Positions 1-64,000 of a DNA stretch of 64,000 nt are shown in pieces. This stretch comes from Alphaproteobacteria bacterium (GTDB lineage Bacteria; Pseudomonadota; Alphaproteobacteria; Micropepsales; Micropepsaceae), in contig JAATGL010000190.1 of the NCBI GenBank assembly GCA_015654705.1, positions 3,496 through 67,495 of the forward strand, written 5' to 3'. Below the pieces are notes generated by a model. That model saw only the letters and a list, made by a program, of their open reading frames with translations, did no database searches and had not been told where the DNA came from. A program made the position numbers and the translations under genes. Position 1 is the first letter of the stretch; each line of letters opens with the position of its first letter.

Positions 1-1012
1 TCTCGTGATAGGGCGAGTTGGCATCGGTCTCGCGCGCGAAGGGATCGATCGGCAGGGGCGTATAGCCCGCTTGCGCGGCGCGCTGGAAGAAATTCCGCGG
101 CAGCGCCTGACCGTTCGCGAGGGTTTCCAGAACGCCCGTCACGACGGTCATGCAGCAGGTTTCCCGCTGCTTGTTGTAGTCGGCGATAACGCGCAACGTG
201 AAGTCGCCGGTCGGCTGATAAAGGAGTTGTCCGCGCACGCCGTAGTCGTGGAAATCATGGCTGCGGCTGCCGGTGGTGACATTGTCGAGGAAGCCGTTGC
301 GGCTGGTCTCCACCGCCGTCAGTCGGCCCAGCAACGTGCCGTCGTCGGTCAACGGGCCGGAGATGGTGCCCTCGGCGTTCTCGTAGCCGAAATCGCCGAC
401 GCTGGCCGATCCCCGCGCTTCCAGAGACGACGTCGGAAGCTCGGTCGTGATGTTGATCGCGCCCGACGTCGTGTTTTTTCCGTAAAGCGTGCCCTGCGGA
501 CCGCGCAGTTCCTCGATGGAGGCGATATCCGGAAGGTCGAAGGTGGCTTCGGCCGGACGCGGATAGAACACGCCGTCGACATAGACGCCGACGCCGCCCT
601 CGATACCGTCATTGGCAAGGCCGATATTGGTGCCTAGGCCGCGGATGCTGATATTCGTGTTGCGCGCATTGAAGGAGACGATCTGCAGGCTCGGAATGAG
701 CTCGGTCAGCTTCAGGGCATTGGCGATGCCGTTGGCCTGCAGCGTGCCGGAACTCAATGCGGTCAAGGAAATCGGCACATTCTGTTCGTTTTCGCTCTTG
801 CGGCGCGCCGTTACGATCACGGTCTCGACACCCTCCGCGCCGCCGGCACTCGCTGCATCGTTGGCCGCGACCGCCGTATCCGGGGGCGGGGACGCCTGCG
901 TCGCCGCCATCGCCGGTCCGGAAAGGACGGCGGTCACCGCCGTCGCAGCCAAAAGAAATCCCCGTTGCGCTCCGAACACATGTCCGGACCGCACCTTGAA
1001 CACGCCAACCAT
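1..1012 (-). CDS. TonB-dependent receptor, N-terminal part (runs off window start; absent from ORF track)
   Basis: Manual minus-strand translation from ATG at 1012: signal-like MVGVFKVRSGHVFGAQRGFLLAATAVTAVLSGPAMA, TonB box ETVIVTARR, plug motif IEELRGPQGTLYGKNTTSGAINIT; open to base 1. Confidence 0.92.
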   Translation of the reverse strand, partial: MVGVFKVRSGHVFGAQRGFLLAATAVTAVLSGPAMAATQASPPPDTAVAANDAASAGGAEGVETVIVTARRKSENEQNVPISLTALSSGTLQANGIANALKLTELIPSLQIVSFNARNTNISIRGLGTNIGLANDGIEGGVGVYVDGVFYPRPAEATFDLPDIASIEELRGPQGTLYGKNTTSGAINITTELPTSSLEARGSASVGDFGYENAEGTISGPLTDDGTLLGRLTAVETSRNGFLDNVTTGSRSHDFHDYGVRGQLLYQPTGDFTLRVIADYNKQRETCCMTVVTGVLETLANGQALPRNFFQRAAQAGYTPLPIDPFARETDANSPYHE

Positions 1013-1054
1013 TGAACGCCCCGCTCTAAAATCTCATCGTTGCAGAGTGATAAG

Positions 1055-1071
1055 TCTACTAAGTCGATAGA
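1055..1071. promoter_or_regulatory. Candidate operator, TCTA-N9-TAGA
   Basis: TCTACTAAGTCGATAGA about 42 bp upstream of the receptor ATG; similar 17-mers precede four sulfur-island genes. Confidence 0.55.
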
Positions 1072-1375
1072 GTCAATGACAAATCTGCCACGCCATGTGA
1101 CGGATGCGATGCAGGACGAACTCCTCGAGTTGCGCCGCGTGCGCCTTCAATCCATGCTGGATCGGTGAAGCATGAGCGCGGGGCGGAGCAGGTTTGGCCC
1201 GCCCTGCACTATCGGGGCTTATTTTGCGCAGCTAGGCCGTCGTCCGCGGCACCGATGTTCCGGCGCAACAATCAGCGGATAAATTGCTCGGGCTTGCCGC
1301 AGCAGCGATCGCGACAAATTTACGCTGCCACTCACCTGCCAATGATCTGAAGAAAAGCTGCAATCGGCCTGACGC

Positions 1376-2056
1376 TCAATAGGCCCCATCGCGCGTCAGC
1401 AGCGCGGGAATGGTGAGCAGGATAACCTTCAAATCCAGGAGGGGCGACCAGGTCAGGAAATATTCCACGTCGAGCGCGACCCGCGAAGCATAGGAAATGT
1501 CGTTGCGGCCGCTGATCTGCCAAAGGCCCGTCAACCCCGGCGCGCAGGCGAGATACACACCTTCCGCATTTCCGTAGCGGCTGAGTTCGTCATGCAGGAT
1601 CGGCCGGGGGCCGACAAGGCTCATCTCGCCGCGCAGCACGTTCAGGATTTGCGGCAGCTCATCCAGGCTGGTCTTGCGGAGAAAACGGCCGACTCGGGTG
1701 ACACGCGGATCGTTCTTCAATTTGCGCGTCTCGAGCCATTCCGCACGGGCGACGGCGTCTTCGCGCAATATCGTATGGAGATCGTCCTCGGCGCCGACGA
1801 CCATCGTACGAAATTTCAGGCAGGAAAACTCGGTGCCGAAGCGCCCTACCCGGCGCTGCCTGTAAATCGGATTGTTGCCGTCGCTCGCAACGACAAGGGC
1901 GATTATGCCGCCCAGCAGCAAAACCACCGGAAGGGCGATAATGGTTAAAACAACATCGAAAACCCGTTTTATCGGGAAAGCCCGAGCCAGATAGGATGAC
2001 GGCGCGTCAAGAAGCGCCGAGTTCTCCTCGCTTCGGATAGGCATATTCACATTCAT
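1376..2056 (-). CDS. Priming sugar-phosphate transferase (WcaJ/WbaP/ExoY-like catalytic domain)
   Basis: KRVFD-TM, KFRTM, DPRVTRVGRFLRKTSLDELPQILNVLRGEMSLVGPRP, PGLTGLWQISGRN. Start uncertain (2056 or 2119). Confidence 0.93.
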   Translation of the reverse strand: MNVNMPIRSEENSALLDAPSSYLARAFPIKRVFDVVLTIIALPVVLLLGGIIALVVASDGNNPIYRQRRVGRFGTEFSCLKFRTMVVGAEDDLHTILREDAVARAEWLETRKLKNDPRVTRVGRFLRKTSLDELPQILNVLRGEMSLVGPRPILHDELSRYGNAEGVYLACAPGLTGLWQISGRNDISYASRVALDVEYFLTWSPLLDLKVILLTIPALLTRDGAY

Positions 2057-2481
2057 ACCAAGTTCCCCAATCCACGCGATACTAACGTCCGACCGGTCCC
2101 CAAACCGTCTATAACGCATCCGGCTCGCTTAACTCGTTCTCCCAAGCGAAGTTTCCATCTCTATATATTTGATCGTATTTCGACACAATCGAGCGTGGAG
2201 CGCAGTCTGTGTAAACCGCGCCGCCCCCGCGCCCCAAGCGATAATTTCGCGTTAAATGTTCTAAATGTCGATTCTGGCCATCCGCAATGCGGAAATCTAT
2301 TAAACTTATCCGGGTGGAAGCCTGTCAACTTGGCCGCCCGTGCCAAAGGGACGCGGAATGGGCGGCATTTCACAGGCCGATTCGCGCTTCGAGCAGCTTG
2401 GGCGTTCATCGGAAACGAGCTTGAACCTGACTTCCCATCTTGCCATTCTCCCATACGCTGTTGTCCGGTCCAAGGGCGGGT

Positions 2482-3693
2482 ATGACCAAGTACACGCTTC
2501 TTCTGACGCTGGCCGGCCTTTTGTTCACCGTGACGAATCTCCTTCCAATAAGCGCGGCTCCGTCGGCGTTCTTCCTCCTTATCAGCGGCCTGGTGTTCTT
2601 CGCGCGGACGCCTCTGCCCGAGATCACGCTGTGGGCGCTTGCTTATTACGGGATATCCCTGATCAGCCTGCTTTTCTACGATCCTGCCGCATTGGGGATC
2701 TACGATTTTTATCGCTACGACGGCAACTTCATCCTGTCTTTTGCCCCGCTCCTGGTCCTCCCATTGATAAGAACGCGGTGGGATGCCTCGGCCATCCTGC
2801 CGGCATTCCTGCTCGCAGCGACGGCAATCAACGTCGCCACCGAAGCGATAAAAGCGGCCGCCTCGATGAACCTGGCCACCGGGCTGTTCGTGGCAACCAA
2901 CGCCTTCGGCGGTTTTTTGATGTTCACCAACGCGATTGCGTTCGTGTGGTGGCGCCAGAACAGGACTCTCACGGCGCTGGCCATCTTTCTCGCCAATCTC
3001 CTGCTGATGGCTGCATCGTATTCCCGCGGATCGATGCTGGGACTTGCCGCAGGCCTGCTGTGTTACTGGTTCATCGAGCGCCGCCAGGGCCATTTCGTCG
3101 CCCTGATGATCGGGGGCATCGTCGCGATCGAGATCGGCATTCTTTGCTACACCTATCCGATCTACCTGCAGACCCGAAACGTAATGACCGTCATCGCGCA
3201 ATATTCCGATTCGGAAAAAGGCGAAAATATCGCCTGGCGCGCTTTCGAAAACTGGCCGCGCGGACTTTATGCATTCTTTCATTCGCCGTTGCTTGGCGCG
3301 GGATTCGGCTCCGTTAACGACATGCCCCTGACGTTCGACAAGGATTTCGCTCTGTTTCAGTTCAACCGGGGACCGCATATTTACAGCTCCGCCCATGCGC
3401 ACAATACCTATATCCATATCCTGGGCGAGCAGGGCGTGCTGGGGCTGTTGATCTTTCTTGGCCTTTGGCGCGCCGTTTATCGTTTCATTCGCGATCATCA
3501 CGACCTGCCCCTTGTGCGCGCCGTTTTGATGATCAGCTTCTGGTCTCTTACGTTTGCGAGCTTTACAGAGCACCGTATTCCGACACCGTCGAACACCTTC
3601 CCATTTACGTTGACGCTGCTGCTGTATTTCGCCTATGTCGCCGCCAAGAAGGAAGCTGGTCTCACTGAACCCGCGGAATATGGAATCGCCTAG
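2482..3693 (+). CDS. O-antigen ligase / Wzy polymerase family membrane protein
   Basis: Many TM segments, SYSRGS motif, GAGFGS...HAHNTYIHILGEQGVLGL (Wzy_C signature). Confidence 0.85.
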   Translation: MTKYTLLLTLAGLLFTVTNLLPISAAPSAFFLLISGLVFFARTPLPEITLWALAYYGISLISLLFYDPAALGIYDFYRYDGNFILSFAPLLVLPLIRTRWDASAILPAFLLAATAINVATEAIKAAASMNLATGLFVATNAFGGFLMFTNAIAFVWWRQNRTLTALAIFLANLLLMAASYSRGSMLGLAAGLLCYWFIERRQGHFVALMIGGIVAIEIGILCYTYPIYLQTRNVMTVIAQYSDSEKGENIAWRAFENWPRGLYAFFHSPLLGAGFGSVNDMPLTFDKDFALFQFNRGPHIYSSAHAHNTYIHILGEQGVLGLLIFLGLWRAVYRFIRDHHDLPLVRAVLMISFWSLTFASFTEHRIPTPSNTFPFTLTLLLYFAYVAAKKEAGLTEPAEYGIA

Positions 3694-3810
3694 ACGGTTC
3701 GGCGCGGCGAAGCATTCCGCGTCGCGCGACGGCGATCGCCGCGGGCTCGACATACGGAATTGTATCCGCCTGATGCCCTTTCAAAATCCGAACGTCCGGG
3801 GATTTGCCGC

Positions 3811-5019
3811 GTGACCAGAGCCGTAAAGGTCATCATGCTTTCCGAATATCCCTACACGGAAAGCGAACAAGGCCTCGGCGGCATCATGCAGGCGACATTC
3901 CAGCTGATCGAGGGTTTCAAGGCCCTGGCCGATCCGGGGCTGGAATTGCACGTCGTGACCATGACGACTGCCTGCCGGACGCCGGACGTGCGCAGCCATG
4001 GCAATATTCACTGCCATTTTGTGCCGAAGGGCCGTTCGGAATGGGCCGTCGTATTTGGCAATCCGCTTCGGCTGGCGCGCTATTTCCTTCGGCTCAACGG
4101 GCGTCTTCAGCCAGACCTTCATCACGGCCAGGGATCGGTCAGTTTTCTGCTCCTGAGCCTTCGCAATCCGCGGCGCAGCGTGCAGACCATTCACGGGGTC
4201 TATCGCAACGAACAGGCCGCCATCGCGCCGGGCAGGCGGTCGCCGGGCCAGTCCGTTCGTTTCCAGCTCAAGGAAATGTTGGAATCTTTTTATCTGCGGC
4301 GCATTCGCAACTTGATCGCCATCACAATGGAAATTCAAAGATTGGTACGCAAAGAAGGGAACCCCGACGTTCGGATTTTTCCCATAAACAATGCGATCGA
4401 CGAGGGGTTTTTCGCTTCAGTGCAGCGCCGCGAATCCGAACGGCGCGACGGCGGAAAACTCGATATCCTGTTTGTGGCCGCGATTACGCCGCGCAAGGGG
4501 TTGCATGTCCTGATCGATGCCTTTGAACAACTGGCGGCAGTTCATCCTGCTCTCAGGCTCCTCATTGTGGGAACCTGGGAATGGGCGCCGGACTATGTCG
4601 CCGAGCAACGCGCCCGTTGTGCCGATCTTGTGGCGAACGGACGCATCGTCTTCACCGGGCCTGTCGATCGGAAAAGCCTCGTGGATGCGTTCCGCGCGGC
4701 CGACATTTTCGTTTTGCCGTCGTTTTCCGAAAGTGCACCGATGGTCATTTCCCAGGCGATGTGCGCCGGCTTGCCCATCGTCGCGAGTGCCGTCGGCGGC
4801 ATTCCGGAAATGATCGAAGACGGCGCGACCGGCGTGCTGGTACCGCCAGGCGAAACGGCCCCGCTGGCGGAGGCGTTGAAAGGTCTGATCGCGGATTCAT
4901 CCTTACGGCAGAAGCTCGGCGACAACGCGCGGAAAGTCGGGCTCGATCGCTATCATCCCCTTGCCGTTGCGCGTCAGACGCTGGATGTCTACCGTGCCGT
5001 CGCGGGGGTTCATCCTTAG
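3811..5019 (+). CDS. Glycosyltransferase family 4
   Basis: RKGLHVLIDAF, ADIFVLPSFSESAPMVISQAMCAGLPIVASAVGGIPEMI. Start 3760-3835 uncertain. Confidence 0.92.
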   Translation: MTRAVKVIMLSEYPYTESEQGLGGIMQATFQLIEGFKALADPGLELHVVTMTTACRTPDVRSHGNIHCHFVPKGRSEWAVVFGNPLRLARYFLRLNGRLQPDLHHGQGSVSFLLLSLRNPRRSVQTIHGVYRNEQAAIAPGRRSPGQSVRFQLKEMLESFYLRRIRNLIAITMEIQRLVRKEGNPDVRIFPINNAIDEGFFASVQRRESERRDGGKLDILFVAAITPRKGLHVLIDAFEQLAAVHPALRLLIVGTWEWAPDYVAEQRARCADLVANGRIVFTGPVDRKSLVDAFRAADIFVLPSFSESAPMVISQAMCAGLPIVASAVGGIPEMIEDGATGVLVPPGETAPLAEALKGLIADSSLRQKLGDNARKVGLDRYHPLAVARQTLDVYRAVAGVHP

Positions 5020-5035
5020 ATTGCATAGGCATAAC

Positions 5036-5980
5036 GTGAAGGCTCTGGTTACCGGCGGATGCGGCTTTATCGGCTCCCATCTTGTCGACGTTCTCATGGC
5101 TGCCGGCGACGACGTCGTGATCGTGGATGATCTGTCGCGCGGCCGGTATATGTGGCCGGATCGTTCGGGCTCGCCGATACATGTCGCGGCCTCGGTGATC
5201 GACCATTCGGCGATGATCGAGACATTCGCGAATCATCGCCCCGACGCCGTGTATCATCTCGCGGCACACCATTATGTGCCGTTTTGCGAGCAGAACCCGC
5301 ACGCGGCGTTTACCACGAATGTGACCGGCACGCTCAACGTGATTGACGCCGCGGTTCGGGCCGGGTCGGTGCGGAAATTCTTCTTCGCTTCCACCGGTGA
5401 CGTCTATGCACCGTGCGGCTATGCGCATCGCGAGGCGGACCCGCCCGCGCCGGTCTATATTTATGGCGAAACCAAATTGATATGCGAGGCGATCCTGCGC
5501 CGTTACAAGAGTTCGGCGCGGATCCCGACCGACATCGTCATCGGGCGCCTTTTTAATGCCGCCGGTCCGCGCGAAACCAATCCGCATCTTCTTCCGGAAA
5601 TCGTGCGGCAATTGGAATCCGGCGCGGACACGATCGAAGTCGGCAATCTTTGGCCGGTCAGGGATTTTGTCGATGTGCGTTCGATGGCGCGCGTGATCCG
5701 CGACCTGACGCACAAATCCACCGGGCTGGACGTCTTTAACATCGGCTCCGGCCAAGCCGTGACGGTCCAGGCGGCTCTCGAACTTCTGCTGAAGGCCCAT
5801 GACGGCGAAGCGAAGATCGTTTCGGTGGAGGCCCGCAAACGGCCCAATGACCGCCCCTATCTTTGCGCCGCTGTCGACAAAGTCAGGGGATTCCTCGGCT
5901 ACGCCGCCGAGCCCTTTGGCCCGGAAACGGCGCGCGCGATCTGGGAAGAGCCGATGCCGACCCGCTTGCTGTATCGCTAG
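5036..5980 (+). CDS. NAD-dependent nucleotide-sugar epimerase/dehydratase (GalE-like)
   Basis: TGGCGFIGSHL Rossmann motif, YGETK (YxxxK), RLFNAAGP, RDFVDV; GTG start. Confidence 0.9.
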   Translation: MKALVTGGCGFIGSHLVDVLMAAGDDVVIVDDLSRGRYMWPDRSGSPIHVAASVIDHSAMIETFANHRPDAVYHLAAHHYVPFCEQNPHAAFTTNVTGTLNVIDAAVRAGSVRKFFFASTGDVYAPCGYAHREADPPAPVYIYGETKLICEAILRRYKSSARIPTDIVIGRLFNAAGPRETNPHLLPEIVRQLESGADTIEVGNLWPVRDFVDVRSMARVIRDLTHKSTGLDVFNIGSGQAVTVQAALELLLKAHDGEAKIVSVEARKRPNDRPYLCAAVDKVRGFLGYAAEPFGPETARAIWEEPMPTRLLYR

Positions 5981-5989
5981 GACGGCCGG

Positions 5990-7327
5990 GTGGCGTATTT
6001 CGGCCGTACCTTTCTCTCCAAGAACGAGTTTGCGGCGCTCCTCTACCGCGTGGCGCAGGCCGTGGCGTTGCTGATCTGCTTTCGCATCATCATGATCGAC
6101 TACGGGGCGAATTCCTATGGCTTGGTCAGCCTGCTTCTTTCGGGCGCATCCTATCTGACCTTCCTCGATTTCGGCGTCGTCAGCCATATGCGTTCGGAGC
6201 TGCCGGGGGCCTATTATCTGCATGGTGCGCGACGCGCGAATGCCATCGCTCTCCAGGGGCTCAAGGCGCTCTTCTTCTACACGTTGAGTCTTTATGCGGT
6301 AATTTTTGTCGTGCTGACCGTCTTCGGGCAGGCGATGCGGCTGGTCCGCGGTCCGCTCGCGCGCGCACCCGATCTGTCCGCGCCCACGCTGCAGGCGATC
6401 TGCATAACCGTCGGCGCCTATTCCGTATTGGTCGTTCTCAGCAACCTGACCCAGGCGATCCTTTCGGCGCGCGGGATGCAGTACAGGCTGTTTTTCCTGC
6501 TGACGGCGGGATGCGCCCTGCAGATCGCGGCGGTGGCCACAGGCGCGTATCTGCAATTGTCCCTTTCAACTCTTTTTGCGGTCCTGGTGATCTCCGGCAT
6601 GGCGGTCGCATTGCCCATGATCGCCGGACAAATCCGCGAGATTATCCGCAATCACGACCCACAGCCGGGATTTCGGGCGCTGAACAGGACCTCCTCCGCA
6701 TTCTTCATAATCCAGCTTCAAAGCCTGACCCTCAACCCGGGCGACACGCTGCTGGCGGCACATTTCTTTTCCCTGCGCGACGTGGCCATCTACGCCACCA
6801 TGAAGCTGGTGATCCAACTGCCGTTCTCGTTGCATGCCAATTACATCGCACAGGCCTGGCCGCTCTACAGTGCGAAGAGAGCCGCCGCCGATTGGGACGG
6901 CGTGCGCGCGATCTTTCGGGACCGGCTGTCCAAGACGCTGATCGTAATCAGTCCGATCTGCGTCGGCATCGTTCTCTTCGCCCCTCCGCTGATCAGCCTC
7001 TGGAGCAAGGGCAGTCTGCAGGTTCCGATCGGCGTGGCCGCCGCGCTGGCCGCGCTGCTGTTCGTTTATACCCTGAACGCCTGTTTCGGGACGCTGATAT
7101 TCGCGTTTCAATATATCGCCGCCGTGGCGTGGTCCGCCCCTCTGCTGGTGGTCGTCTATTACGCGGTTGCCAGCGCGCTGTCCGCGCATCTCGGAATCTC
7201 GGCGATCGCGATCGCGAGCATCGTCGCGCAAGGCTTCACTTTGAGCATCGGCGTATATTTCTATCTGTTCGTGCTTGGCCGGACGCCGCGCAGCGATCGC
7301 CATCGCGAAGCGGAAGATATTCAATGA
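5990..7327 (+). CDS. Wzx-like polysaccharide flippase
   Basis: 445 aa polytopic membrane protein with YGANSYGL...FLDFG N-terminal pattern; inside glycan locus. Confidence 0.75.
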   Translation: MAYFGRTFLSKNEFAALLYRVAQAVALLICFRIIMIDYGANSYGLVSLLLSGASYLTFLDFGVVSHMRSELPGAYYLHGARRANAIALQGLKALFFYTLSLYAVIFVVLTVFGQAMRLVRGPLARAPDLSAPTLQAICITVGAYSVLVVLSNLTQAILSARGMQYRLFFLLTAGCALQIAAVATGAYLQLSLSTLFAVLVISGMAVALPMIAGQIREIIRNHDPQPGFRALNRTSSAFFIIQLQSLTLNPGDTLLAAHFFSLRDVAIYATMKLVIQLPFSLHANYIAQAWPLYSAKRAAADWDGVRAIFRDRLSKTLIVISPICVGIVLFAPPLISLWSKGSLQVPIGVAAALAALLFVYTLNACFGTLIFAFQYIAAVAWSAPLLVVVYYAVASALSAHLGISAIAIASIVAQGFTLSIGVYFYLFVLGRTPRSDRHREAEDIQ

Positions 7328-8472
7328 CGGAAATGCCGAAGCGAAATACCCATTTTTTTGTGCTGGACGGATGGCGCGGGATTTGCGCGCTGTTCGTCGC
7401 GCTCAGCCATTTGCGGGTTCTATCGCATGTCTACGGCACGGGGTTCGTGCACAACAGCTATCTGTTCGTGGATTTCTTCTTCGTGCTCAGCGGCTTCGTG
7501 CTCACTCACACCTATGGAAGAACGCTGGTGACACCGGCGGACGTGCGGAATTTCGTCATTCGGCGCTTCGGCAGGCTCTGGCCGCTGCACGCCGCGATTT
7601 TCCTGGTGTTCGTCGTCCTGGAGTTCGGCAAGCTCGCCGTCGCCTCGCGCGTGGGACGCCTGGGAAGCCACGCACCGTTCGGCGGCGCCGCGTCACCCTA
7701 CACCATGGTCACCAACATCCTGCTGATGAATTCCTGGGGCTTCGATCCGGACACGACATGGAACGGGCCCAGCTGGAGCATCGGTGCGGAGTTCTACACC
7801 TATCTCGTCTTCGCCGGCGTTCTGATCTTCGCCGGAAAGCGCGCCTGGCTGCTGGCCGCAGCGATATCCGCGACCGGCGCCGCGATCATCGCGACCTTCT
7901 CGCCGCACTATATGGGCGCGAGCTATGATTACGGGTTCTTTCGCTGTCTGTACGGCTTTTTCATGGGGCTGGTTCTATACGAAATCTATCGGCGACGCGA
8001 AGCGGCCGATGGCGCCCGGCGCGGCGCCTCCATGCGGGAGGCCGCGATCCTGCTCGGCGTGGCGATCTTCGTCGGCTTCGCAAATGAGGGAGCCTTGACC
8101 CTGCTGGCGCCTTTCCTCTTTGCCGGCGCGGTTTATATCTTCGCCTTCGAGCGCGGCATTTTTTCCCGGACGCTGTCCCTGCCGGTCTTTCGCTATATGG
8201 GCGAGCGCTCCTATTCGATCTATATGGTTCACTTCGCCATTTCGCTCGCACTGCTCGGCGCCGGCACCGTGGCCGGAAAGATCCTGCGGCTGGACATGAT
8301 GACCAACATCCCCGCTCCCGGCCGCCCCATCGCGGCGCTTTCGTTCGGCGGACCCTACGCGATGGATGCCGTCACGGTCGTCTATCTGTTTGCCGTCCTG
8401 GGGACCGCGTCCTTGACCTACCGTTTCATTGAGGTGCCGGCGCGGCGCTACTTCAACGCGCTGGCGAAGTAA
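7324..8472 (+). CDS. Acyltransferase-3 family O-acyltransferase
   Basis: LDGWRGICAL, VDFFFVLSGFV, RRFGRLWPLH, WSIGAEFY, GERSYSIYMVH, YRFIEVP; ATGA overlap with flippase stop. Confidence 0.93.
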   Translation: MTEMPKRNTHFFVLDGWRGICALFVALSHLRVLSHVYGTGFVHNSYLFVDFFFVLSGFVLTHTYGRTLVTPADVRNFVIRRFGRLWPLHAAIFLVFVVLEFGKLAVASRVGRLGSHAPFGGAASPYTMVTNILLMNSWGFDPDTTWNGPSWSIGAEFYTYLVFAGVLIFAGKRAWLLAAAISATGAAIIATFSPHYMGASYDYGFFRCLYGFFMGLVLYEIYRRREAADGARRGASMREAAILLGVAIFVGFANEGALTLLAPFLFAGAVYIFAFERGIFSRTLSLPVFRYMGERSYSIYMVHFAISLALLGAGTVAGKILRLDMMTNIPAPGRPIAALSFGGPYAMDAVTVVYLFAVLGTASLTYRFIEVPARRYFNALAK

Positions 8473-9625
8473 GGCCGCACGCCGATGCGGTCCGGTCTGC
8501 CTGTTTGGCCCGATAGGCTTCGTCCACGAACATGCGGATGGCGTCGTTGAACCGCTGCGTCGAGAATTGCAGTGCCCAGGCGCGGCAATTCTCCGGCCGG
8601 ATGGCGTGGCCTTCGCGTTCGAACCGCTCGACCGCCGCGACGATATCATCCGGATGCTGACGATCGAACAGTACGCCCGTCGGCGACGGCAGGGACAGGT
8701 CCCGGACGGTTTCGCGCGCCGCACCGCCGGCGAAAGCAATCACCGGCGTGGCACAGGCGCTCGCCTCCGGCACCACGATTCCGAAATCCTCGGCGGCGGC
8801 AAAAACGAAGGCCCGGGCACGCTGCATATGGTCGACAACGGCCGCCCGCGGCTGGCTTCCGAGGAGTTCTATGTTCGAGGCATCGCCGATCGCCGCCTGG
8901 ATCGCGCGCCGCTGCGGTCCGTCACCGACGACCACGAGACGCCGCTGCGGCATCTTGCGGAACGCCTCCACGATCAGGCTGACGCGCTTGTAGGGGACCA
9001 GACGCGAAACCGTCAGATAGAAATCCTCCTTTTCGCCGCGGGGTACGAACGTCTCGGTATCGACGGGCGGATAGATGACGTCGGCTTCGCGGCGATAGCA
9101 CCGCCAGATGCGCCGCCGGACGAAGTTCGAATTCGCGATGAAACGATCGACCCCGATGCTTGAGATTCGGTCCCAATTTCTCAGCCGGTGCAGGATATAA
9201 CGCGCGATCCAGGCGCCGGGGCCGCGGGATATGCCGCGCTCCTGCAGATAGGTGTCCTGGAGGTCCCAGGCATAGCGGATGGGAGAATGGCAATAGCAGA
9301 TGTGAACCTGCTCCGGGCCCGTCAGCACACCCTTGGCGATGGCGTGCGAACTGGACAGGACGACGTCGTAATCCTGTACGGGAAGCTGCTCGATCGCCAG
9401 CGGGAACAGCGGAAGATAAAGGCGGAACCGCTGCCGCGCGAACGGCAGGGTCTGGATCATGCTGGTGACGGGCCGGCGTCCGCGCAGGACGCCGCGCTTG
9501 TCCTCCGGCAGGAAATCCACCAGGGAAAAAAGGTCGGCGTCCGGAAAGACGTTAAGCAATTGTTCCAAGACCAGCTCGGAACCGCCGATGGTCTCAAGCC
9601 AATCGTGAACGATAGCAATCCGCAT
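8453..9625 (-). CDS. Glycosyltransferase family 4 (WbaZ-like)
   Basis: RIAIVHDWL..GGSE, YCHSPIRYAWD, SRLVPYKR, EDFGIVVPEA; 3' end overlaps convergent acyltransferase by 20 bp. Confidence 0.92.
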   Translation of the reverse strand: MRIAIVHDWLETIGGSELVLEQLLNVFPDADLFSLVDFLPEDKRGVLRGRRPVTSMIQTLPFARQRFRLYLPLFPLAIEQLPVQDYDVVLSSSHAIAKGVLTGPEQVHICYCHSPIRYAWDLQDTYLQERGISRGPGAWIARYILHRLRNWDRISSIGVDRFIANSNFVRRRIWRCYRREADVIYPPVDTETFVPRGEKEDFYLTVSRLVPYKRVSLIVEAFRKMPQRRLVVVGDGPQRRAIQAAIGDASNIELLGSQPRAAVVDHMQRARAFVFAAAEDFGIVVPEASACATPVIAFAGGAARETVRDLSLPSPTGVLFDRQHPDDIVAAVERFEREGHAIRPENCRAWALQFSTQRFNDAIRMFVDEAYRAKQADRTASACGLTSPAR

Positions 9626-9787
9626 CAATGATGTTTCACGGTCCGGCGGCTGCTTCAGCCCAACTGGCCACGGCCCTCAAATCGCAAGATGCTATCACCC
9701 GACAATTGACTTTCGCCCGCTTCGGTAAACATTCTATTTGGTCACCGCGGCGCGTTCAAGCACGCCTATCGCACGGGTTTCGTACAT

Positions 9788-10798
9788 ATGTCAGGACGCG
9801 AGATGCCAGCCTCCCCGCCGCCGCGCGACGAATTGCTGGCGGCGCTCAATCGCGCGGCTTTCGTTCTTGGCCGGCGGTGGCGGGTTCTGATCATGGGAGC
9901 CGGTCTCGGCGCCTTGGGCGGGTTCGCTTATCTTCTGATTGCGCCGCCCTATTACGAAGCGACCAGTGCCCTGGTCGCGACTGAAGCCTTTCCGCACAGC
10001 ACCGGACAAGGCGGGTCTCTGGACAGCCTGGCGAGCTTGGCTGGCGTCACCACCTCAACGAAGCCGCTCGACCCGTTCCAGAAATTCCAGAACGTCCTGA
10101 CATCGGTGCGATTGGGCGATCAGCTCCTGCGGGACGACAGGGCGAAGTCCATCCTGTTTCCGCATCGTTGGAACGCGACCACGAAAAGCTGGGGCCCGCC
10201 GGAAGGGCCCGTGGCGTGGATTGCGGGCGGGTTCAACGCGGCGCTCGGACGCCCGGCATGGACGGCGCCGGACGGCGCCGTGGCGGCCGAGACTCTACAA
10301 CGCAAGCTTACGGTCGCGCCCAGCGCCAAGGGCGGCGTCGTCCAGGTCAGCTATCGCAGCCGGAATCCGGCGGACGCGCTTTACATGCTGAGCATGGTGG
10401 AGAACACGGCAGACAGGCTCATCCGGCAGGACTATCTGAAGGTTGCGGAAGGCTATGCCAACTACATCAACCGGCAGGCGCCCGACGTCACCAACTTCGC
10501 GCCGCGCAGCACGCTGATGTCGATCATGGCAGATTACCAGCAGGTCATGATCATGGCGCGCGCGAATCTGCCCTTTGCGGCCTCGCCTCTCGATCCCCCG
10601 AGCGTGCCGGTAAGCCCGAGCGGTCCCTCCGCTATAATTGCCTTGCTTGCAGGTGCGCTCGTCGGATTGCTGTTGGGAATGGCGTCCGCATTCCTTCCAG
10701 AGACCTGGACGCGCAGGCTGCGGGTCGCGCGCCGCGCGACGCTGCACCGTCCCGTGAATTTGGGGATCGGCGGCCCTGGCCGGAAGAAAACCGCATAG
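9788..10798 (+). CDS. Wzz-like polysaccharide co-polymerase, no kinase domain
   Basis: Two TM helices flanking a soluble region, PPYYEATSAL, SLASLAG, Pro-rich motif before a Gly-rich TM2. Confidence 0.8.
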   Translation: MSGREMPASPPPRDELLAALNRAAFVLGRRWRVLIMGAGLGALGGFAYLLIAPPYYEATSALVATEAFPHSTGQGGSLDSLASLAGVTTSTKPLDPFQKFQNVLTSVRLGDQLLRDDRAKSILFPHRWNATTKSWGPPEGPVAWIAGGFNAALGRPAWTAPDGAVAAETLQRKLTVAPSAKGGVVQVSYRSRNPADALYMLSMVENTADRLIRQDYLKVAEGYANYINRQAPDVTNFAPRSTLMSIMADYQQVMIMARANLPFAASPLDPPSVPVSPSGPSAIIALLAGALVGLLLGMASAFLPETWTRRLRVARRATLHRPVNLGIGGPGRKKTA

Positions 10799-10821
10799 CG
10801 CGTGTTCGCGGCAGCAGACGC

Positions 10822-13800
10822 CTAGCGATTCTGCGACAGTACGGCCAGTGATGCTGCGGTCAGCGCAAGCTGGCTCACGATCTGGGTCGTGTCCATGATC
10901 AGATCGCGGACGTAAAGCGGCGCGAGATCGCGCGGAACGACGATCGCGCTTCCCGGTGGAATGTCGTCGTTGCTGAAATTCAGCCAGGAGGGGCTGAGCG
11001 TGCGTGCCGAGCCATCGGGCAGGATCACGAACGCCAGATCGTCGTCGGCGAACTGGGTATAGCCGCCGGCCTGCGCGATATAATCCCTTCCGGGCTCGTT
11101 GCGGCGATAGGGATAGCTGCCGGAGCGTAGGACCTGTCCCAGCACCGAGACGGTGTAGGGTCGCTGCGGAATGAACACGACATCGCCCGCCTCCAGCAGC
11201 GGATCGCGATCCGGCTTCGCCGCCAGGAGCGCTGGATCCGCGATGATCGAGATTCGGCCCAGGGCCTTCTGGTCGCGCAGTTCCCGCACGAAAACCTGCA
11301 TCGACGCCATGGCATCCGACGACAGCCGCTCGTTCGGATTGGTGCGCCCGACGCCGGCCGTGATCTGTTCCTCGATCTCGCGCGCGGCGCGCGCATAGCT
11401 GTCGCGCTCCAGCGCGGCGGCCGATTTGCGCAGGAACACGGTGCCGTAGGGATACGCCTCGGCCGTCAACCCGCCGGCGCGCGCGAGCAGCGTCGAAAGG
11501 TGGTCGCCGCGCATGATCTTGTAGGTGCCGGCGCTCTTGACCTGGCCCTGCAAGGTCACGCTGCCGACATCGACATTGGTGAACACCTCGCTGAAGCGAA
11601 ATTCATCCGCCGGCTTGACGATATAGGAGGCCAGCGTTCCCTGGCGCAGCGGCAGGACGTCGCGTTGCGTGGCGGCGGTGCCGTTGCCGGGGTCGACATG
11701 CGTGGAGACGAGTTCGACGCCGCTCTCGTCCGCCCATCGCATCGTTCCCCCGGCGGCGGCGACCAGATCCTGCAGGTTGACGCTCGGGCCGACGACATAC
11801 TGGCCGGGCCCGCGCACGGCGCCGTCGAGCGAGACGACATGGTCGGCCATGAAATTCACCAGCACCAGCGGATCGACCCCCAGCTGGCGCGCCAAGGCGC
11901 CGAATGTGCGCACTTCCTGATTGGTCGGCACCTCGCCGGCGGCGAGCGCCTGCTTTTCCAGGTTCTCCGCTTCCGGCTGTGCCGGTCGCCGGTTGACCGG
12001 CGACGGAGGATATTGCCCCGAGAGGGATGCGATTTCGCGGCGCTGCATGTTGCCGCCGCGATCCGCGCGCTGGCTGGCCTGCAGGGCGGCCGCGGCAGAC
12101 GAGTTCTGGTCCGGCGCCAGTTGATCGCTCTGATCGGTGTCGGCGTCCGGCGTGCCTTGATTCAGGCTGTCGCGGGGCTTCGTGTCGTTCTGGTTATACG
12201 GGTTATACGGGGCCTGTCCCTGATAGGGCAGGTTCGGGTTGTTCTGCTGCCCGTTCGCCTGATCATCCAGATAGGTCTGATTGTTGAACGACGAAGTCTG
12301 TGGCGAATTCTGCTGGTCCGGCTGGACGGCAAAAGCCGGATTCTGGCCATTGGCAATGGCCGGATTGGTGCGGTTCTGCGGTGTCCTGTTCTCGGCCTGG
12401 GGATTGCGGATCGCTTCCGCGTCGGCATCGCGCTTGTCCAGGAATCCCTTGACCGTCGACGCGATCAGCCGCGATTCCTCGATGGACAGCACGCGCACGA
12501 TATCGTCGCTCTGCAGGTCCATATTTTCACTGCCGTCCAGCACCGACACGGGCGTGAACGCGACCAGCGAGCGCAGAAACGTGCGCGGATCGCGCCGCGA
12601 AATGATGCCGAACAGCGTATAGGGTGATCGGCCGAGTGCGCCGGGCGCGCGCAGCATGTCGGACAGTTTCGACATCTTGCCGAGCGAATAGCTTCCGGCG
12701 AGCGACATGCCGCCGGAGAGTTCGGCTTTGCCGACCACTTGGTCCGCGCCGGGTTCGACCGACAGGATTTCGCTGTCGCGCACCGTCCCCGCATTGTCCT
12801 TGACCGAGGTCATCTCGGTGCGGCCGTCCGCCTCGATCCGCAGAACAGACACCCGGTACTGTCCGCGCACCTCCATGCCGCCGGACAGGGCCAGCAGGTT
12901 GCGGACGCTGATGCCGCTCTGTCCCGGCGGAATCTCGTAGATGCCGGGACGGCGGACCCAGCCGGTCACCGCGACCGTCGGGCCGAGCACCGGCACGATG
13001 ATCCGGTCGCCGTCCGCCAGCGAGACATGGCGCGAGGCGCCGCCCGGCGTCAGCACGCTGTAGAGATCGATCGTCACCGTCTTGTCGCCGCGCACAATGC
13101 GGACGTTTCGCAGGCTGCCGGTTTTCTTCACGCCGCCCGAAAGCAGGAGCGCATCGACCGGCGAGGAAAGGCCGGTCAGGATTCTCTGCCCCGGGTTGAA
13201 CACCTCGCCCGACACCATGACGGTGATCTGCCGCAGCCGGCCGACGGAGACAAAGCCTTCCGTCGCGGCATAGGTGCGGTGGATTTCGTCGTTCAACTGC
13301 TGACGGAATTCGCCCAGCGTGCGCCCGCTCGCCGACAGCGGCTTGAGGCGCGGCAAAACGACCCGGCCGTCGCGATCGACATAGGCGCGGAACTCCGAAT
13401 TCTCCTGCCCGCCGCGGATCGAAACGATCACCTCGTCGCCCGGCCCCAGCAGGTAATCGTCCTGCACGCCGCCCATCTGCGGAACCGTGACCGACCTGCC
13501 GACACCGAGCTGTTCGTAGCCGAACTGCTTCAGTTCGACGCCCGCGCGCGTCGAGAGAATCTTTTCAAGCCTGGAGGTTGCAAGGCGCGAATTCTGCGGC
13601 GCAGGCGGCAGCATTATGGATTCCTGCGGCGACTGGCCCTGTGACGGGATCGTCTGCTGGTCCGACTGGCCACGCGGCGATTGCTGGAATTGCTGAAGCT
13701 GCTGGATCAGGTCCGGCGACAGCCCGATGCTCTGCTGCGCCTGCACCCCGCCCGCCGCGAGGAGAACGCCGCCGGCCAGCATGAGGAAACCCAGGCACGC

Positions 13801-13842
13801 GGCCAGCACCGCATGGCGGCGCGTGCTACGGCTCTTTCCCAC
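10822..13842 (-). CDS. Large SLBB-repeat polysaccharide export protein (KpsD/OtnA-like)
   Basis: KQFGY, DYLLGPGDEV Poly_export motif, several V.G.V..PG.Y SLBB units, PGSAIVVP plus C-terminal helix. Confidence 0.88.
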   Translation of the reverse strand: MGKSRSTRRHAVLAACLGFLMLAGGVLLAAGGVQAQQSIGLSPDLIQQLQQFQQSPRGQSDQQTIPSQGQSPQESIMLPPAPQNSRLATSRLEKILSTRAGVELKQFGYEQLGVGRSVTVPQMGGVQDDYLLGPGDEVIVSIRGGQENSEFRAYVDRDGRVVLPRLKPLSASGRTLGEFRQQLNDEIHRTYAATEGFVSVGRLRQITVMVSGEVFNPGQRILTGLSSPVDALLLSGGVKKTGSLRNVRIVRGDKTVTIDLYSVLTPGGASRHVSLADGDRIIVPVLGPTVAVTGWVRRPGIYEIPPGQSGISVRNLLALSGGMEVRGQYRVSVLRIEADGRTEMTSVKDNAGTVRDSEILSVEPGADQVVGKAELSGGMSLAGSYSLGKMSKLSDMLRAPGALGRSPYTLFGIISRRDPRTFLRSLVAFTPVSVLDGSENMDLQSDDIVRVLSIEESRLIASTVKGFLDKRDADAEAIRNPQAENRTPQNRTNPAIANGQNPAFAVQPDQQNSPQTSSFNNQTYLDDQANGQQNNPNLPYQGQAPYNPYNQNDTKPRDSLNQGTPDADTDQSDQLAPDQNSSAAAALQASQRADRGGNMQRREIASLSGQYPPSPVNRRPAQPEAENLEKQALAAGEVPTNQEVRTFGALARQLGVDPLVLVNFMADHVVSLDGAVRGPGQYVVGPSVNLQDLVAAAGGTMRWADESGVELVSTHVDPGNGTAATQRDVLPLRQGTLASYIVKPADEFRFSEVFTNVDVGSVTLQGQVKSAGTYKIMRGDHLSTLLARAGGLTAEAYPYGTVFLRKSAAALERDSYARAAREIEEQITAGVGRTNPNERLSSDAMASMQVFVRELRDQKALGRISIIADPALLAAKPDRDPLLEAGDVVFIPQRPYTVSVLGQVLRSGSYPYRRNEPGRDYIAQAGGYTQFADDDLAFVILPDGSARTLSPSWLNFSNDDIPPGSAIVVPRDLAPLYVRDLIMDTTQIVSQLALTAASLAVLSQNR

Positions 13843-14196
13843 GAGAGTTCCGCCCTTCGATCGCGTCTTCAAAATCGCCCAGCCGCTAGCGCCATCGAAG
13901 CATCTAACACGGGGTTTGGTCTTGCTCAAGAAATGAACAGCGACGGAGTCCAATGCCGGATTTCGTTTGTCCAACCGCGATGAGCAGTCCACATGACCGG
14001 ATTTTCAGAGTTCGGCAAACCTGTTTTCCGACGTCGGCAATGGGCAGACGCCGTGCGCCGGGCCGCAATGGCAAAGTCCTGCGGGATGCGTTAGATCGTT
14101 TTGGCGTGCGCGCGGCGCTCTGGGAACAATGGGGATTCGGTGGCATACAAATCGGACGGGTGCGGTCTGGGCCGCTATGCGAGGTCGGAGGTCGGC

Positions 14197-15711
14197 GTGC
14201 CCAAATCTCACCGTCGCGCTGACCTTTGCCCGGCACCGCCGCGTGGGCGGGCCACAAGAAGCGTGGTTTTGGCGGTCGCGCTGACGGCCGCTTTGCTGGC
14301 GTCCGGCCATGCGTTCGCCAGCCCCTGGGCGGAAGTCGGCGACTCGCAATTGCGCTCCGATATCGAGGTTCTGGCCGCCGCCGGCGTAATCGACGACGTC
14401 ACAATGCAATGGCCGATACCCTGGGGCGGCATCGTCTCCCGCCTGCGCCAGAGCGGCGCGCTCGACGGCCAGCCGGATTTCGTTCGGGACGCGGCGCGCC
14501 GCGTGGCGCAGCGTGGAACCGAACAGGCCGAACCCGGACGGCTGCACTTCACCGTGACCGGCGATTTCACCAACAATCCGAGCGTCGTTCGCGCCTTCGA
14601 TGCGCTCGGCCGCGAGGACATGCAGGGCCAGGCTTCGGCGGAATGGGTCGGGGAAACCACCGCGATCCGCCTGTCCGTGGGCGCCCAGTCCCACAACCGC
14701 TACGACCATCAGTCGCTGGTGCTGGACGACAGCTACATCGCACAGCGCATCGGCAACGCGGCGCTCTACGCGGGCTATCTGACGCATTGGTGGGGTCCGG
14801 GCTGGATTTCGGCCATGTCGGTTTCCAACAACGCGCGGCCGTTTCCGCAGGTCGGATTGGCGCGCGCCGATACGACTGCTTTCCAGAGTTCCTGGCTGCG
14901 CTGGCTGGGCGCGTGGCAGGCCGAGTTCTTCGTCGGATGGCTGGACGGCCACCGCGTGGCGGAGAACACGTTGATCGACGGGCTTCGCGTGAACTTCAGC
15001 CCGCTGCCGGGACTGGAAATCGGTCTCGCCAGGCTCGACGAGCTGTGCGGCACCGGTCATCCCTGCCAGCCGCTGTCGACGTACTTCGATCTGAGAAACG
15101 ACCCCACGCATCCCAGCCGCACCAATGACGAAGGCAACATGGACATACGCTACACGAAAGTGCTGGGCGGCGTTCCCTTCGCGGTCTATGCCCAGTTCAT
15201 GAACGAGGACACCAATCCCCTCGTCCACTCCGGCACCAGCCATCTGCTCGGTGCAAGCACCTGGGTGCCGTTCGGTTCGTCGCCGCTGCGGCTGAGCGTC
15301 GAATACGCCGACAGCATCGCGACGACGGACATCTTCAGCTTCGGAAACGACATCTACGGATTTTCCTATCACGACTACAAATATGCCGACGGGATGCGCT
15401 ATCGCGACCGCACATTGGGCTTCAGCCTGGACGGTGATTCCCGGCTCGCCTCGCTGCAGGCGAGCTGGCTGGGCCGCCACGACATCACCTACACGCTGAC
15501 TTATCATCATGCCTCGATCGGATCGCCGCACGATCCGGCCAACAATATCGTGACCACCAGCCCGGTCACGATCAATATCGGCGACGCCCGCGTGCACATC
15601 CCCTTCCGGCATGTGAGCTTCGATCTGGAGGCCCGTATTCAGGACGACCAGCCGAGACCCGATCACGGCTATACCGGCGCGTTCGAGGCCAACATGAATT
15701 TCCGCCTGTAA
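14197..15711 (+). CDS. Capsule assembly Wzi-family outer-membrane protein
   Basis: LRSDIEVLAAAGVI...QWPIPW, LDDSYIA, HWWGPGWISAMSVSNNARPFP; C-terminal MNFRL; GGAGG before GTG. Confidence 0.87.
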   Translation: MPKSHRRADLCPAPPRGRATRSVVLAVALTAALLASGHAFASPWAEVGDSQLRSDIEVLAAAGVIDDVTMQWPIPWGGIVSRLRQSGALDGQPDFVRDAARRVAQRGTEQAEPGRLHFTVTGDFTNNPSVVRAFDALGREDMQGQASAEWVGETTAIRLSVGAQSHNRYDHQSLVLDDSYIAQRIGNAALYAGYLTHWWGPGWISAMSVSNNARPFPQVGLARADTTAFQSSWLRWLGAWQAEFFVGWLDGHRVAENTLIDGLRVNFSPLPGLEIGLARLDELCGTGHPCQPLSTYFDLRNDPTHPSRTNDEGNMDIRYTKVLGGVPFAVYAQFMNEDTNPLVHSGTSHLLGASTWVPFGSSPLRLSVEYADSIATTDIFSFGNDIYGFSYHDYKYADGMRYRDRTLGFSLDGDSRLASLQASWLGRHDITYTLTYHHASIGSPHDPANNIVTTSPVTINIGDARVHIPFRHVSFDLEARIQDDQPRPDHGYTGAFEANMNFRL

Positions 15712-15734
15712 TCCGTCGGGGACGGTGGAAGACC

Positions 15735-16673
15735 ATGCCTGACCTCTGGCCGGAACTTTCCTATGCGGCATGGAAGGATACCTGCGCCACGCTGCAATTG
15801 TGGACGCAGATCGTCGGCAAGACGCGGCTGGCGCTGACGCCGTGGCTGAACCATTCCTGGCACGTCACGCTGCACGTCACCGCGCGGGGCTTAAGCACGC
15901 CGCTCATGACCGCGGGCGAGCGCGACTTTCAGATCGAGTTCGACTTCATCGACCATGTTCTGTGGCTGCGCACCAGCGACGGCGGTTCGCGCCAACTGAT
16001 GCTGAGGCCGGTGGCCGTGGCAGAGTTTTACGCCGCCTTCCGGCACGCGCTGTCCGAACTCGGCATCGAGGTGCGCATCAATGAAATCCCCAACGAGGTG
16101 GCCGACGCCATTGCGTTCGCCCAGGACCTTACACATTCGGCCTATGACCAGGACTTCGCCAACCGGTTCTGGCGCGTGCTGCTGCGCTCGCACGAAGCGT
16201 TCTCGCTTTTCCGCACCGCCTTTCTCGGCAAGGTCAGTCCGGTGCATTTCTTCTGGGGCAGTTTCGATCTCGCGGTGACGCGATTTTCCGGCAGACGCGC
16301 GCCGCCGCATCCCGGCGGCATCCCGCACCTGCCCGATGCCGTCGTGCGCGAGGCCTATTCGCACGAAGTATCGAGCGCCGGCTTCTGGCCGGGCGGCGGA
16401 CCGATCGATTACGCCGCGTATTATTCCTATGCCTATTCCGCGCCGGAAGGGTTTTCCGCCGCGCCAGTGCGCCCGGCGGAAGCGTTCTTCAGCAAGGACC
16501 TCGGCGAATTCATCCTGCCTTACGAAGCGGTTCGCGCCGCATCCGATCCAAGGCAAACGCTGCTGGATTTTCTGCAGGACACCTATGTGGCGGCGGCGGA
16601 GGCCGGAGCATGGGACCGCGCGGAGCTGGAGTGCGAACCGGGCCGCCTCGGTAAACCGCGAATCGTCGGATAG
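15735..16673 (+). CDS. Conserved hypothetical protein (DUF5996-like)
   Basis: WKDTCATLQLWTQIVGK, SPVHFFWGSFDLAVTRFSGR, EAYSHEVSSAGFWPG recognised from memory. Confidence 0.75.
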   Translation: MPDLWPELSYAAWKDTCATLQLWTQIVGKTRLALTPWLNHSWHVTLHVTARGLSTPLMTAGERDFQIEFDFIDHVLWLRTSDGGSRQLMLRPVAVAEFYAAFRHALSELGIEVRINEIPNEVADAIAFAQDLTHSAYDQDFANRFWRVLLRSHEAFSLFRTAFLGKVSPVHFFWGSFDLAVTRFSGRRAPPHPGGIPHLPDAVVREAYSHEVSSAGFWPGGGPIDYAAYYSYAYSAPEGFSAAPVRPAEAFFSKDLGEFILPYEAVRAASDPRQTLLDFLQDTYVAAAEAGAWDRAELECEPGRLGKPRIVG

Positions 16674-16687
16674 AGTCGAATCGCCTT

Positions 16688-17461
16688 CTAGGACGGCGCG
16701 ATGTAATCCACATAGGGGCCGCCCGGGCCGGTGGTCAGGGCGCCCTTCATATCGAAGATCGCTTGAATCAGCGCGGGCGTCAGAACCCGTTCGGGCGGTC
16801 CGTCGCCCTCCACCCCGCCCGCCCGCATCGCCACGATCCGGCTGGCATGGCGCCCGGCCAATGTCAGATCGTGAAGCGACACGACGACCAGCTTGCCGGC
16901 CCTCGCAAAGGCCTGGAGCCGTTGCATCGCATCCAGCGCGTGGCGCGGGTCCAGCCCCGCGACCGGCTCGTCGACGATCAGGATGTCCGGGTCGCCGACG
17001 AAGGCGCGCGCCAGCATCGCACGCGCCAGTTCCCCGCCGGAGAGCGTCGTGGCGGACTGTTCGCGCCGCGCCAGCAGATCGCAGCTTTCCAGGGCGCGCG
17101 TGATCTTGGCCCTATCGCCCGGTTGAAACGTGCCGAAGGCCGGCAGCGTCGGCATCAGGCCCAGCGCCACCAGCCGCTCGACCGAGATCGGCCATTCGCA
17201 GCGCGGATTTTGCGGCAGATAGGCGCGGCGGCGCGCAAGCTGCCGGGCCGAATGCCGCGAGAGCGGCGTTCCGTCCAGATCGACGGCGCCTTCATCGGCG
17301 TCGAGCAGGCCTGCGAGCACCGAAAGCAGGGTGGATTTTCCGGCGCCATTGGCGCCCACCACGGCGACGAATTCGCCGCTCTGCGCGCGCAGCGAGACAT
17401 GGTCCAGGATGGCGCGGCCGCCGCGCTGTACGACTAGCCCGGATGCGGACAGCGTCGTCAT
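16688..17461 (-). CDS. btuD: Cobalamin ABC transporter ATPase
   Basis: GANGAGKST, LSGGE, DEPVAGLD, SLHD; last gene of riboswitch operon. Confidence 0.88.
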   Translation of the reverse strand: MTTLSASGLVVQRGGRAILDHVSLRAQSGEFVAVVGANGAGKSTLLSVLAGLLDADEGAVDLDGTPLSRHSARQLARRRAYLPQNPRCEWPISVERLVALGLMPTLPAFGTFQPGDRAKITRALESCDLLARREQSATTLSGGELARAMLARAFVGDPDILIVDEPVAGLDPRHALDAMQRLQAFARAGKLVVVSLHDLTLAGRHASRIVAMRAGGVEGDGPPERVLTPALIQAIFDMKGALTTGPGGPYVDYIAPS

Positions 17462-18447
17462 GGCGCGATCCGGCGCAGGCGGACCACGAGCCAGAAGAAG
17501 AACGGCGTTCCCAAGAGGCTGGTGAAGACGCCGATCTTGATCTCCGGTCCGATGCGGATCAGCCGCACGGCGATATCGGCGCCGAGCAGCAGGACCGCGC
17601 CCAGCACCGCCGCTGGAAGCAGGATGCGGCTTGGCTGATGGCCGACGAAGGGACGCACCATGTGCGGCGCGACCAGGCCGATGAACCCAATAGCGCCCGT
17701 CACCGATGTCGCGGCCCCCACGGCAAACGCCGTTCCGAGGATGACGAGAAGGCGGATGCGATCGAGATTGATGCCCAGGCTTTGCGCCTGCGTTTCGCCC
17801 AGCGACAACGCGTCCAGGGCGCGCGCGGTCATCGCCAGCATCGCACAGCCGACAAGGACGAACGGCAGGATCAACACGACCTGGTTCCAGCTGCGGTCCG
17901 ACAGCGATCCCATCAGCCATGACATGATTTCATAGGCGGCATAGGGGTTGGGCGCCAGATTGAGCGCGAGCGAGATGCAGGCAGCGGCGAGCCCCGACAC
18001 CGCCGCGCCCGCCAGGACGAGGCTCAGCACGCCGCCCCTGCGCCCCAAGGCGAAAGTGAGGACGCTGGCGCCGAGCGCGCCGATCAATCCCATGATCGGC
18101 CCGGTCACATCGAGCAGCGACGTCATGCCGAAATAGATCGCGATCACCGCGCCGAGCGCCGCGCCCGCGGAGACCCCAAGCAAACCTGGCTCCGCCAGCG
18201 GATTGCGGGTCAGTCCCTGCAGGACGGCGCCGGACAGCCCGAGCGACGCGCCCACCAGACAGGCCAGCACGGTTCGCGGCAGGCGCAAATCCGTGACGAT
18301 CAGCGCCGCGAGATGCGGCGTCGGCAGGAATATCTCATGCAGGACCTCGCGCGGATCGAGCCATACCTCGCCGACCAGCAGCGAAACGACGAACAGGGCC
18401 CCGAGCAGGATCGGCAAGGCAACGGCCAGGACGCGGCCGCCGCTCAC
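17458..18447 (-). CDS. btuC: Cobalamin ABC transporter permease (FecCD family)
   Basis: RLPR, QGLTRNPLAEPGLLGVSAGA, WLMGS, GAIGFIGLVAPH; GTGA overlap. Confidence 0.9.
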   Translation of the reverse strand: MSGGRVLAVALPILLGALFVVSLLVGEVWLDPREVLHEIFLPTPHLAALIVTDLRLPRTVLACLVGASLGLSGAVLQGLTRNPLAEPGLLGVSAGAALGAVIAIYFGMTSLLDVTGPIMGLIGALGASVLTFALGRRGGVLSLVLAGAAVSGLAAACISLALNLAPNPYAAYEIMSWLMGSLSDRSWNQVVLILPFVLVGCAMLAMTARALDALSLGETQAQSLGINLDRIRLLVILGTAFAVGAATSVTGAIGFIGLVAPHMVRPFVGHQPSRILLPAAVLGAVLLLGADIAVRLIRIGPEIKIGVFTSLLGTPFFFWLVVRLRRIAP

Positions 18448-19292
18448 AATGCCCCCCGCCCGGCACGCATGGCCTGTAGCATGCCGGCTCTCAAGGCCCA
18501 TGCCGCGTCGGCGCTTTGCGGAATACCGCAGGCATAGAGCAGTTCGGGATAGGCGATGCGGCGGCGGCCATAGACCTTCAGGATGAGAGGATGCTGGTCC
18601 ACATCCGTCCGCAGACCCGGCGCGGCATTGGCATCCGAGCCGTATGCCAGCACATCGGGCCGCGCGGTCAGCAGTTCCTCGATGCTGAAGCTGCCGCTCC
18701 TGGCCCCCGGCGTCGAGGACGCGATGTTGACGCCGCCGGCGGCCGTCAGGATCGCGTTGAACAAGGTGCCGCGGCCGGGAACCGAATCCCTGCCGTTCCA
18801 GCCGGCGACGCGGATGATCCGATTGGGCCTTGTCGCGGCCAGAGCGCGCAGGGTGGCGTCCATTGCCGCGAGCAATTGCGCGCCGCGCCGATCGGCATCA
18901 AGCGCATGGGCCACGGATTTCGTCACCGTGCGGATCTCCGCAAAGCTGTTCGCCGGCGCAACCTCCATCATCGGCGTGCCCAGCATTTTCAGCAGCGATC
19001 GCGTGGCGGTGGTCGTGTAGGTTCCCGCCAGAACGAAATCCGGATGTTCGGCGAGCACCTCCTCCGCCGCGCCGCGATTGATCGCAACCCGGGCGGCTTG
19101 CGGCCACAGGTAGGAATCGGCCGGCGAGCGCGACAGATAGGTCACCGACGCGATGCGCTCGGGCGGCACCAGATCCAACAGCAGTTCGTCCGTACACAGA
19201 TTGAGCGACATGATATGGCGCGGGCCGGCCGCCGCTGCCGCGGCGCCGCTGAACGCGAGCGCCACGGCAGCGACGAAGGCGACCCGCCGCAT
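18444..19292 (-). CDS. btuF: Cobalamin periplasmic binding protein
   Basis: Signal peptide, IMSLNLCTDELLL, second Cys near C-terminus; operon context. Confidence 0.85.
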   Translation of the reverse strand: MRRVAFVAAVALAFSGAAAAAAGPRHIMSLNLCTDELLLDLVPPERIASVTYLSRSPADSYLWPQAARVAINRGAAEEVLAEHPDFVLAGTYTTTATRSLLKMLGTPMMEVAPANSFAEIRTVTKSVAHALDADRRGAQLLAAMDATLRALAATRPNRIIRVAGWNGRDSVPGRGTLFNAILTAAGGVNIASSTPGARSGSFSIEELLTARPDVLAYGSDANAAPGLRTDVDQHPLILKVYGRRRIAYPELLYACGIPQSADAAWALRAGMLQAMRAGRGAL

Positions 19293-19293
19293 G

Positions 19294-21171
19294 TCAGAGC
19301 CTGGCCCTGACGCCGCCGAAGACGCCGCGGCCGGGTTGCAGGAAGCCGTTCGGATTCTGGTAATTCTGGTCGAAAATATTGTCGATGCGGCCGAAGACAG
19401 TGAACTGGTCCGTGAGGTCATAGCTGGCCGCGAGGTTCACGGTGGTGTAGCCGGGCTGCGTCAATCGCGGGATCGAGCCGTCGCGATTGGTGTCGACCCA
19501 CGAACTCACATAGAGCAGCGTGGCATCAAGAGACAATTTGCCCGTCACCTGCCAGTCGGCGGCGAGGCTCGCCTTATGCTTCGGCCGGCGCAGAAGCTCC
19601 TGGTGGAGGATTTCGTCCTCGGCTTCCGTGTAGGTGTAGTCCGCCCGCAGCGTCAGGGTTTCGAGCGGCCGGTAGGAAACGAAACTTTCCACGCCGTCGG
19701 TGCGGGCACGGCCGATATTCGCATAGGACGTGAAGGTGGCGTTCGAATCGATGAGATTGTCGATGTTGTTGCGGAAATAGGTGGCGCCGAACTGGACCGA
19801 CCGGCCGAAAAGCGCCTGCTCGAAACCGGCGTCCCAGCCGAAACTGGTCTCCGGCTTCAGATCGGGATTGGCGAAGAAGCCGAAGGCGGGAAAATCCTGG
19901 AACAGTTCCGCCAGGGTCGGTGCCTTGAAGCCGGTCCCGGCGCTGGCCTTCAGCTTGGTGCCGGTCTCGGCGATGAGATAGGCCGGCGCGACGCGGTAGG
20001 TGACTTTGCTGCCGAACCGGTCATTGTCGTCATAGCGGATGCTGACCGTATCGAAGAAGCTCTCGCCCAGGCCCGACTGCAATTCGGCATAGCCTGAATC
20101 GATCGTCGTGCCGGCCGAAATGGGCAGGCTGATCGCGTCGCGCGCATGCTCGGCGCCCAGCACAAGCGTCTCGTTCGCCGCCAGACGCACGTTGCCCTGC
20201 CAGTCGATCTTGACGCGGTCGCCGGCATCGAAGCTCACGGGGCTGCCGGGGTCGCTGTTGGCCGTGCGGTCGCTCGAATAGGCCACGCCGAGCGTCTGGT
20301 CGAGAACGCCACCGAACAGGACAAGATGCCCGGTTCCGCGCGTGTAGTACTGGATCATGTCGCTGTCGCTTTGCTGCGCCGCCGGAAAGGACGGAAATGT
20401 GCTGAAATCGTCGCCGGTGAAACGCAGCGTGGTGTTCGTGTAGCGCCCGGCAAAGCCGAGATCGAAATTGTCCGTCACGTCGTAACCGAGTTTCGTCGAG
20501 GCCGTCAGGTTGTCGTCATAATCGTCGTTGCGCTTTTCGCCCGGCGCGAGCAGTTCGAGCGGCGTCACCGGCGTGGCGCCCGCGTGGAAATGCTCGATAT
20601 TCGCCGTGTAGTGGAACCCATCTGTCGAGCCGCTGATGCCGCCCGCCTGGTTGAAGGTGTCGAACGAACCGCCTTCGACGCTGCCGGTGAAGCTGGCCGG
20701 ACCTTCGCCGCTCTTGGTGATGATGGCGATCACCCCGCCGATGGCGTCGGCCCCGTAGAGCCCGCTCTGCGGACCGCGCAGAACCTCCACCGCCTGGATG
20801 TCCTGCGTCAGGAACTGGCCAAAGTCGAACGCGGCGCCGGAGCTGCTGGGATCGCTGACATCGATGCCGTCCACCAGCACCTTGGTGTGATTGGAATTGG
20901 TTCCGCGCATGAACAGCGATGTCTGCCCGCCGGGGCCGCCGGTCTGCACGAGGTTGAGGCCGGGCACGTCCTTGAGCAGATCGGGCAGCGTCCGCTCCTG
21001 CCGCACCGCGATGTCATCCGCGGTGATGACGGTGATGCTGCTCGCCACCTGCTGTTGCGGCGTGGGAATGCGCGTGGCGGTGACGACCACGGTTTCGAGC
21101 GAATCGTCGGCTGCCGCGCCGCCGGTCATGACGATCAGAGCGATGGAGGAAAGCACTAAGGGTTTGCGCAT
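19294..21171 (-). CDS. btuB: TonB-dependent cobalamin receptor
   Basis: ETVVVTATR, RGTNSNHTKVLVDG, EVLRGPQSGLYGADAIGGVI, NPDLKPE; directly downstream of B12 riboswitch. Confidence 0.92.
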   Translation of the reverse strand: MRKPLVLSSIALIVMTGGAAADDSLETVVVTATRIPTPQQQVASSITVITADDIAVRQERTLPDLLKDVPGLNLVQTGGPGGQTSLFMRGTNSNHTKVLVDGIDVSDPSSSGAAFDFGQFLTQDIQAVEVLRGPQSGLYGADAIGGVIAIITKSGEGPASFTGSVEGGSFDTFNQAGGISGSTDGFHYTANIEHFHAGATPVTPLELLAPGEKRNDDYDDNLTASTKLGYDVTDNFDLGFAGRYTNTTLRFTGDDFSTFPSFPAAQQSDSDMIQYYTRGTGHLVLFGGVLDQTLGVAYSSDRTANSDPGSPVSFDAGDRVKIDWQGNVRLAANETLVLGAEHARDAISLPISAGTTIDSGYAELQSGLGESFFDTVSIRYDDNDRFGSKVTYRVAPAYLIAETGTKLKASAGTGFKAPTLAELFQDFPAFGFFANPDLKPETSFGWDAGFEQALFGRSVQFGATYFRNNIDNLIDSNATFTSYANIGRARTDGVESFVSYRPLETLTLRADYTYTEAEDEILHQELLRRPKHKASLAADWQVTGKLSLDATLLYVSSWVDTNRDGSIPRLTQPGYTTVNLAASYDLTDQFTVFGRIDNIFDQNYQNPNGFLQPGRGVFGGVRARL

Positions 21172-21177
21172 GACATT

Positions 21178-21198
21178 CTCCTGGTTTGAGTCCAGGAG
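21178..21198 (-). promoter_or_regulatory. RBS-sequestering hairpin of riboswitch expression platform
   Basis: mRNA CUCCUGG-ACUCAAA-CCAGGAG, a perfect 7-bp stem containing the AGGAG SD 6 nt before the btuB ATG. Confidence 0.7.
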
Positions 21199-21329
21199 CC
21201 GCCACGCGAAGCGCATGGTCTTTCGAATATGGATGTCCAACCGAGGCCCCACGACGACGACTCCAACGATGTCGTCGCGACGGTTTCCCCCGCAGTTCCC
21301 AGCGCACCCCGGCCGGCAACTAGACGACG

Positions 21330-21492
21330 GCGCGAGGCAGGTCTCCTGGCTCCCGGGTCTGCGTATTCGCCCGCCTTCCCAAGGCTTCGCCTCAGTGGCA
21401 GTTGGACGAACACTCGCCGGTTACAGTTGCGGGGGCAGCCGCGGTATCGAACCGCGTTCCCTTTCAAATCCCTTGCGGGAACCTTGCGCGTG
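21330..21492 (-). ncRNA. Cobalamin riboswitch
   Basis: Minus strand has AAAGGGAA, GCTGCCCCCGCAACTGTAA, GCCACTG, GGGAAGGC and B12 box GAGCCAGGAGACCTGCC in canonical order. Confidence 0.95.
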
Positions 21493-21497
21493 GCCGG

Positions 21498-21525
21498 ACC
21501 ATACCGGATATGAGGCCGGGGTCAA
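21498..21525 (-). promoter_or_regulatory. Candidate sigma70 promoter of btu operon
   Basis: TTGACC-N16-TATGGT immediately 5' of the aptamer. Confidence 0.55.
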
Positions 21526-21552
21526 TCGGATGGCCGGGTGGGCCCACCGCCG

Positions 21553-22839
21553 CTACAGCAGGATGCGGCGGAAGTCGCTCATCAGGCCGCACAGATGATT
21601 GAGAAAGCGCCCCGCCGCCGCGCCGTCGAGCACGCGGTGGTCCCAGGACAGGCTCAAGGGAAGACTGAGCCGCGGTTGAAATTGCGCCCCGTCCCATAGC
21701 GGTTTCGTCCGCGCCCGCGCCGCGCCCAGGATCGCGACTTCCGGCGCGTTGATGATCGGCGTGAAGCCGGTGCCGCCGATGCCGCCCAGGGACGAGATCG
21801 AAAAGCAGCCGCCCTGCATGTCGGTTGGCTTCAGCTTGCCCTGCCGGGCCTGTTCGGCCAGCACCGCCATTTCGCGCGCGATGTCGCGGATGCCTTTCCG
21901 GTTGGCGTCGCGGATCACCGGCACCACCAGACCGTTGGGCGTATCGGCGGCGAAGCCCAGATGATAGTAGCGCTTGAGGATCAGGTCCTCGCCGTCCAGC
22001 GAGGCGTTGAACTCGGGAAAGGCCTTCAACGAAACGGTGGCCGCCTTGAGCAGGAAGGCGAGCATGGTGACCTTGGCGTCGCCTTGCGCGCCTTCGCGAT
22101 TGATCTTCAGGCGAAACGCCTCCAGATCGGTAACGTCCGCTTCGTCGAAATTCGTCACATGCGGAATCGTCACCCAGTTGCGGGCGAGGTTGGGGCCGGA
22201 AATCCTGCGCAATCGCGAGAGCGGCACGCGTTCGATCGCGCCGAATTTGGCGAAATCCACCTGCGGCCAGGGCGGCAGGTTCGGGCCGACCGCTCCAGTA
22301 CCCTCGCTCGCCGTCGCGCTTCTGCTCTTGACGAACCCAAGCAAGTCCTCGCGCAGAATGCGGCCTTTCGGACCGCTGCCGTTCACAAGACCGATCTCGA
22401 TCCCGAGTTCGCGCGCGAACTGCCGAACCGACGGGCTGGCATGAGCCGGCGCGCTTTCTCCTTCAAGCGAGAGCGCAGGCAAATTGGGGGGCGGGACGGC
22501 CTCGGCGGCGGAGCCTGCCGAGGCAGCGATCGCCGGAGGCGGTTCCTCTATCAATTGATCGCCGGGCACAGGCAGCGCTTGCGACGGCTGCTCCGTCGCG
22601 GCGGCTTCGATCCGGGCGATACGCGTGCCTTCGCTGACGGTCCCGCCGACGGCGACCAGGAGTTCGACCACTGTGCCCGCGAAAGGCGCCGGCACCTCCA
22701 AGGTGGCCTTCTCGCTTTCCAGGGTGAGCAGCGGCGTATCGGCCGCCACGCTGTCCCCAGGTTTCACCAGAATCTCGATGACGGGAATGTTCTTGAAATC
22801 CCCGATATCGGGAACCGTCACGTCCTTGATCGTGCTCAT
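21553..22839 (-). CDS. aceF: Dihydrolipoamide acyltransferase E2, one lipoyl domain
   Basis: LESEKAT lipoyl Lys, HASPSVRQFARELG, GGTGFTPIINAPEVAILG, SWDHRVLDG. Confidence 0.93.
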   Translation of the reverse strand: MSTIKDVTVPDIGDFKNIPVIEILVKPGDSVAADTPLLTLESEKATLEVPAPFAGTVVELLVAVGGTVSEGTRIARIEAAATEQPSQALPVPGDQLIEEPPPAIAASAGSAAEAVPPPNLPALSLEGESAPAHASPSVRQFARELGIEIGLVNGSGPKGRILREDLLGFVKSRSATASEGTGAVGPNLPPWPQVDFAKFGAIERVPLSRLRRISGPNLARNWVTIPHVTNFDEADVTDLEAFRLKINREGAQGDAKVTMLAFLLKAATVSLKAFPEFNASLDGEDLILKRYYHLGFAADTPNGLVVPVIRDANRKGIRDIAREMAVLAEQARQGKLKPTDMQGGCFSISSLGGIGGTGFTPIINAPEVAILGAARARTKPLWDGAQFQPRLSLPLSLSWDHRVLDGAAAGRFLNHLCGLMSDFRRILL

Positions 22840-22880
22840 CGTGAATGTCCGTCCGCCGGATTGGCGTTTGGTTCAATATG

Positions 22881-25586
22881 TCATACCGACCAGGGCGTCG
22901 GCGCCTCGGCCTCGATCGCATATTTTCGTATCGCAGCGGCGGGGATGTCCGCGCCGATCGTCTTTTCCCGGGCCAGAACCTGCAACGCAGCCAGCACGAT
23001 CTGGTGGCGGTCCACCTCGAAGAAGCGCCTGAGAGCGCCGCGCCGGTCGCTGCGCCCGAACCCGTCCGTGCCGAGCGTCACAAATCGTCCCTCGACATAG
23101 GAGGCGATCAATTGGGGATAGGCGCGCACATAATCGGTGGCCGCCACGATCGGCCTGTCGCCGGAAAGCGCGGTTTCCACATGGCTGCGACGGGGAGAGG
23201 ACTCGGGATGCAGGCGGTTCCAGCGTTCGACCTCGCGGGCCTCGCGCGTCAGTTCGCTGAAGCTCGTCACGCTCCATATTTCGCTGGCGATTTTCCAGTC
23301 CTGGTCCAGCAGATCCGCAGCGGCGACGACTTCGGGCAGTATCGCGCCGGAGCCCAACAGGCGCACGGCGGCGTCCTCGCCTGTCGCGTTGGCAGCCTTG
23401 CGATCCGCAAGGCGGTACATCCCCCTGATGATGTCTTCGGCGGCGCCTTCGGGAAGCGAAGGCTGGCCATAATTCTCGTTCATTAGGGTGACGTAGTAGA
23501 AGACGTCGTCCTGTTGCTCCACCATCTGCCGCATGCCGTGATCCATGATGACCGCGAGTTCGCAGGCGAAAGCGGGATCATAGGCGCGGCAATTCGGAAC
23601 CGTCGCGGCAACCACATGGCTGCTGCCGTCCTGATGCTGCAATCCTTCGCCGCTCAGGGTCGTGCGCCCGGCCGTGGCGCCGAACAGAAATCCCCGCGCG
23701 CGCTGATCGGCCGCCGCCCAGATCAGGTCGCCCACGCGCTGGAAGCCGAACATCGAATAATAGATGTAGAATGGCAGCAGCGCGACGCCGTGCACGCTGT
23801 AGGCGGTTGCCGCCGCCGCCCAGGACGAGATGGCGCCGGCCTCCGTGATGCCTTCCTCGAGGATCTGGCCGTCCTTCGCTTCCTTGTAGTAGAGCATCGA
23901 ACCCGCGTCTTCCGGCTCGTAGAGCTGGCCCACCGAGGAATAGATGCCGACCTGACGGAAGAGGTTGGCCATGCCGAAGGTGCGCGCTTCGTCCGCCACG
24001 ATCGGCACGATGCGCGGGCCCAGAACCTTGTCCTTCAACAGCGCCGAGAACATGCGCACCGCTGCCATGGTGGTGGACATCTCCTTGCCCTCGGCCTGGA
24101 GCGCGAATTGCGCGTAGCTCGCAAGGGCGGGCACGGCGACGGGCGGCGCTTCGCGGCGGCGGACGGGGAGAGGACCGCCGAGCGCCTCGCGGCGCGCGCG
24201 CAGATAGGCCATTTCCGGGCTGGCTTCGTCCGGGCGATAGAACGTCAGATGCGCCAGATCGTCGTCATCCAGCGGCAGGTGGAAGCGGTCGCGGAAGGAT
24301 TTGAGGCCGTCGAACTCCAGCTTCTTGGTCTGGTGTGCGGTCATGCGCGACTCGCCGGCGCCGCCCATGCCGTAGCCCTTCTTGGTCTTGGCCAGGATGA
24401 CGGTCGGCGCGCCGCGATGGTCGCGCGCGGCGGCGAAGGCCGCGTAGAGCTTGCGCAGATCGTGCCCGCCGCGCTTCAGCGCATCGACCTCCGCATCCGT
24501 CATATGCGCGGCGAGCCGGCGCAGCTCCGGATCCTCGTTGAAGAAATTCGCCAGATTGTAAGCGCCGTCCTTGGCGCCCAGCGTCTGGTATTTCCCGTCG
24601 ACGGTGGACGCGAAGCGCCGCAGCAGGGCGTGGTTCGCATCGCGCGCGAACAGCAGATCCCACTCCGATCCCCAGAGAACCTTGATGACGTTCCAGCCGG
24701 CGCCGGCGAAAAGCGATTCGAGTTCCGGGATGATCTGGCCGTTGCCGCGAACCGGCCCGTCCAGGCGCTGCAGGTTGCAGTTGACGATGAAGGTGAGATT
24801 GTCGAGCGTTTCGCGCGCCGCCAGCGTCAGCGCGGCGACCGATTCCGGCTCATCCATTTCGCCGTCGCCGAAGACGCCCCAGACCCGGCGCTTGTCCGTC
24901 GCGGCCAGACCGCGATCCTGCAGATAGCGCAGGAACCGCGCCTGATAGATCGCGCTGATCGGACCTATTCCCATCGAGCCGGTGGGAAACTGCCAGAAAT
25001 CCGGCATCAGCCAGGGATGCGGATAGGAGCACAGGCCGTTGCCGCCGGTTTCCTGACGATAATTGGCCAGCGCCTCCTCGCTTAACCGTCCTTCGAGGAA
25101 GGCGCGCGCATAGACGCCGGGCGCCGAGTGCGGCTGAAAATAGACCAGATCAGCGCCCTGCTCCGCCTTCGGGCCGCGAAAGAAATGGTTGAAGCCGAGC
25201 TCGAAAATCTCCGCCGCGGACGCATAGCTCGCGATATGGCCGCCCAATTCGCCATAGGCCTTGTTGGCTCGCGCCACCATCGCGAGCGCATTCCACCGCA
25301 TGATGGCGGTCAGGCGTTCCTCGATCGCAAGATCGCCGGGATAGCCGCCCTGGCGATCCAGCGGAATCGTATTGCGGTAGGCGGAAAAGGGATGGGAAGA
25401 GGCGCCGACGCCGAGATTGCGCGCCTCGTCCTCAAGCTGTTGCAGGAGGAAGCGGCCCCGCTCTTCGCCGGCCGCCCGCACCACGCCCTTGAACGCCTCC
25501 AGCCATTCACGGGTTTCCGCAGGATCGCCGTCCTGAACGGCACTCGATTCGACTGGCAGGGAAAGGGAAGCGCTCATGGACGTCAT
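22881..25586 (-). CDS. Homodimeric 2-oxoacid dehydrogenase E1 (AceE/MdeB type)
   Basis: GGHIASYAS, FWQFPTGSMG, ThDP motif GDGEMDEPES...NCNLQRLDGP, YSMFGFQR, GEGLQHQDG, GTDGFGRSD. Confidence 0.93.
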   Translation of the reverse strand: MTSMSASLSLPVESSAVQDGDPAETREWLEAFKGVVRAAGEERGRFLLQQLEDEARNLGVGASSHPFSAYRNTIPLDRQGGYPGDLAIEERLTAIMRWNALAMVARANKAYGELGGHIASYASAAEIFELGFNHFFRGPKAEQGADLVYFQPHSAPGVYARAFLEGRLSEEALANYRQETGGNGLCSYPHPWLMPDFWQFPTGSMGIGPISAIYQARFLRYLQDRGLAATDKRRVWGVFGDGEMDEPESVAALTLAARETLDNLTFIVNCNLQRLDGPVRGNGQIIPELESLFAGAGWNVIKVLWGSEWDLLFARDANHALLRRFASTVDGKYQTLGAKDGAYNLANFFNEDPELRRLAAHMTDAEVDALKRGGHDLRKLYAAFAAARDHRGAPTVILAKTKKGYGMGGAGESRMTAHQTKKLEFDGLKSFRDRFHLPLDDDDLAHLTFYRPDEASPEMAYLRARREALGGPLPVRRREAPPVAVPALASYAQFALQAEGKEMSTTMAAVRMFSALLKDKVLGPRIVPIVADEARTFGMANLFRQVGIYSSVGQLYEPEDAGSMLYYKEAKDGQILEEGITEAGAISSWAAAATAYSVHGVALLPFYIYYSMFGFQRVGDLIWAAADQRARGFLFGATAGRTTLSGEGLQHQDGSSHVVAATVPNCRAYDPAFACELAVIMDHGMRQMVEQQDDVFYYVTLMNENYGQPSLPEGAAEDIIRGMYRLADRKAANATGEDAAVRLLGSGAILPEVVAAADLLDQDWKIASEIWSVTSFSELTREAREVERWNRLHPESSPRRSHVETALSGDRPIVAATDYVRAYPQLIASYVEGRFVTLGTDGFGRSDRRGALRRFFEVDRHQIVLAALQVLAREKTIGADIPAAAIRKYAIEAEAPTPWSV

Positions 25587-25675
25587 ATCGACGGGACATC
25601 GCCACTTGTAAAGCGGAACCTGCCCGCAATCCGGGAACCGTCCTTGTTCCGGGCGATCCGTACAAGCCGCTGAAT

Positions 25676-25708
25676 AAAAAAGCCGGGAGGAACGTCCTCC
25701 CGGCTTTT
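25676..25708. terminator. Intrinsic terminator, bidirectional form
   Basis: AAAAAAGCCGGGAGGA-ACG-TCCTCCCGGCTTTT just after the stop of the 25732 gene. Confidence 0.85.
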
Positions 25709-25731
25709 CACTTTGTCGTTGCGTGAAACGC

Positions 25732-26955
25732 TTACGGCTTGATTTCCCAGACCGTGCCGGGGAAAAAGCCGCTCTGGCCCGCGACGCCATAGCTGGTGCC
25801 GTAGAGGAAGCCCTTCTTGTCGATCAGGACATTGGAATACGGATATTGGCCCGCAGTGCCGCCCTGGAAGGTGTAGAGCACTTTCGCTTTCCACAGCTTG
25901 CCGGCCTTCGGCGTCAGCTTGAAGACTTCTCCCAGCGAACTGGCGCCGTCGGCATAGGTGGTCCCGTACAGGGCGCCGCTGTTGTCCATCGAGACCGTCT
26001 GCCAGGGGCCGTTTCCGGTGAAGCCCTGACCGCCGGTGATCGTGTAGATCACGCCATAATCGCTGCCGTCCGTGTTGATCTTGAACACGTTGCCGTAGCT
26101 GTTGTCGAAGCCGGCCGTGGTGCCGTACAGCGTGCCTTCGCTGTCCTGGATCAGGCCGTCACGCGGCACTTCGCCGTCGCCGCCGCCCTGGAAGGCATGC
26201 AGGACGGAAAAGTCCCAGTTTCCGCCATCCGGCGTCAGGCGATAGACCGTGCCGTAATTGGATTGGCCATAGCCCGCCGTCGTGCCGTAAAGATTTCCGT
26301 CGGCGCCCAGAAGGACATTGCCCATCGGCTCGCCGCCGTCATTGTTGCCGGTGAAATTGTAGAGAACCTTCTCGGTCCAGGCCTGATGTTTGACGGCCGG
26401 CGGCGAAAGTTCGAACACCGTGCCGACGACGCCGGTGCCGCCGCTGGTGGTCGTGCCGTAGAGATTGCCGGCACTGTCCTCGATCAGCGCACCGGAAGGC
26501 GCGCCGCCGTCATTGTTGCCGGTGAAGCTCCACAGCAGATGGTATTTCCAGGCGCCTTTGTATTTGGTGAGTTCAAACGCCACGCCTTCGCCGCTGGCGC
26601 CGCCAGAATAGGTCGTCCCAAAAAGATGGCCGGCGCCGTCCTTCAGCAGTGCAGCCTGCGGATTGCCGCCGTCATTGCCGCCGGTGAACGCATAAAGCGT
26701 CGTCTGAGTCCACGCCGTCTGGCCCTTCGACGGCCGGCTCAGCTTGTAGACCACGCCGCTGTGCGAGGTTCCGCCCGACGTGGTGACGCCATAGAGATCG
26801 CCTTTGCTGTCCGCGATCACACCGCCATGGGGGAAGCTGCCATCGGCGCTTCCGGTGAAGGAGTAGAGAGAGGCTTCCTTGACGGCCGCTTCGCTCGAAC
26901 CCGCCGCGCACAGGAGCGTGGCTGCCGTCAGGGTCAATACAACATTTGAACGCAT
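25732..26955 (-). CDS. Secreted tandem-repeat (Gloeo_Verruco/GloVer-like) predicted 7-bladed beta-propeller
   Basis: Signal peptide then seven LYxF.G..DG..P...L..D..G.LYGTT..GG...G.VFKL repeats; exact 25-bp DNA repeat at 26331-26355 and 26502-26526. Confidence 0.85.
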   Translation of the reverse strand: MRSNVVLTLTAATLLCAAGSSEAAVKEASLYSFTGSADGSFPHGGVIADSKGDLYGVTTSGGTSHSGVVYKLSRPSKGQTAWTQTTLYAFTGGNDGGNPQAALLKDGAGHLFGTTYSGGASGEGVAFELTKYKGAWKYHLLWSFTGNNDGGAPSGALIEDSAGNLYGTTTSGGTGVVGTVFELSPPAVKHQAWTEKVLYNFTGNNDGGEPMGNVLLGADGNLYGTTAGYGQSNYGTVYRLTPDGGNWDFSVLHAFQGGGDGEVPRDGLIQDSEGTLYGTTAGFDNSYGNVFKINTDGSDYGVIYTITGGQGFTGNGPWQTVSMDNSGALYGTTYADGASSLGEVFKLTPKAGKLWKAKVLYTFQGGTAGQYPYSNVLIDKKGFLYGTSYGVAGQSGFFPGTVWEIKP

Positions 26956-27110
26956 TGTCGTTTTGTTCCTTTGATGAGTTTTGTGGCCAGCCTCGTCTCT
27001 CCGACAGGGTGAGACGAGACCGCGCACGATCGCCCATGATCTTGACGGAATGTGACGGTCATGTCCTGATTCAGATTCTGAAATTTTCCTTGCCGCATCT
27101 GAGGTTAGCG

Positions 27111-29630
27111 ATGGGCGATAGGGGCCCCTATCTCTTTGGCAGGTTCACGCTGGATCCGGCGAGCCGGCAGCTGAGTTCCGACGGGACGCCGGTGCCCCTG
27201 GGATCCACGGATTTCCGCCTTCTGGTGGCACTTCTGGAACGTGCCGGCACGGTTGCGACCAAGGAGGAGCTGATGTCCCGCGTCTGGGGCAGCTTGAATG
27301 TGGGCGACAACACGCTTCATGTTCACATTACCGCGCTCCGAAAAGCCCTCGGCGACGGCTTCATCACGACCAAGCAGGGACGCGGCTACAGGTTCGTGGA
27401 GCACGTCAGCCAGGTCGAACCGCATTCCCCCCACCAGCAGATGGGCAATCTGCCCAATTATTTGGCAAACAACGCGCAACTGGGGCAGTCGCGCCTGATC
27501 GGAAGAGACAATCAGCTTCGCGCCCTGTCGGACATCCTCTCCCGCAACGCGCTCGTCACCCTTGTCGGGCCTGGCGGCGTGGGAAAGACGCGGCTCGCCC
27601 TGCAGGTCGCCGGCGAGAACATAGCGGAGTTCAAGGACGGCGCATGGCTTGTGGAACTGGCCGCGCTCACCGACGGAGCCCTCACCGCCGGCACGGTCGC
27701 CACGGTTCTCGGCATCAAGATCGGTGAGAGCGCCGCGCCGTTCGACACCTTGGCGCGCCAGCTCGCCCGCAAAAACCTGCTTCTGGTGCTCGATAATTGC
27801 GAGCACGTCATCGCCTCCTGCGCGCAATTGTGCGAAGCGCTTCTGCGCGCGGCCCCGCAGGTCAAGATCCTCGCGACGAGCCGCGAAGCCCTGTCCTGTC
27901 TTGGCGAGCAGGTGTTCGAAGTGCCGCCCTTGGCGCTTCCCGGCGAAGATGTCCGTCTTTTGCCGGCGATCCGCGAGGTGGCCGCGGTCGAACTGTTCGT
28001 GGAACGCGCCAGGGGACTGAACCCCGAATTTCAGCTGAGCGATGCGGATGTCGCGATCGCCGCCAGGCTCTGCCGCCGCGTCGATGGCCTGCCGCTCGCC
28101 ATAGAAATGGTTGCGAGCTGGGCCGGCATGCTCGGTCTGGAGGCGCTGGAAGCAAAGCTCGACGGGTCGGCGAAGGCCTGGCCGAGCGCCCGGCGAACGG
28201 CGCCGCCGCGCCATTCGACCTTGCAGGCGACCCTGGAGTGGAGCCACGACCTGCTGTCTACGGCCGAACAGAAGGTTTTGCGCCGGCTTGCCGTTTTCGC
28301 CGGCGCTTTTTCCATGGCGGCGGCCGAGTCCGTCGTCGCGGACGGCGACATCGCGAAAGAGGACGTGCTCAGGCTGTTCGCGCGCCTGATCAACAAATCC
28401 ATGATCGCCGTCGTGCCCGGACCGCGCGAGCACCATTATCGCCTGCTGGAAACGACGCGCGTCTTCATGTTCGAGAAGCTGGAGGCCTCGCCCGACGCCC
28501 AATCGACGCGGCAGCGGCACGCCGATTATGTGCTTCATACGCTGCGTCAAGCTATGATCGAATGGGAAACCACCAGCGATGTCGTCTTTCTGGCGCGCTA
28601 CGCTCCGATACTCGACGACCTGCGCAGCGCGCTCCAATGGGCGTTGAAGCAGGACACGGATGACGTGATCGCGCTGGCGGGAAGCTCATGGCCGCTTTGG
28701 CGGGAACTGCCCGTGCGCGCGGAAGGCCGGCGCTGGCTCAGCGCGGCGGAGACGCGCCTTCGGCCCGGGACGCCGGCAGCCCTGGAGGCGCAATTGCGGC
28801 GGGGAATGGGCGAGCTGTATTTCAACACCGCGGCTGTGAAGGCCGCACAGCAGGAGTTTGAGCGCGCCGTGGCGCTTTTCAGGTCGCTCGACGACACAGC
28901 CCAACTCGGCAGCGCGATCGCGGCTTTCGGATATGCGTCGCTGATGCTCGGAAATATCGAGGATGCGCAATCATCGATCGCCGAAGCCTTGCAACTGGTG
29001 GAGCGCACCAAACGTCCCAGGGCGCTGGCCGCAGCCTACTCGGTGAAGTTCTGCGTGGAGGCCCGTTTGCGCCTGCCGAGCGTGCGCGAAACGGGGAGCG
29101 AGGCGGTGCGGTTGTGCGAGGTGGTGGGCGCCGACCGGGCCGCCTTCGTGGTTTCGGCCAATCTGGTGGAAGCCATTCTCGAACTGGGCGACACGGATGC
29201 CGCGATTTTCAGCGGACAGGAATTGATTTCGCGCCTGCGCGACACCTATCAGACCGACATCCTCGGCTATGTTCTGGGCATCGTCGCCGCCGGATTGACG
29301 CTTCGGGACGATCTGACCGAGGCCCTGTCGGCGGCGAGAGAGGCGGTGCCCCTGTTGCGCGACGAGGGCATGCTGTTCTGGCTTTTCGATCACCTGGCGC
29401 TGCGCTCGGGTCTTGCCGGCCGCGCCAGGGACGCCGCCCTGATCGCGGGCTATGCGGACACCGTGTTTCGCGAATTCAGCCGCCCCCGCGAACCGATCGG
29501 ACAGGAGGCGTCCAATCGTCTGGCCACGCTCCTGAAGGCGGAGTTATCCGATCAGGAAATCGAACAGTTCGGCCGGATGGGCGCCCAGCTTTCCGAGAGC
29601 CAGGTCATCGCCCTGGCCCTGAGCGATTGA
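27111..29630 (+). CDS. Winged-helix + NB-ARC (STAND) ATPase + helical-repeat transcriptional regulator
   Basis: OmpR-type wHTH (FGRFTLDP, LHVHITALRKALG, GRGYRF), LIGR, Walker A GPGGVGKT, LLVLDNCEH, ATSRE, DGLPLAIE, YRLLET. Confidence 0.9.
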   Translation: MGDRGPYLFGRFTLDPASRQLSSDGTPVPLGSTDFRLLVALLERAGTVATKEELMSRVWGSLNVGDNTLHVHITALRKALGDGFITTKQGRGYRFVEHVSQVEPHSPHQQMGNLPNYLANNAQLGQSRLIGRDNQLRALSDILSRNALVTLVGPGGVGKTRLALQVAGENIAEFKDGAWLVELAALTDGALTAGTVATVLGIKIGESAAPFDTLARQLARKNLLLVLDNCEHVIASCAQLCEALLRAAPQVKILATSREALSCLGEQVFEVPPLALPGEDVRLLPAIREVAAVELFVERARGLNPEFQLSDADVAIAARLCRRVDGLPLAIEMVASWAGMLGLEALEAKLDGSAKAWPSARRTAPPRHSTLQATLEWSHDLLSTAEQKVLRRLAVFAGAFSMAAAESVVADGDIAKEDVLRLFARLINKSMIAVVPGPREHHYRLLETTRVFMFEKLEASPDAQSTRQRHADYVLHTLRQAMIEWETTSDVVFLARYAPILDDLRSALQWALKQDTDDVIALAGSSWPLWRELPVRAEGRRWLSAAETRLRPGTPAALEAQLRRGMGELYFNTAAVKAAQQEFERAVALFRSLDDTAQLGSAIAAFGYASLMLGNIEDAQSSIAEALQLVERTKRPRALAAAYSVKFCVEARLRLPSVRETGSEAVRLCEVVGADRAAFVVSANLVEAILELGDTDAAIFSGQELISRLRDTYQTDILGYVLGIVAAGLTLRDDLTEALSAAREAVPLLRDEGMLFWLFDHLALRSGLAGRARDAALIAGYADTVFREFSRPREPIGQEASNRLATLLKAELSDQEIEQFGRMGAQLSESQVIALALSD

Positions 29631-29675
29631 GCATCGGCAAAAGCCTTGACGGCGCGCTCGGAAAACCGAGGCACG

Positions 29676-31811
29676 CTAGAATTTCGTGGCAAGCGAGATC
29701 CGCAACTCACGCGGCTCCGACGGGTGCGTATGGATGTCGTTCACGCCAGCGGCCGGTTCTCCAAGCAGTCGGGACGTATAATAGTAATCGATATCGCTTG
29801 TTCGAGCGTCGAGAAGATTGAAGACGTCGAGGCCGAGCGACCAGTTGTCGTCGATCCGGTAGCCGAAATCCGCGTAGAGCAGCGTCGTCGATTTGGAATT
29901 GATCGTTCCGTCCTGCGTAAGCGGACGGGGCCCAAAATATCTCGCCCGCAGTCCGGCCGAGCATTTCTCCAGCCAGCCGGGGATGTCGTGCACCGCGATG
30001 CCGCCGTCAAAGGTGGAGACCAGCGCTTCCGGGACATGGTCCCCGTCGGGCTCGCGATCGGTGAAGCGGGCGTGAGACCATGCGTAATCCGCGTCGATCG
30101 TCAGCCACGGCGTCGGCGTGTACCAATTGGCGAATTCGATGCCGTAGCGGCGCGTGGGGCCCGCCGGTTCGTTGGTTCCCGCGTCGCCGTCCCAGACCAA
30201 TTCCGATTGCAGGTCGAGAAGCCAAAGCGAAAATTCGCTGCGCAGGTTGGGGATGACGGTGGTTCGCAGGCCCATTTCCGCGCCTGTCGAGCGCGGCAGC
30301 GCCGTCGCCGGGTTGACGCTCGCCACCACCCCGCGCGCATCGTTGCTGTGGAATCCCTGGCCGAAATCAAAATACAGTTCACTCTTCTCCCAGGGACCGA
30401 GAACGACGTTGACCTTCGGGCTGAGGACCTGCGCCTGCACATCGCCCGAGCTTCCGCCCGCGATGTTGTCGACGTTCATCCAGTAAAAATCGCCGCGCAG
30501 CCCGACGATGGTTCTCAGCCAGTCGGTCCAATGCGTTTGGTTTTCGATGTAGGGAGAGGCGCTGGTCTCCACGATGTCATTCAAGGTCGTGGTATCCAGG
30601 ACCGTGCGCGCGTCGGTGTGGAACAGGCCGTTGTGGATGTCGTCGTTTCGGAGCCGCAGCCCGATGGTCGTCTCCGAATCGCGCCCCAGCAGCGTGTGAT
30701 CCCAAAGCTGACTGACCGCCCCGCCGAACACGAAGCGGTTGTCCGCCTGCTCAAATTGGTCGCCATGGACCGGATCATCGAGGAAATAGGTGAAGTTCGA
30801 GAACAGGCGCAGATTGTAATATTCGCCATAGAGCGTCGCATGTGTCGCCGCGTTCGCCTGATTTTGGTGCCATTCGGCATTGATGGCATAGCGGCTGGTC
30901 TCTCCGCCATCGGTGGGGTCGATCGCGCCCCAGCGCGAAATCAAGTCCGGCGGTGGTGGAGCGCCGACCGGATCGGCCTCGCCCATGATCGCGCGGTCGG
31001 GAACCTGGTCGGTTGAATTCCAGATGTTATGGTAGCCCATGGCGGTGAAGGTCGCGCCATCGCTGTCGCCGCCAAACGTATAGCGAAGAACGCCGTCGAT
31101 CTTTCGGGCGTCGTCCCCTTTGGTCCAGGGGCCGTCATTGTGTTCGAATTCGCCGGCATAGATCACATTGCCTGCGCCTAGCTGGGCGTTGTCGCCCGCC
31201 ACGACGCGGCCATAGCCGAACTGGCCTCCCTCGACGCGCACGAAGCCGCTCGGAAGCTCGTCGTAATAGCGGATGTTGAAGGCCCCGGCGGATCCGAAAT
31301 CGCCGACATCCGCATAGTACGGCCCCTTCTTGTAATCGACACGTTCGACCAGTTCGGGAATGAGGAAGTTGAGGTCCGCATAGCCTTGCCCATGGGCATG
31401 GGTCGGCATGTTCACCGGCACATCGTCGACGCTGACGGCGAGGTCGGTACCGTGGTCGAGGTTGAAGCCGCGCAGGAAATACTGGTTCGCCTTGCCGCTT
31501 CCCGAGTGCTGCGTGATGATCACACCGGGTATCTCCTCCACGACTTCGCCGGGGCGAAGCAGCGGCCGCAGCGCCAGATCCGCGGCACTGACGGTGCCCT
31601 GGTTGGCGGATTGGGCGATGCAGGTGAGGTCCTGGGCGCGCCCGGTCACGACAACGGTTTCGATGTCCGGCTGCGCGGTCTTTGGGCATTTGCTGTCCGT
31701 GCTCCGGCATTGCTGCGCCACGCCGGTCGCTTGAGCGTCAGCAACGGTAGACGCCGCGAAAGTCGCGGCCGCGCTCAGCACAAAGCCGCTCGCCACACGG
31801 CGCAACCGCAT
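29676..31811 (-). CDS. TonB-dependent receptor, probably nickel uptake
   Basis: ETVVVTGR, QHSGSGKANQYFLRGFNLDHG, MPTHAHGQG, C-terminal Phe; divergent from nikR with operator between. Confidence 0.88.
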   Translation of the reverse strand: MRLRRVASGFVLSAAATFAASTVADAQATGVAQQCRSTDSKCPKTAQPDIETVVVTGRAQDLTCIAQSANQGTVSAADLALRPLLRPGEVVEEIPGVIITQHSGSGKANQYFLRGFNLDHGTDLAVSVDDVPVNMPTHAHGQGYADLNFLIPELVERVDYKKGPYYADVGDFGSAGAFNIRYYDELPSGFVRVEGGQFGYGRVVAGDNAQLGAGNVIYAGEFEHNDGPWTKGDDARKIDGVLRYTFGGDSDGATFTAMGYHNIWNSTDQVPDRAIMGEADPVGAPPPPDLISRWGAIDPTDGGETSRYAINAEWHQNQANAATHATLYGEYYNLRLFSNFTYFLDDPVHGDQFEQADNRFVFGGAVSQLWDHTLLGRDSETTIGLRLRNDDIHNGLFHTDARTVLDTTTLNDIVETSASPYIENQTHWTDWLRTIVGLRGDFYWMNVDNIAGGSSGDVQAQVLSPKVNVVLGPWEKSELYFDFGQGFHSNDARGVVASVNPATALPRSTGAEMGLRTTVIPNLRSEFSLWLLDLQSELVWDGDAGTNEPAGPTRRYGIEFANWYTPTPWLTIDADYAWSHARFTDREPDGDHVPEALVSTFDGGIAVHDIPGWLEKCSAGLRARYFGPRPLTQDGTINSKSTTLLYADFGYRIDDNWSLGLDVFNLLDARTSDIDYYYTSRLLGEPAAGVNDIHTHPSEPRELRISLATKF

Positions 31812-31850
31812 CGTGCCGCCCCACTCCACAATCCACCCCGCGACGCCAAA

Positions 31851-31878
31851 GTATGATGATAAAGAAAATTTCGCTTAC
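31851..31878. promoter_or_regulatory. NikR operator candidate
   Basis: GTATGA-N16-GCTTAC (consensus GTATGA-N16-TCATAC); an extra CCATAC half-site at 31878-31883. Confidence 0.7.
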
Positions 31879-32008
31879 CATACAAAACTGATAGAAATAA
31901 TTCTGCAAGTGCCGGATCGTGAAATTCCTGAAAGACGCTCGACCCTTTTCCCGGTGAACGTGCATACTCGGTTTACGGTGCGCTCGGGATGCCGCTATTG
32001 GAGATCAC

Positions 32009-32482
32009 ATGGAACGCGTGACGATCACTGTGGATGAAGAATTGCTGTCGGAGATCGACCGTCTGATCGCCACGCGGGGCTATCCGAACCGCTCCGAAGC
32101 CATTCGCGATCTGGCCCGCAGCGGCTTGCGGCAGGCTGCCGAGGAAAGCGGCTCGGTCGGCGACTGCGTGGCGGCCCTCGTCTACGCCTACAGCCATGAC
32201 GAGCGCGATCTATCCAAGCGGCTGGCGCAGACCTTTCACGACAGCCACGAATTGTCGGTCGCGGCGATGCACGTCCATCTGGATCATCGCACCTGCCTCG
32301 AAGTGAGCGTGCTGCGCGGCGCCTCGAAGGAAGTACGCCATTTGGCCGACTACGTCATCGCCGAAAAGGGCGTTCGCCACGGACGGCTCTTCGCGCTTCC
32401 CGCCGACATCAAAACCGAAAAACACGCCCATGGCGGATCTCGGCGCGACCATGCGCATGTGCATGTCCGCAATGCCGGGTGA
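32009..32482 (+). CDS. nikR: Nickel-responsive regulator with His-rich tail
   Basis: RHH domain MERVTITVD...NRSEAIRDL; Ni ligands in FHDSH and HVHLDHRTCLEV. Confidence 0.96.
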   Translation: MERVTITVDEELLSEIDRLIATRGYPNRSEAIRDLARSGLRQAAEESGSVGDCVAALVYAYSHDERDLSKRLAQTFHDSHELSVAAMHVHLDHRTCLEVSVLRGASKEVRHLADYVIAEKGVRHGRLFALPADIKTEKHAHGGSRRDHAHVHVRNAG

Positions 32483-32618
32483 GCCATAAGCTCTATCGTG
32501 ACGCTTCACTCGGATGGCGGCGTAAGCGCTACCGGAACAACTTGAACCGGACATCCAGCTTAACGCGCGATGTCCCGAGCCTAAAAGAAACTCGGGAACG
32601 TCCGCCCCTTTTTCCGAA

Positions 32619-32695
32619 TGGCGACCCCGGGAGGACTCGAACCACCGGCCTACGGTTTAGGAAACCGCCGCTCTATCCTGCTGAGCTACGGGGTC
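32619..32695 (-). tRNA. tRNA-Arg(CCU)
   Basis: GACCCCG-TAGCTCAGCAGGATAGAGC-G-GCGGT-TTCCTAA-ACCGT-AGGCC-GGTGG-TTCGAGT-CCTCC-CGGGGTC-G-CCA; 77 nt, encoded CCA. Confidence 0.96.
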
Positions 32696-32718
32696 GCTTG
32701 GGTTTTCCAACATTAGTC

Positions 32719-32770
32719 GGAAACCGTTCCAACTTTTTCTGCCTTTTTGTTCCTGAGAGCAAGCCGTTTT
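32719..32770 (+). repeat. Degenerate direct repeat, copy A
   Basis: GGAAACCGTTCCAACTT...GTTCCTGAGAGCAAGCCGTTTT; about 38/52 identities to 34469-34518 by hand alignment. Confidence 0.55.
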
Positions 32771-33144
32771 GACTGTCCCGCCTCAGTGTAGCGGGCGTCC
32801 GGGAAGACATAGTTTTCTGCCGCTGATCGCGTTGTATGAAGGGCTATTCCGCGTAGTTCAAGGGGCGCTCATGGATAGTTTTGAAGCACCCGCGTTTGGT
32901 GGAAACGCGAGCCGCGACAAAATAATGGTGCATGTCGTGAGTGCCGGACTTCGCGGCTGGTACGCAGAGTCGATGATCGAGTTCGCACGATCCTCCGCAA
33001 TCGCCGCACAAATCGACGCGCGCGAGCCAGGCTTTGAACGGAGATAACTATGAGCGCGTACACTCACACACCGAGTCATCGGATTGTGGGGAAGCGAACG
33101 CGAACTCCTCTTCGCTAATAAGGTCGAGTTCTATTCGCCAATAA

Positions 33145-34401
33145 TCAGGGCGACAACTCAAATAATACTCCACCGGCTTTCTTACCGCCGATTTGTGCTA
33201 CTCCGTACAGGTTGCCAAGAGAGTCTTCTATCAACTTTCCGATAGGCGTGCCGCCATCCTCGCAATCATTCTTTTCGCAGAAGCAATAAAGTACCTGCTC
33301 TGATGTCCCGCTCAGTTCAAATATTGTTCCGTTCCCCTTCGTTCCACCAAGGTCTGTGGTGCCAAACAAATTGCCACTTGTATCGATCATTAGCGGGTTT
33401 GGGCCGTTGCCATCTTCGCAGCGCCTGAGGGAGCAGAAGCTGTAGAGAACCGTGAGCGGAGATTTCGGGCCGCTCGGCAGCAACTTGTATGCCGCGCCGC
33501 AATACACATATCTCTTGGGACAATGACCAGTCATACCTGTTGTTCCTAGAAGCTCCCCCGCAGCGTCCATCACCAGGGGGTCTGCTGGGCTCCCTCCATC
33601 TGGGCAACTCCTCGTCCTACAAAAATGGTGAAGGACTGTTTCGGTCCAAGTTGTTCTGCCAGAGTCAGGGCTCAATTCGTACAATACTCCGTTAAAGTCG
33701 TAACCACCGCTCGTAGTTGTTCCAAACAGATTCCCCACAGAATCCACAAACACATCGCCCGACGGTGCGGCACCGTCGGTGCAGTTTTCGCCCCGGGAAC
33801 AAAAGTCGTGGAGAACGGTGTAGCCCCAACTGCCACCATTTGGCATCAGCATAAACACAACGCCACGGTTGCTGTTGCCGCCTTCTGTTGTTGTGCCATA
33901 AAGCGGGGAAACGCCGTCGTAGAGGGCGCCCGATTGAGCGCCTGCATAGGTGACGTTGCTTCTCGGCAGTGAATTGTTGCTGAAATTAACAAGCGTAGTG
34001 AGCGTCCATTGTGACCGATCAATATTGGGTGTTAGTTCGAAGACAAACCCTCCGTCCTGTGATCCGCCTTCCAATGACGTGCCGTACAAATTTCCAGATG
34101 CATCTTCGATGGTGCCGTTTGTATCGACTGGGTAGACCAACTTGCGCGTCCACTTCGTGCGGTCCCCATTTGGGGTCAACGAATAAACCCCACCCGCTGC
34201 TCCGCCATACAGTGTTCCCGAAGCGTCGAGAAAGAGGCCATTTCCTATCGGAAACGTTTCCGGCGAGAAGGAGTGCAGGACCTTATATGTGTAAGCTTCG
34301 GCGGAGCCTATAGCTCCAACAATTGCCAACGTGAATACTACTGCCCTGGCGAACGTTCGACGGGTGCAGCAGCGTCTCTCCAAGAGAAAACTAAAACGCA
34401 T
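33145..34401 (-). CDS. Second secreted GloVer-like repeat protein, Cys-loop variant, low GC
   Basis: Signal peptide, D..GNLYGT..GG...G.VFEL repeats, four FC-x4/5-C.DG loops; visibly AT-richer DNA. Confidence 0.85.
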   Translation of the reverse strand: MRFSFLLERRCCTRRTFARAVVFTLAIVGAIGSAEAYTYKVLHSFSPETFPIGNGLFLDASGTLYGGAAGGVYSLTPNGDRTKWTRKLVYPVDTNGTIEDASGNLYGTSLEGGSQDGGFVFELTPNIDRSQWTLTTLVNFSNNSLPRSNVTYAGAQSGALYDGVSPLYGTTTEGGNSNRGVVFMLMPNGGSWGYTVLHDFCSRGENCTDGAAPSGDVFVDSVGNLFGTTTSGGYDFNGVLYELSPDSGRTTWTETVLHHFCRTRSCPDGGSPADPLVMDAAGELLGTTGMTGHCPKRYVYCGAAYKLLPSGPKSPLTVLYSFCSLRRCEDGNGPNPLMIDTSGNLFGTTDLGGTKGNGTIFELSGTSEQVLYCFCEKNDCEDGGTPIGKLIEDSLGNLYGVAQIGGKKAGGVLFELSP

Positions 34402-34468
34402 TTTGAACCTCCCAGCGAAGGAGTAAGCTATCAGTTAACTGGTGTTCGTTCTATCGGCAATGCGCACG

Positions 34469-34518
34469 GGAAACCATCCCGACTTCCCCCCCGTTCGTTC
34501 TTCAGAGCAAGCCTTTTT
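34469..34518 (+). repeat. Degenerate direct repeat, copy B
   Basis: GGAAACCATCCCGACTT...GTTCTTCAGAGCAAGCCTTTTT. Confidence 0.55.
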
Positions 34519-34757
34519 CGCGGGCCCGACATCGGCGCGCGCCTCTCGCCGCGACGAGCCCTTTTTCCGCTGCGAAACACACCTTCTCAAAATCCAGCGA
34601 CTAGGGTCTGCCCGTCCCTGCCAGCCCCTTCAGCGGCGGTTAACCATTCTGGCCCATCATTGCCGCGTCTGGATCAGCACAGCACAGCGCCGCCGACTTC
34701 AAATCGGCCCGCCCGCGCCGCCCCGATCCACGCGGATTTCGGTTCCAGGGGGAGCAC

Positions 34758-35477
34758 ATGACGATCACCGCCGACATGCTGACGGTCGAGATCTTCGCCG
34801 ACGGCGCGGACAAGGCCAGCATTCTCGAACTCGCCGCGAACCCGCGCGTAAAGGGTTTCACGACCAATCCGACGCTCATGCGGCAGGCCGGCGTGACCGA
34901 TTACCAGGGCTTCGCGAAGGACGTTCTGGCCATGGTCGCCGACCGGCCGATCTCATTCGAAGTCTTCTCGGACGATTTCGACGAGATGTACCTGCAGGCG
35001 TGCAAAATCTCGACCTGGGGAGCGAATGTCTACGTCAAGATTCCGGTCACGAACACCAAGGGGGAAAGCGCCATCCCGCTCATCCGCAGCCTGGTGCGCG
35101 ACCGCGTGCAGATGAACGTCACCGCCCTTTTCACCGAGGCGCAGATCGAAGCAGTATCGGATGCCATGATCGATGCGCCGCCCTGCAACATCTCGGTGTT
35201 CGCGGGCCGCATCGCCGATGCCGGCGGCGATCCGCTGCCGATCATGCGGCGCGCGATCGAGATCATGCGCCCGCGCCCGCAGCAAAAACTCATCTGGGCG
35301 AGTCCGCGCGAAGTTTACAATGTCGTGCAGGCCGATATGATCGGCTGCCATATCATCACGGTGACGCGCGATCTCATCGCCAAGCTCACCTCGCTCGGCC
35401 GCGACCTGACGGAGTTCTCGCTCGACACAGTGAAGATGTTTCGCCGCGACGCGGTGAGCGCGGGTTATTCCCTTTGA
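34758..35477 (+). CDS. Short transaldolase-family protein
   Basis: IFADGAD, GFTTNPTL, SFEV, Schiff-base YVKIP, NVTA, SVFAGRIAD; GGGGAG RBS. Confidence 0.9.
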   Translation: MTITADMLTVEIFADGADKASILELAANPRVKGFTTNPTLMRQAGVTDYQGFAKDVLAMVADRPISFEVFSDDFDEMYLQACKISTWGANVYVKIPVTNTKGESAIPLIRSLVRDRVQMNVTALFTEAQIEAVSDAMIDAPPCNISVFAGRIADAGGDPLPIMRRAIEIMRPRPQQKLIWASPREVYNVVQADMIGCHIITVTRDLIAKLTSLGRDLTEFSLDTVKMFRRDAVSAGYSL

Positions 35478-37627
35478 GCGGACCGCCGGACGCGGCGATC
35501 ACCGCACCGCCTTCCGGCGGCGGAATCTCCGTCGTCTTTCCCGTCGCGGAACGCAATGCGGACGGCGATTTTCGCGGCTTCGAAACCGTGGGCGGCGAGA
35601 CGCTGATCCGCCGCTCTCTGCGTTCGTTCCAGCCCTTTCGGCAGCTGATCGACAAGGTTTTCTACGTCGTCCTCGACGAGCACGAAAAGCGCTTCGATAT
35701 CGCGCGGCGCATGGCGCCGGGCATTTCGGACATCCCGTTCGAACTTGTCCTCCTGTCCTCGCCCACCGGCGGGCCTGCGGAAACCGTGGCGCGCGCCGTG
35801 GCCAAGCACGGCATTTCCGGCAGGACGATCGTCTGCGACATCGATCATCGTCTCGATCCCGCGCCCCTGTTCGGCAACATCGCCGCCGCGCCGGACGAAT
35901 GTCTGGTCAGCCTGTGGCCGCTGGCCCGCGAAGACCTGAAGCGCTGGAGCGTCGCCTGTGTCGGCCGGGACGAGGCGATCGTCAACGTGGCCGAGCGGCG
36001 GCTTCCGGATGCCGCCGGAAGTTTTTCCGGCGTGATCGGCTGCTATTATTTCCCCGACATCCGCGTCGTGATGGATGTCTGCCAGGACCAGGCATTCAAG
36101 CGCTTCTGCGAATATTTCAACCGGCTTGCGTCGCACGGCGCCCCGGCGCGCGGCGTCCGGCTGGAAACGGCCGAGTTCTTCGGCGACAGGGAACGCATCC
36201 GCCTGCTCGAAAATCCGGCGGAATTCCGCGGCGCTATTTTCTGCGATATCGACGGCACGCTGATCGTCCATGAGGACAAGCCGGACTATTCGCGCCTGCC
36301 GCAATTGCTGCCCGGCAGCCGCGAAAAGCTGCGCAGCTGGATCGCCGACGGCTATTTCGTCGTGCTCTGCACCGCCCGCAGCGGGGAGGATGAGCCGCGC
36401 CTCGTCGAAATGCTGCATGAACTGAACATTCCCTATCACCGGATCGTCACCGGACTGCCCAGCGGCGTGCGTGTCCTGATCAACGACCGCAAGCCCTATG
36501 CGATGCTCGAATCGCAGGCGGCATCGATCGAGATCGCACGCAATCACGGCATCGCGGCGCTGGAGATATCGCCAGGGCGCCGGCTCACGGTGCTGCGGCG
36601 CTTCGAAGGCGGTTCCTTTGCGGAGACCCTGCTCGTCGAGGAGAACGGGAAGACGTTCGTGCGCAAGCGGGCGGCAAAGGACGGCAATCTCAGCGTCGGC
36701 CATCATCGGCTGCGCGATCAATTCCGCACCATCGAACGTTTCTCGCAGCTCGCACCGGAACTGGTGCCGGCGCTTTACGGGGAAGAGAACAATTCCCACG
36801 AATATTTCTACGACATGGAATTCCTGGACGGGTACGTCCCGGTCGCGGAATGCGCCGACGAGATGCGCGCGGCGGCGCTGGACCGTCTCTTCGACCGGTT
36901 CGGCGCCCGCATCTATTGCCACAGAAGCACCGATCGCGGCGCGGCGGAGGATTGGCTCCTGCGCCACCTCGATAGCAAGATTCATCCGAAGATCGCGGCG
37001 CTCGCGGTGCATGATCGTCTGCGCCCGCTTCTCGCCGGCGAAGGCGTCGAGATCGACGGCGTGTTCCACCCAAGCCTTGAAAAGCTGCTCGCGCGGATCG
37101 TCGAGAACGACGTGCTGGCGAAGTTCGCGCCGCAATTCCTGACGCTGGTGCATGGCGATCTAACGTTCCAGAACATCATGACCCGCGCGGACGGCGACAC
37201 CAGGGTCATCGACATGGAAGCCCAGGACAGCCTGGAAGCCATCGAGCTCGACCTGGGGAAGATTTTTCAGTCGACCCACAATCAATACGAAAAATGGTGG
37301 CGTTCTTGCACGTCCCTGTGCGGGAGCGCATCGCCCACCAGCCTTCGGCTGAATTTCCATCCCGCATCCCCAGACAGCATGTTGCTCGATGCCCTGCGCC
37401 GGCGCTGGGGCAAAATTCTCGGCTGCTCCGCGGACGCCGTCGACATCAAGGGCGGTTTCTATCTCGGCCTGCATCTGGTGCGGATGGTGCCGTTCCGCAT
37501 GAAGATGAGCATGGACCACGCCCTTTATGCGCTGGCGACGGCGCTCCGGTCGCTCAACGCCGCGATCGAGCAGGCCGCGCCGCGGGTCGCCCGGCGCAGC
37601 GCGCGGCGAATGCGCGTCGCCGCCTGA
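35474..37627 (+). CDS. Three-domain fusion: BcbE-like GT-A/NTase + HAD phosphatase + APH/choline-kinase-fold kinase
   Basis: TTGA overlap with transaldolase; GPAET/CDIDH/IGCYYF; IFCDIDGTL/CTAR/INDR; EGGSFA/VRK/YDMEF/HGDLTFQNIM/VID/DLGKI. Confidence 0.82.
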   Translation: MSGPPDAAITAPPSGGGISVVFPVAERNADGDFRGFETVGGETLIRRSLRSFQPFRQLIDKVFYVVLDEHEKRFDIARRMAPGISDIPFELVLLSSPTGGPAETVARAVAKHGISGRTIVCDIDHRLDPAPLFGNIAAAPDECLVSLWPLAREDLKRWSVACVGRDEAIVNVAERRLPDAAGSFSGVIGCYYFPDIRVVMDVCQDQAFKRFCEYFNRLASHGAPARGVRLETAEFFGDRERIRLLENPAEFRGAIFCDIDGTLIVHEDKPDYSRLPQLLPGSREKLRSWIADGYFVVLCTARSGEDEPRLVEMLHELNIPYHRIVTGLPSGVRVLINDRKPYAMLESQAASIEIARNHGIAALEISPGRRLTVLRRFEGGSFAETLLVEENGKTFVRKRAAKDGNLSVGHHRLRDQFRTIERFSQLAPELVPALYGEENNSHEYFYDMEFLDGYVPVAECADEMRAAALDRLFDRFGARIYCHRSTDRGAAEDWLLRHLDSKIHPKIAALAVHDRLRPLLAGEGVEIDGVFHPSLEKLLARIVENDVLAKFAPQFLTLVHGDLTFQNIMTRADGDTRVIDMEAQDSLEAIELDLGKIFQSTHNQYEKWWRSCTSLCGSASPTSLRLNFHPASPDSMLLDALRRRWGKILGCSADAVDIKGGFYLGLHLVRMVPFRMKMSMDHALYALATALRSLNAAIEQAAPRVARRSARRMRVAA

Positions 37628-37638
37628 GGATCGCGCCG

Positions 37639-38355
37639 GTGCAGGAGATATCCCTGATATTCCCGATGGCCGGCCAGGGCGCGCGCTTCGGCTATCGCTT
37701 CAAGCCGTTCCTGGAGGTGCGGGAAATGTCCTTCATCGAAGCGGCGTTCCTGCCGTTCCGCCCATGGCTTTCGCGGATCGCCCAGGTCTATTTCGTTTTC
37801 ACGCGCGAGCAGGACACGACTCATCAGGTAAGCGCGCGCCTTGATGAAATGTTTGCGGACGTGCCTTTCGAAGCCGTCATTCTGGATCGCGCGACGGAAG
37901 GCCCGGCGGTGACGCTTGGCCGCTGTCTCGAATCGGAAAATATTTCGGGTCCGATCATGGCCTGCGACTGCGACCACGCCCTGACGGTCGACGGCCTCAT
38001 GCGCGCGGCGGAGAATCCCGACATCGAATGCGCCCTGCCGACATGGGACCTCGACGGCGAATCCCTCGCCTCGTGGAGCGTCGCCGCCATAGGCGGCGAC
38101 GGGCGCATCGCGGCGGTCTCGGAAAAGGCGCTTCCGGCGCATGGCGGATGCTGCCGCGGCATCATCGGCTGCTATTATTTCGCGGACGCCGCACGCGTCC
38201 GCCGGCTCATCGCCGAGACACACGCGATCCATCTTTCCGACGTCGTCGCCCGCTATCTCGAAGAGCACCGCGATGTCCGTTCGGTTCCGGTTCGCGAAGC
38301 CTATTTCTTCGGCGATCCGGCACGCCTGGCGCGCGTAGCGTCGCTGGGACTCTGA
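37639..38355 (+). CDS. BcbE-like nucleotidyltransferase/GT-A fold protein
   Basis: LIFPMAGQGARF..FKPFL, TEGPAVT, ACDCD, VSEK, IGCYYF, FFGDP. Confidence 0.82.
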   Translation: MQEISLIFPMAGQGARFGYRFKPFLEVREMSFIEAAFLPFRPWLSRIAQVYFVFTREQDTTHQVSARLDEMFADVPFEAVILDRATEGPAVTLGRCLESENISGPIMACDCDHALTVDGLMRAAENPDIECALPTWDLDGESLASWSVAAIGGDGRIAAVSEKALPAHGGCCRGIIGCYYFADAARVRRLIAETHAIHLSDVVARYLEEHRDVRSVPVREAYFFGDPARLARVASLGL

Positions 38356-38377
38356 CGGACCGGGAAAGGCGCGAGAC

Positions 38378-39523
38378 ATGACCAGACCGGTTACCGCGAT
38401 CGTCACGGGCTTCACCAGAAGCCCGGACCTTCCCGGCCTGAGCCTCGCCCCGTTGCAGGCGCTGAAGCGCAAGGGCGTCATCCAGCGCATCGTCGCGGTG
38501 ACCTGGGACAAGGCGGAGATCGACAGGTTCGTGATGCCGCTGGCCGCTATGGACGACGTAGAACTGGTCCGCGTGCCGGAGCCGCAGGTCGCGGGCGGGC
38601 GCTATCAGACGGGCGTCGTCTACCAGATCCGTAATCTGGAGGAGGCGCTTCGGCGGGTGCCGGAGCGCGATGCACTGATCGTGAAAATCCGGCCCGAATT
38701 CATCATCGATGAGGCCCTCCTGCAGGACAAGATCGTCAATTTCGAACGCCATTGCGCGCCGTCGAAGCTGGCCAGGCGGTTCGGCGTGACGATGCCGCCA
38801 TCGCCCTTCGCGATGAAAATCTGGATACCGTGGGCGGACGCCAGCCAGCCTTTCTTCTATGAAGATGCGGCCTTCATCGGCCTCAAGCGCGATATCCAGA
38901 TGCTCGCGAGCCGCGAGGCGGAGGATCGTCTGGACGTCCTTGCGGACAAGAACTGCGGATGGTTCGCGCATGTCGTGCGTTTTGCCGTCCCGTTCCTTCG
39001 CACCTATCCGATATTCGAACGGTATATGCACGACTTCCGCTATTTCCCGAACAGCACGCATTATCGCGTCGCGCTTTTGCCGGGACTGATGAACGATGGG
39101 TTCTTCTGGCACCTGCTGATCGCCCATGCCTGGATTCTGGCAACGTCCTTCCATGTCGATTGCGGCGAGCCCGGACAGATCCGCTTCTACACCAACATCT
39201 CAAACCCGAATGCCGACTGGAACTCGCTTGCGTCGCTCATGGTCAATCCGCCCTACAACGATGTCGCGCTCTGGCGCGACGGCCAGAAGCCCGGCGGTCT
39301 GACGCCCTGCACGGCGCGCACCTATGGCAGGCTGGTCGACGACAGCTGGCAGCACGCGCTGTTCACAACGCCGGTGCTGCGCGATCTGACGCCGGACCGT
39401 CTGCGCGCCGTCCTGCGCAACGTGGCGCTGTACCGGCGCGGGCTTCTGGCCGAGGCCGAGGACGGCTTCTACCGCCGCCTGTCGGCCCTCTATCGCCAGC
39501 ACTGGGAACAGCGCGCCGCCTGA
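38378..39523 (+). CDS. Hypothetical protein, distantly WavE-like glycan-modifying enzyme
   Basis: AIVTG, VAVTW, YQIRNLEEAL, IVKIRPE and D..FIG resemble the WavE pattern from memory; last gene of operon. Confidence 0.5.
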   Translation: MTRPVTAIVTGFTRSPDLPGLSLAPLQALKRKGVIQRIVAVTWDKAEIDRFVMPLAAMDDVELVRVPEPQVAGGRYQTGVVYQIRNLEEALRRVPERDALIVKIRPEFIIDEALLQDKIVNFERHCAPSKLARRFGVTMPPSPFAMKIWIPWADASQPFFYEDAAFIGLKRDIQMLASREAEDRLDVLADKNCGWFAHVVRFAVPFLRTYPIFERYMHDFRYFPNSTHYRVALLPGLMNDGFFWHLLIAHAWILATSFHVDCGEPGQIRFYTNISNPNADWNSLASLMVNPPYNDVALWRDGQKPGGLTPCTARTYGRLVDDSWQHALFTTPVLRDLTPDRLRAVLRNVALYRRGLLAEAEDGFYRRLSALYRQHWEQRAA

Positions 39524-39564
39524 GCAGAAGCTCGCCCCGGGGGCGCCGTGCGCCTCCGATCGCG

Positions 39565-40947
39565 CTATTCCGCTTGTCCGGCACCGTCCCATCCGCCGCC
39601 AAGCGCCTGATACAGGGTGACGAGGGCATTCAGCCGGTCAGCGCGGGTCTGCACGAGCGCGAGTTCGGAGGCGAGAAGGCCCCGCTCGGCGTCGAGCTGG
39701 TCGAGATAGGGCGAATAGCCGGAGCGATAACGGCTGGTGGCAAGTTTCAGCGCACGCGACAGCACGTCGCGCTGGGCCGCGATCGACGCTTCCTGTTCGT
39801 TCAGGCGGCGGATCGCGGCCATCGCATCCTCGACTTCGCGAAAGGCATTGAGCGCGGTCTTGCGATAGGCGAACGCCGCCTGGTTGCGTCGCGCCGCTAC
39901 GGTCTCCTGCTGCGCGTCGAGGCGACCGGCATCGAAGAGCGGCGCGAGGATGCCGCCGCCGAGCGAGAAGATCTCCACCGGACTCGAAATCAGCGTCGAG
40001 CCTACAAGCCCGCCATCGGCGGAGATCCGCACATCGGGCAGGAACGCCGCGCGCGCCGAATCGAGCGCGTGGTCGGCGGCGACAAGCTGTTCCTCCGCCG
40101 CTATGATATCGGGCCGGCGGCGCATCAGCACGCCGGGCAGCGCTGCGGGCACCGAGGGCAGCGAGATGTTTTCAAGCGCGATGCCGCGCGCGATGGCGCG
40201 CGGATTTTCGCCCAGCAGGACGCTCAGCCCGTCTTCCTGTCGCGCGATGGCGAGTTGGGCCGCGGGAATTTGCTGCTCGGCGGTGCGGTAATCGGCCTCG
40301 GCCTGGGCCAGATCGAGCTGCGAGGCATAGCCGGCCTCGGCGCGGCGGCGCGCGATCCGGAACGAATCCGCCCGCGCGGCAAGCGTCCGATGCAGCACGT
40401 CCAGACGCGCATCCAGCGCCCGCAGCGTGATGTAGCCGCTCGCCGCCGACGCGGCCACGGCCAGGCGCACATTGTCCCGCGCCGCCTCGCCCGACAGCAG
40501 CTGCGCGCGCGCCGCTTCGCTCGCTTCGGACAGAAGGCCGAACAGGTCGAGATCGTAGGCGATGGAGACTTCGGCCTGGCCCGCCGTCTGGTTCTCGGGG
40601 ATGCCAAAGCCGGGATTGACGTCGCGCTGGCGCCCGCCCTCGGCCGCGCCCGTCACGTCGGGCCAGCGCTGCGCCTGCGCCGAATGGAACTGGCCGCGCG
40701 CCTCGGCGACACGTTCGGCGGCGATCGCGATGTCGACATTGTCGGCGAGCGCGGTCTCCACCACGCGGGCCAGTTCGGGATCGCCGAACGACCGCCACCA
40801 GGCCGCGCCGACCTCGCCCTGCGCCGCACCGGGGTCGTTGCGCCAGGCGTCCGGCGGCACGATCGCGGCCTGCGGCGGTATTTCGGGTCGCGGACCCATG
40901 CAGCCCGCCAGCGCGACAAGGACGAGGATCGCAAAGACACGCGTCAT
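39565..40947 (-). CDS. Efflux outer-membrane lipoprotein (NodT/OprM type)
   Basis: Lipobox LAGC, WWRSFGDPEL, RRPDI, LYQALGGGW. Confidence 0.92.
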   Translation of the reverse strand: MTRVFAILVLVALAGCMGPRPEIPPQAAIVPPDAWRNDPGAAQGEVGAAWWRSFGDPELARVVETALADNVDIAIAAERVAEARGQFHSAQAQRWPDVTGAAEGGRQRDVNPGFGIPENQTAGQAEVSIAYDLDLFGLLSEASEAARAQLLSGEAARDNVRLAVAASAASGYITLRALDARLDVLHRTLAARADSFRIARRRAEAGYASQLDLAQAEADYRTAEQQIPAAQLAIARQEDGLSVLLGENPRAIARGIALENISLPSVPAALPGVLMRRRPDIIAAEEQLVAADHALDSARAAFLPDVRISADGGLVGSTLISSPVEIFSLGGGILAPLFDAGRLDAQQETVAARRNQAAFAYRKTALNAFREVEDAMAAIRRLNEQEASIAAQRDVLSRALKLATSRYRSGYSPYLDQLDAERGLLASELALVQTRADRLNALVTLYQALGGGWDGAGQAE

Positions 40948-42023
40948 GGGCCGCCGCTTGTATCGATGCGCGTTTCCACCGACATGCCGGGCCTGAGACG
41001 CGCCGCGCCGGGCTGGTTCGGATCGAGCGCGATGCGCACGCCGATGCGCTGCGGCACCTTCACGAAATTGCCCGTCGCGTTGTCGGGCTTCAGCACCGAG
41101 AATTCCGAGCCCGCCGCCGGCGACAGCCGCTCCACATGGCCGTGGAAGCGCATGAAGTCCAGCGCATCGACGCGGAACGTCGCCGGCTCGCCCGGCGCCA
41201 TATGCGCGGTCTGGTCTTCCTTGTAATTGGCGATCACCCAGCGATCGGGCGGCACCAGCGAGAACAGTTGCGTGCCGTTGGTGACATACTGGCCGAGCCG
41301 CACGCCCACCTCGCCCAACTGGCCGGCTTCGGGCGCGCGGATGATGGTGTGCTCCAGGTCGATCTGCGCCAACCGTGCCTGGGCGCGCGCGGCGTCGGCC
41401 TGCGCCTTCAATCCGGCCCGTCCGACATCGACGGTGCGGATGTCCTGAACCGCAATCTGGCCGCCGGCCTGCGCCTGGGCAAGCGCGGCGAGGGTCTGGT
41501 CGCGCTCGCGCACCGAGACTGAACCGTCGCGCACCAGATCGTTGACGCGCGCCATGTCGGCCCGGGCGTGCAGAAGCTGGGCCTGTGCATTGGCGAGCGC
41601 AGCGGTGCGCGAGGCGCGCGCCTGGTCGCTGTTGGCCAGTGCGGCGATGGCGGCGGCGAGCGAAGCCTGCGCCTGTGCCAGACGGGCGCGATAGATGCTG
41701 TCGTCGATCTGGACCAGCACTTGCCCGGCACGCACTTGGTCGTAGTCATGCACCGGCACGGCGACGACATAGCCGCTGACCTGCGGCGCGATCACGGTCG
41801 TGCGGCCGCGCACATAGGCGTTGTCCGTCACCTCGATGCCGCCGCCGAAGGGCGGCAGGCCCCAGGCCCACAGGATCGCGAGCACCGCGATGACGGCGAG
41901 CAGCACGATCGCCACCGTGGTGCGCGGGTAGCGCAGCGGCGGATGCCAGACCGGCGCGGGCGGTGGTGGCGGCGGCAGCTGCGGTGCGATTACAGGGGTT
42001 TCGGTCTGTCCGGTCGCGCTCAT
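40944..42023 (-). CDS. EmrA/HlyD membrane fusion protein
   Basis: TDNAYV, IAPQVSG, ANYKE, DNATGNFVKVPQRI, LRPGMSV. Confidence 0.92.
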   Translation of the reverse strand: MSATGQTETPVIAPQLPPPPPPAPVWHPPLRYPRTTVAIVLLAVIAVLAILWAWGLPPFGGGIEVTDNAYVRGRTTVIAPQVSGYVVAVPVHDYDQVRAGQVLVQIDDSIYRARLAQAQASLAAAIAALANSDQARASRTAALANAQAQLLHARADMARVNDLVRDGSVSVRERDQTLAALAQAQAGGQIAVQDIRTVDVGRAGLKAQADAARAQARLAQIDLEHTIIRAPEAGQLGEVGVRLGQYVTNGTQLFSLVPPDRWVIANYKEDQTAHMAPGEPATFRVDALDFMRFHGHVERLSPAAGSEFSVLKPDNATGNFVKVPQRIGVRIALDPNQPGAARLRPGMSVETRIDTSGGP

Positions 42024-43654
42024 GCCGCCGCCAGCGCCTCGCGCCGCCTGCGTCCTGCCGTCGTCATGATCAGATATCCCAGATAGAGCGCCGTCGCGAG
42101 CGAGAGCCAGGCGACAAGCCGGAAAATGTCGTTGAAGGCAAGCGTGTTGGCCTCGTTCGCCATGGCGCGGCCGAGCAGGCCGGCCCCCTGGGCGCCCCGC
42201 AGCACCGGATCGCCCAGCACGCCGGAAAGCACCACGACGCCGCTCTGGATGCGTCCCGCCACCTGCGGATCAGCGGCGATGAGCTGCTCGGCCAGCGATG
42301 CGGCATGCGCCTTGGCCGCCATGACCTGTGCCGTGCCGAGGATCGCCGAGCCGGCGAGGCCGCCGATGTTCTGTGTCATGCTGAACACCACGATGAGGCT
42401 CACCAGGTGCGTGGGGCCTCTGTGCAGCATCTGTATGAATCCATAGGCGAGCGTCGGGCCGATGAAAAGCGTGGTGCCGAACGCGATCAGCGATTGGCTC
42501 AGGTAAAGCTGCTCGGGCCGCGTGATGCTGGTCGAATGGCTGTCGAGCCAGGCGCCGAGCGCGATAATCAGCGCCGCGACCAGCACCTGGAACGGCAGGC
42601 GCCGTTCCGACAGCGTCGCGCAGGCGACGGCCGCGCCGGCCACCATCGCCAGCAGGACATAGAGGAACAACGAATGGAGCTGGTCGTTGGTGAGGCCGCC
42701 GGAGGTGAGGAAGCCGACGGAGCCATAGGTCTGCTCGGCAAGCGCCAGACGGACCAGCAGCGCCACGGCGATGAAGCGCACAATGTCGCGGCTCCCGATC
42801 CAGGTCGTCTGAAGCAGCGGGCGCACGCGATTGTGTTCGATGGCAATCGCGATGGCGACCAGAGGCACGGCAACGGCCAGCGCCCAGCCGAGCCAGGGCC
42901 GGTCGGTCCACCACAGGAGCCGCCCCTCCCCCAGCACGATGCAGATCAGCAGGAACGCCGGGACCATCAGGCCGATGGTGACGAAATCCAGCGGCTCGAA
43001 CGCCTTGCCGCGCTCGCTGGGCGGCAGCGGCACGGCCAGGATGGTCGCGGCGATCGTCAGTGCCACGCCGAGCTCGATCAGCGACAGGCCGTGCCAGTTG
43101 TCGGTCGCCAGCACGTCGAGCGGAACGAGCCGCGCCAGCGGCGTGCCGAGCTGGGTGAGGCTGATGCCGATGACCAGCGCCAGCGGCCGAAGCGGCACCG
43201 GCATGATCTGCATCAGGTAGTAGATGGTCAACGTGGTCAGCCCCGCCGCCGTCACGCCGCAGGCTGCGCGCACGACGATGGCGGCCGTAAAGCTGGGCGC
43301 CACAAGCTGGACGAGGGCCGCGAGCGCATAGGCGCCGAGCAGCGCCAGCGTCACCTCCGGAATGCCGAACTGCGCGCGGGCGCGCACTAGCGTGAGATTG
43401 GCCGTCGCGTTCATCGCGACATAGATCGCGGGCAGCACGCTCACCTGGGCCAGCGTCAGGCCGAGCGAACCCGCCAGATTGCCGGCGTTCACGTTGATCA
43501 GCGCATTGGTGAAGGTGGCGGAGCAGCCGATCAGGACGCCCACGCAGGCATAGGCGATGCGGCGATTGAGCGAATGGGCCGGTGCAAAAGGCGACCCCGG
43601 AAACATCGGCCGCTCGTTCGGCGCGAAATGGTAGTCCGTGTCGACCGCGCTCAC
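42020..43654 (-). CDS. EmrB-like MFS efflux transporter
   Basis: Very hydrophobic ~544 aa protein, LAFNDIF C-terminal motif, ATGA-coupled to MFP. Confidence 0.85.
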   Translation of the reverse strand: MSAVDTDYHFAPNERPMFPGSPFAPAHSLNRRIAYACVGVLIGCSATFTNALINVNAGNLAGSLGLTLAQVSVLPAIYVAMNATANLTLVRARAQFGIPEVTLALLGAYALAALVQLVAPSFTAAIVVRAACGVTAAGLTTLTIYYLMQIMPVPLRPLALVIGISLTQLGTPLARLVPLDVLATDNWHGLSLIELGVALTIAATILAVPLPPSERGKAFEPLDFVTIGLMVPAFLLICIVLGEGRLLWWTDRPWLGWALAVAVPLVAIAIAIEHNRVRPLLQTTWIGSRDIVRFIAVALLVRLALAEQTYGSVGFLTSGGLTNDQLHSLFLYVLLAMVAGAAVACATLSERRLPFQVLVAALIIALGAWLDSHSTSITRPEQLYLSQSLIAFGTTLFIGPTLAYGFIQMLHRGPTHLVSLIVVFSMTQNIGGLAGSAILGTAQVMAAKAHAASLAEQLIAADPQVAGRIQSGVVVLSGVLGDPVLRGAQGAGLLGRAMANEANTLAFNDIFRLVAWLSLATALYLGYLIMTTAGRRRREALAAA

Positions 43655-43786
43655 GCCTGCCCCAAAGCCTTGGATCGTGAGGCAATTTTGCACGGCTTCG
43701 CCCAGACGGACAAGGACGGCGCGGAGGCCTCTCCGGCCTTCGCCGGCGTCACACCATCGTCCGGACCGACCTCGACGGCAGGCTGA

Positions 43787-44401
43787 TTATTCCGGCGCGG
43801 GGAAGGCGCCTTCGACCGCGATCTCGCTCAACGGCAGCCTTCCGCTCGGCGCCTCGCGCGCCGCCAGCGCCTCGTCGAGCAGGGTTTTCTCTCCGCGGCG
43901 GCCGATGGCGATGGCGGCTTCGGCACGAAAGTTCGATCCGACGTTCAATTCGCTGAGCGCGCGCTCATGATCGAAGCCGAGCATGGCATGCGCGTGCCAG
44001 CCGAGCAGTGTCGCCTGGAGCGCCACATTGGCCCATGCCGCGCCCGCATCGAAGGAATGGCTGCGGGACGGTGCGTCCTCGTCCTTGCCCGGCGCGCGAA
44101 ACGTCGTTTTCGAGAACACGAAGATCAGCGTCGCCGCCTTGCGGCACCACACCTGATTGAACGGCGCCAGCAATCCGAGGAGCCGCTCCCAGGACGGCGT
44201 GCCGCGGCGCGCATAGACGAAGCGCCAGGGTTGCGCGTTGTAGGATGACGGCGCCCAGCGCCCGGCCTCCAGGATCGTCGCCAGGGTTGCTTCGGGAATC
44301 GCCTCGGCGGTAAAGGCGCGCGGCGACCAGCGCTCCAGGAAGACCGCATGGACGGGGTGATGGGCCTCGCGACCGTGCGCGTTCGTTTGTTTGTCGGGCA
44401 T
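43787..44401 (-). CDS. Nitroreductase family (TdsD-like), candidate flavin reductase
   Basis: ERWSPRAF, WAPSSYNAQPWRF, FDAGAA..NVALQA. Confidence 0.88.
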   Translation of the reverse strand: MPDKQTNAHGREAHHPVHAVFLERWSPRAFTAEAIPEATLATILEAGRWAPSSYNAQPWRFVYARRGTPSWERLLGLLAPFNQVWCRKAATLIFVFSKTTFRAPGKDEDAPSRSHSFDAGAAWANVALQATLLGWHAHAMLGFDHERALSELNVGSNFRAEAAIAIGRRGEKTLLDEALAAREAPSGRLPLSEIAVEGAFPAPE

Positions 44402-44444
44402 GACCGGCACTTTGCGGCCGCAAGCAAACAAAACAAATGAAATA

Positions 44445-44465
44445 TTCTCGATCCGGACATGAGAA
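44445..44465. promoter_or_regulatory. Candidate operator TTCTC-N11-GAGAA
   Basis: TTCTCGATCCGGACATGAGAA in divergent gap; same pattern at 56966 and 57008. Confidence 0.5.
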
Positions 44466-44533
44466 TTACTGGTTGGTGCAAGGCGCAACGATCCCCGACG
44501 CTGCACCATCGAAAATATATTGGAGGGCAAACC

Positions 44534-45214
44534 ATGAGTCAGACAAAAGAATCCGTCCGAGGCCTCCTGGCAGAGCTTCACGCCGAGCGTGTGGCGACGT
44601 GGCGGCCGGAAGATCTGCAGGTCAATATCGATCAACGGAAATTGCTGGAAGACATCGCCGATCGGGATGAGTTCGTGAAGGCCGGCGACGTGGTTGCGCC
44701 CTTCGTCCTGCCCGAGGTGGACGGCGGCGTCGTCGATCTCGCCAAAGTCCTCAAGCGCGGACCGGCGGTGTTGATCTTCTTCCGCTTCGCCGGATGCCCC
44801 GCCTGCAACATCGCGCTGCCCTATTATCAGCGCAATCTCTATCCGGCCCTTCGCGATCTCGGCGCGACGCTGGTTGCGGTCAGCCCCCAGCGCGGCGACC
44901 GTCTGGTCGAGATCAAGCGGCGCCACGATCTTTCGTTCCTTGTGGCGACGGACACCGACAACGCGCTCGGCCGCAAATTCGGCATCCTCTACAGTTTCGA
45001 CGAGCCGTCCCGCCAGGCCGCGCTGAAGAAGGGCGCGCATATCGGCGAGACCACCGGCACGGGCACCTGGGAGCTTCCGATGCCGGCGGTGATCGTAATC
45101 GGCACGGATCGCGTCGTGCAATTCGCTGATGTCAGCCCCGACTGGCTGGTCCGCACCGAAGCCGACCCGGTCATCGAGGCCGTCAGGCACCTTGCTCCCG
45201 TTTCGGCCGAATAG
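44534..45214 (+). CDS. AhpC/TSA peroxiredoxin-like protein
   Basis: GPAVLIFFRFAGCPACN, LVAVSPQ, WELPMPA; GGAGG RBS. Confidence 0.85.
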   Translation: MSQTKESVRGLLAELHAERVATWRPEDLQVNIDQRKLLEDIADRDEFVKAGDVVAPFVLPEVDGGVVDLAKVLKRGPAVLIFFRFAGCPACNIALPYYQRNLYPALRDLGATLVAVSPQRGDRLVEIKRRHDLSFLVATDTDNALGRKFGILYSFDEPSRQAALKKGAHIGETTGTGTWELPMPAVIVIGTDRVVQFADVSPDWLVRTEADPVIEAVRHLAPVSAE

Positions 45215-45218
45215 CTGG

Positions 45219-46805
45219 ATGGACAAAACCTCGATCGCATTGGAAGCGGATGTGCTGGTGGTCGGCGGCGGATTGGCCGGCACCTGGGCTGCGGTGGCCG
45301 CAGCGCGCGCCGGCGCATCCGTCGTTCTGGCGGACAAGGGTTATTGCGGCACCAGCGGCGTGACCGCCAGCGCGGGGCCGGGACATTGGTGGGTGCCACC
45401 CGATCCGCAACTGCGCGCCGAGGCTATCCGCAGCCGCAACGCGCGCGCCTTCGGCCTAGCCGATACGGGGTGGATGGCGCGCGTCCTGGAAAAGACCTGG
45501 CAGAGCATTCCCAGGCTGCGCAGCTATTACCGGTTTTCGCCCGATGAGACGGGCGCGCCGCGCTACCGTGCGCTGCGCGGCCCGGAATATATGCGCGCGA
45601 TGCGGCGCTACGCCGAAGATTGCGGCGTGCAGATCCTCGACCAGAGCCCGGCGCTGGAACTGCTGCTGCATCTCGACGGCTCCGTCGCCGGCGCCGCGGG
45701 GATTTCGCGTGCTTCTGCCGATGCCTGGACCGTGCGGTCCGGCGCGGTCGTGCTGGCGACCGGGGGATGCGCGTTCATGTCCCATCTTCTGGGATCGCGC
45801 ACCAATACCGGCGACGGCTATCTGATGGCCGCCGAAGCCGGAGCCCGCCTCTCCGGCATGGAGTTTACGAGCTACTACACGGTGGCGCCCGCCTGGTCGA
45901 CGATGACGCGGGCGATGTCGTTCGCCTTCGCGCGCTATTTCGACGCCGCCGGCCACGAGCTGCCCATACCCCCCGGCCCCGATGTCACTCCTGCGGTCGC
46001 GGCCGAGCTCCTCAAGGGACCGGTGTTCGCCAATCTCGCGCGGATGCCGAAAGACATTCGCGCCCGCCTGCCGCAGATCTCGCCGAATTTCCTTCTGGCG
46101 TTCTCGCGCGCGGGCGTCGACCCGTTCGACCAGAATTTCGAGATCACGCTGCGGGCCGAGGGGACAGTGCGCGGCATCGGCGGGCTGCGCATTGCCGACG
46201 AGGAGTGCCGCACCGATGTGGCCGGGCTGTTCGCCGCCGGCGACGCGGCGACGCGCGAACTCATCGCCGGCGCGACCTCGGGCGGCGGCGCGCAGAACTC
46301 GGCCTGGGCGGTGTCTTCTGGACAATGGGTGGGCGAAGGCGCGGCGCGGCTTGCACGCACCAGCGGCCGCCGCGCAGGCGAATTCGCCGCCGCCATCGGC
46401 GAGGCCGGCCTGCGCCCACCTCCGGGTTCAACGCTCTGGTCGCGCGAGGCCATCGACGAGATCGTTTCCGTCGTCCGCGATGAAATGCATCCCTACGAGA
46501 AGAACATCTTCCGCAGCCGGGAAAAGCTGCAGCGCTCGCTCGACCGGCTGGACGAGACGTGGCGGTCCGTCCGGACAAGTCTGCGCGGCTCCGATGTGCT
46601 GAAGGCCCGCGAGGCCGCCGCGCTCGTGGCCAGCGGCCGCTGGAGCTATCGTGCGGCGCTGGCGCGGACGGAAAGCCGCGGCATGCATCTGCGCACCGAT
46701 CATCCCTCGGCGGATGCGCGGCTTCAGCATCGCCTGACGGTCGGCGGGCTTGACCGCGTCACGGTGAGAACGGATCCCGCGAACGCACTGGCGCAGGTGG
46801 CCTGA
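45219..46805 (+). CDS. SdhA/AprA-like FAD oxidoreductase (AsfA-like)
   Basis: DVLVVGGGLAG, VVLATGG, NTGDGY, GLFAAGD, RTESRGMH.R.D.P. Confidence 0.85.
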   Translation: MDKTSIALEADVLVVGGGLAGTWAAVAAARAGASVVLADKGYCGTSGVTASAGPGHWWVPPDPQLRAEAIRSRNARAFGLADTGWMARVLEKTWQSIPRLRSYYRFSPDETGAPRYRALRGPEYMRAMRRYAEDCGVQILDQSPALELLLHLDGSVAGAAGISRASADAWTVRSGAVVLATGGCAFMSHLLGSRTNTGDGYLMAAEAGARLSGMEFTSYYTVAPAWSTMTRAMSFAFARYFDAAGHELPIPPGPDVTPAVAAELLKGPVFANLARMPKDIRARLPQISPNFLLAFSRAGVDPFDQNFEITLRAEGTVRGIGGLRIADEECRTDVAGLFAAGDAATRELIAGATSGGGAQNSAWAVSSGQWVGEGAARLARTSGRRAGEFAAAIGEAGLRPPPGSTLWSREAIDEIVSVVRDEMHPYEKNIFRSREKLQRSLDRLDETWRSVRTSLRGSDVLKAREAAALVASGRWSYRAALARTESRGMHLRTDHPSADARLQHRLTVGGLDRVTVRTDPANALAQVA

Positions 46806-46806
46806 C

Positions 46807-47181
46807 ATGATCGAGCTGGTCATCGCGGAGCGCTGCGTCGAATGCAACCTCTGCGTAAAGGTCTGCCCGACCGACGTCTTCGATTCCGTTCCGGGCGGAC
46901 CGCCCGTGATCGCACGGCAGCAGGATTGCCAGACCTGCTTCATGTGCGAGCTTTATTGCGATGCCGACGCGCTTTATGTGGCGCCCGATTGCAATCGCCC
47001 CACGCCGGTCGACGAAAAGGCGCTGCTGGCCTCCGGCCTGCTCGGCCGCTACCGCCGCGATTCCGGCTGGGCCGAGTGGTCCGGCGATCCGCGCTACACC
47101 AACGAGCACTGGCGCATGGAACATGTCTTCGCTGTCGCGCGGGCGGTCGGCGAGACCACAAGCAAGGAAACCGTGCCGTGA
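46807..47181 (+). CDS. 2[4Fe-4S] ferredoxin (AprB/AsfB-like)
   Basis: CVECNLCVKVCP and CQTCFMCELYC. Confidence 0.92.
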   Translation: MIELVIAERCVECNLCVKVCPTDVFDSVPGGPPVIARQQDCQTCFMCELYCDADALYVAPDCNRPTPVDEKALLASGLLGRYRRDSGWAEWSGDPRYTNEHWRMEHVFAVARAVGETTSKETVP

Positions 47182-47292
47182 CCGGTCCAAAATATCGAAG
47201 TGGCGTTTGCTTTCGCTTCGTTATACAATATTACGTCGATATACATTATTGACTATTCCATGACCGATGCGCTGATCCCGAACCAAGGAAAC

Positions 47293-48063
47293 ATGCTGCG
47301 GAAATTTGCGCATTCCGCGGGACGTGCCGTCACGCCGATCCTGATCCTCGTCGCCTGGCAGATCGCTTCCGCCACCGGCCTCGTCCCCGAACGGACCCTG
47401 GCTTCGCCCCTGCATGTCATCGGCACGTTCTGGACCCTGATCGCCGACGGCGAATTGCAGGACAACCTTCTGGTTTCGCTGCGCCGGGCGATGGAAGGTC
47501 TGGCGATCGGCGTCAGCTTCGGAACCGTGTTCGCGCTGATCTCGGGCCTGTCGCGCAGCGGCGAAGCCGCCGTTGACGCGCCACTTCAGATCCTGCGGGC
47601 GATTCCCTTTCTCGCGCTCGTGCCGCTGTTCATCCTGTGGTTCGGCATCGGCGAGACGCCCAAGATCGCGCTGGTGGCGCTGGGCACGATCTATCCGGTC
47701 TATCTCAATCTCTATGCCGGCATTCGCGGCATCGACAAGAAACTGCTGGAGGCCGGGGCCTGTTTCGGGCTCAATCATTGGCAGATCCTGCGCCACATCG
47801 TCCTGCCAGGCGCGCTGCCGTCCTTTCTCGTCGGGCTTCGCTACGCGGTGGGCATCAGCTGGCTCAGCCTCGTGGTCGCCGAACAGATCAATGCTTCGAG
47901 CGGCATCGGCTATCTCATCATGTCGGCGCGGGACTTCATGCGCACGGACATCATCGTCGTCGGTCTCATCGTATACGGATTGCTCGGCCTTTTGACCGAC
48001 ATCCTGATCAGGACGCTCGAACACCGGGCGCTCGCGTGGCGTCCTTCCATCCTGAAAGGTTGA
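47293..48063 (+). CDS. ssuC: Sulfonate ABC permease
   Basis: LFILWFGIGETPK, LPGALP..LVGLR, WLSLVVAEQINA.SGIG; start 47260 or 47293. Confidence 0.88.
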   Translation: MLRKFAHSAGRAVTPILILVAWQIASATGLVPERTLASPLHVIGTFWTLIADGELQDNLLVSLRRAMEGLAIGVSFGTVFALISGLSRSGEAAVDAPLQILRAIPFLALVPLFILWFGIGETPKIALVALGTIYPVYLNLYAGIRGIDKKLLEAGACFGLNHWQILRHIVLPGALPSFLVGLRYAVGISWLSLVVAEQINASSGIGYLIMSARDFMRTDIIVVGLIVYGLLGLLTDILIRTLEHRALAWRPSILKG

Positions 48064-48065
48064 CC

Positions 48066-48878
48066 ATGAAGACCAACCCGCGTTCCGCCCCCGATGTTTC
48101 CGTCCGCGGCCTCACGCGCCGCTTCGGAGCGAATACGGTTCTGCGCGGCCTCGATCTCGATATCGAGAGCGGGGAATTCGTGGCACTGTTGGGCCGCAGC
48201 GGCTCCGGCAAGACGACGTTCCTGCGCACGCTGGCGGGCCTCGATGCGGTGACGCAGGGCGAGGTGCGCCTGCCCGCCAACCGCGCGGTGGTGTTTCAGG
48301 AACCGCGCCTGATGCCCTGGAAGAAGGTCTGGCAGAACGTGACCCTGGGGCTGACCGGAGCCGATGCACGCGGACGCGCCGTCGCGGCGCTGAAGGAAGT
48401 GGGCCTCGACCATCGCCTGGACGCGTGGCCCGCCACCTTGTCGGGCGGCGAGGCGCAGCGCGTTGCGCTGGCGCGCGCGTTGGTGCGCGAGCCCCAGCTT
48501 CTGCTGCTGGACGAGCCCTTTGCGGCATTGGACGCGCTGACGCGCATCCGGATGCACGAACTGGTGGCGGCGCTGTGGACGGTGCACAAACCCTCCGTCC
48601 TTCTGGTGACGCATGACGTGGACGAAGCCCTGCTGCTGGCCGACCGCGCCCTGGTTCTGGAGGACGGCCGTATCCGGACCGAACTGAAGATCACGCAACC
48701 CCATCCCCGCGCGCGCGCCATGATCGGCTTCTCGCTGATGCGCGCGGATCTGCTGTCTGCGCTGGGCGTCGACGTCGACGGTCCCGCGGGCATTGCGAAG
48801 CCCGCGGACACAGTCGCGTGCCGCGTGCCGGACGACGCCAAGCCCCGGCGCACCGCGCCCGTTCTACGGTCCGTCTGA
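48066..48878 (+). CDS. ssuB: Sulfonate ABC ATPase
   Basis: GRSGSGKT, VFQEPRLMPW, LSGGEAQR, DEPFAALDALTR, VTHDVDEA. Confidence 0.9.
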   Translation: MKTNPRSAPDVSVRGLTRRFGANTVLRGLDLDIESGEFVALLGRSGSGKTTFLRTLAGLDAVTQGEVRLPANRAVVFQEPRLMPWKKVWQNVTLGLTGADARGRAVAALKEVGLDHRLDAWPATLSGGEAQRVALARALVREPQLLLLDEPFAALDALTRIRMHELVAALWTVHKPSVLLVTHDVDEALLLADRALVLEDGRIRTELKITQPHPRARAMIGFSLMRADLLSALGVDVDGPAGIAKPADTVACRVPDDAKPRRTAPVLRSV

Positions 48879-48888
48879 CGGACGCGGC

Positions 48889-49866
48889 CTACGGCACATA
48901 GGCGTCGTTGAACGAACGGTCGAAGGCGAAGGCGACGTTCGGGACGTCGACGACGGCACCCGCCGCGCGATATACGGATGCCGCCTGCCCCAGCGCGGCG
49001 ACCACCGCATCGTCGATCAGAACCGGCGCGTAATTCTGCCGGCGCAGCGCGAACCGCGCGACGTCCAGCGGCAGGCCCGTCTCCTTGGTCCAGGCGATCG
49101 CATAGGCGTCCTGATGCAGCATGGCCCAGCGACGCGCCTTGGCCAGCCTTTTGAGAAAGTCGTCGAGGATCGCGCGCTTGGTCGCGATCGCGCCATTGTT
49201 CGCGGCCTGATAGCCGTAGCCGGGAAGCAGCGTCTGGCCGTTGGCGATGACGCGCGCGCCGTTCTGGACCTGCGCCAGCGCGACATAGGGATCCCAGGTC
49301 GACCACGCATCGACCGATCCGCTTTCCATGGCGGCCTTGGCGCTGCCCGGATCGAGAAAGGCGATGTTCACGTCGCGCGGCGTCAGCTTGGCCTGGGCCA
49401 GCGCTTTCAGAAGGAGATAATGCCCGATCTAACCGCGCGTCGTGCCGATCGTGTGGCCTCTGAGGTCGGCGGCGTTGTGTATGGCGGAGTTCTTCGGCAC
49501 GACGATGGCGACGCTGTCCCCCACCTTGCTGTGATAGACGGCGACAACCTTGATCGGCGAACGCGCCGCATAGGCGAAGAGGAACGGGCCGTCGCCCACG
49601 CCGCCGGTATCGATCGCGCCGGCGTTTAGCGCCTCGAGCAGCGCCTGCGCCGAGGCAAAGATGTCCCATTCGATGTGGTAAGGCAGGTTGTCGAGCGCGC
49701 CGGCGGCGGTCATCAGCGCGCGCTCCGCGCCCTTCTGGTCGCCGACCTTGAGGACGGCGCCGTCGCGCGGCGCCGCGACGGCCGGCGAAACCGCCACGCC
49801 GCACAACAGCCACACCGCAACAAACGCCCAACGCAACCCAGTTTCACGACGCATGCCCGCCTCCAT
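48889..49866 (-). pseudogene. SsuA-like substrate-binding protein interrupted by one in-frame TAG
   Basis: The two track ORFs (49429-49866, 48889-49371) share one frame: TTRG-TAG-IGHYLL, stop at 49429-49431; both halves SsuA-like (VGDQK, LLEALNAGAID.G.VGD.P, VDAWSTWDPY). Confidence 0.85.
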
Positions 49867-49969
49867 TCATTCACCGTAGCCAGTATAACCTGTTACTATA
49901 TTAAATCGATAGGATATATTGTATATAACGTCTTCACCGCGTGGAGATTTGAAAAGGCACAAACGACTC

Positions 49970-50818
49970 ATGGCGACCAATCTGCCGATGGAATTGCTCA
50001 GGAGCTTTGCCGCGATCGTCGATACGGGTTCGATGGCGAAGGCGACCGAGCGCATCTTCGTCACCCAGTCGGCGCTCAGCCTGCAGATCAAGCGGCTTGA
50101 GGAGCTGCTGCAGCGGCCGCTGTTTCTGCGCGAAGGCGCGCGCCGTCTTGTCCTTACGCCGGCCGGCCAGGAATTGATGACCTACGCCAAGCGCATCCTG
50201 GTCCTGAACGACCAGGCGGTGGTGGCGCTGCGCGGCGACGCGGTCCACGGCCCGGTGCGCGTCGGCATGGTGCAGGATTTCGCCGAGGTGCTGCTGACCG
50301 GCGTGTTGCGCCAGTTCTCGCAATTGCACCACGAGGCGCAGCTCGAAGTCCGCGCCACCGGAACCTCCGAATTGCTGGAACATCTGAAGGAGGGGCTGCT
50401 GGACGTCGTCTTGTGTGTCGCGCCGCTGGACGATCCCGGCGTGGTGCGCCGCGCCGACACGCTGTGGATCGGCCAGCCCGATCTGGCGAATGAGGCGGTG
50501 CTGCCGCTGGCCGTGCTGACCGAACCCTGCGCCTTCCGCAGCATCGCGCTGCGCACGCTGGAGAAAGCGGGCATCGCCTATCGCGTCGTGGTGCAGACGC
50601 CGCATCTGACCGGGCTGCGCGCGGCTGTTGCGGGCGGGCTGGGAATCACCTGCCGCACGGCGCTGTTCGCGAGCGGCGCCGGCACCTCCTGGATCGAACA
50701 TTCGCGACTGCCTGCGCTGCCCCAGATCGCCTACGCCCTGCGGGCGCACAATCTGGAGAACATCGCCGTCGCACGTCTCAGCGAACTGATCCGGCAGGCC
50801 GTTGTCGACCTGCCCTAG
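49970..50818 (+). CDS. LysR-family regulator
   Basis: LLRSFAAIVDTGS...TQSALSLQIKRLEE, LTPAG, VRVGMVQDF. Confidence 0.93.
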   Translation: MATNLPMELLRSFAAIVDTGSMAKATERIFVTQSALSLQIKRLEELLQRPLFLREGARRLVLTPAGQELMTYAKRILVLNDQAVVALRGDAVHGPVRVGMVQDFAEVLLTGVLRQFSQLHHEAQLEVRATGTSELLEHLKEGLLDVVLCVAPLDDPGVVRRADTLWIGQPDLANEAVLPLAVLTEPCAFRSIALRTLEKAGIAYRVVVQTPHLTGLRAAVAGGLGITCRTALFASGAGTSWIEHSRLPALPQIAYALRAHNLENIAVARLSELIRQAVVDLP

Positions 50819-50827
50819 ATCCGTGCC

Positions 50828-51922
50828 CTAGACGGCGCGCGCGGTCGGCTGCTTCTCGCGCGCGGCAACGAGCTCGCGCACCAGCGGGATCAGGTTGCGA
50901 CCATAATCCAGCGAATCCTCGTAGGGATCGAAGCCGCGGATCAGGAAGGTGGTGACGCCGAGGTCGTAATATTCGAGCAGCGCGTCCGCCACCTGCTGCG
51001 GCGTGCCCACCAGCGAGGTCGAATTGCCCTGCGCCCCCGTGACGGCGGCGACGCCCGTCCACAGACGCTGATCGAGACGGCTGCCCTGCGATGCCGCCGC
51101 GAGCAGGCGGCGCGAGCCTTCGTTCGGCGGACGGTGATCGCTGATCGGCAATCCCTGCGCCGTCCTGATTTCCTTCACCCGCGTCAGGATGCTTTCGGCG
51201 CGCGCCCAGGCCGCTTCCTCCGTCCCGGCGAGGATCGGCCGCAGCGACAGGCTGAAGCGCAGTTCGCGGCCGTGCTTGGCGGCGGCGGCGCGCAGGCGCG
51301 CGATCGTCTCGCGCACCTGGGCCTGGGTTTCGCCCCACAGCGCATAGATGTCGGCGTGTTTGCCGGCGACCGGAATAGCGGCCTCCGACGAACCGCCGAA
51401 ATAGACCGGGATGCGCGGCGGACGCACGCTCTTCACCGAGGAGAAGGCGCGCTCCACATTGTAGTATTTTCCGTGATAGTCGAACGGCTTGTCGCTGGTC
51501 CATTCCAGCTTCATGATGTCGAGATATTCGTCGGTGCGGGCGTAGCGCTCGTCCTTGGTCGTGTTGTCGCCGTCGCGCCGCATCTCGGCATCGTCGCCGC
51601 CGGTGATGATGTGCACGGCGGCGCGGCCGCCGCTGATCTGGTCGAGCGTCGCGAATTGCCGCGCGGCGATGGTGGGCGCGTTGAACCCCGGACGATGCGC
51701 GATCATCAGACCCAGCCGCGACGTCACCGAGGCCGCATAGGCGCCGATCAGGATGCTTTCGGGCGAGGCCGACCCGAAGGCGACCAGCACGCGATCGAAA
51801 TCGCCGGATTCATGCGCGCGGGCAAGTTTGGCGACATAGTCGAGATCGATGGTGGGACCCGATGGCGGCCGCGTCTCCGACACGTCCTGCGAGTGCACAA
51901 TTCCGATGAATTCGACGCCCAT
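50828..51922 (-). CDS. LLM-class flavin monooxygenase (SsuD/MsuD-like)
   Basis: AHRPGF, ARQFATLDQISGGR, YFGGSSEAA, LWGE, LVGTP.QVAD, FLIRG. Confidence 0.9.
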   Translation of the reverse strand: MGVEFIGIVHSQDVSETRPPSGPTIDLDYVAKLARAHESGDFDRVLVAFGSASPESILIGAYAASVTSRLGLMIAHRPGFNAPTIAARQFATLDQISGGRAAVHIITGGDDAEMRRDGDNTTKDERYARTDEYLDIMKLEWTSDKPFDYHGKYYNVERAFSSVKSVRPPRIPVYFGGSSEAAIPVAGKHADIYALWGETQAQVRETIARLRAAAAKHGRELRFSLSLRPILAGTEEAAWARAESILTRVKEIRTAQGLPISDHRPPNEGSRRLLAAASQGSRLDQRLWTGVAAVTGAQGNSTSLVGTPQQVADALLEYYDLGVTTFLIRGFDPYEDSLDYGRNLIPLVRELVAAREKQPTARAV

Positions 51923-51932
51923 GGCGAACCTC

Positions 51933-51957
51933 AATCTCTATAATCCCGTTAGAGATT
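51933..51957. promoter_or_regulatory. Perfect inverted repeat AATCTCTA-N9-TAGAGATT
   Basis: 10 bp upstream of monooxygenase ATG; best copy of the TCTA-N9-TAGA motif. Confidence 0.6.
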
Positions 51958-52023
51958 AGGAGGCTGAAGCCGCAGCGGGAAATTCAATCTCGAAATGCTG
52001 CCCATGAGTATTGCTACAAGCGG

Positions 52024-53598
52024 TCAGATGACCTTGAAGCCATGGGTTTGATCCCGCTCGAGCTGTGCGACGAGCCCGTATTCCCAGTCCAGATAGGCCT
52101 GCATCGCGTCGGTGGGATTGTCGGTGCCTTCATAGGGGCGGCGATAGCGGTCGATCGCCGGCGAGGCGAAATGCGTGGGCTCCCGCTCCAGCGCGAAGCC
52201 GGCGCGCGACCAGGCGCGGTTTCCGCCTTCCAGCACCCGCGCGCTGATCGCCAGCGCCTGCAGGTCGGCGGCCGCATAGCGCGCGAGCACATCGTCCTCG
52301 GAGGTGAGAACGGTGATTTCCCGCCGCGGGGCGATTTCGAAGGCGCCGAACAGCACCGAGCGAAGCGCGAACCAGGCGCCCGGGATGTGGCCCCTGGCAT
52401 AAGCGGCGCTGGGCGAAAGATCGAAGACCGTGACGCGGCCTTCGTCCTGGAGCGGCTTCAGCTCCGCCGCGGTGAGCGTGGGCACAAACGGAAAAGGCGG
52501 GCGCCGCGGGCGCCAGGGACCGGTCTCCAGGCTCGCCGCGCGAAGATCCGTATCGAGCACGCTGACATCCCAGTTCATCTGGGCCAGCCAGGACGCCGTC
52601 ATGTTCGCCCGCACCGCCGTATCGTCGGACAGCACGATCCGCGCGCCGCGCACCGGCGCGAAGACATCGGTCTCCTGCACCAATTGGCCGCCGGGGGCCG
52701 AGCGGAAGCCGGGAAGATGCCCCGCCTCATATTCCTCCGGCGTGCGGACATCGAAACGATAGGTCGTGCGGCCGTTCTCGTAGAGAAGGGACGACAATTG
52801 ATCGATGGTGACGCGCTTGACGCCGGCCCGATCGGCAAGCGCCCTGGCGCGCGCCGATGTGTCCGAATCCGCCTCGGCGTCGTCGGGAAACCGCCGCGAC
52901 TGGCCATGTTCCAGCGTCTGGCCGGCCAGGCTCCAGCCGATCGTCCCGTTGCGCAGGGCGAACACCTTGTTGGCGATGCCCGCATTGATCAGTGATTGCG
53001 TGCCGATCAGGCTGCGCGTGCGGCCGGCGCAATTCACGATCACGGTCGTGTCCTTGCCGGCGACGAGGCGGCCGGCGCGATAGACCAGCTCGCCGCCCGG
53101 AACGCTGATCCCGCCCGGAATGCTCATGGTCTGGTATTCGTCGAAGCGGCGCGCATCGAGAACGACGATATCCTCGCGGGCATCGAGCAGCGCATTGACC
53201 TCCGCGGCGGAGAGCGAGGGGGTATGTCGCTGCGCCTCGACGAGTTCGCCGAAGGCCTTGCTGGGCGTGTTGACGTCGCGGAAAATCTCGCCGCCGTCGC
53301 GGCGCCATCCCGCAAGGCCGCCTTCCAAAGCCGCCACATTGGTGTAGCCCAGCGCGGCGAATTTCGCGAAGGCCGGCGCCACGAAACCTTCGCCGTCATC
53401 GTAAAGAACGATCGGCACGGTCTTGCGCGGGAGCCGGTCCAAGACCTGCAGTTCGATCTGGCCGAGCGGCAGCGACGCGGCGAACAGCGGGTGGTGTTCC
53501 GCGAAAACGCCCTCCTCGCGCAGATCGATCAGCGCGATTTCGCGGTTGGCCGACAGGCGCTCGCGGACCGCCGCAGTCGTCTCAAGCGGAATGCGCAT
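52024..53598 (-). CDS. Four-domain rhodanese-like sulfurtransferase
   Basis: Four D(L/A/V)R...H/S.PG-like units; single Cys in NCAGRTRS active loop. Confidence 0.9.
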   Translation of the reverse strand: MRIPLETTAAVRERLSANREIALIDLREEGVFAEHHPLFAASLPLGQIELQVLDRLPRKTVPIVLYDDGEGFVAPAFAKFAALGYTNVAALEGGLAGWRRDGGEIFRDVNTPSKAFGELVEAQRHTPSLSAAEVNALLDAREDIVVLDARRFDEYQTMSIPGGISVPGGELVYRAGRLVAGKDTTVIVNCAGRTRSLIGTQSLINAGIANKVFALRNGTIGWSLAGQTLEHGQSRRFPDDAEADSDTSARARALADRAGVKRVTIDQLSSLLYENGRTTYRFDVRTPEEYEAGHLPGFRSAPGGQLVQETDVFAPVRGARIVLSDDTAVRANMTASWLAQMNWDVSVLDTDLRAASLETGPWRPRRPPFPFVPTLTAAELKPLQDEGRVTVFDLSPSAAYARGHIPGAWFALRSVLFGAFEIAPRREITVLTSEDDVLARYAAADLQALAISARVLEGGNRAWSRAGFALEREPTHFASPAIDRYRRPYEGTDNPTDAMQAYLDWEYGLVAQLERDQTHGFKVI

Positions 53599-54224
53599 CA
53601 ACCGCTCGCAAGCTCGGCCGAGCGGTCCCAGAGATTGGGCAGCGCCGTGTTCGAATAGCCGGAGATGAACAATTTCGCTTCGCCGCCCGGCTGAAACGTC
53701 GAACGCCGCACAGCGCCGATATTGGCGCCATAGACGTGAATGCTGACCGACACGCGATCGCCGAACGCATTGCGGACCCGGTGAATGTCGCCGATCTCGG
53801 GCGACACGCTATCGATGGCGCCGCGCGGCAGGCGCTCCTCCTCGCCGTCCGGTTCGAGCCGGGCGCCCTGCCATGCATAACGCTGCGACCGCTCGGCGCC
53901 GCGCAGAACGCCGACCAGGCCCCAGACGGTGTGGTTGTGGATCGGCGTTTCCTGCCCCGCCCCCCAGACGAAACTCACCACCGAAAAACGCTCCTCCGCA
54001 TCGCAATACAGAAGATATTGCTGATAGCGTTCGGGTTTCGCCTGGGCATAGGCGTCGGGCAGCCAGTCGTCATGGGCGATTAGATGCGACAGGATCGCCT
54101 GGCCTTCGCGCAGCGTCTCGGCCTGCGAGTTCGAGATCCGGACCAGGCGTCCGAATTCCGTCACCGCATGCCGCAGCCGCGAAATATTCCGGTCGGACGC
54201 GGACGCATGTGCCGTCACGGTCAA
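53598..54224 (-). CDS. Thiol dioxygenase (CDO / 3-mercaptopropionate dioxygenase, Gln-type)
   Basis: YQQYLLY, TPIHNHTVWG, DIHRV, SIHVYG: 3-His site with Gly at the cross-link Cys position. Confidence 0.88.
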   Translation of the reverse strand: MTVTAHASASDRNISRLRHAVTEFGRLVRISNSQAETLREGQAILSHLIAHDDWLPDAYAQAKPERYQQYLLYCDAEERFSVVSFVWGAGQETPIHNHTVWGLVGVLRGAERSQRYAWQGARLEPDGEEERLPRGAIDSVSPEIGDIHRVRNAFGDRVSVSIHVYGANIGAVRRSTFQPGGEAKLFISGYSNTALPNLWDRSAELASG

Positions 54225-56770
54225 AGCGCTCCAAGCTTCAGGCTAAGACGGGTATAATAGAATCCGCCGCTGATGCCAAAGGGTGAGAAATTCCCGTATT
54301 GGCCCATGCCCGTATTGGCGTCGACGGGACCGATCTTGTCGGGATAGGTGTCGAAGAGATTGTCCGCGCCGACCGTCAGAGCCACCGTTTCGTTGACATT
54401 GTAGGTGACAGCGAGGTTGGCGATCCATTTCGGCGTATAGGTGCGGTCGCTGGCGGCCGCCGGATTGACGGCCGGATCGACGGTGCCGCGCTCCGTGTAG
54501 GAGCCGTACCGCGTCACTTGCAGATGAACCCCGAAATCGCGGTAGAGCCAGTCGCCGGTGAAGAGCAGCTTGCTCTTCGGCGTGGCGAGGGTGAGATCGC
54601 CCTCCCGCTGATAGCCGACCAGCGCGATGCCATGCCCCTGCAAAACGGGGGGCGTTGCGTTGAGATTGGTGATCTCGGTCTGGTTCCAGGAATAGGCTGT
54701 GCTGAGCGTCAGGCCGCCGTAATCGCTCAGATCCATCGCGTAGTCGGCCACCGCATCCAGGCCGCGCGTGCGCGTGGAAACGGCGTTCGTGTAATATTGA
54801 ATGATCGTGTCCGGCGTCAGGCCGTATGGCTCGATGATGGAGTTGACGAAATTCTGCTGGGGGCTGCCCGGCAGGCCGCCGATATTGCCGCTCAGCAGGA
54901 TGCGGTTGTGGACGTTGATCTGGTAGGCATCGACCGACAGATCGAGATTCTGGATGGGCTGGGCGGTGATGCCGGCGCTGTAGTTCTGCGACTGCTCCGG
55001 CTTGAGCGGCGTGGCGCCCAGCGCGATCGCGGCCGGCCGGTTCACGGGAAGGACCTGCAATTCGTAAATGTCGTTGACGCCGGTCAGCGCGTTGTATTGT
55101 CCGTTGAAGGTCGGCGTCGAGAAGATCTCCTGCGCGAGCGAGGGGGCGCGGAACCCGTTGCTCACCGTTCCGCGCAACGCATAGCCGGGGAAAAATTCGT
55201 AGCGCGTCGTGACCTTGCCGCTCTTCGCGTCGCCGGAACTGTCGGTGTAGTGCTCAAAGCGTCCCGCCGCGCCAACATACCAATTGTCGGTGATGTTGGT
55301 GCCGAGATCGACATAGCCCGCGAAATTGTTGCGCTCGATCTGGCCTGCGTCTCCCGGCGCCGCCGCCGCATAGGACGCAAGACCGGGAATCGGATTGAGC
55401 CCGGCATGGGGCTGCCCGGGCGGGATCACATAGTTGCCGATCTCATAGGCGAGCGGATCGCCGGCGCCGATTTGAAACCATTCGTAGCGGTGCTCTATAC
55501 CGAACGACACGTCGAGCGGCGCGGCAAGGCCGATGGCGAAGGGGCGCGTGACGTCCAGCGTGTTGGTCCATTGCTGGAAATCATGACGGCTCAGATGGAA
55601 TGCGGTCGGACTTGACGGTCCGAGCGTGGCATTGAGCGTTCCACGTCCGTCCAGGTTGGCATAATCCTGGGCGAAGCTGGTGCTCAGATCCCAGTTCCAG
55701 CCTGCCAGTTCGCCCTTGCCGCCCCAGGTCGTCTGGAAATCATATTCGTTGATCACGCGGTAGGCCTGAAAGCCGTTGGGATAGATTTCCGGCAGCGAAT
55801 TGATGTTCGACGGCAGGAAGCTGCCGGTGTTTTTCTGCGTGTAGCGGTGGCTGGCCGTGGTGAACGAGTAAAGGGTGACGTCCGGATCGAGCGGCAGTTC
55901 CGCATTGTAGGACAGGCTGCCGATCTTGTCGTCCGCGCCGCCATAGGGATGGCCGAACGCCGTGCGGTCGATCGTTGCCTCGCGCGGATCGGGCGAGCCG
56001 TCGGGCAGAAGATTGTAAAGATGCGCCGTTGTTGCTGCTTCGTTGCGGTACCACGGCGCGCTGGAGCGCACATCGAGCGCGAAATTGAAGAAGCCGTCCT
56101 TCGGCAAGGGCACGCCGTAATCCGCCGCCTCGTGGGCGCTGAAACCGTCGCCCTGGTAGTTGAGCCCGACGGTCGAGTTGGATTCGCCGCCATCGGCGCC
56201 GTCCTTGAGAATGATGTTGATCACGCCGGCGATGGCGTCCGAGCCGTATTGCGCGGCCGCACCGTCGCGCAGCACCTCCACATGGTCGATGGCCGCGACC
56301 GGTATCAGGTCGAGATCGACCGGCACGCCGCCATTGCCGACGCGCGCCAGATTGTTGATCAGCGCCGTGGTATGACGCCGCTTGCCGTTGATCAGATAAA
56401 GCACCTGGTCGCCGTTCAGGCCGCGGATCGTTGTCGCGCGCACCGCCCATGACGTTCCGCCGCCATTGACACCGGGCAGGTTGAACGACGGAATCAGCGA
56501 CTGAAACACTTCCTTCAGCGCACCGCGGCCGTTCTCCTGCAACTGCCGGCCGCTGACCACGTCGATCGGGACGGGACTGTCGGCCAATGTCCGCCGCTCC
56601 CTGCCGCGAACGCCGGTCACGACCACGGTCTCGGTGGCCGAATTCGCCGCGAGATCCCTGTCGGAATTTTCGGCGGTCTGTTGCTGGGCCTGCGCGGATG
56701 CTGCACCCAGCCCGAGCGCGGTCAGTGCCGTGAATGTGAGGAGAAAACGATGTTTGGCGTGAATGCTCAT
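54221..56770 (-). CDS. TonB-dependent receptor (organosulfur context)
   Basis: ETVVVTG, INGKRRH, EVLRDGAAAQYGSDAIAGVINIILK, GFRAPSL, LKPEQS; TTGA-coupled to thiol dioxygenase. Confidence 0.93.
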   Translation of the reverse strand: MSIHAKHRFLLTFTALTALGLGAASAQAQQQTAENSDRDLAANSATETVVVTGVRGRERRTLADSPVPIDVVSGRQLQENGRGALKEVFQSLIPSFNLPGVNGGGTSWAVRATTIRGLNGDQVLYLINGKRRHTTALINNLARVGNGGVPVDLDLIPVAAIDHVEVLRDGAAAQYGSDAIAGVINIILKDGADGGESNSTVGLNYQGDGFSAHEAADYGVPLPKDGFFNFALDVRSSAPWYRNEAATTAHLYNLLPDGSPDPREATIDRTAFGHPYGGADDKIGSLSYNAELPLDPDVTLYSFTTASHRYTQKNTGSFLPSNINSLPEIYPNGFQAYRVINEYDFQTTWGGKGELAGWNWDLSTSFAQDYANLDGRGTLNATLGPSSPTAFHLSRHDFQQWTNTLDVTRPFAIGLAAPLDVSFGIEHRYEWFQIGAGDPLAYEIGNYVIPPGQPHAGLNPIPGLASYAAAAPGDAGQIERNNFAGYVDLGTNITDNWYVGAAGRFEHYTDSSGDAKSGKVTTRYEFFPGYALRGTVSNGFRAPSLAQEIFSTPTFNGQYNALTGVNDIYELQVLPVNRPAAIALGATPLKPEQSQNYSAGITAQPIQNLDLSVDAYQINVHNRILLSGNIGGLPGSPQQNFVNSIIEPYGLTPDTIIQYYTNAVSTRTRGLDAVADYAMDLSDYGGLTLSTAYSWNQTEITNLNATPPVLQGHGIALVGYQREGDLTLATPKSKLLFTGDWLYRDFGVHLQVTRYGSYTERGTVDPAVNPAAASDRTYTPKWIANLAVTYNVNETVALTVGADNLFDTYPDKIGPVDANTGMGQYGNFSPFGISGGFYYTRLSLKLGAL

Positions 56771-56965
56771 GTCCCCTGCTTTCGATGCGAACCGCCGGAA
56801 TCGGCGAATTGATCCAACCTTCCGCACGGCGATTTGCGGTCGCCCTGTGGACGCGTTCCCCTTGGCGCCGCCCCCCCAATGTGATGACGGCACTGAATTT
56901 ATATTATGTCTATCTGTTTACTATTGTATGATAGGAGAAACGTTGCACTGCGGTAAAATGAGACT

Positions 56966-57028
56966 TTCTCAAGAGGACATTGAGAACGTCGCGGAACTCT
57001 TGCGGGTTCCTCACGGCGATATTGAGAA
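56966..57028. promoter_or_regulatory. Tandem palindromic sites upstream of TauD-like gene
   Basis: TTCTCAA-N7-TTGAGAA (56966-56986) and TCCTCAC-N7-TTGAGAA (57008-57028), 42 bp apart. Confidence 0.6.
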
Positions 57029-57121
57029 GTTCTGATTGGCGCCGCCGCGTGGCACGACGCTTAATCGCCGCAGTCACGGATCGACAGCCGTGAAAACCCC
57101 ACCACCAAGGAAGGAGACTCC

Positions 57122-57976
57122 ATGAGCTCGGCCGCCCTTAAAGTTCAAAGCGAGAAAAGTCAGCTCTCCGCGCAAAAGCTAAGCCCCGTGATCGGTGCGG
57201 AGGTCAGCGGCGTCGATTTGCGCCAGCCCCTGTCGCCCGAAACGCGCGACGAACTGCATCAGCTTCTGCTGGCGCACAAGGTCCTGTTCTTCCGCAACCA
57301 GGACATTTCCTACGAACAGCATCTGGCCTTCGCGCGCAATTTCGGCGAACTCTACGACCACCCGACCGGCGGACTGGACAAATACCGCACCATCCAGCCG
57401 ATCGATGCGCGCGAATTCGTCAAGCACGGCTACGATCTGCGGAAGAACCACTGGCATACCGACACGAGCTGGCGGCTGAACCCGTCTTTCGGCGCGGTGC
57501 TGCGGGCGGCGGACATTCCGGATGTCGGCGGCGACACGATCTGGGCCAATGGCGGCGAGATCCTGCGCGGCATGCCGGCGGATCTGCGCGAACAGATCGA
57601 CTCCCTCTACGTCATCCACGATTACCAGGACGCGCTGAAGAAGTCGGGCGTCCGCTATCCGCTGGTGGCGCATCCGATCATCCGCACCCATCCCGAGACG
57701 GGCGAGGACATCTTCTGGGTCAATTGGAGCCTGAAGCCGCGCATCGTCGATCTCGATCGCGCGGAAAGCGACGCCCTGCTGGCGCGCCTCTATGACGAAG
57801 TGAAGCGGCCGGAATACCAGGTCCGCTTCCGCTGGCAGAAGCACTCGGTGGCGTTCTGGGACAACCGCGCCGCTCTGCATTATGCCGTGCGCGACTACGG
57901 CGATTATCCGCGCGTCATGGAACGCGTGCTGATCGGCAGCAACGACATCCCCTATCGCGTGCGGCCGCAAGCCTGA
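57122..57976 (+). CDS. TauD/AtsK-family Fe(II)/2-oxoglutarate dioxygenase
   Basis: IGAEVSGVDL, HKVLFFR.Q, WHTD, GGDT, HP.TG, FWDNR...HYA. Confidence 0.93.
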   Translation: MSSAALKVQSEKSQLSAQKLSPVIGAEVSGVDLRQPLSPETRDELHQLLLAHKVLFFRNQDISYEQHLAFARNFGELYDHPTGGLDKYRTIQPIDAREFVKHGYDLRKNHWHTDTSWRLNPSFGAVLRAADIPDVGGDTIWANGGEILRGMPADLREQIDSLYVIHDYQDALKKSGVRYPLVAHPIIRTHPETGEDIFWVNWSLKPRIVDLDRAESDALLARLYDEVKRPEYQVRFRWQKHSVAFWDNRAALHYAVRDYGDYPRVMERVLIGSNDIPYRVRPQA

Positions 57977-58003
57977 CGGACAAGCGCGCCCGTCGGCCCG
58001 AAG

Positions 58004-58043
58004 CGAGCCCCGGACCTTCCCAGGTCCGGGGCTCGTTTCGTTT
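58004..58043 (+). terminator. Intrinsic terminator
   Basis: CGAGCCCCGGACCT-TCCC-AGGTCCGGGGCTCG then TTTCGTTT, between convergent genes. Confidence 0.85.
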
Positions 58044-58054
58044 AGCGATGAAGC

Positions 58055-58813
58055 TTAGTAATGGATCGTGCCGAAGCCGCCGCCATCGGCGGCCAGCGTT
58101 TCGCCGTTGATGGCGATGCTTCTGGGCGATGCCAGAAAAGCGACGAGCCAGGCGATCTCGGACGAATCCACCATCCGCCCGATGCTCACCGCCTTGGCGA
58201 ATTTTTCTTCCGAGGCGGGATCGGTCTTTTCCGTGCGCGTGGCGCCGGGATGAATGGCCACGACGTTGATGCCGGAGGGGCCCAGCTCGTCCGCGAGGTT
58301 CTTGGTGATCGCGCTGACGCCGGCATTGCGCACCGAGGCGATGTAATGCCCCGAGCGGCGCGCGGCGAGGCCGCCGATATTGATAATGCGGCCCCAGCCA
58401 TTGGCGACCAGATGCGGCGCCAGGGCGCGCGCCGTGCGCAGATAGCCGGCCACCTTGATGTTCACGTCCGCCAGCAGGTTTTCGCCGGTGACCTGTTCGA
58501 GCTTCGCGGCCGGCGCCGCGCCGCCGGGCTGCGCCGCGTTGTTGACGAGAATTTCGATGCTCCCCAACTCCCGGATCGCGGCCGCGACCAGGGCCTCGAC
58601 CGAAGCGTCGTCGCCGGTGTCGGCGACGATCGGCAAGACGCGCCGCCCGGTCGCCGCAGCGATCTCGGCCGCCGTCTCCTCCAGCTTCGCCATGCCGCGC
58701 GCCGCCAGCACCAGGTCGATGCCCTCTTCCGCTAGCTGCCGCGCGATGGCCTTGCCGATGCCGCGGCTGGCCCCAGTGACGATGGCGCGCTTTCCTCGTA
58801 GTTCCAGATCCAA
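58055..58813 (-). CDS. SDR-family oxidoreductase, atypical active site
   Basis: TGASRGIG, LVNNAA, IHPG; no YxxxK; TTG start after GGAGG. Confidence 0.88.
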   Translation of the reverse strand: MDLELRGKRAIVTGASRGIGKAIARQLAEEGIDLVLAARGMAKLEETAAEIAAATGRRVLPIVADTGDDASVEALVAAAIRELGSIEILVNNAAQPGGAAPAAKLEQVTGENLLADVNIKVAGYLRTARALAPHLVANGWGRIINIGGLAARRSGHYIASVRNAGVSAITKNLADELGPSGINVVAIHPGATRTEKTDPASEEKFAKAVSIGRMVDSSEIAWLVAFLASPRSIAINGETLAADGGGFGTIHY

Positions 58814-58846
58814 TTCACATCCTCCCGATCATGCCCGACGGCCCGG

Positions 58847-60187
58847 CTATTCCGCCGCGATCGCCGCGTCCCTGCGTTTCGTATAGCGGTTGACCGGAAA
58901 CGGCAGGCCGAGATTGCCGCGGAACGTGTCCTTTTCGTAGTCGCGGCGGAAGATGCCGCGCTCCTGCAGCAGCGGCACGACCAGCTCCACGAATTTTTCC
59001 AATTGCCCAGGGAGCGATTCAAAAAGATTGAACCCGTCCGCGCCGCGCTCCTCGAACCAGCGCTCCAGCGCATCCGCGACCTGGACCGGCGTTCCGACGA
59101 AATTGCCGCGCGGCGTGGCGAAGCGCAAAGCGGTCTGGCGCAGCGTCAGGTTCTCTTCCCTGGCGAGGGCGACGATCCGGTTCGAGGCGCTCTGGTTGCT
59201 GTTGCGGCCGGCATGGGCGATATCCGGAAACGGCGCGTCGAGATCGAAGCCGGAGAAATCGAAATCGTTGAACGGCCGGCCGAGCATCGACAACGCATCG
59301 TCGATCGAGACCAGGTTGATCAGTTCCAGGTATTTCCGTTCGGCGTCCTTCTCGCTGTGCCCCACGACCGGGCGAATGCCGGGCAGGATGAACACCTCCT
59401 CCGGATCGCGCCCGAAGCCCGCGGCGCGCTGTTTGATATCGCGATAGTAGTCCTTGGCCTCGTCCAGGTTGTCCTGGTGGACGAAGATCGCATCCGAATG
59501 CCGCGCCGCGAAATTCTTGCCGTCCTCCGATGCCCCCGCCTGGAAGATCACCGGCTGGCCCTGCCGCGAGCGCGAGATGTTGAGCGGCCCCTTGACGGAA
59601 AAGAATTCGCCAGTGTGGTTGAGCGCGTGCAGCTTGGCGGGATCGAGGAACTGGCCGGTCTGCTTGTTGCGCACCAGCGCGTCGTCTTCCCAGGAATCCC
59701 AGAGCCCCTTGATCACCTCCAGATATTCGCCGGCGAGGCGATAGCGAACGTCGTGCGGATAATGCGCGGATTTGCCGAAATTGCTGGCGCTGCCCTCCAG
59801 CCAGGACGTGACCACGTTCCAGCCGGCGCGGCCGCCGCTGATATGGTCGAGCGAGGCGAACTGGCGCGCGACGTTGTAGGGCTCCGTATAGCTGACCGTC
59901 AAAGTGCCCACGAGGCCGATATGATTCGTCACCGCCGCCAGGGCCGAAAGGATCGTCAGCGGCTCGAACCGGTTGAGGTAATGCGGGCTGGACTTCTCGG
60001 TGATGAAGACGCTGTCGGCGACGAACAGGAAGTCGAACTTCCCGGCCTCCGCCGCCTGGGCCTGCTTCTTGTAGAAGGCGAAATTCACGCTGGCATCGGT
60101 CTCCGCGAGCGGGTGGCGCCAGTCGCCCCAGCCGGGCCCGACGCCGTGAAGGATGAAGCCCAGCTTGAGCTGCCGTTTGCCTGACAT
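58847..60187 (-). CDS. NtaA/SnaA/DszA-family FMN-dependent monooxygenase
   Basis: [60 protein letters not shown]. Confidence 0.93.
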
Positions 60188-60351
60188 ACGACCCGTCCTG
60201 CTTTTTCCGATGCCTCTCATGGAGTAATTGCTCGGGTCCGGAAGAGCGAACGAGGATTGCTAAAGGCTCATATTGCGCGAGCGAATGAAGTTTTTTGGAA
60301 GTGAAGTACGGCGCGATGCGCGGGACCCGTAGGCCGCAGCCTGCGCAAGCG

Positions 60352-60378
60352 GCCGGCCATCTCGACGACATGGCCGGC
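60352..60378. terminator. Hairpin after 60411 gene
   Basis: GCCGGCCAT-N9-ATGGCCGGC; no U tract. Confidence 0.4.
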
Positions 60379-60410
60379 TTTGCAGCGTGCTTGGCGGTGT
60401 ATGAAATCGC

Positions 60411-62240
60411 TCAGGCGATTTTGGAGGTCAAAAGCCGTCCGACCACGCTTTCCACCTTCTCGATCCGGTCCGCCAGGCTGAGCTGCTCCTGCTGCGCAAA
60501 AGCGCGCCTGTGCTCGCGCCGAAGCGATATCGCCATGGCCCGCGCCAGCGGCGCCGCCAGCGATCGAAGCGCCTTGCACTCCTCCCGTCCCAAAAGACTG
60601 CCGTCCGGCCGCGGACCGAGAAGCAGCCAGCCGCGCATCTCGAAACCATCCGCCATCAGCGGCAGCCGGAAGGGAAAGACCGGGTCGGTCCGGACGATCT
60701 GCAGCTTGTCGGCGGCCGCCAGCTTGAACTGCCCGCACCATGTCGTCGCGAGACCGCTCTCCATGCCTTCCACGAACAACAGCCGCCCCTCGACGACCAT
60801 TGCGATGGCCCGCACATGCAGGGCGGCCCGGATATCGCTCTCGACCGCCTCGGCGAGTTCGAGAGGCGTGCAGGTCTCGCGCAGATCGCCCACCAAGACC
60901 GGGAATTCCTGTCGCAGATGGAAGAGCTTTGGCCGGCAGCGGCGCTCCGAGAATTGCTTCGCGCGTTCCTGCACCGGCGCGAACAGCAGCGCCGTCAGCG
61001 CCGCGGCGAAGGCGGCCGGAAGAGAACCCAGCTGCCCGGCGATCAGCGTTTGCTCCATTCCCGTGATCAGGCTTTGAAACGCGCCGAAAATGGCGAGAAG
61101 CGACGCGACGAGTATCGCGAAGCTCGCCGAATGGGTGATGATCGAATCGGAATCGTAGAGCCGGTAGCGCAGCACGGCGACCAGCAGCCCCAGGGGCAGA
61201 CCTATCGGGAAAACCATCGAGGTCAGGCGCATCAGGATGAAGTTCATACCCCCGGCCAGCCACAGATCGATACCGAGACTGCCGCTCACGGCGACCCAGA
61301 CAAGCGCCAGGGTGGTGACGGCGGCGCCGATCGCCACCCATTTGATCTGCAGCCGCTCGACGACGTTGGTCTGGCGCATGAAGCGGATGGTGATCGTGAC
61401 GGCTGCGACGATCAGGCCCAGCAGCAGAAGGATGGAAACCCACAGCTGGGCGCTCGCCGCCCATGCGTCGGTGCGCCCGGCGGAAAAAATATTGAGCGCA
61501 AGTCCGATGCCGGCGACGGCTGCGGAAATCCACGATCCCGGCAGCGCGAAATTTCCGCTCGGAAAAGCGCCGATCACGGCGACCGTGCCGCAGAGCCCGC
61601 TTCGATAGATGAAGGTTGCCAGCCAGGGCGGCGCGCCCAGCTCCGTGATCCAGTTTTCCACCGAGAAGCAGAGCATCAGGAAACAGATCGCGAGCGCCCT
61701 CGCCTCGAAATCGTCCGGCTTCTTGGTGAGAAGAAGAAAGGCGGCCCACAGCAGGATGAGCGGGGGGACTTCCAGCGAGACGAAGCTCAACAGGCTGGCA
61801 AACCAGCGGGGCAGGTTCGAATCCCCGCGCGCCGTCCACACCCCTGCCTGCCGCGGCAGGCGGATGGTGTTGCGACGGCCTTGCGCCGTCTCGAAGGTGA
61901 CGGCGACGGTCGCATCGGCGCGGGCCAGCCGTCCTTCGAGATCGAAGACGGTGGCCCCTTCCGGCACCGGTGCCAAGCCGATGGCGATCACGCGACTGCC
62001 CGGCGGCACGCCCGCCAGAATCGCCTGGGCCGGAACGGCGGACGCCACGATGGTGCCCGGCGCCGTCCTGACCAAGGCCAGGCCATAGCGTGCCGCTGCC
62101 GGCTGGTTTCGAGCCAGATCAAGGGCATGGAAAACAAAGCCGCCAGCGACCACCAGCGCCGTCAGGAACGCCAACCCCTGGCAAAGCAGCAGCACCAGGC
62201 CGTTCCTGTCGACCACGCGTGTCTTCGGCGCCAATTCCAC
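60411..62240 (-). CDS. Membrane sensor-like protein (TM, PDZ-like, multi-TM, GAF-like), no output domain
   Basis: AGVPPGSRVIAIG PDZ-like, QIKWV, VAVLRYRLYD.D, LFAP, GWLLLGPRPDGSL..EE..AL, short helical tail. Confidence 0.65.
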   Translation of the reverse strand: MELAPKTRVVDRNGLVLLLCQGLAFLTALVVAGGFVFHALDLARNQPAAARYGLALVRTAPGTIVASAVPAQAILAGVPPGSRVIAIGLAPVPEGATVFDLEGRLARADATVAVTFETAQGRRNTIRLPRQAGVWTARGDSNLPRWFASLLSFVSLEVPPLILLWAAFLLLTKKPDDFEARALAICFLMLCFSVENWITELGAPPWLATFIYRSGLCGTVAVIGAFPSGNFALPGSWISAAVAGIGLALNIFSAGRTDAWAASAQLWVSILLLLGLIVAAVTITIRFMRQTNVVERLQIKWVAIGAAVTTLALVWVAVSGSLGIDLWLAGGMNFILMRLTSMVFPIGLPLGLLVAVLRYRLYDSDSIITHSASFAILVASLLAIFGAFQSLITGMEQTLIAGQLGSLPAAFAAALTALLFAPVQERAKQFSERRCRPKLFHLRQEFPVLVGDLRETCTPLELAEAVESDIRAALHVRAIAMVVEGRLLFVEGMESGLATTWCGQFKLAAADKLQIVRTDPVFPFRLPLMADGFEMRGWLLLGPRPDGSLLGREECKALRSLAAPLARAMAISLRREHRRAFAQQEQLSLADRIEKVESVVGRLLTSKIA

Positions 62241-62339
62241 ATCCGCCCCTGATGCGCTCGGAGTTGCCGATCGCCGGCCGACGCTAGCCTGCGCCCCTAC
62301 CGCGCGCCAGCGGGGAGCGTTCCGAACAACCGATCGCCG

Positions 62340-62377
62340 GGCGCATTAGGAGCCGGTGGAGCGGCCCCTAATGCGCC
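62340..62377. terminator. Long hairpin overlapping dehydrogenase stop codon
   Basis: GGCGCATTAGG...CCTAATGCGCC plus inner GCCG/CGGC. Confidence 0.4.
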
Positions 62378-64000
62378 ATCGGACTGGCCAGCGGCGTGCT
62401 CATGTCCTTCGTTCCGGTCTGCTGGGTGCGATAGGCCCGCCAAGCCTCGTCGATCACATAGGCGTGGATATCGTCCACGTCCTTTTCGGACAGCACGTCG
62501 TCCCATTGCGGCATGCCCGCCGCCCGCAGGGCACCGTGCAGCACGATGTCCTTGAAGGCGGCATGCGTGGCCGGGCTCAGCCGGCGCAGGTCCGGCGTCA
62601 TCCCGTTGGAGACGTTGGCGTGGCAGAGGCCGCAGGTGCCGCCATAAAGCTGGCCCCCCTTGGCGATGTCGTCCGCCGAGCCGATCTGCTTCGGCGGCTC
62701 CGGGATCGGCGGCGGAGGCGCGACGACGGGCGGGATCGGCACCGCGCCGCCGTCCAGCCTGAAGGCGATGATGCGGCCCTCATTGCCGTATGTCGTGACG
62801 GCGCTGGTTTGATGCGGCATCGCCCAGCCGCCGCCGCCCCAGGCCGCCATCACCGCGACATATTGCACGCCGTCGATCGTATAGGTCATCGGCGCGGCCA
62901 TGATCGAGGTGCCGACGAAAATGTCCTTCAAGACCGTTCCATCGCGGATATCCAACACGCGGAAATGGCCGTCATCCGTGCCCTGGAACAGCAGCCCGCC
63001 GGCGGTCGCCAGAACGCCGCCCCGATCCCACCATTGCGTCGTGCGCTTTTCCCAGACCACCTTGCCGGTCTGGGGATCGAAGGCCTTCAGCGCGGAAAAG
63101 GACTGTGCCTCGCCGCTCTTCTGGACGTCCACGAGCGCCGAGCGCATCGGCTCTGGGAAGCGCGCGGGATCGAACATCAGCATATCGCCGAAGAAGATCT
63201 GGTTGCCGGAATTGGCCGTCTTGGGGCGATAGACGTGCCCTTTGGTCCTGTCCCAGACCAGCGAGCCGCCCTCGATCGTCGGGATGTAGACGAGCCCGGT
63301 GTCCGGATCGTAGGCCATGGGATTCCAGCTATGCCCGCCCATGCCCGAGGGCGCGATGAATTTGGGCTTGTCGCCGTAATCGTAATCCGCGGCTGCGGTG
63401 ATCTCGGGCCGGCCGGTCTTGAGGTCGACCTTCGTCGCCCAGTTCATCGGCACGTATTTGTCGGCCGACAGCAGCTTTCCGGTCTTGCGGTCCAGGATGT
63501 AGAAAAAGCCGTCCTTCGGCGCGTGCATCAGGACTTTGCGGTTCTCGCCCTTGAGCTTGAGATCAGCAAGGATGAACGGCGCCGTTGCGGTGTAATCCCA
63601 GCTATCGCGCGGCACCTCCTGGTAATACCAGACCAGCCGTCCGGTATCCGGATTGAGGGCCAGGATCGAAGCCAGGAAAAGATTGTCGCCGCCCTTAGGG
63701 CTTCGTTCGTGCCAGTTGTAGAGCGCGGCGTTGCCGGTGCCGACATAAAGCAGATTGAGCTTGGGGTCATAGCCCATGCCGCCCCAGGGCGTGCCGCCGC
63801 CGCCGACATCCCACCGGCTGTCCGGATCCCACGTCCTGGCCGCCATGCGCAGCTCGGGATGCTCGAAGCCCTTCTTCAGGTCGCCGGGCACCGCGAAGAA
63901 CCGCCAGCGCAGCGCCCCGGTCTTCAGGTCGTAGGCAGAGACATAGCCGCGCGCATCGTAATCAGCGCCGGCATTGCCGATGACGACGACGGAGCCCGCC
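62368..64000 (-). CDS. PQQ-dependent quinohemoprotein alcohol dehydrogenase, 3' part
   Basis: YVGTGN, GDNLFLASI.ALNPDTG..WYYQ, WDY, GGHSWNPM, APMTY.IDG.QYVAV, heme CGLCH with distal GMP. Confidence 0.93.
   Translation of the reverse strand, partial: AGSVVVIGNAGADYDARGYVSAYDLKTGALRWRFFAVPGDLKKGFEHPELRMAARTWDPDSRWDVGGGGTPWGGMGYDPKLNLLYVGTGNAALYNWHERSPKGGDNLFLASILALNPDTGRLVWYYQEVPRDSWDYTATAPFILADLKLKGENRKVLMHAPKDGFFYILDRKTGKLLSADKYVPMNWATKVDLKTGRPEITAAADYDYGDKPKFIAPSGMGGHSWNPMAYDPDTGLVYIPTIEGGSLVWDRTKGHVYRPKTANSGNQIFFGDMLMFDPARFPEPMRSALVDVQKSGEAQSFSALKAFDPQTGKVVWEKRTTQWWDRGGVLATAGGLLFQGTDDGHFRVLDIRDGTVLKDIFVGTSIMAAPMTYTIDGVQYVAVMAAWGGGGWAMPHQTSAVTTYGNEGRIIAFRLDGGAVPIPPVVAPPPPIPEPPKQIGSADDIAKGGQLYGGTCGLCHANVSNGMTPDLRRLSPATHAAFKDIVLHGALRAAGMPQWDDVLSEKDVDDIHAYVIDEAWRAYRTQQTGTKDMSTPLASPMAH

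What the first reader, a model, noticed from the sequence alone, without database searches (positions are those of the whole stretch)
34758..39523. Transaldolase-led four-gene operon: candidate undescribed ketose activation/transfer module
Seen: tight coupling (TTGA overlap, 11 and 22 bp gaps) of a transaldolase, a GT-A/HAD/kinase fusion, a BcbE-like GT-A protein and a WavE-like protein. Known: BcbE-like and BcbF-like HAD proteins occur in capsule loci such as Pasteurella multocida types B/E, whose polymers carry fructofuranose (from recall); transaldolases make ketose phosphates. The SFEV (Glu) and SVFAGR (Phe) residues fit true transaldolase rather than FSA. Inference: the operon makes a ketose-P, re-positions phosphate by kinase plus phosphatase, activates it and transfers it to a surface glycan, possibly the one encoded 20 kb upstream.
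Basis: partly seen in the sequence, partly recalled or inferred. Interest (0 to 1): 0.78.

Follow-up and report, generated by a model that had tools for sequence, protein, structure and literature searches.

The report
Transaldolase-fed sugar-activation operon with private transferase
Four tightly packed genes appear to build a ketose sugar phosphate, move its phosphate, link it to a nucleotide and probably attach it to a cell-surface sugar chain; no paper I found describes this gene set, and it could show how bacteria activate ketose sugars such as fructose.

Summary
The four genes are real and sit exactly as described: a TTGA overlap, then 11-bp and 22-bp gaps.

- **Gene 1** is a true transaldolase and a second copy; a housekeeping one lies elsewhere in the genome.
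- **Gene 2** fuses three domains: a sugar-1-phosphate nucleotidyltransferase (NT)-like domain with a degenerate glycine loop, a HAD phosphatase, and an APH-fold kinase.
- **Gene 3** is an intact NT paralog of that first domain.
- **Gene 4** has no Pfam hit. Its confident model has the GT-A/NT fold, and its tie to WavE is very weak.

Across 23 loci with enough flank, transaldolase lies next to the three-domain gene in 21, in varying order. These loci come from Myxococcota, Planctomycetota and marine or freshwater metagenomes. Their neighbours are mostly surface-polysaccharide genes. One distant variant carries split transketolase-type genes instead of transaldolase.

The closest characterised system is the phage AfhE/AfhF route to UDP-arabinofuranose: kinase, then phosphatase, then NT. 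My reading is a transaldolase-fed version that makes an NDP-ketose, with gene 4 as the likely transferase. The sugar is not identified.

I could not test homology to BcbE/F/G or KfoE. No evidence links the operon to the capsule locus 20 kb away. Earlier notes of this scan describe related cassettes on other DNA. I rate it a new variant of a known kind.

The parts
34758..35477 (+). Gene 1: dedicated small transaldolase (239 aa), the second copy in this genome
   Evidence: It matches TIGR02134 at 334.8 bits against a cut-off of 281.95, and PF00923 at E 4e-39. Aligned to solved transaldolases 1vpx and 3s0c, it keeps the Lys of VKIP, the Glu of SFEV, the Phe of SVFAGR, and the phosphate-site Arg and Ser-x-Arg. 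A housekeeping transaldolase lies on contig C173.
35474..37627 (+). Gene 2: three-domain protein (717 aa), NT-like + HAD phosphatase + APH-fold kinase; its TTG start overlaps the gene 1 stop
   Evidence: The model has pLDDT 84.8. There are 102 homologs, all unnamed or generically named.
35519..36208 (+). Gene 2, residues about 16-245: NDP-sugar pyrophosphorylase-like domain with a degenerate glycine loop (FPVAERNADGDF in place of FPMAGxGxRF)
   Evidence: Foldseek matches 4evw at E 1.7e-11 with target TM 0.74. VIA gives Z 21.2.
36221..36568 (+). Gene 2, residues about 250-365: HAD phosphatase domain (DIDGT motif, invariant T300, K340, N337-D338)
   Evidence: Pfam and NCBIfam give HAD signals. 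Invariant columns are listed. The family profile matches 4xrp at E 8e-6 and 1xpj at E 3.6e-4.
36581..37573 (+). Gene 2, residues about 370-700: APH/choline-kinase-fold kinase (HGD 560-562, N567, D580 invariant)
   Evidence: PF01636 scores 25.3 bits against a cut-off of 23.2. Invariant residues are. hhalign against the RB69 gp52 kinase gives probability 84%, E 8e-6. VIA matches maltokinase 5jy7 at Z 14.0.
37639..38355 (+). Gene 3: stand-alone nucleotidyltransferase (238 aa) with an intact FPMAGQGARFG loop; paralog of the gene 2 N-terminal domain
   Evidence: PF12804 scores 27.6 bits. It is 34% identical to gene 2 residues 18-242, E 8e-35. The family profile matches GalU and 4evw at E 3e-4.
38378..39523 (+). 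Gene 4: 381-aa protein of unknown family with a GT-A/nucleotidyltransferase fold; candidate transferase
   Evidence: It has no Pfam, NCBIfam or PDB sequence hit. The model has pLDDT 93.7. Foldseek matches GT-A glycosyltransferases at E about 1e-4. VIA gives Z 10-12 to both nucleotidyltransferases and GT-A enzymes. It lies next to NT-plus-kinase modules in L001, G074 and G091.

Best explanation
The operon is a self-contained pathway that makes and uses a nucleotide-activated ketose.

Proposed steps:
1. The dedicated transaldolase supplies a terminally phosphorylated ketose: fructose 6-P, sedoheptulose 7-P or an octulose 8-P.
2. The kinase domain of gene 2 phosphorylates the anomeric hydroxyl, giving a bisphosphate.
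3. The HAD domain removes the terminal phosphate.
4. The intact nucleotidyltransferase (gene 3) joins the resulting ketose 2-phosphate to an NMP from an NTP, giving an NDP-ketose, most likely in furanose form.
5. Gene 4, a divergent GT-A-fold protein, transfers the sugar to an acceptor, probably a surface glycan.

The N-terminal NT-like domain of gene 2 has lost its glycine loop. It probably serves as a binding or scaffolding domain.

Shown here: the domain identities, the catalytic motifs, the gene linkage and the glycan context in relatives. Inferred: the order of steps (by analogy with phage AfhE/AfhF), the identity of the sugar, the nucleotide used, the role of gene 4 and the acceptor.
For: 1. 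Transaldolase lies beside the three-domain gene in 21 of 23 loci with enough flank, at 26-58% identity and in varying order. These are L002, L004-L007, L025-L033, L036-L039, L041, L042 and L045.
2. A gammaproteobacterial variant (L010) has a separate APH kinase and an NT-HAD fusion next to split transketolase/TPP-enzyme genes. That is another ketose-forming chemistry in the same position.
3. No SIS-type aldose-ketose isomerase was found near any module or in the window's own genome.
4. The transaldolase keeps its phosphate-binding residues, so its product carries a terminal phosphate. That explains why a phosphatase is needed.
5. The catalytic motifs of the HAD and kinase domains are invariant across 15 relatives.
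6. Published work reports that phage AfhE (NT + APH-fold kinase) and AfhF (HAD) convert arabinose 5-P through the 1,5-bisphosphate and 1-phosphate to UDP-arabinofuranose (PMC13326640). The kinase and HAD domains align weakly to the RB69 counterparts, and the HAD profile matches 1xpj.
7. Of 135 neighbour genes from 17 loci, the commonest families are NDP-sugar epimerases/dehydratases, GT2, GT4, Polysacc_synt_2, UDP-GlcNAc 2-epimerase, carbamoyltransferase and Wzy_C.
8. The glycine loop of the fused NT domain is degenerate in exactly the loci that carry a close stand-alone NT paralog.
9. Gene 4 relatives lie next to NT-plus-kinase modules in two congeneric genomes and in L001.
Against: - No enzyme activity was tested, and the sugar and nucleotide are unknown.
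- A dedicated transaldolase is hard to explain if the sugar is fructose, because fructose 6-P is abundant.
- In this genome the operon stands alone. It lies between a secreted repeat protein and an efflux pump, about 19 kb from the capsule genes.
- Gene 4 is absent from the Myxococcota, Planctomycetota and marine loci. Its fold does not separate a glycosyltransferase from a nucleotidyltransferase.
- The closely related locus L001 has no transaldolase within about 9 kb.
- Sequence similarity to the characterised phage enzymes is weak: probability 84% for the kinase, 48% for the HAD, and none for the NT domain.
- Homology to KfoE or BcbE was not tested.
Confidence: 0.55

Rival explanations
1. 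The pathway makes an NDP-aldose (heptose or octose), as in lincomycin octose synthesis (LmbR transaldolase, LmbN isomerase, LmbP kinase, LmbK phosphatase, LmbO NT; from my own knowledge) or the GmhA/HddA/GmhB/HddC heptose route. An isomerase encoded elsewhere would convert the ketose.
For: The enzyme logic is the same: transaldolase, kinase, HAD phosphatase and NT. The N-terminal domain resembles HddC in structure (5xhw and 6jq8). GmhB-type phosphatases appear weakly in the profile search.
Against: No SIS_2 isomerase was found in the window's genome, which is 75.6% complete. No relative of the arabinose-5-P isomerase was found in about 100 loci. The kinase is APH-fold, not the GHMP type of HddA/LmbP. 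The single-sequence isomerase query has limited reach.
Confidence: 0.12
2. The product is the same, but the steps run in the order of cell-wall sugar recycling (MupP phosphatase, then AmgK anomeric kinase, then MurU NT; from my own knowledge). The HAD domain first frees the ketose, and the kinase then phosphorylates the free sugar.
For: It is the same trio of enzyme types. MurU matches the N-terminal domain in structure (4y7t, Z 16.4). The G091 mini-module has NT, kinase and a gene 4 relative with no HAD domain detected, which suits a free-sugar substrate there.
Against: The characterised relatives with the NT-kinase fusion, AfhE/AfhF, are reported to act through the bisphosphate (PMC13326640). 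A terminal phosphate also holds a ketose in the furanose form during anomeric phosphorylation; this is inference.
Confidence: 0.15
3. The activated product is not used for a surface polysaccharide in this organism. It would instead feed a small molecule, a lipid or a protein modification, with gene 4 acting on a non-glycan acceptor or not acting as a transferase at all.
For: The operon is isolated from glycan genes in the window, in L001, and in the mini-modules of G074 and G091. The fold of gene 4 fits nucleotidyltransferases as well as GT-A enzymes.
Against: In 17 other loci the core genes sit among polysaccharide genes. The operon contains no natural-product or lipid genes.
Confidence: 0.1
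4. A LicA/LicC-like module activates a phosphorylated alcohol such as choline as a CDP-alcohol for phosphodiester decoration, and the transaldolase is an unrelated passenger.
For: An APH/choline-kinase-fold kinase is paired with a LicC-like NT fold (1jyk, Z 16.7).
Against: The transaldolase is linked in nearly all loci, with varying gene order. A transketolase-type set takes its place in L010. A fused HAD phosphatase has no role in a LicA/LicC scheme.
Confidence: 0.04

Closest known systems
Phage UDP-D-arabinofuranose pathway: arabinose-5-P isomerase + AfhE (NT + APH-fold kinase) + AfhF (HAD phosphatase); phage HY126, counterparts RB69 gp55, gp52:53 and gp51 (PMC13326640)
   Same: An NT domain is fused to an APH-fold kinase and works with a small HAD phosphatase of the 1xpj type. 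A dedicated enzyme diverts a central sugar phosphate into the route. The reported order is kinase, then phosphatase, then NT, giving an NDP-furanose. The kinase aligns at probability 84% and the HAD at 48%, and the HAD profile matches 1xpj.
   Different: Here the feeder enzyme is a transaldolase, not an isomerase, so the sugar should be a ketose. The HAD domain is fused between the NT and kinase domains. The fused NT domain has a degenerate loop, and a second intact NT is encoded alongside. The setting is bacterial and glycan-related, not phage DNA modification. No similarity was detected for the NT domain.
Fructose side-branch genes of capsules: P. multocida bcbE/bcbF/bcbG and E. coli K4 kfoE with its neighbours
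   Same: Mutants show that BcbE and BcbG are needed for the fructose branch (PMC13552107). Unchecked earlier notes of this scan say these genes encode an NT-plus-kinase protein, a 128-aa HAD and a roughly 240-aa NT. Those are the same activities, including the two NT-type domains seen here.
   Different: Those loci are described without a transaldolase and without the three-domain fusion. I could not obtain their sequences, so homology is untested. The cited paper names neither their enzyme activities nor a fructose donor.
Lincomycin octose pathway LmbR/LmbN/LmbP/LmbK/LmbO and the GDP-heptose pathway GmhA/HddA/GmhB/HddC (own knowledge)
   Same: The sugar phosphate is phosphorylated at the anomeric carbon, its terminal phosphate is removed, and it is then joined to a nucleotide. 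In the lincomycin route a transaldolase supplies the sugar phosphate.
   Different: Those routes need an SIS isomerase and a GHMP kinase. Here no isomerase was found, and the kinase is APH-fold.
PDB 4evw, an NDP-sugar pyrophosphorylase from Vibrio cholerae RC9 (structural-genomics entry)
   Same: It is the best structural match of the gene 2 N-terminal domain: Z 21.2, rmsd 2.3 A, 216 residues, Foldseek E 1.7e-11. It also shares family motifs in the profile alignment.
   Different: 4evw keeps the intact PMAGxxSRF loop, which gene 2 has lost. Neither its substrate nor its genomic context was available to me.

Membership tests
Transaldolase, small type (TIGR02134 / PF00923) - gene 1 | Score above the curated family cut-off | tested here: met
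   TIGR02134 scores 334.8 bits against a cut-off of 281.95. PF00923 scores 135 bits against 27.
Transaldolase, small type (TIGR02134 / PF00923) - gene 1 | Schiff-base Lys, catalytic Glu, and Phe where fructose-6-P aldolase has Tyr; phosphate-binding Arg and Ser-x-Arg | tested here: met
   In the alignment to 1vpx and 3s0c, VKIP, SFEV, SVFAGR and ASPR line up with the KIP, SAEV/SVEV, SPFVGR and ASIR motifs of those chains. Which residue plays which role is from my own knowledge.
Transaldolase, small type (TIGR02134 / PF00923) - gene 1 | Transfers a dihydroxyacetone unit between sugar phosphates | not testable with these tools
   This needs an enzyme assay.
AfhE/AfhF-type sugar-activation cassette - genes 2 and 3 | NT-fold domain and APH-fold kinase in one polypeptide | tested here: met
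   PF01636 scores 25.3 bits. The NT fold matches 4evw at Z 21.2, and the kinase part matches maltokinase at Z 14.0.
AfhE/AfhF-type sugar-activation cassette - genes 2 and 3 | Partner HAD phosphatase of the small 1xpj type | tested here: met
   The HAD domain is fused here, not separate. The profile matches 1xpj at E 3.6e-4. hhalign to RB69 gp51 gives probability 48%, E 1.8e-4.
AfhE/AfhF-type sugar-activation cassette - genes 2 and 3 | Detectable sequence homology to a phage AfhE counterpart (RB69 gp52:53) | tested here: inconclusive
   The kinase half gives probability 84%, E 7.9e-6 over 171 columns. The NT half gives probability 0.5%. tblastn against the phage collection found no hit in RB69.
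AfhE/AfhF-type sugar-activation cassette - genes 2 and 3 | Kinase acts on a sugar phosphate, the phosphatase acts on the bisphosphate, and the NT forms the NDP-sugar | not testable with these tools
   This needs biochemistry.
BcbE/BcbF/BcbG - KfoE fructose-branch genes | Sequence homology to the P. multocida or E. coli K4 proteins | not tested
   No reference sequence was reachable. The accession of UMN026, which I recalled as a K52-capsule strain, is not in the collection. The 120 best of 226 homologs of gene 3 carry no such name.
WavE family (PF07507) - gene 4 | Match to the Pfam model | tested here: not met
   There is no hit at E <= 0.1, and none anywhere in the genome at E <= 10. Only 2 of 42 remote relatives match, at E about 2e-3. 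The Atlas shows the family on 10% of the members of one neighbouring cluster.
GT-A-fold glycosyltransferases - gene 4 | GT-A (nucleotide-diphospho-sugar transferase) fold | tested here: met
   The model has pLDDT 93.7. Foldseek matches GnT-I, POMGNT1 and GTA/GTB at E 1e-4, TM about 0.3. VIA gives Z 10-11 to GT-A enzymes, but Z 11-12 to IspD and GlmU-type nucleotidyltransferases.
GT-A-fold glycosyltransferases - gene 4 | DxD-type metal-binding motif after strand 4 | tested here: inconclusive
   The family conserves R-P-D at that position, which is R-P-E in the window. It also conserves E162-D163 and H259-x-D261. None of these is a clear DxD.
Sugar-1-phosphate nucleotidyltransferases - gene 3 | N-terminal G-x-G-x-R loop and family-level HMM or profile match | tested here: met
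   FPMAGQGARFG is invariant across 18 relatives. PF12804 scores 27.6 bits against 27. The profile matches GalU, 4evw, IspD and GlmU at E 3e-4 to 3e-2.
HAD phosphatases - gene 2, middle domain | DxDG(T/V) nucleophile motif plus conserved Thr/Ser, Lys and acidic motif | tested here: met
   D258 is conserved in at least 90% of 15 relatives. D260, G261, R302, K340 and N337-D338 are invariant, and T300 is nearly invariant. I assigned these residues to the HAD motifs by position.
Lincomycin/heptose-type NDP-aldose pathways | SIS-type ketose-aldose isomerase in or near the cluster | tested here: not met
   There is no SIS_2 hit in the window's genome, which is 75.6% complete. No relative of the RB69 isomerase was found in any fetched locus. 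The second query has limited sensitivity.

The most novel reading that the evidence does not exclude
This is a complete four-gene pathway for a nucleotide-activated ketose (for example NDP-sedoheptulofuranose, NDP-fructofuranose or an NDP-octulose). No paper I found describes such a donor. The dedicated transaldolase defines which ketose is made, an APH-fold kinase makes a ketose 2,omega-bisphosphate, and a new GT-A-like family (gene 4) is the ketosyltransferase.
Probability: 0.35. Interest if true: 0.8.

Novelty: new variant of a known kind. Interest (0 to 1): 0.6.

Why it matters
Ketose sugars such as fructose occur as side branches on bacterial capsules, including those of Pasteurella multocida types B and E. 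I found no paper that describes the activated donor. A 2026 study shows that BcbE and BcbG are needed for the fructose branch but assigns them no chemistry (PMC13552107).

This operon packs supply, activation and probable transfer into four co-translated genes, so it is a compact set for in vitro reconstitution. The near-universal link to a transaldolase, replaced by transketolase-type genes in one variant, suggests the cassette handles ketoses built to order.

The module also shows an enzyme domain decaying after duplication. Wherever a free-standing NT paralog is present, the fused NT domain has lost its glycine loop.

All relatives in public collections are unnamed or carry misleading names such as fructosamine-3-kinase. 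A function here would annotate several hundred environmental genes.

Tried and rejected
- I took neighbourhoods from the search for related loci, the genome search and my own HMM scans instead.
- **False fusion.** The hits P0090 and P0104 looked like transaldolase fusions. P0090 is a frameshifted gene call: only 123 transaldolase residues align, followed by out-of-frame stretches. It shows adjacency, not a real fusion. I did not check P0104.
- **WavE.** The family model did not match gene 4 or anything in the genome.
- **KfoE/BcbE sequences.** I could not reach them. The plasmid search gave one irrelevant HAD hit. The phage search gave only partial single-domain hits. The UMN026 accession is not held. 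The P. multocida paper gives no domain assignments for BcbE or BcbG.
- **Literature.** Searches for a nucleotide-activated fructose, for transaldolase together with fructofuranose, and for xylulose together with transketolase in O-antigen clusters found nothing relevant.
- **The 269-aa protein** next to transaldolase in six marine loci is not significantly related to gene 4: hhalign probability 17% and 0.2%.
- **Synteny.** In the closest congener that carries the efflux operon (G523), none of the window's genes from the STAND regulator (26883) to gene 4 was found in the 11 kb beyond the outer-membrane gene, so no island borders could be set.
- **Kinase fold.** Fold searches with the whole gene 2 model were dominated by the NT domain. 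The kinase fold was seen in only one row.

Full report
**Observation.** Four open frames lie head to tail on the + strand. Gene 1 is 34758-35477. Gene 2 is 35474-37627, and its TTG start forms a TTGA overlap with the gene 1 stop. Gene 3 is 37639-38355, with a GTG start after an 11-base gap. Gene 4 is 38378-39523, with an ATG start after a 22-base gap. Purine-rich ribosome sites precede genes 1, 3 and 4. The terminator-like matches are below the shuffle mean and lie inside genes, not between them. The next gene converges from the other strand.

**Gene 1.** It scores 334.8 bits on TIGR02134 against a cut-off of 281.95, and far lower on the fructose-6-phosphate aldolase models. In alignments to solved transaldolases the Schiff-base Lys, the Glu of SFEV and the Phe of SVFAGR are all in place. 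So are the Arg and Ser-x-Arg that I know as the phosphate site. The enzyme should therefore handle terminally phosphorylated ketoses. The genome also carries a housekeeping transaldolase on another contig (297 bits), so gene 1 is a dedicated extra copy.

**Gene 2.** Pfam and NCBIfam show an APH-type kinase, a HAD phosphatase and a faint NT signal.
- An alignment of 15 relatives keeps the HAD nucleophile motif (D260-G261 invariant, D258 nearly so, within DIDGT), T300, K340 and N337-D338. It also keeps the kinase HGD, N567 and D580.
- The model (pLDDT 84.8) places residues 19-248 on NDP-sugar pyrophosphorylases. The best match is 4evw from Vibrio cholerae RC9: Z 21.2, rmsd 2.3 A, 216 residues, Foldseek E 1.7e-11. 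GalU, RmlA, HddC, LicC and MurU follow.
- The kinase part appears once, against mycobacterial maltokinase (Z 14.0).
- So the first domain is a sugar-1-phosphate nucleotidyltransferase type, not a glycosyltransferase.

**Gene 3 and the degenerate loop.** Gene 3 is 34% identical to the first domain of gene 2 (E 8e-35) and keeps the FPMAGQGARFG loop, which is invariant in its family. Its profile matches GalU, 4evw, IspD and GlmU. In gene 2 the same loop reads FPVAERNADGDF. Across loci the pattern is consistent.
- Where a close stand-alone paralog is present, the fused loop departs from the consensus. This holds for the window, L001, L004-L007, L025 and L026.
- Where there is no such paralog, the fused domain keeps AGxGxRF. 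This holds for L002, L027, L028 and the marine loci.
- This agrees with an earlier first-reader note on the same stretch (e1-5450315). I read it as decay of the fused copy after duplication.

**Gene 4.** It has no Pfam, NCBIfam or PDB sequence match.
- It has about 200 close relatives, many from Rhizomicrobium MAGs and all hypothetical.
- A profile search of 1.84 billion representatives found 437 relatives. A set of remote ones is clearly homologous (hhalign probability 100%), yet only 2 of 42 touch the WavE model, at E about 2e-3.
- The WavE model finds nothing in this genome, even at E 10.
- The model is confident (pLDDT 93.7) and has the GT-A/nucleotidyltransferase fold. Foldseek favours GT-A glycosyltransferases (E about 1e-4, TM about 0.3). 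VIA gives Z 11-12 to IspD and GlmU and Z 10-11 to GT-A enzymes. Fold alone cannot decide its activity.
- Its genomic company does help. Relatives of gene 4 follow a distant NT-HAD gene and a separate APH kinase in G074. They follow an NT gene and an APH kinase in G091. They follow the three-domain gene and its paralog in L001.

**Co-conservation.** The genome-collection scan gave seven full-length relatives, from Planctomycetota, Sandaracinaceae, Kofleriaceae and an alphaproteobacterial MAG. The metagenome scan gave 22 more loci that carry the three-domain gene.
- My domain HMMs place a transaldolase directly beside the three-domain gene in L002, L004-L007, L025-L033, L036-L039, L041, L042 and L045.
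- The transaldolase is sometimes upstream, sometimes downstream, and once on the other strand.
- Most loci without it are short or end at the gene. Two have real flank: L001 (about 9 kb each side) and L034 (none upstream, only about 0.6 kb downstream).
- Linkage that survives rearrangement at 26-58% identity argues for a functional tie.
- The family is rare in reference genomes. No ortholog was found in 100 genomes of the window's family, and there was one partial hit in 400 genomes of its class.

**Context in relatives.** Individual neighbours include GT4, GT2, Acyl_transf_3, Wzm/Wzt, Polysacc_synt_2 and DegT genes. A pooled scan of 135 neighbour genes within 6 kb in 17 loci is led by NDP-sugar epimerases/dehydratases (8), GT2 (6), Polysacc_synt_2 (5), UDP-GlcNAc 2-epimerase (5), carbamoyltransferase (4), GT4 (4) and Wzy_C (3). 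The core module therefore belongs to surface-glycan synthesis in most lineages. In the window it stands alone. A secreted repeat protein, NikR and a TonB receptor lie on one side, and an efflux pump on the other. The Wza/Wzi/Wzz/GT4 capsule genes end about 19 kb upstream. I found nothing that links the two.

**A telling variant.** L010, from a single-cell gammaproteobacterial genome, has a separate APH kinase and an NT-HAD fusion. Next to them lie an ABC exporter, a Wzy_C protein and a run of split transketolase and other thiamine-diphosphate enzyme genes. Transketolase, like transaldolase, builds ketoses. No aldose-ketose isomerase of the SIS type was found near any module or in the window's genome. 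These points favour a ketose as the activated sugar.

**Mechanism.** Notes from earlier runs of this scan pointed me to the phage AfhE/AfhF system, and I read the paper. AfhE, an NT fused to an APH-fold kinase, is reported to phosphorylate arabinofuranose 5-P to the 1,5-bisphosphate. AfhF, a HAD phosphatase, removes the 5-phosphate. AfhE then forms UDP-arabinofuranose (PMC13326640). The RB69 counterparts align to the gene 2 family weakly: kinase probability 84%, HAD 48%, NT none. The HAD profile matches 1xpj, the same structure that paper reports for the phage phosphatases. I therefore propose the same order here, applied to a ketose phosphate made by transaldolase, ending in an NDP-ketofuranose. 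Lincomycin octose synthesis and the GDP-heptose route (own knowledge) share this logic but need an isomerase and a GHMP kinase, which are absent here.

**Which sugar.** This is open. Fructose 6-P is the simplest candidate, but it would hardly need its own transaldolase. Sedoheptulose 7-P or an octulose 8-P would explain that gene better.

[quoted passage not shown] It assigns them no enzyme activities (PMC13552107). Earlier notes of this scan state that these genes and E. coli kfoE with its neighbours encode an NT-plus-kinase protein, a small HAD and a roughly 240-aa NT. If so, gene 2 equals BcbE with BcbF fused in, and gene 3 equals BcbG rather than BcbE. I could not fetch those sequences, so this remains a lead.

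**Verdict.** The module is best filed as a new, transaldolase-fed and fused variant of the kinase/phosphatase/nucleotidyltransferase sugar-activation cassette, with a private candidate transferase from an unnamed family. My searches found no description of it, and public records give its members no meaningful names. The scan has noted related cassettes before on other DNA, including one pairing a transaldolase with a similar three-domain fusion in a viral contig (e1-5479995).

Noticed in passing
window 33145-34401 (- strand): A 418-aa protein with a signal-peptide-like start and many Gly-rich repeats of the form GG..G.G.VFEL.P. It has no Pfam hit. It lies directly upstream of the operon, on the other strand, in a stretch of lower G+C (0.564 for 32-34 kb).
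   Followed up: no
window 32619-32695 (- strand): A tRNA-Arg (CCT) lies 2 kb upstream of the operon, next to nikR. In the closest congener that carries the efflux operon, none of the window's genes from the STAND regulator (26883) to gene 4 is found beyond the outer-membrane efflux gene. The operon therefore looks accessory, but no borders were found.
   Followed up: partly
L010:12770-16427: In a gammaproteobacterial single-cell genome, a run of split transketolase-like and other thiamine-diphosphate enzyme genes lies next to an NT-HAD fusion, an APH kinase, an ABC exporter and a Wzy_C gene. It may be a transketolase-fed counterpart of the module.
   Followed up: partly
L036:12715-13524, with relatives in L029, L030, L031, L037 and L038: A conserved protein of about 270 aa with no Pfam hit lies next to the transaldolase in four of six marine loci and elsewhere within them in the other two. 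Its N-terminal motif faintly recalls the remote relatives of gene 4 (hhalign probability 17%). It may be the transferase in those lineages.
   Followed up: partly
L031:7822-9441, L036:7777-9351, L038:7552-9135, L029:4-783: Carbamoyltransferase (NodU/CmcH-type) genes lie directly beside the module in four marine loci. This hints that the sugar or its acceptor is O-carbamoylated there.
   Followed up: no
L023 (G074:C15) 8485-11619 and L024 (G091:C85) 7345-10152: Two genomes of the window's genus carry a smaller module of NT (with or without HAD), a separate APH kinase and a gene 4 relative. It has no transaldolase and lies outside glycan loci.
   Followed up: partly
window 4889-15711: A capsule-type locus with an NDP-sugar epimerase/dehydratase, a GT4, a Wzz-like protein, a 1060-aa Wza-like exporter and Wzi. 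I found no link to the operon.
   Followed up: no
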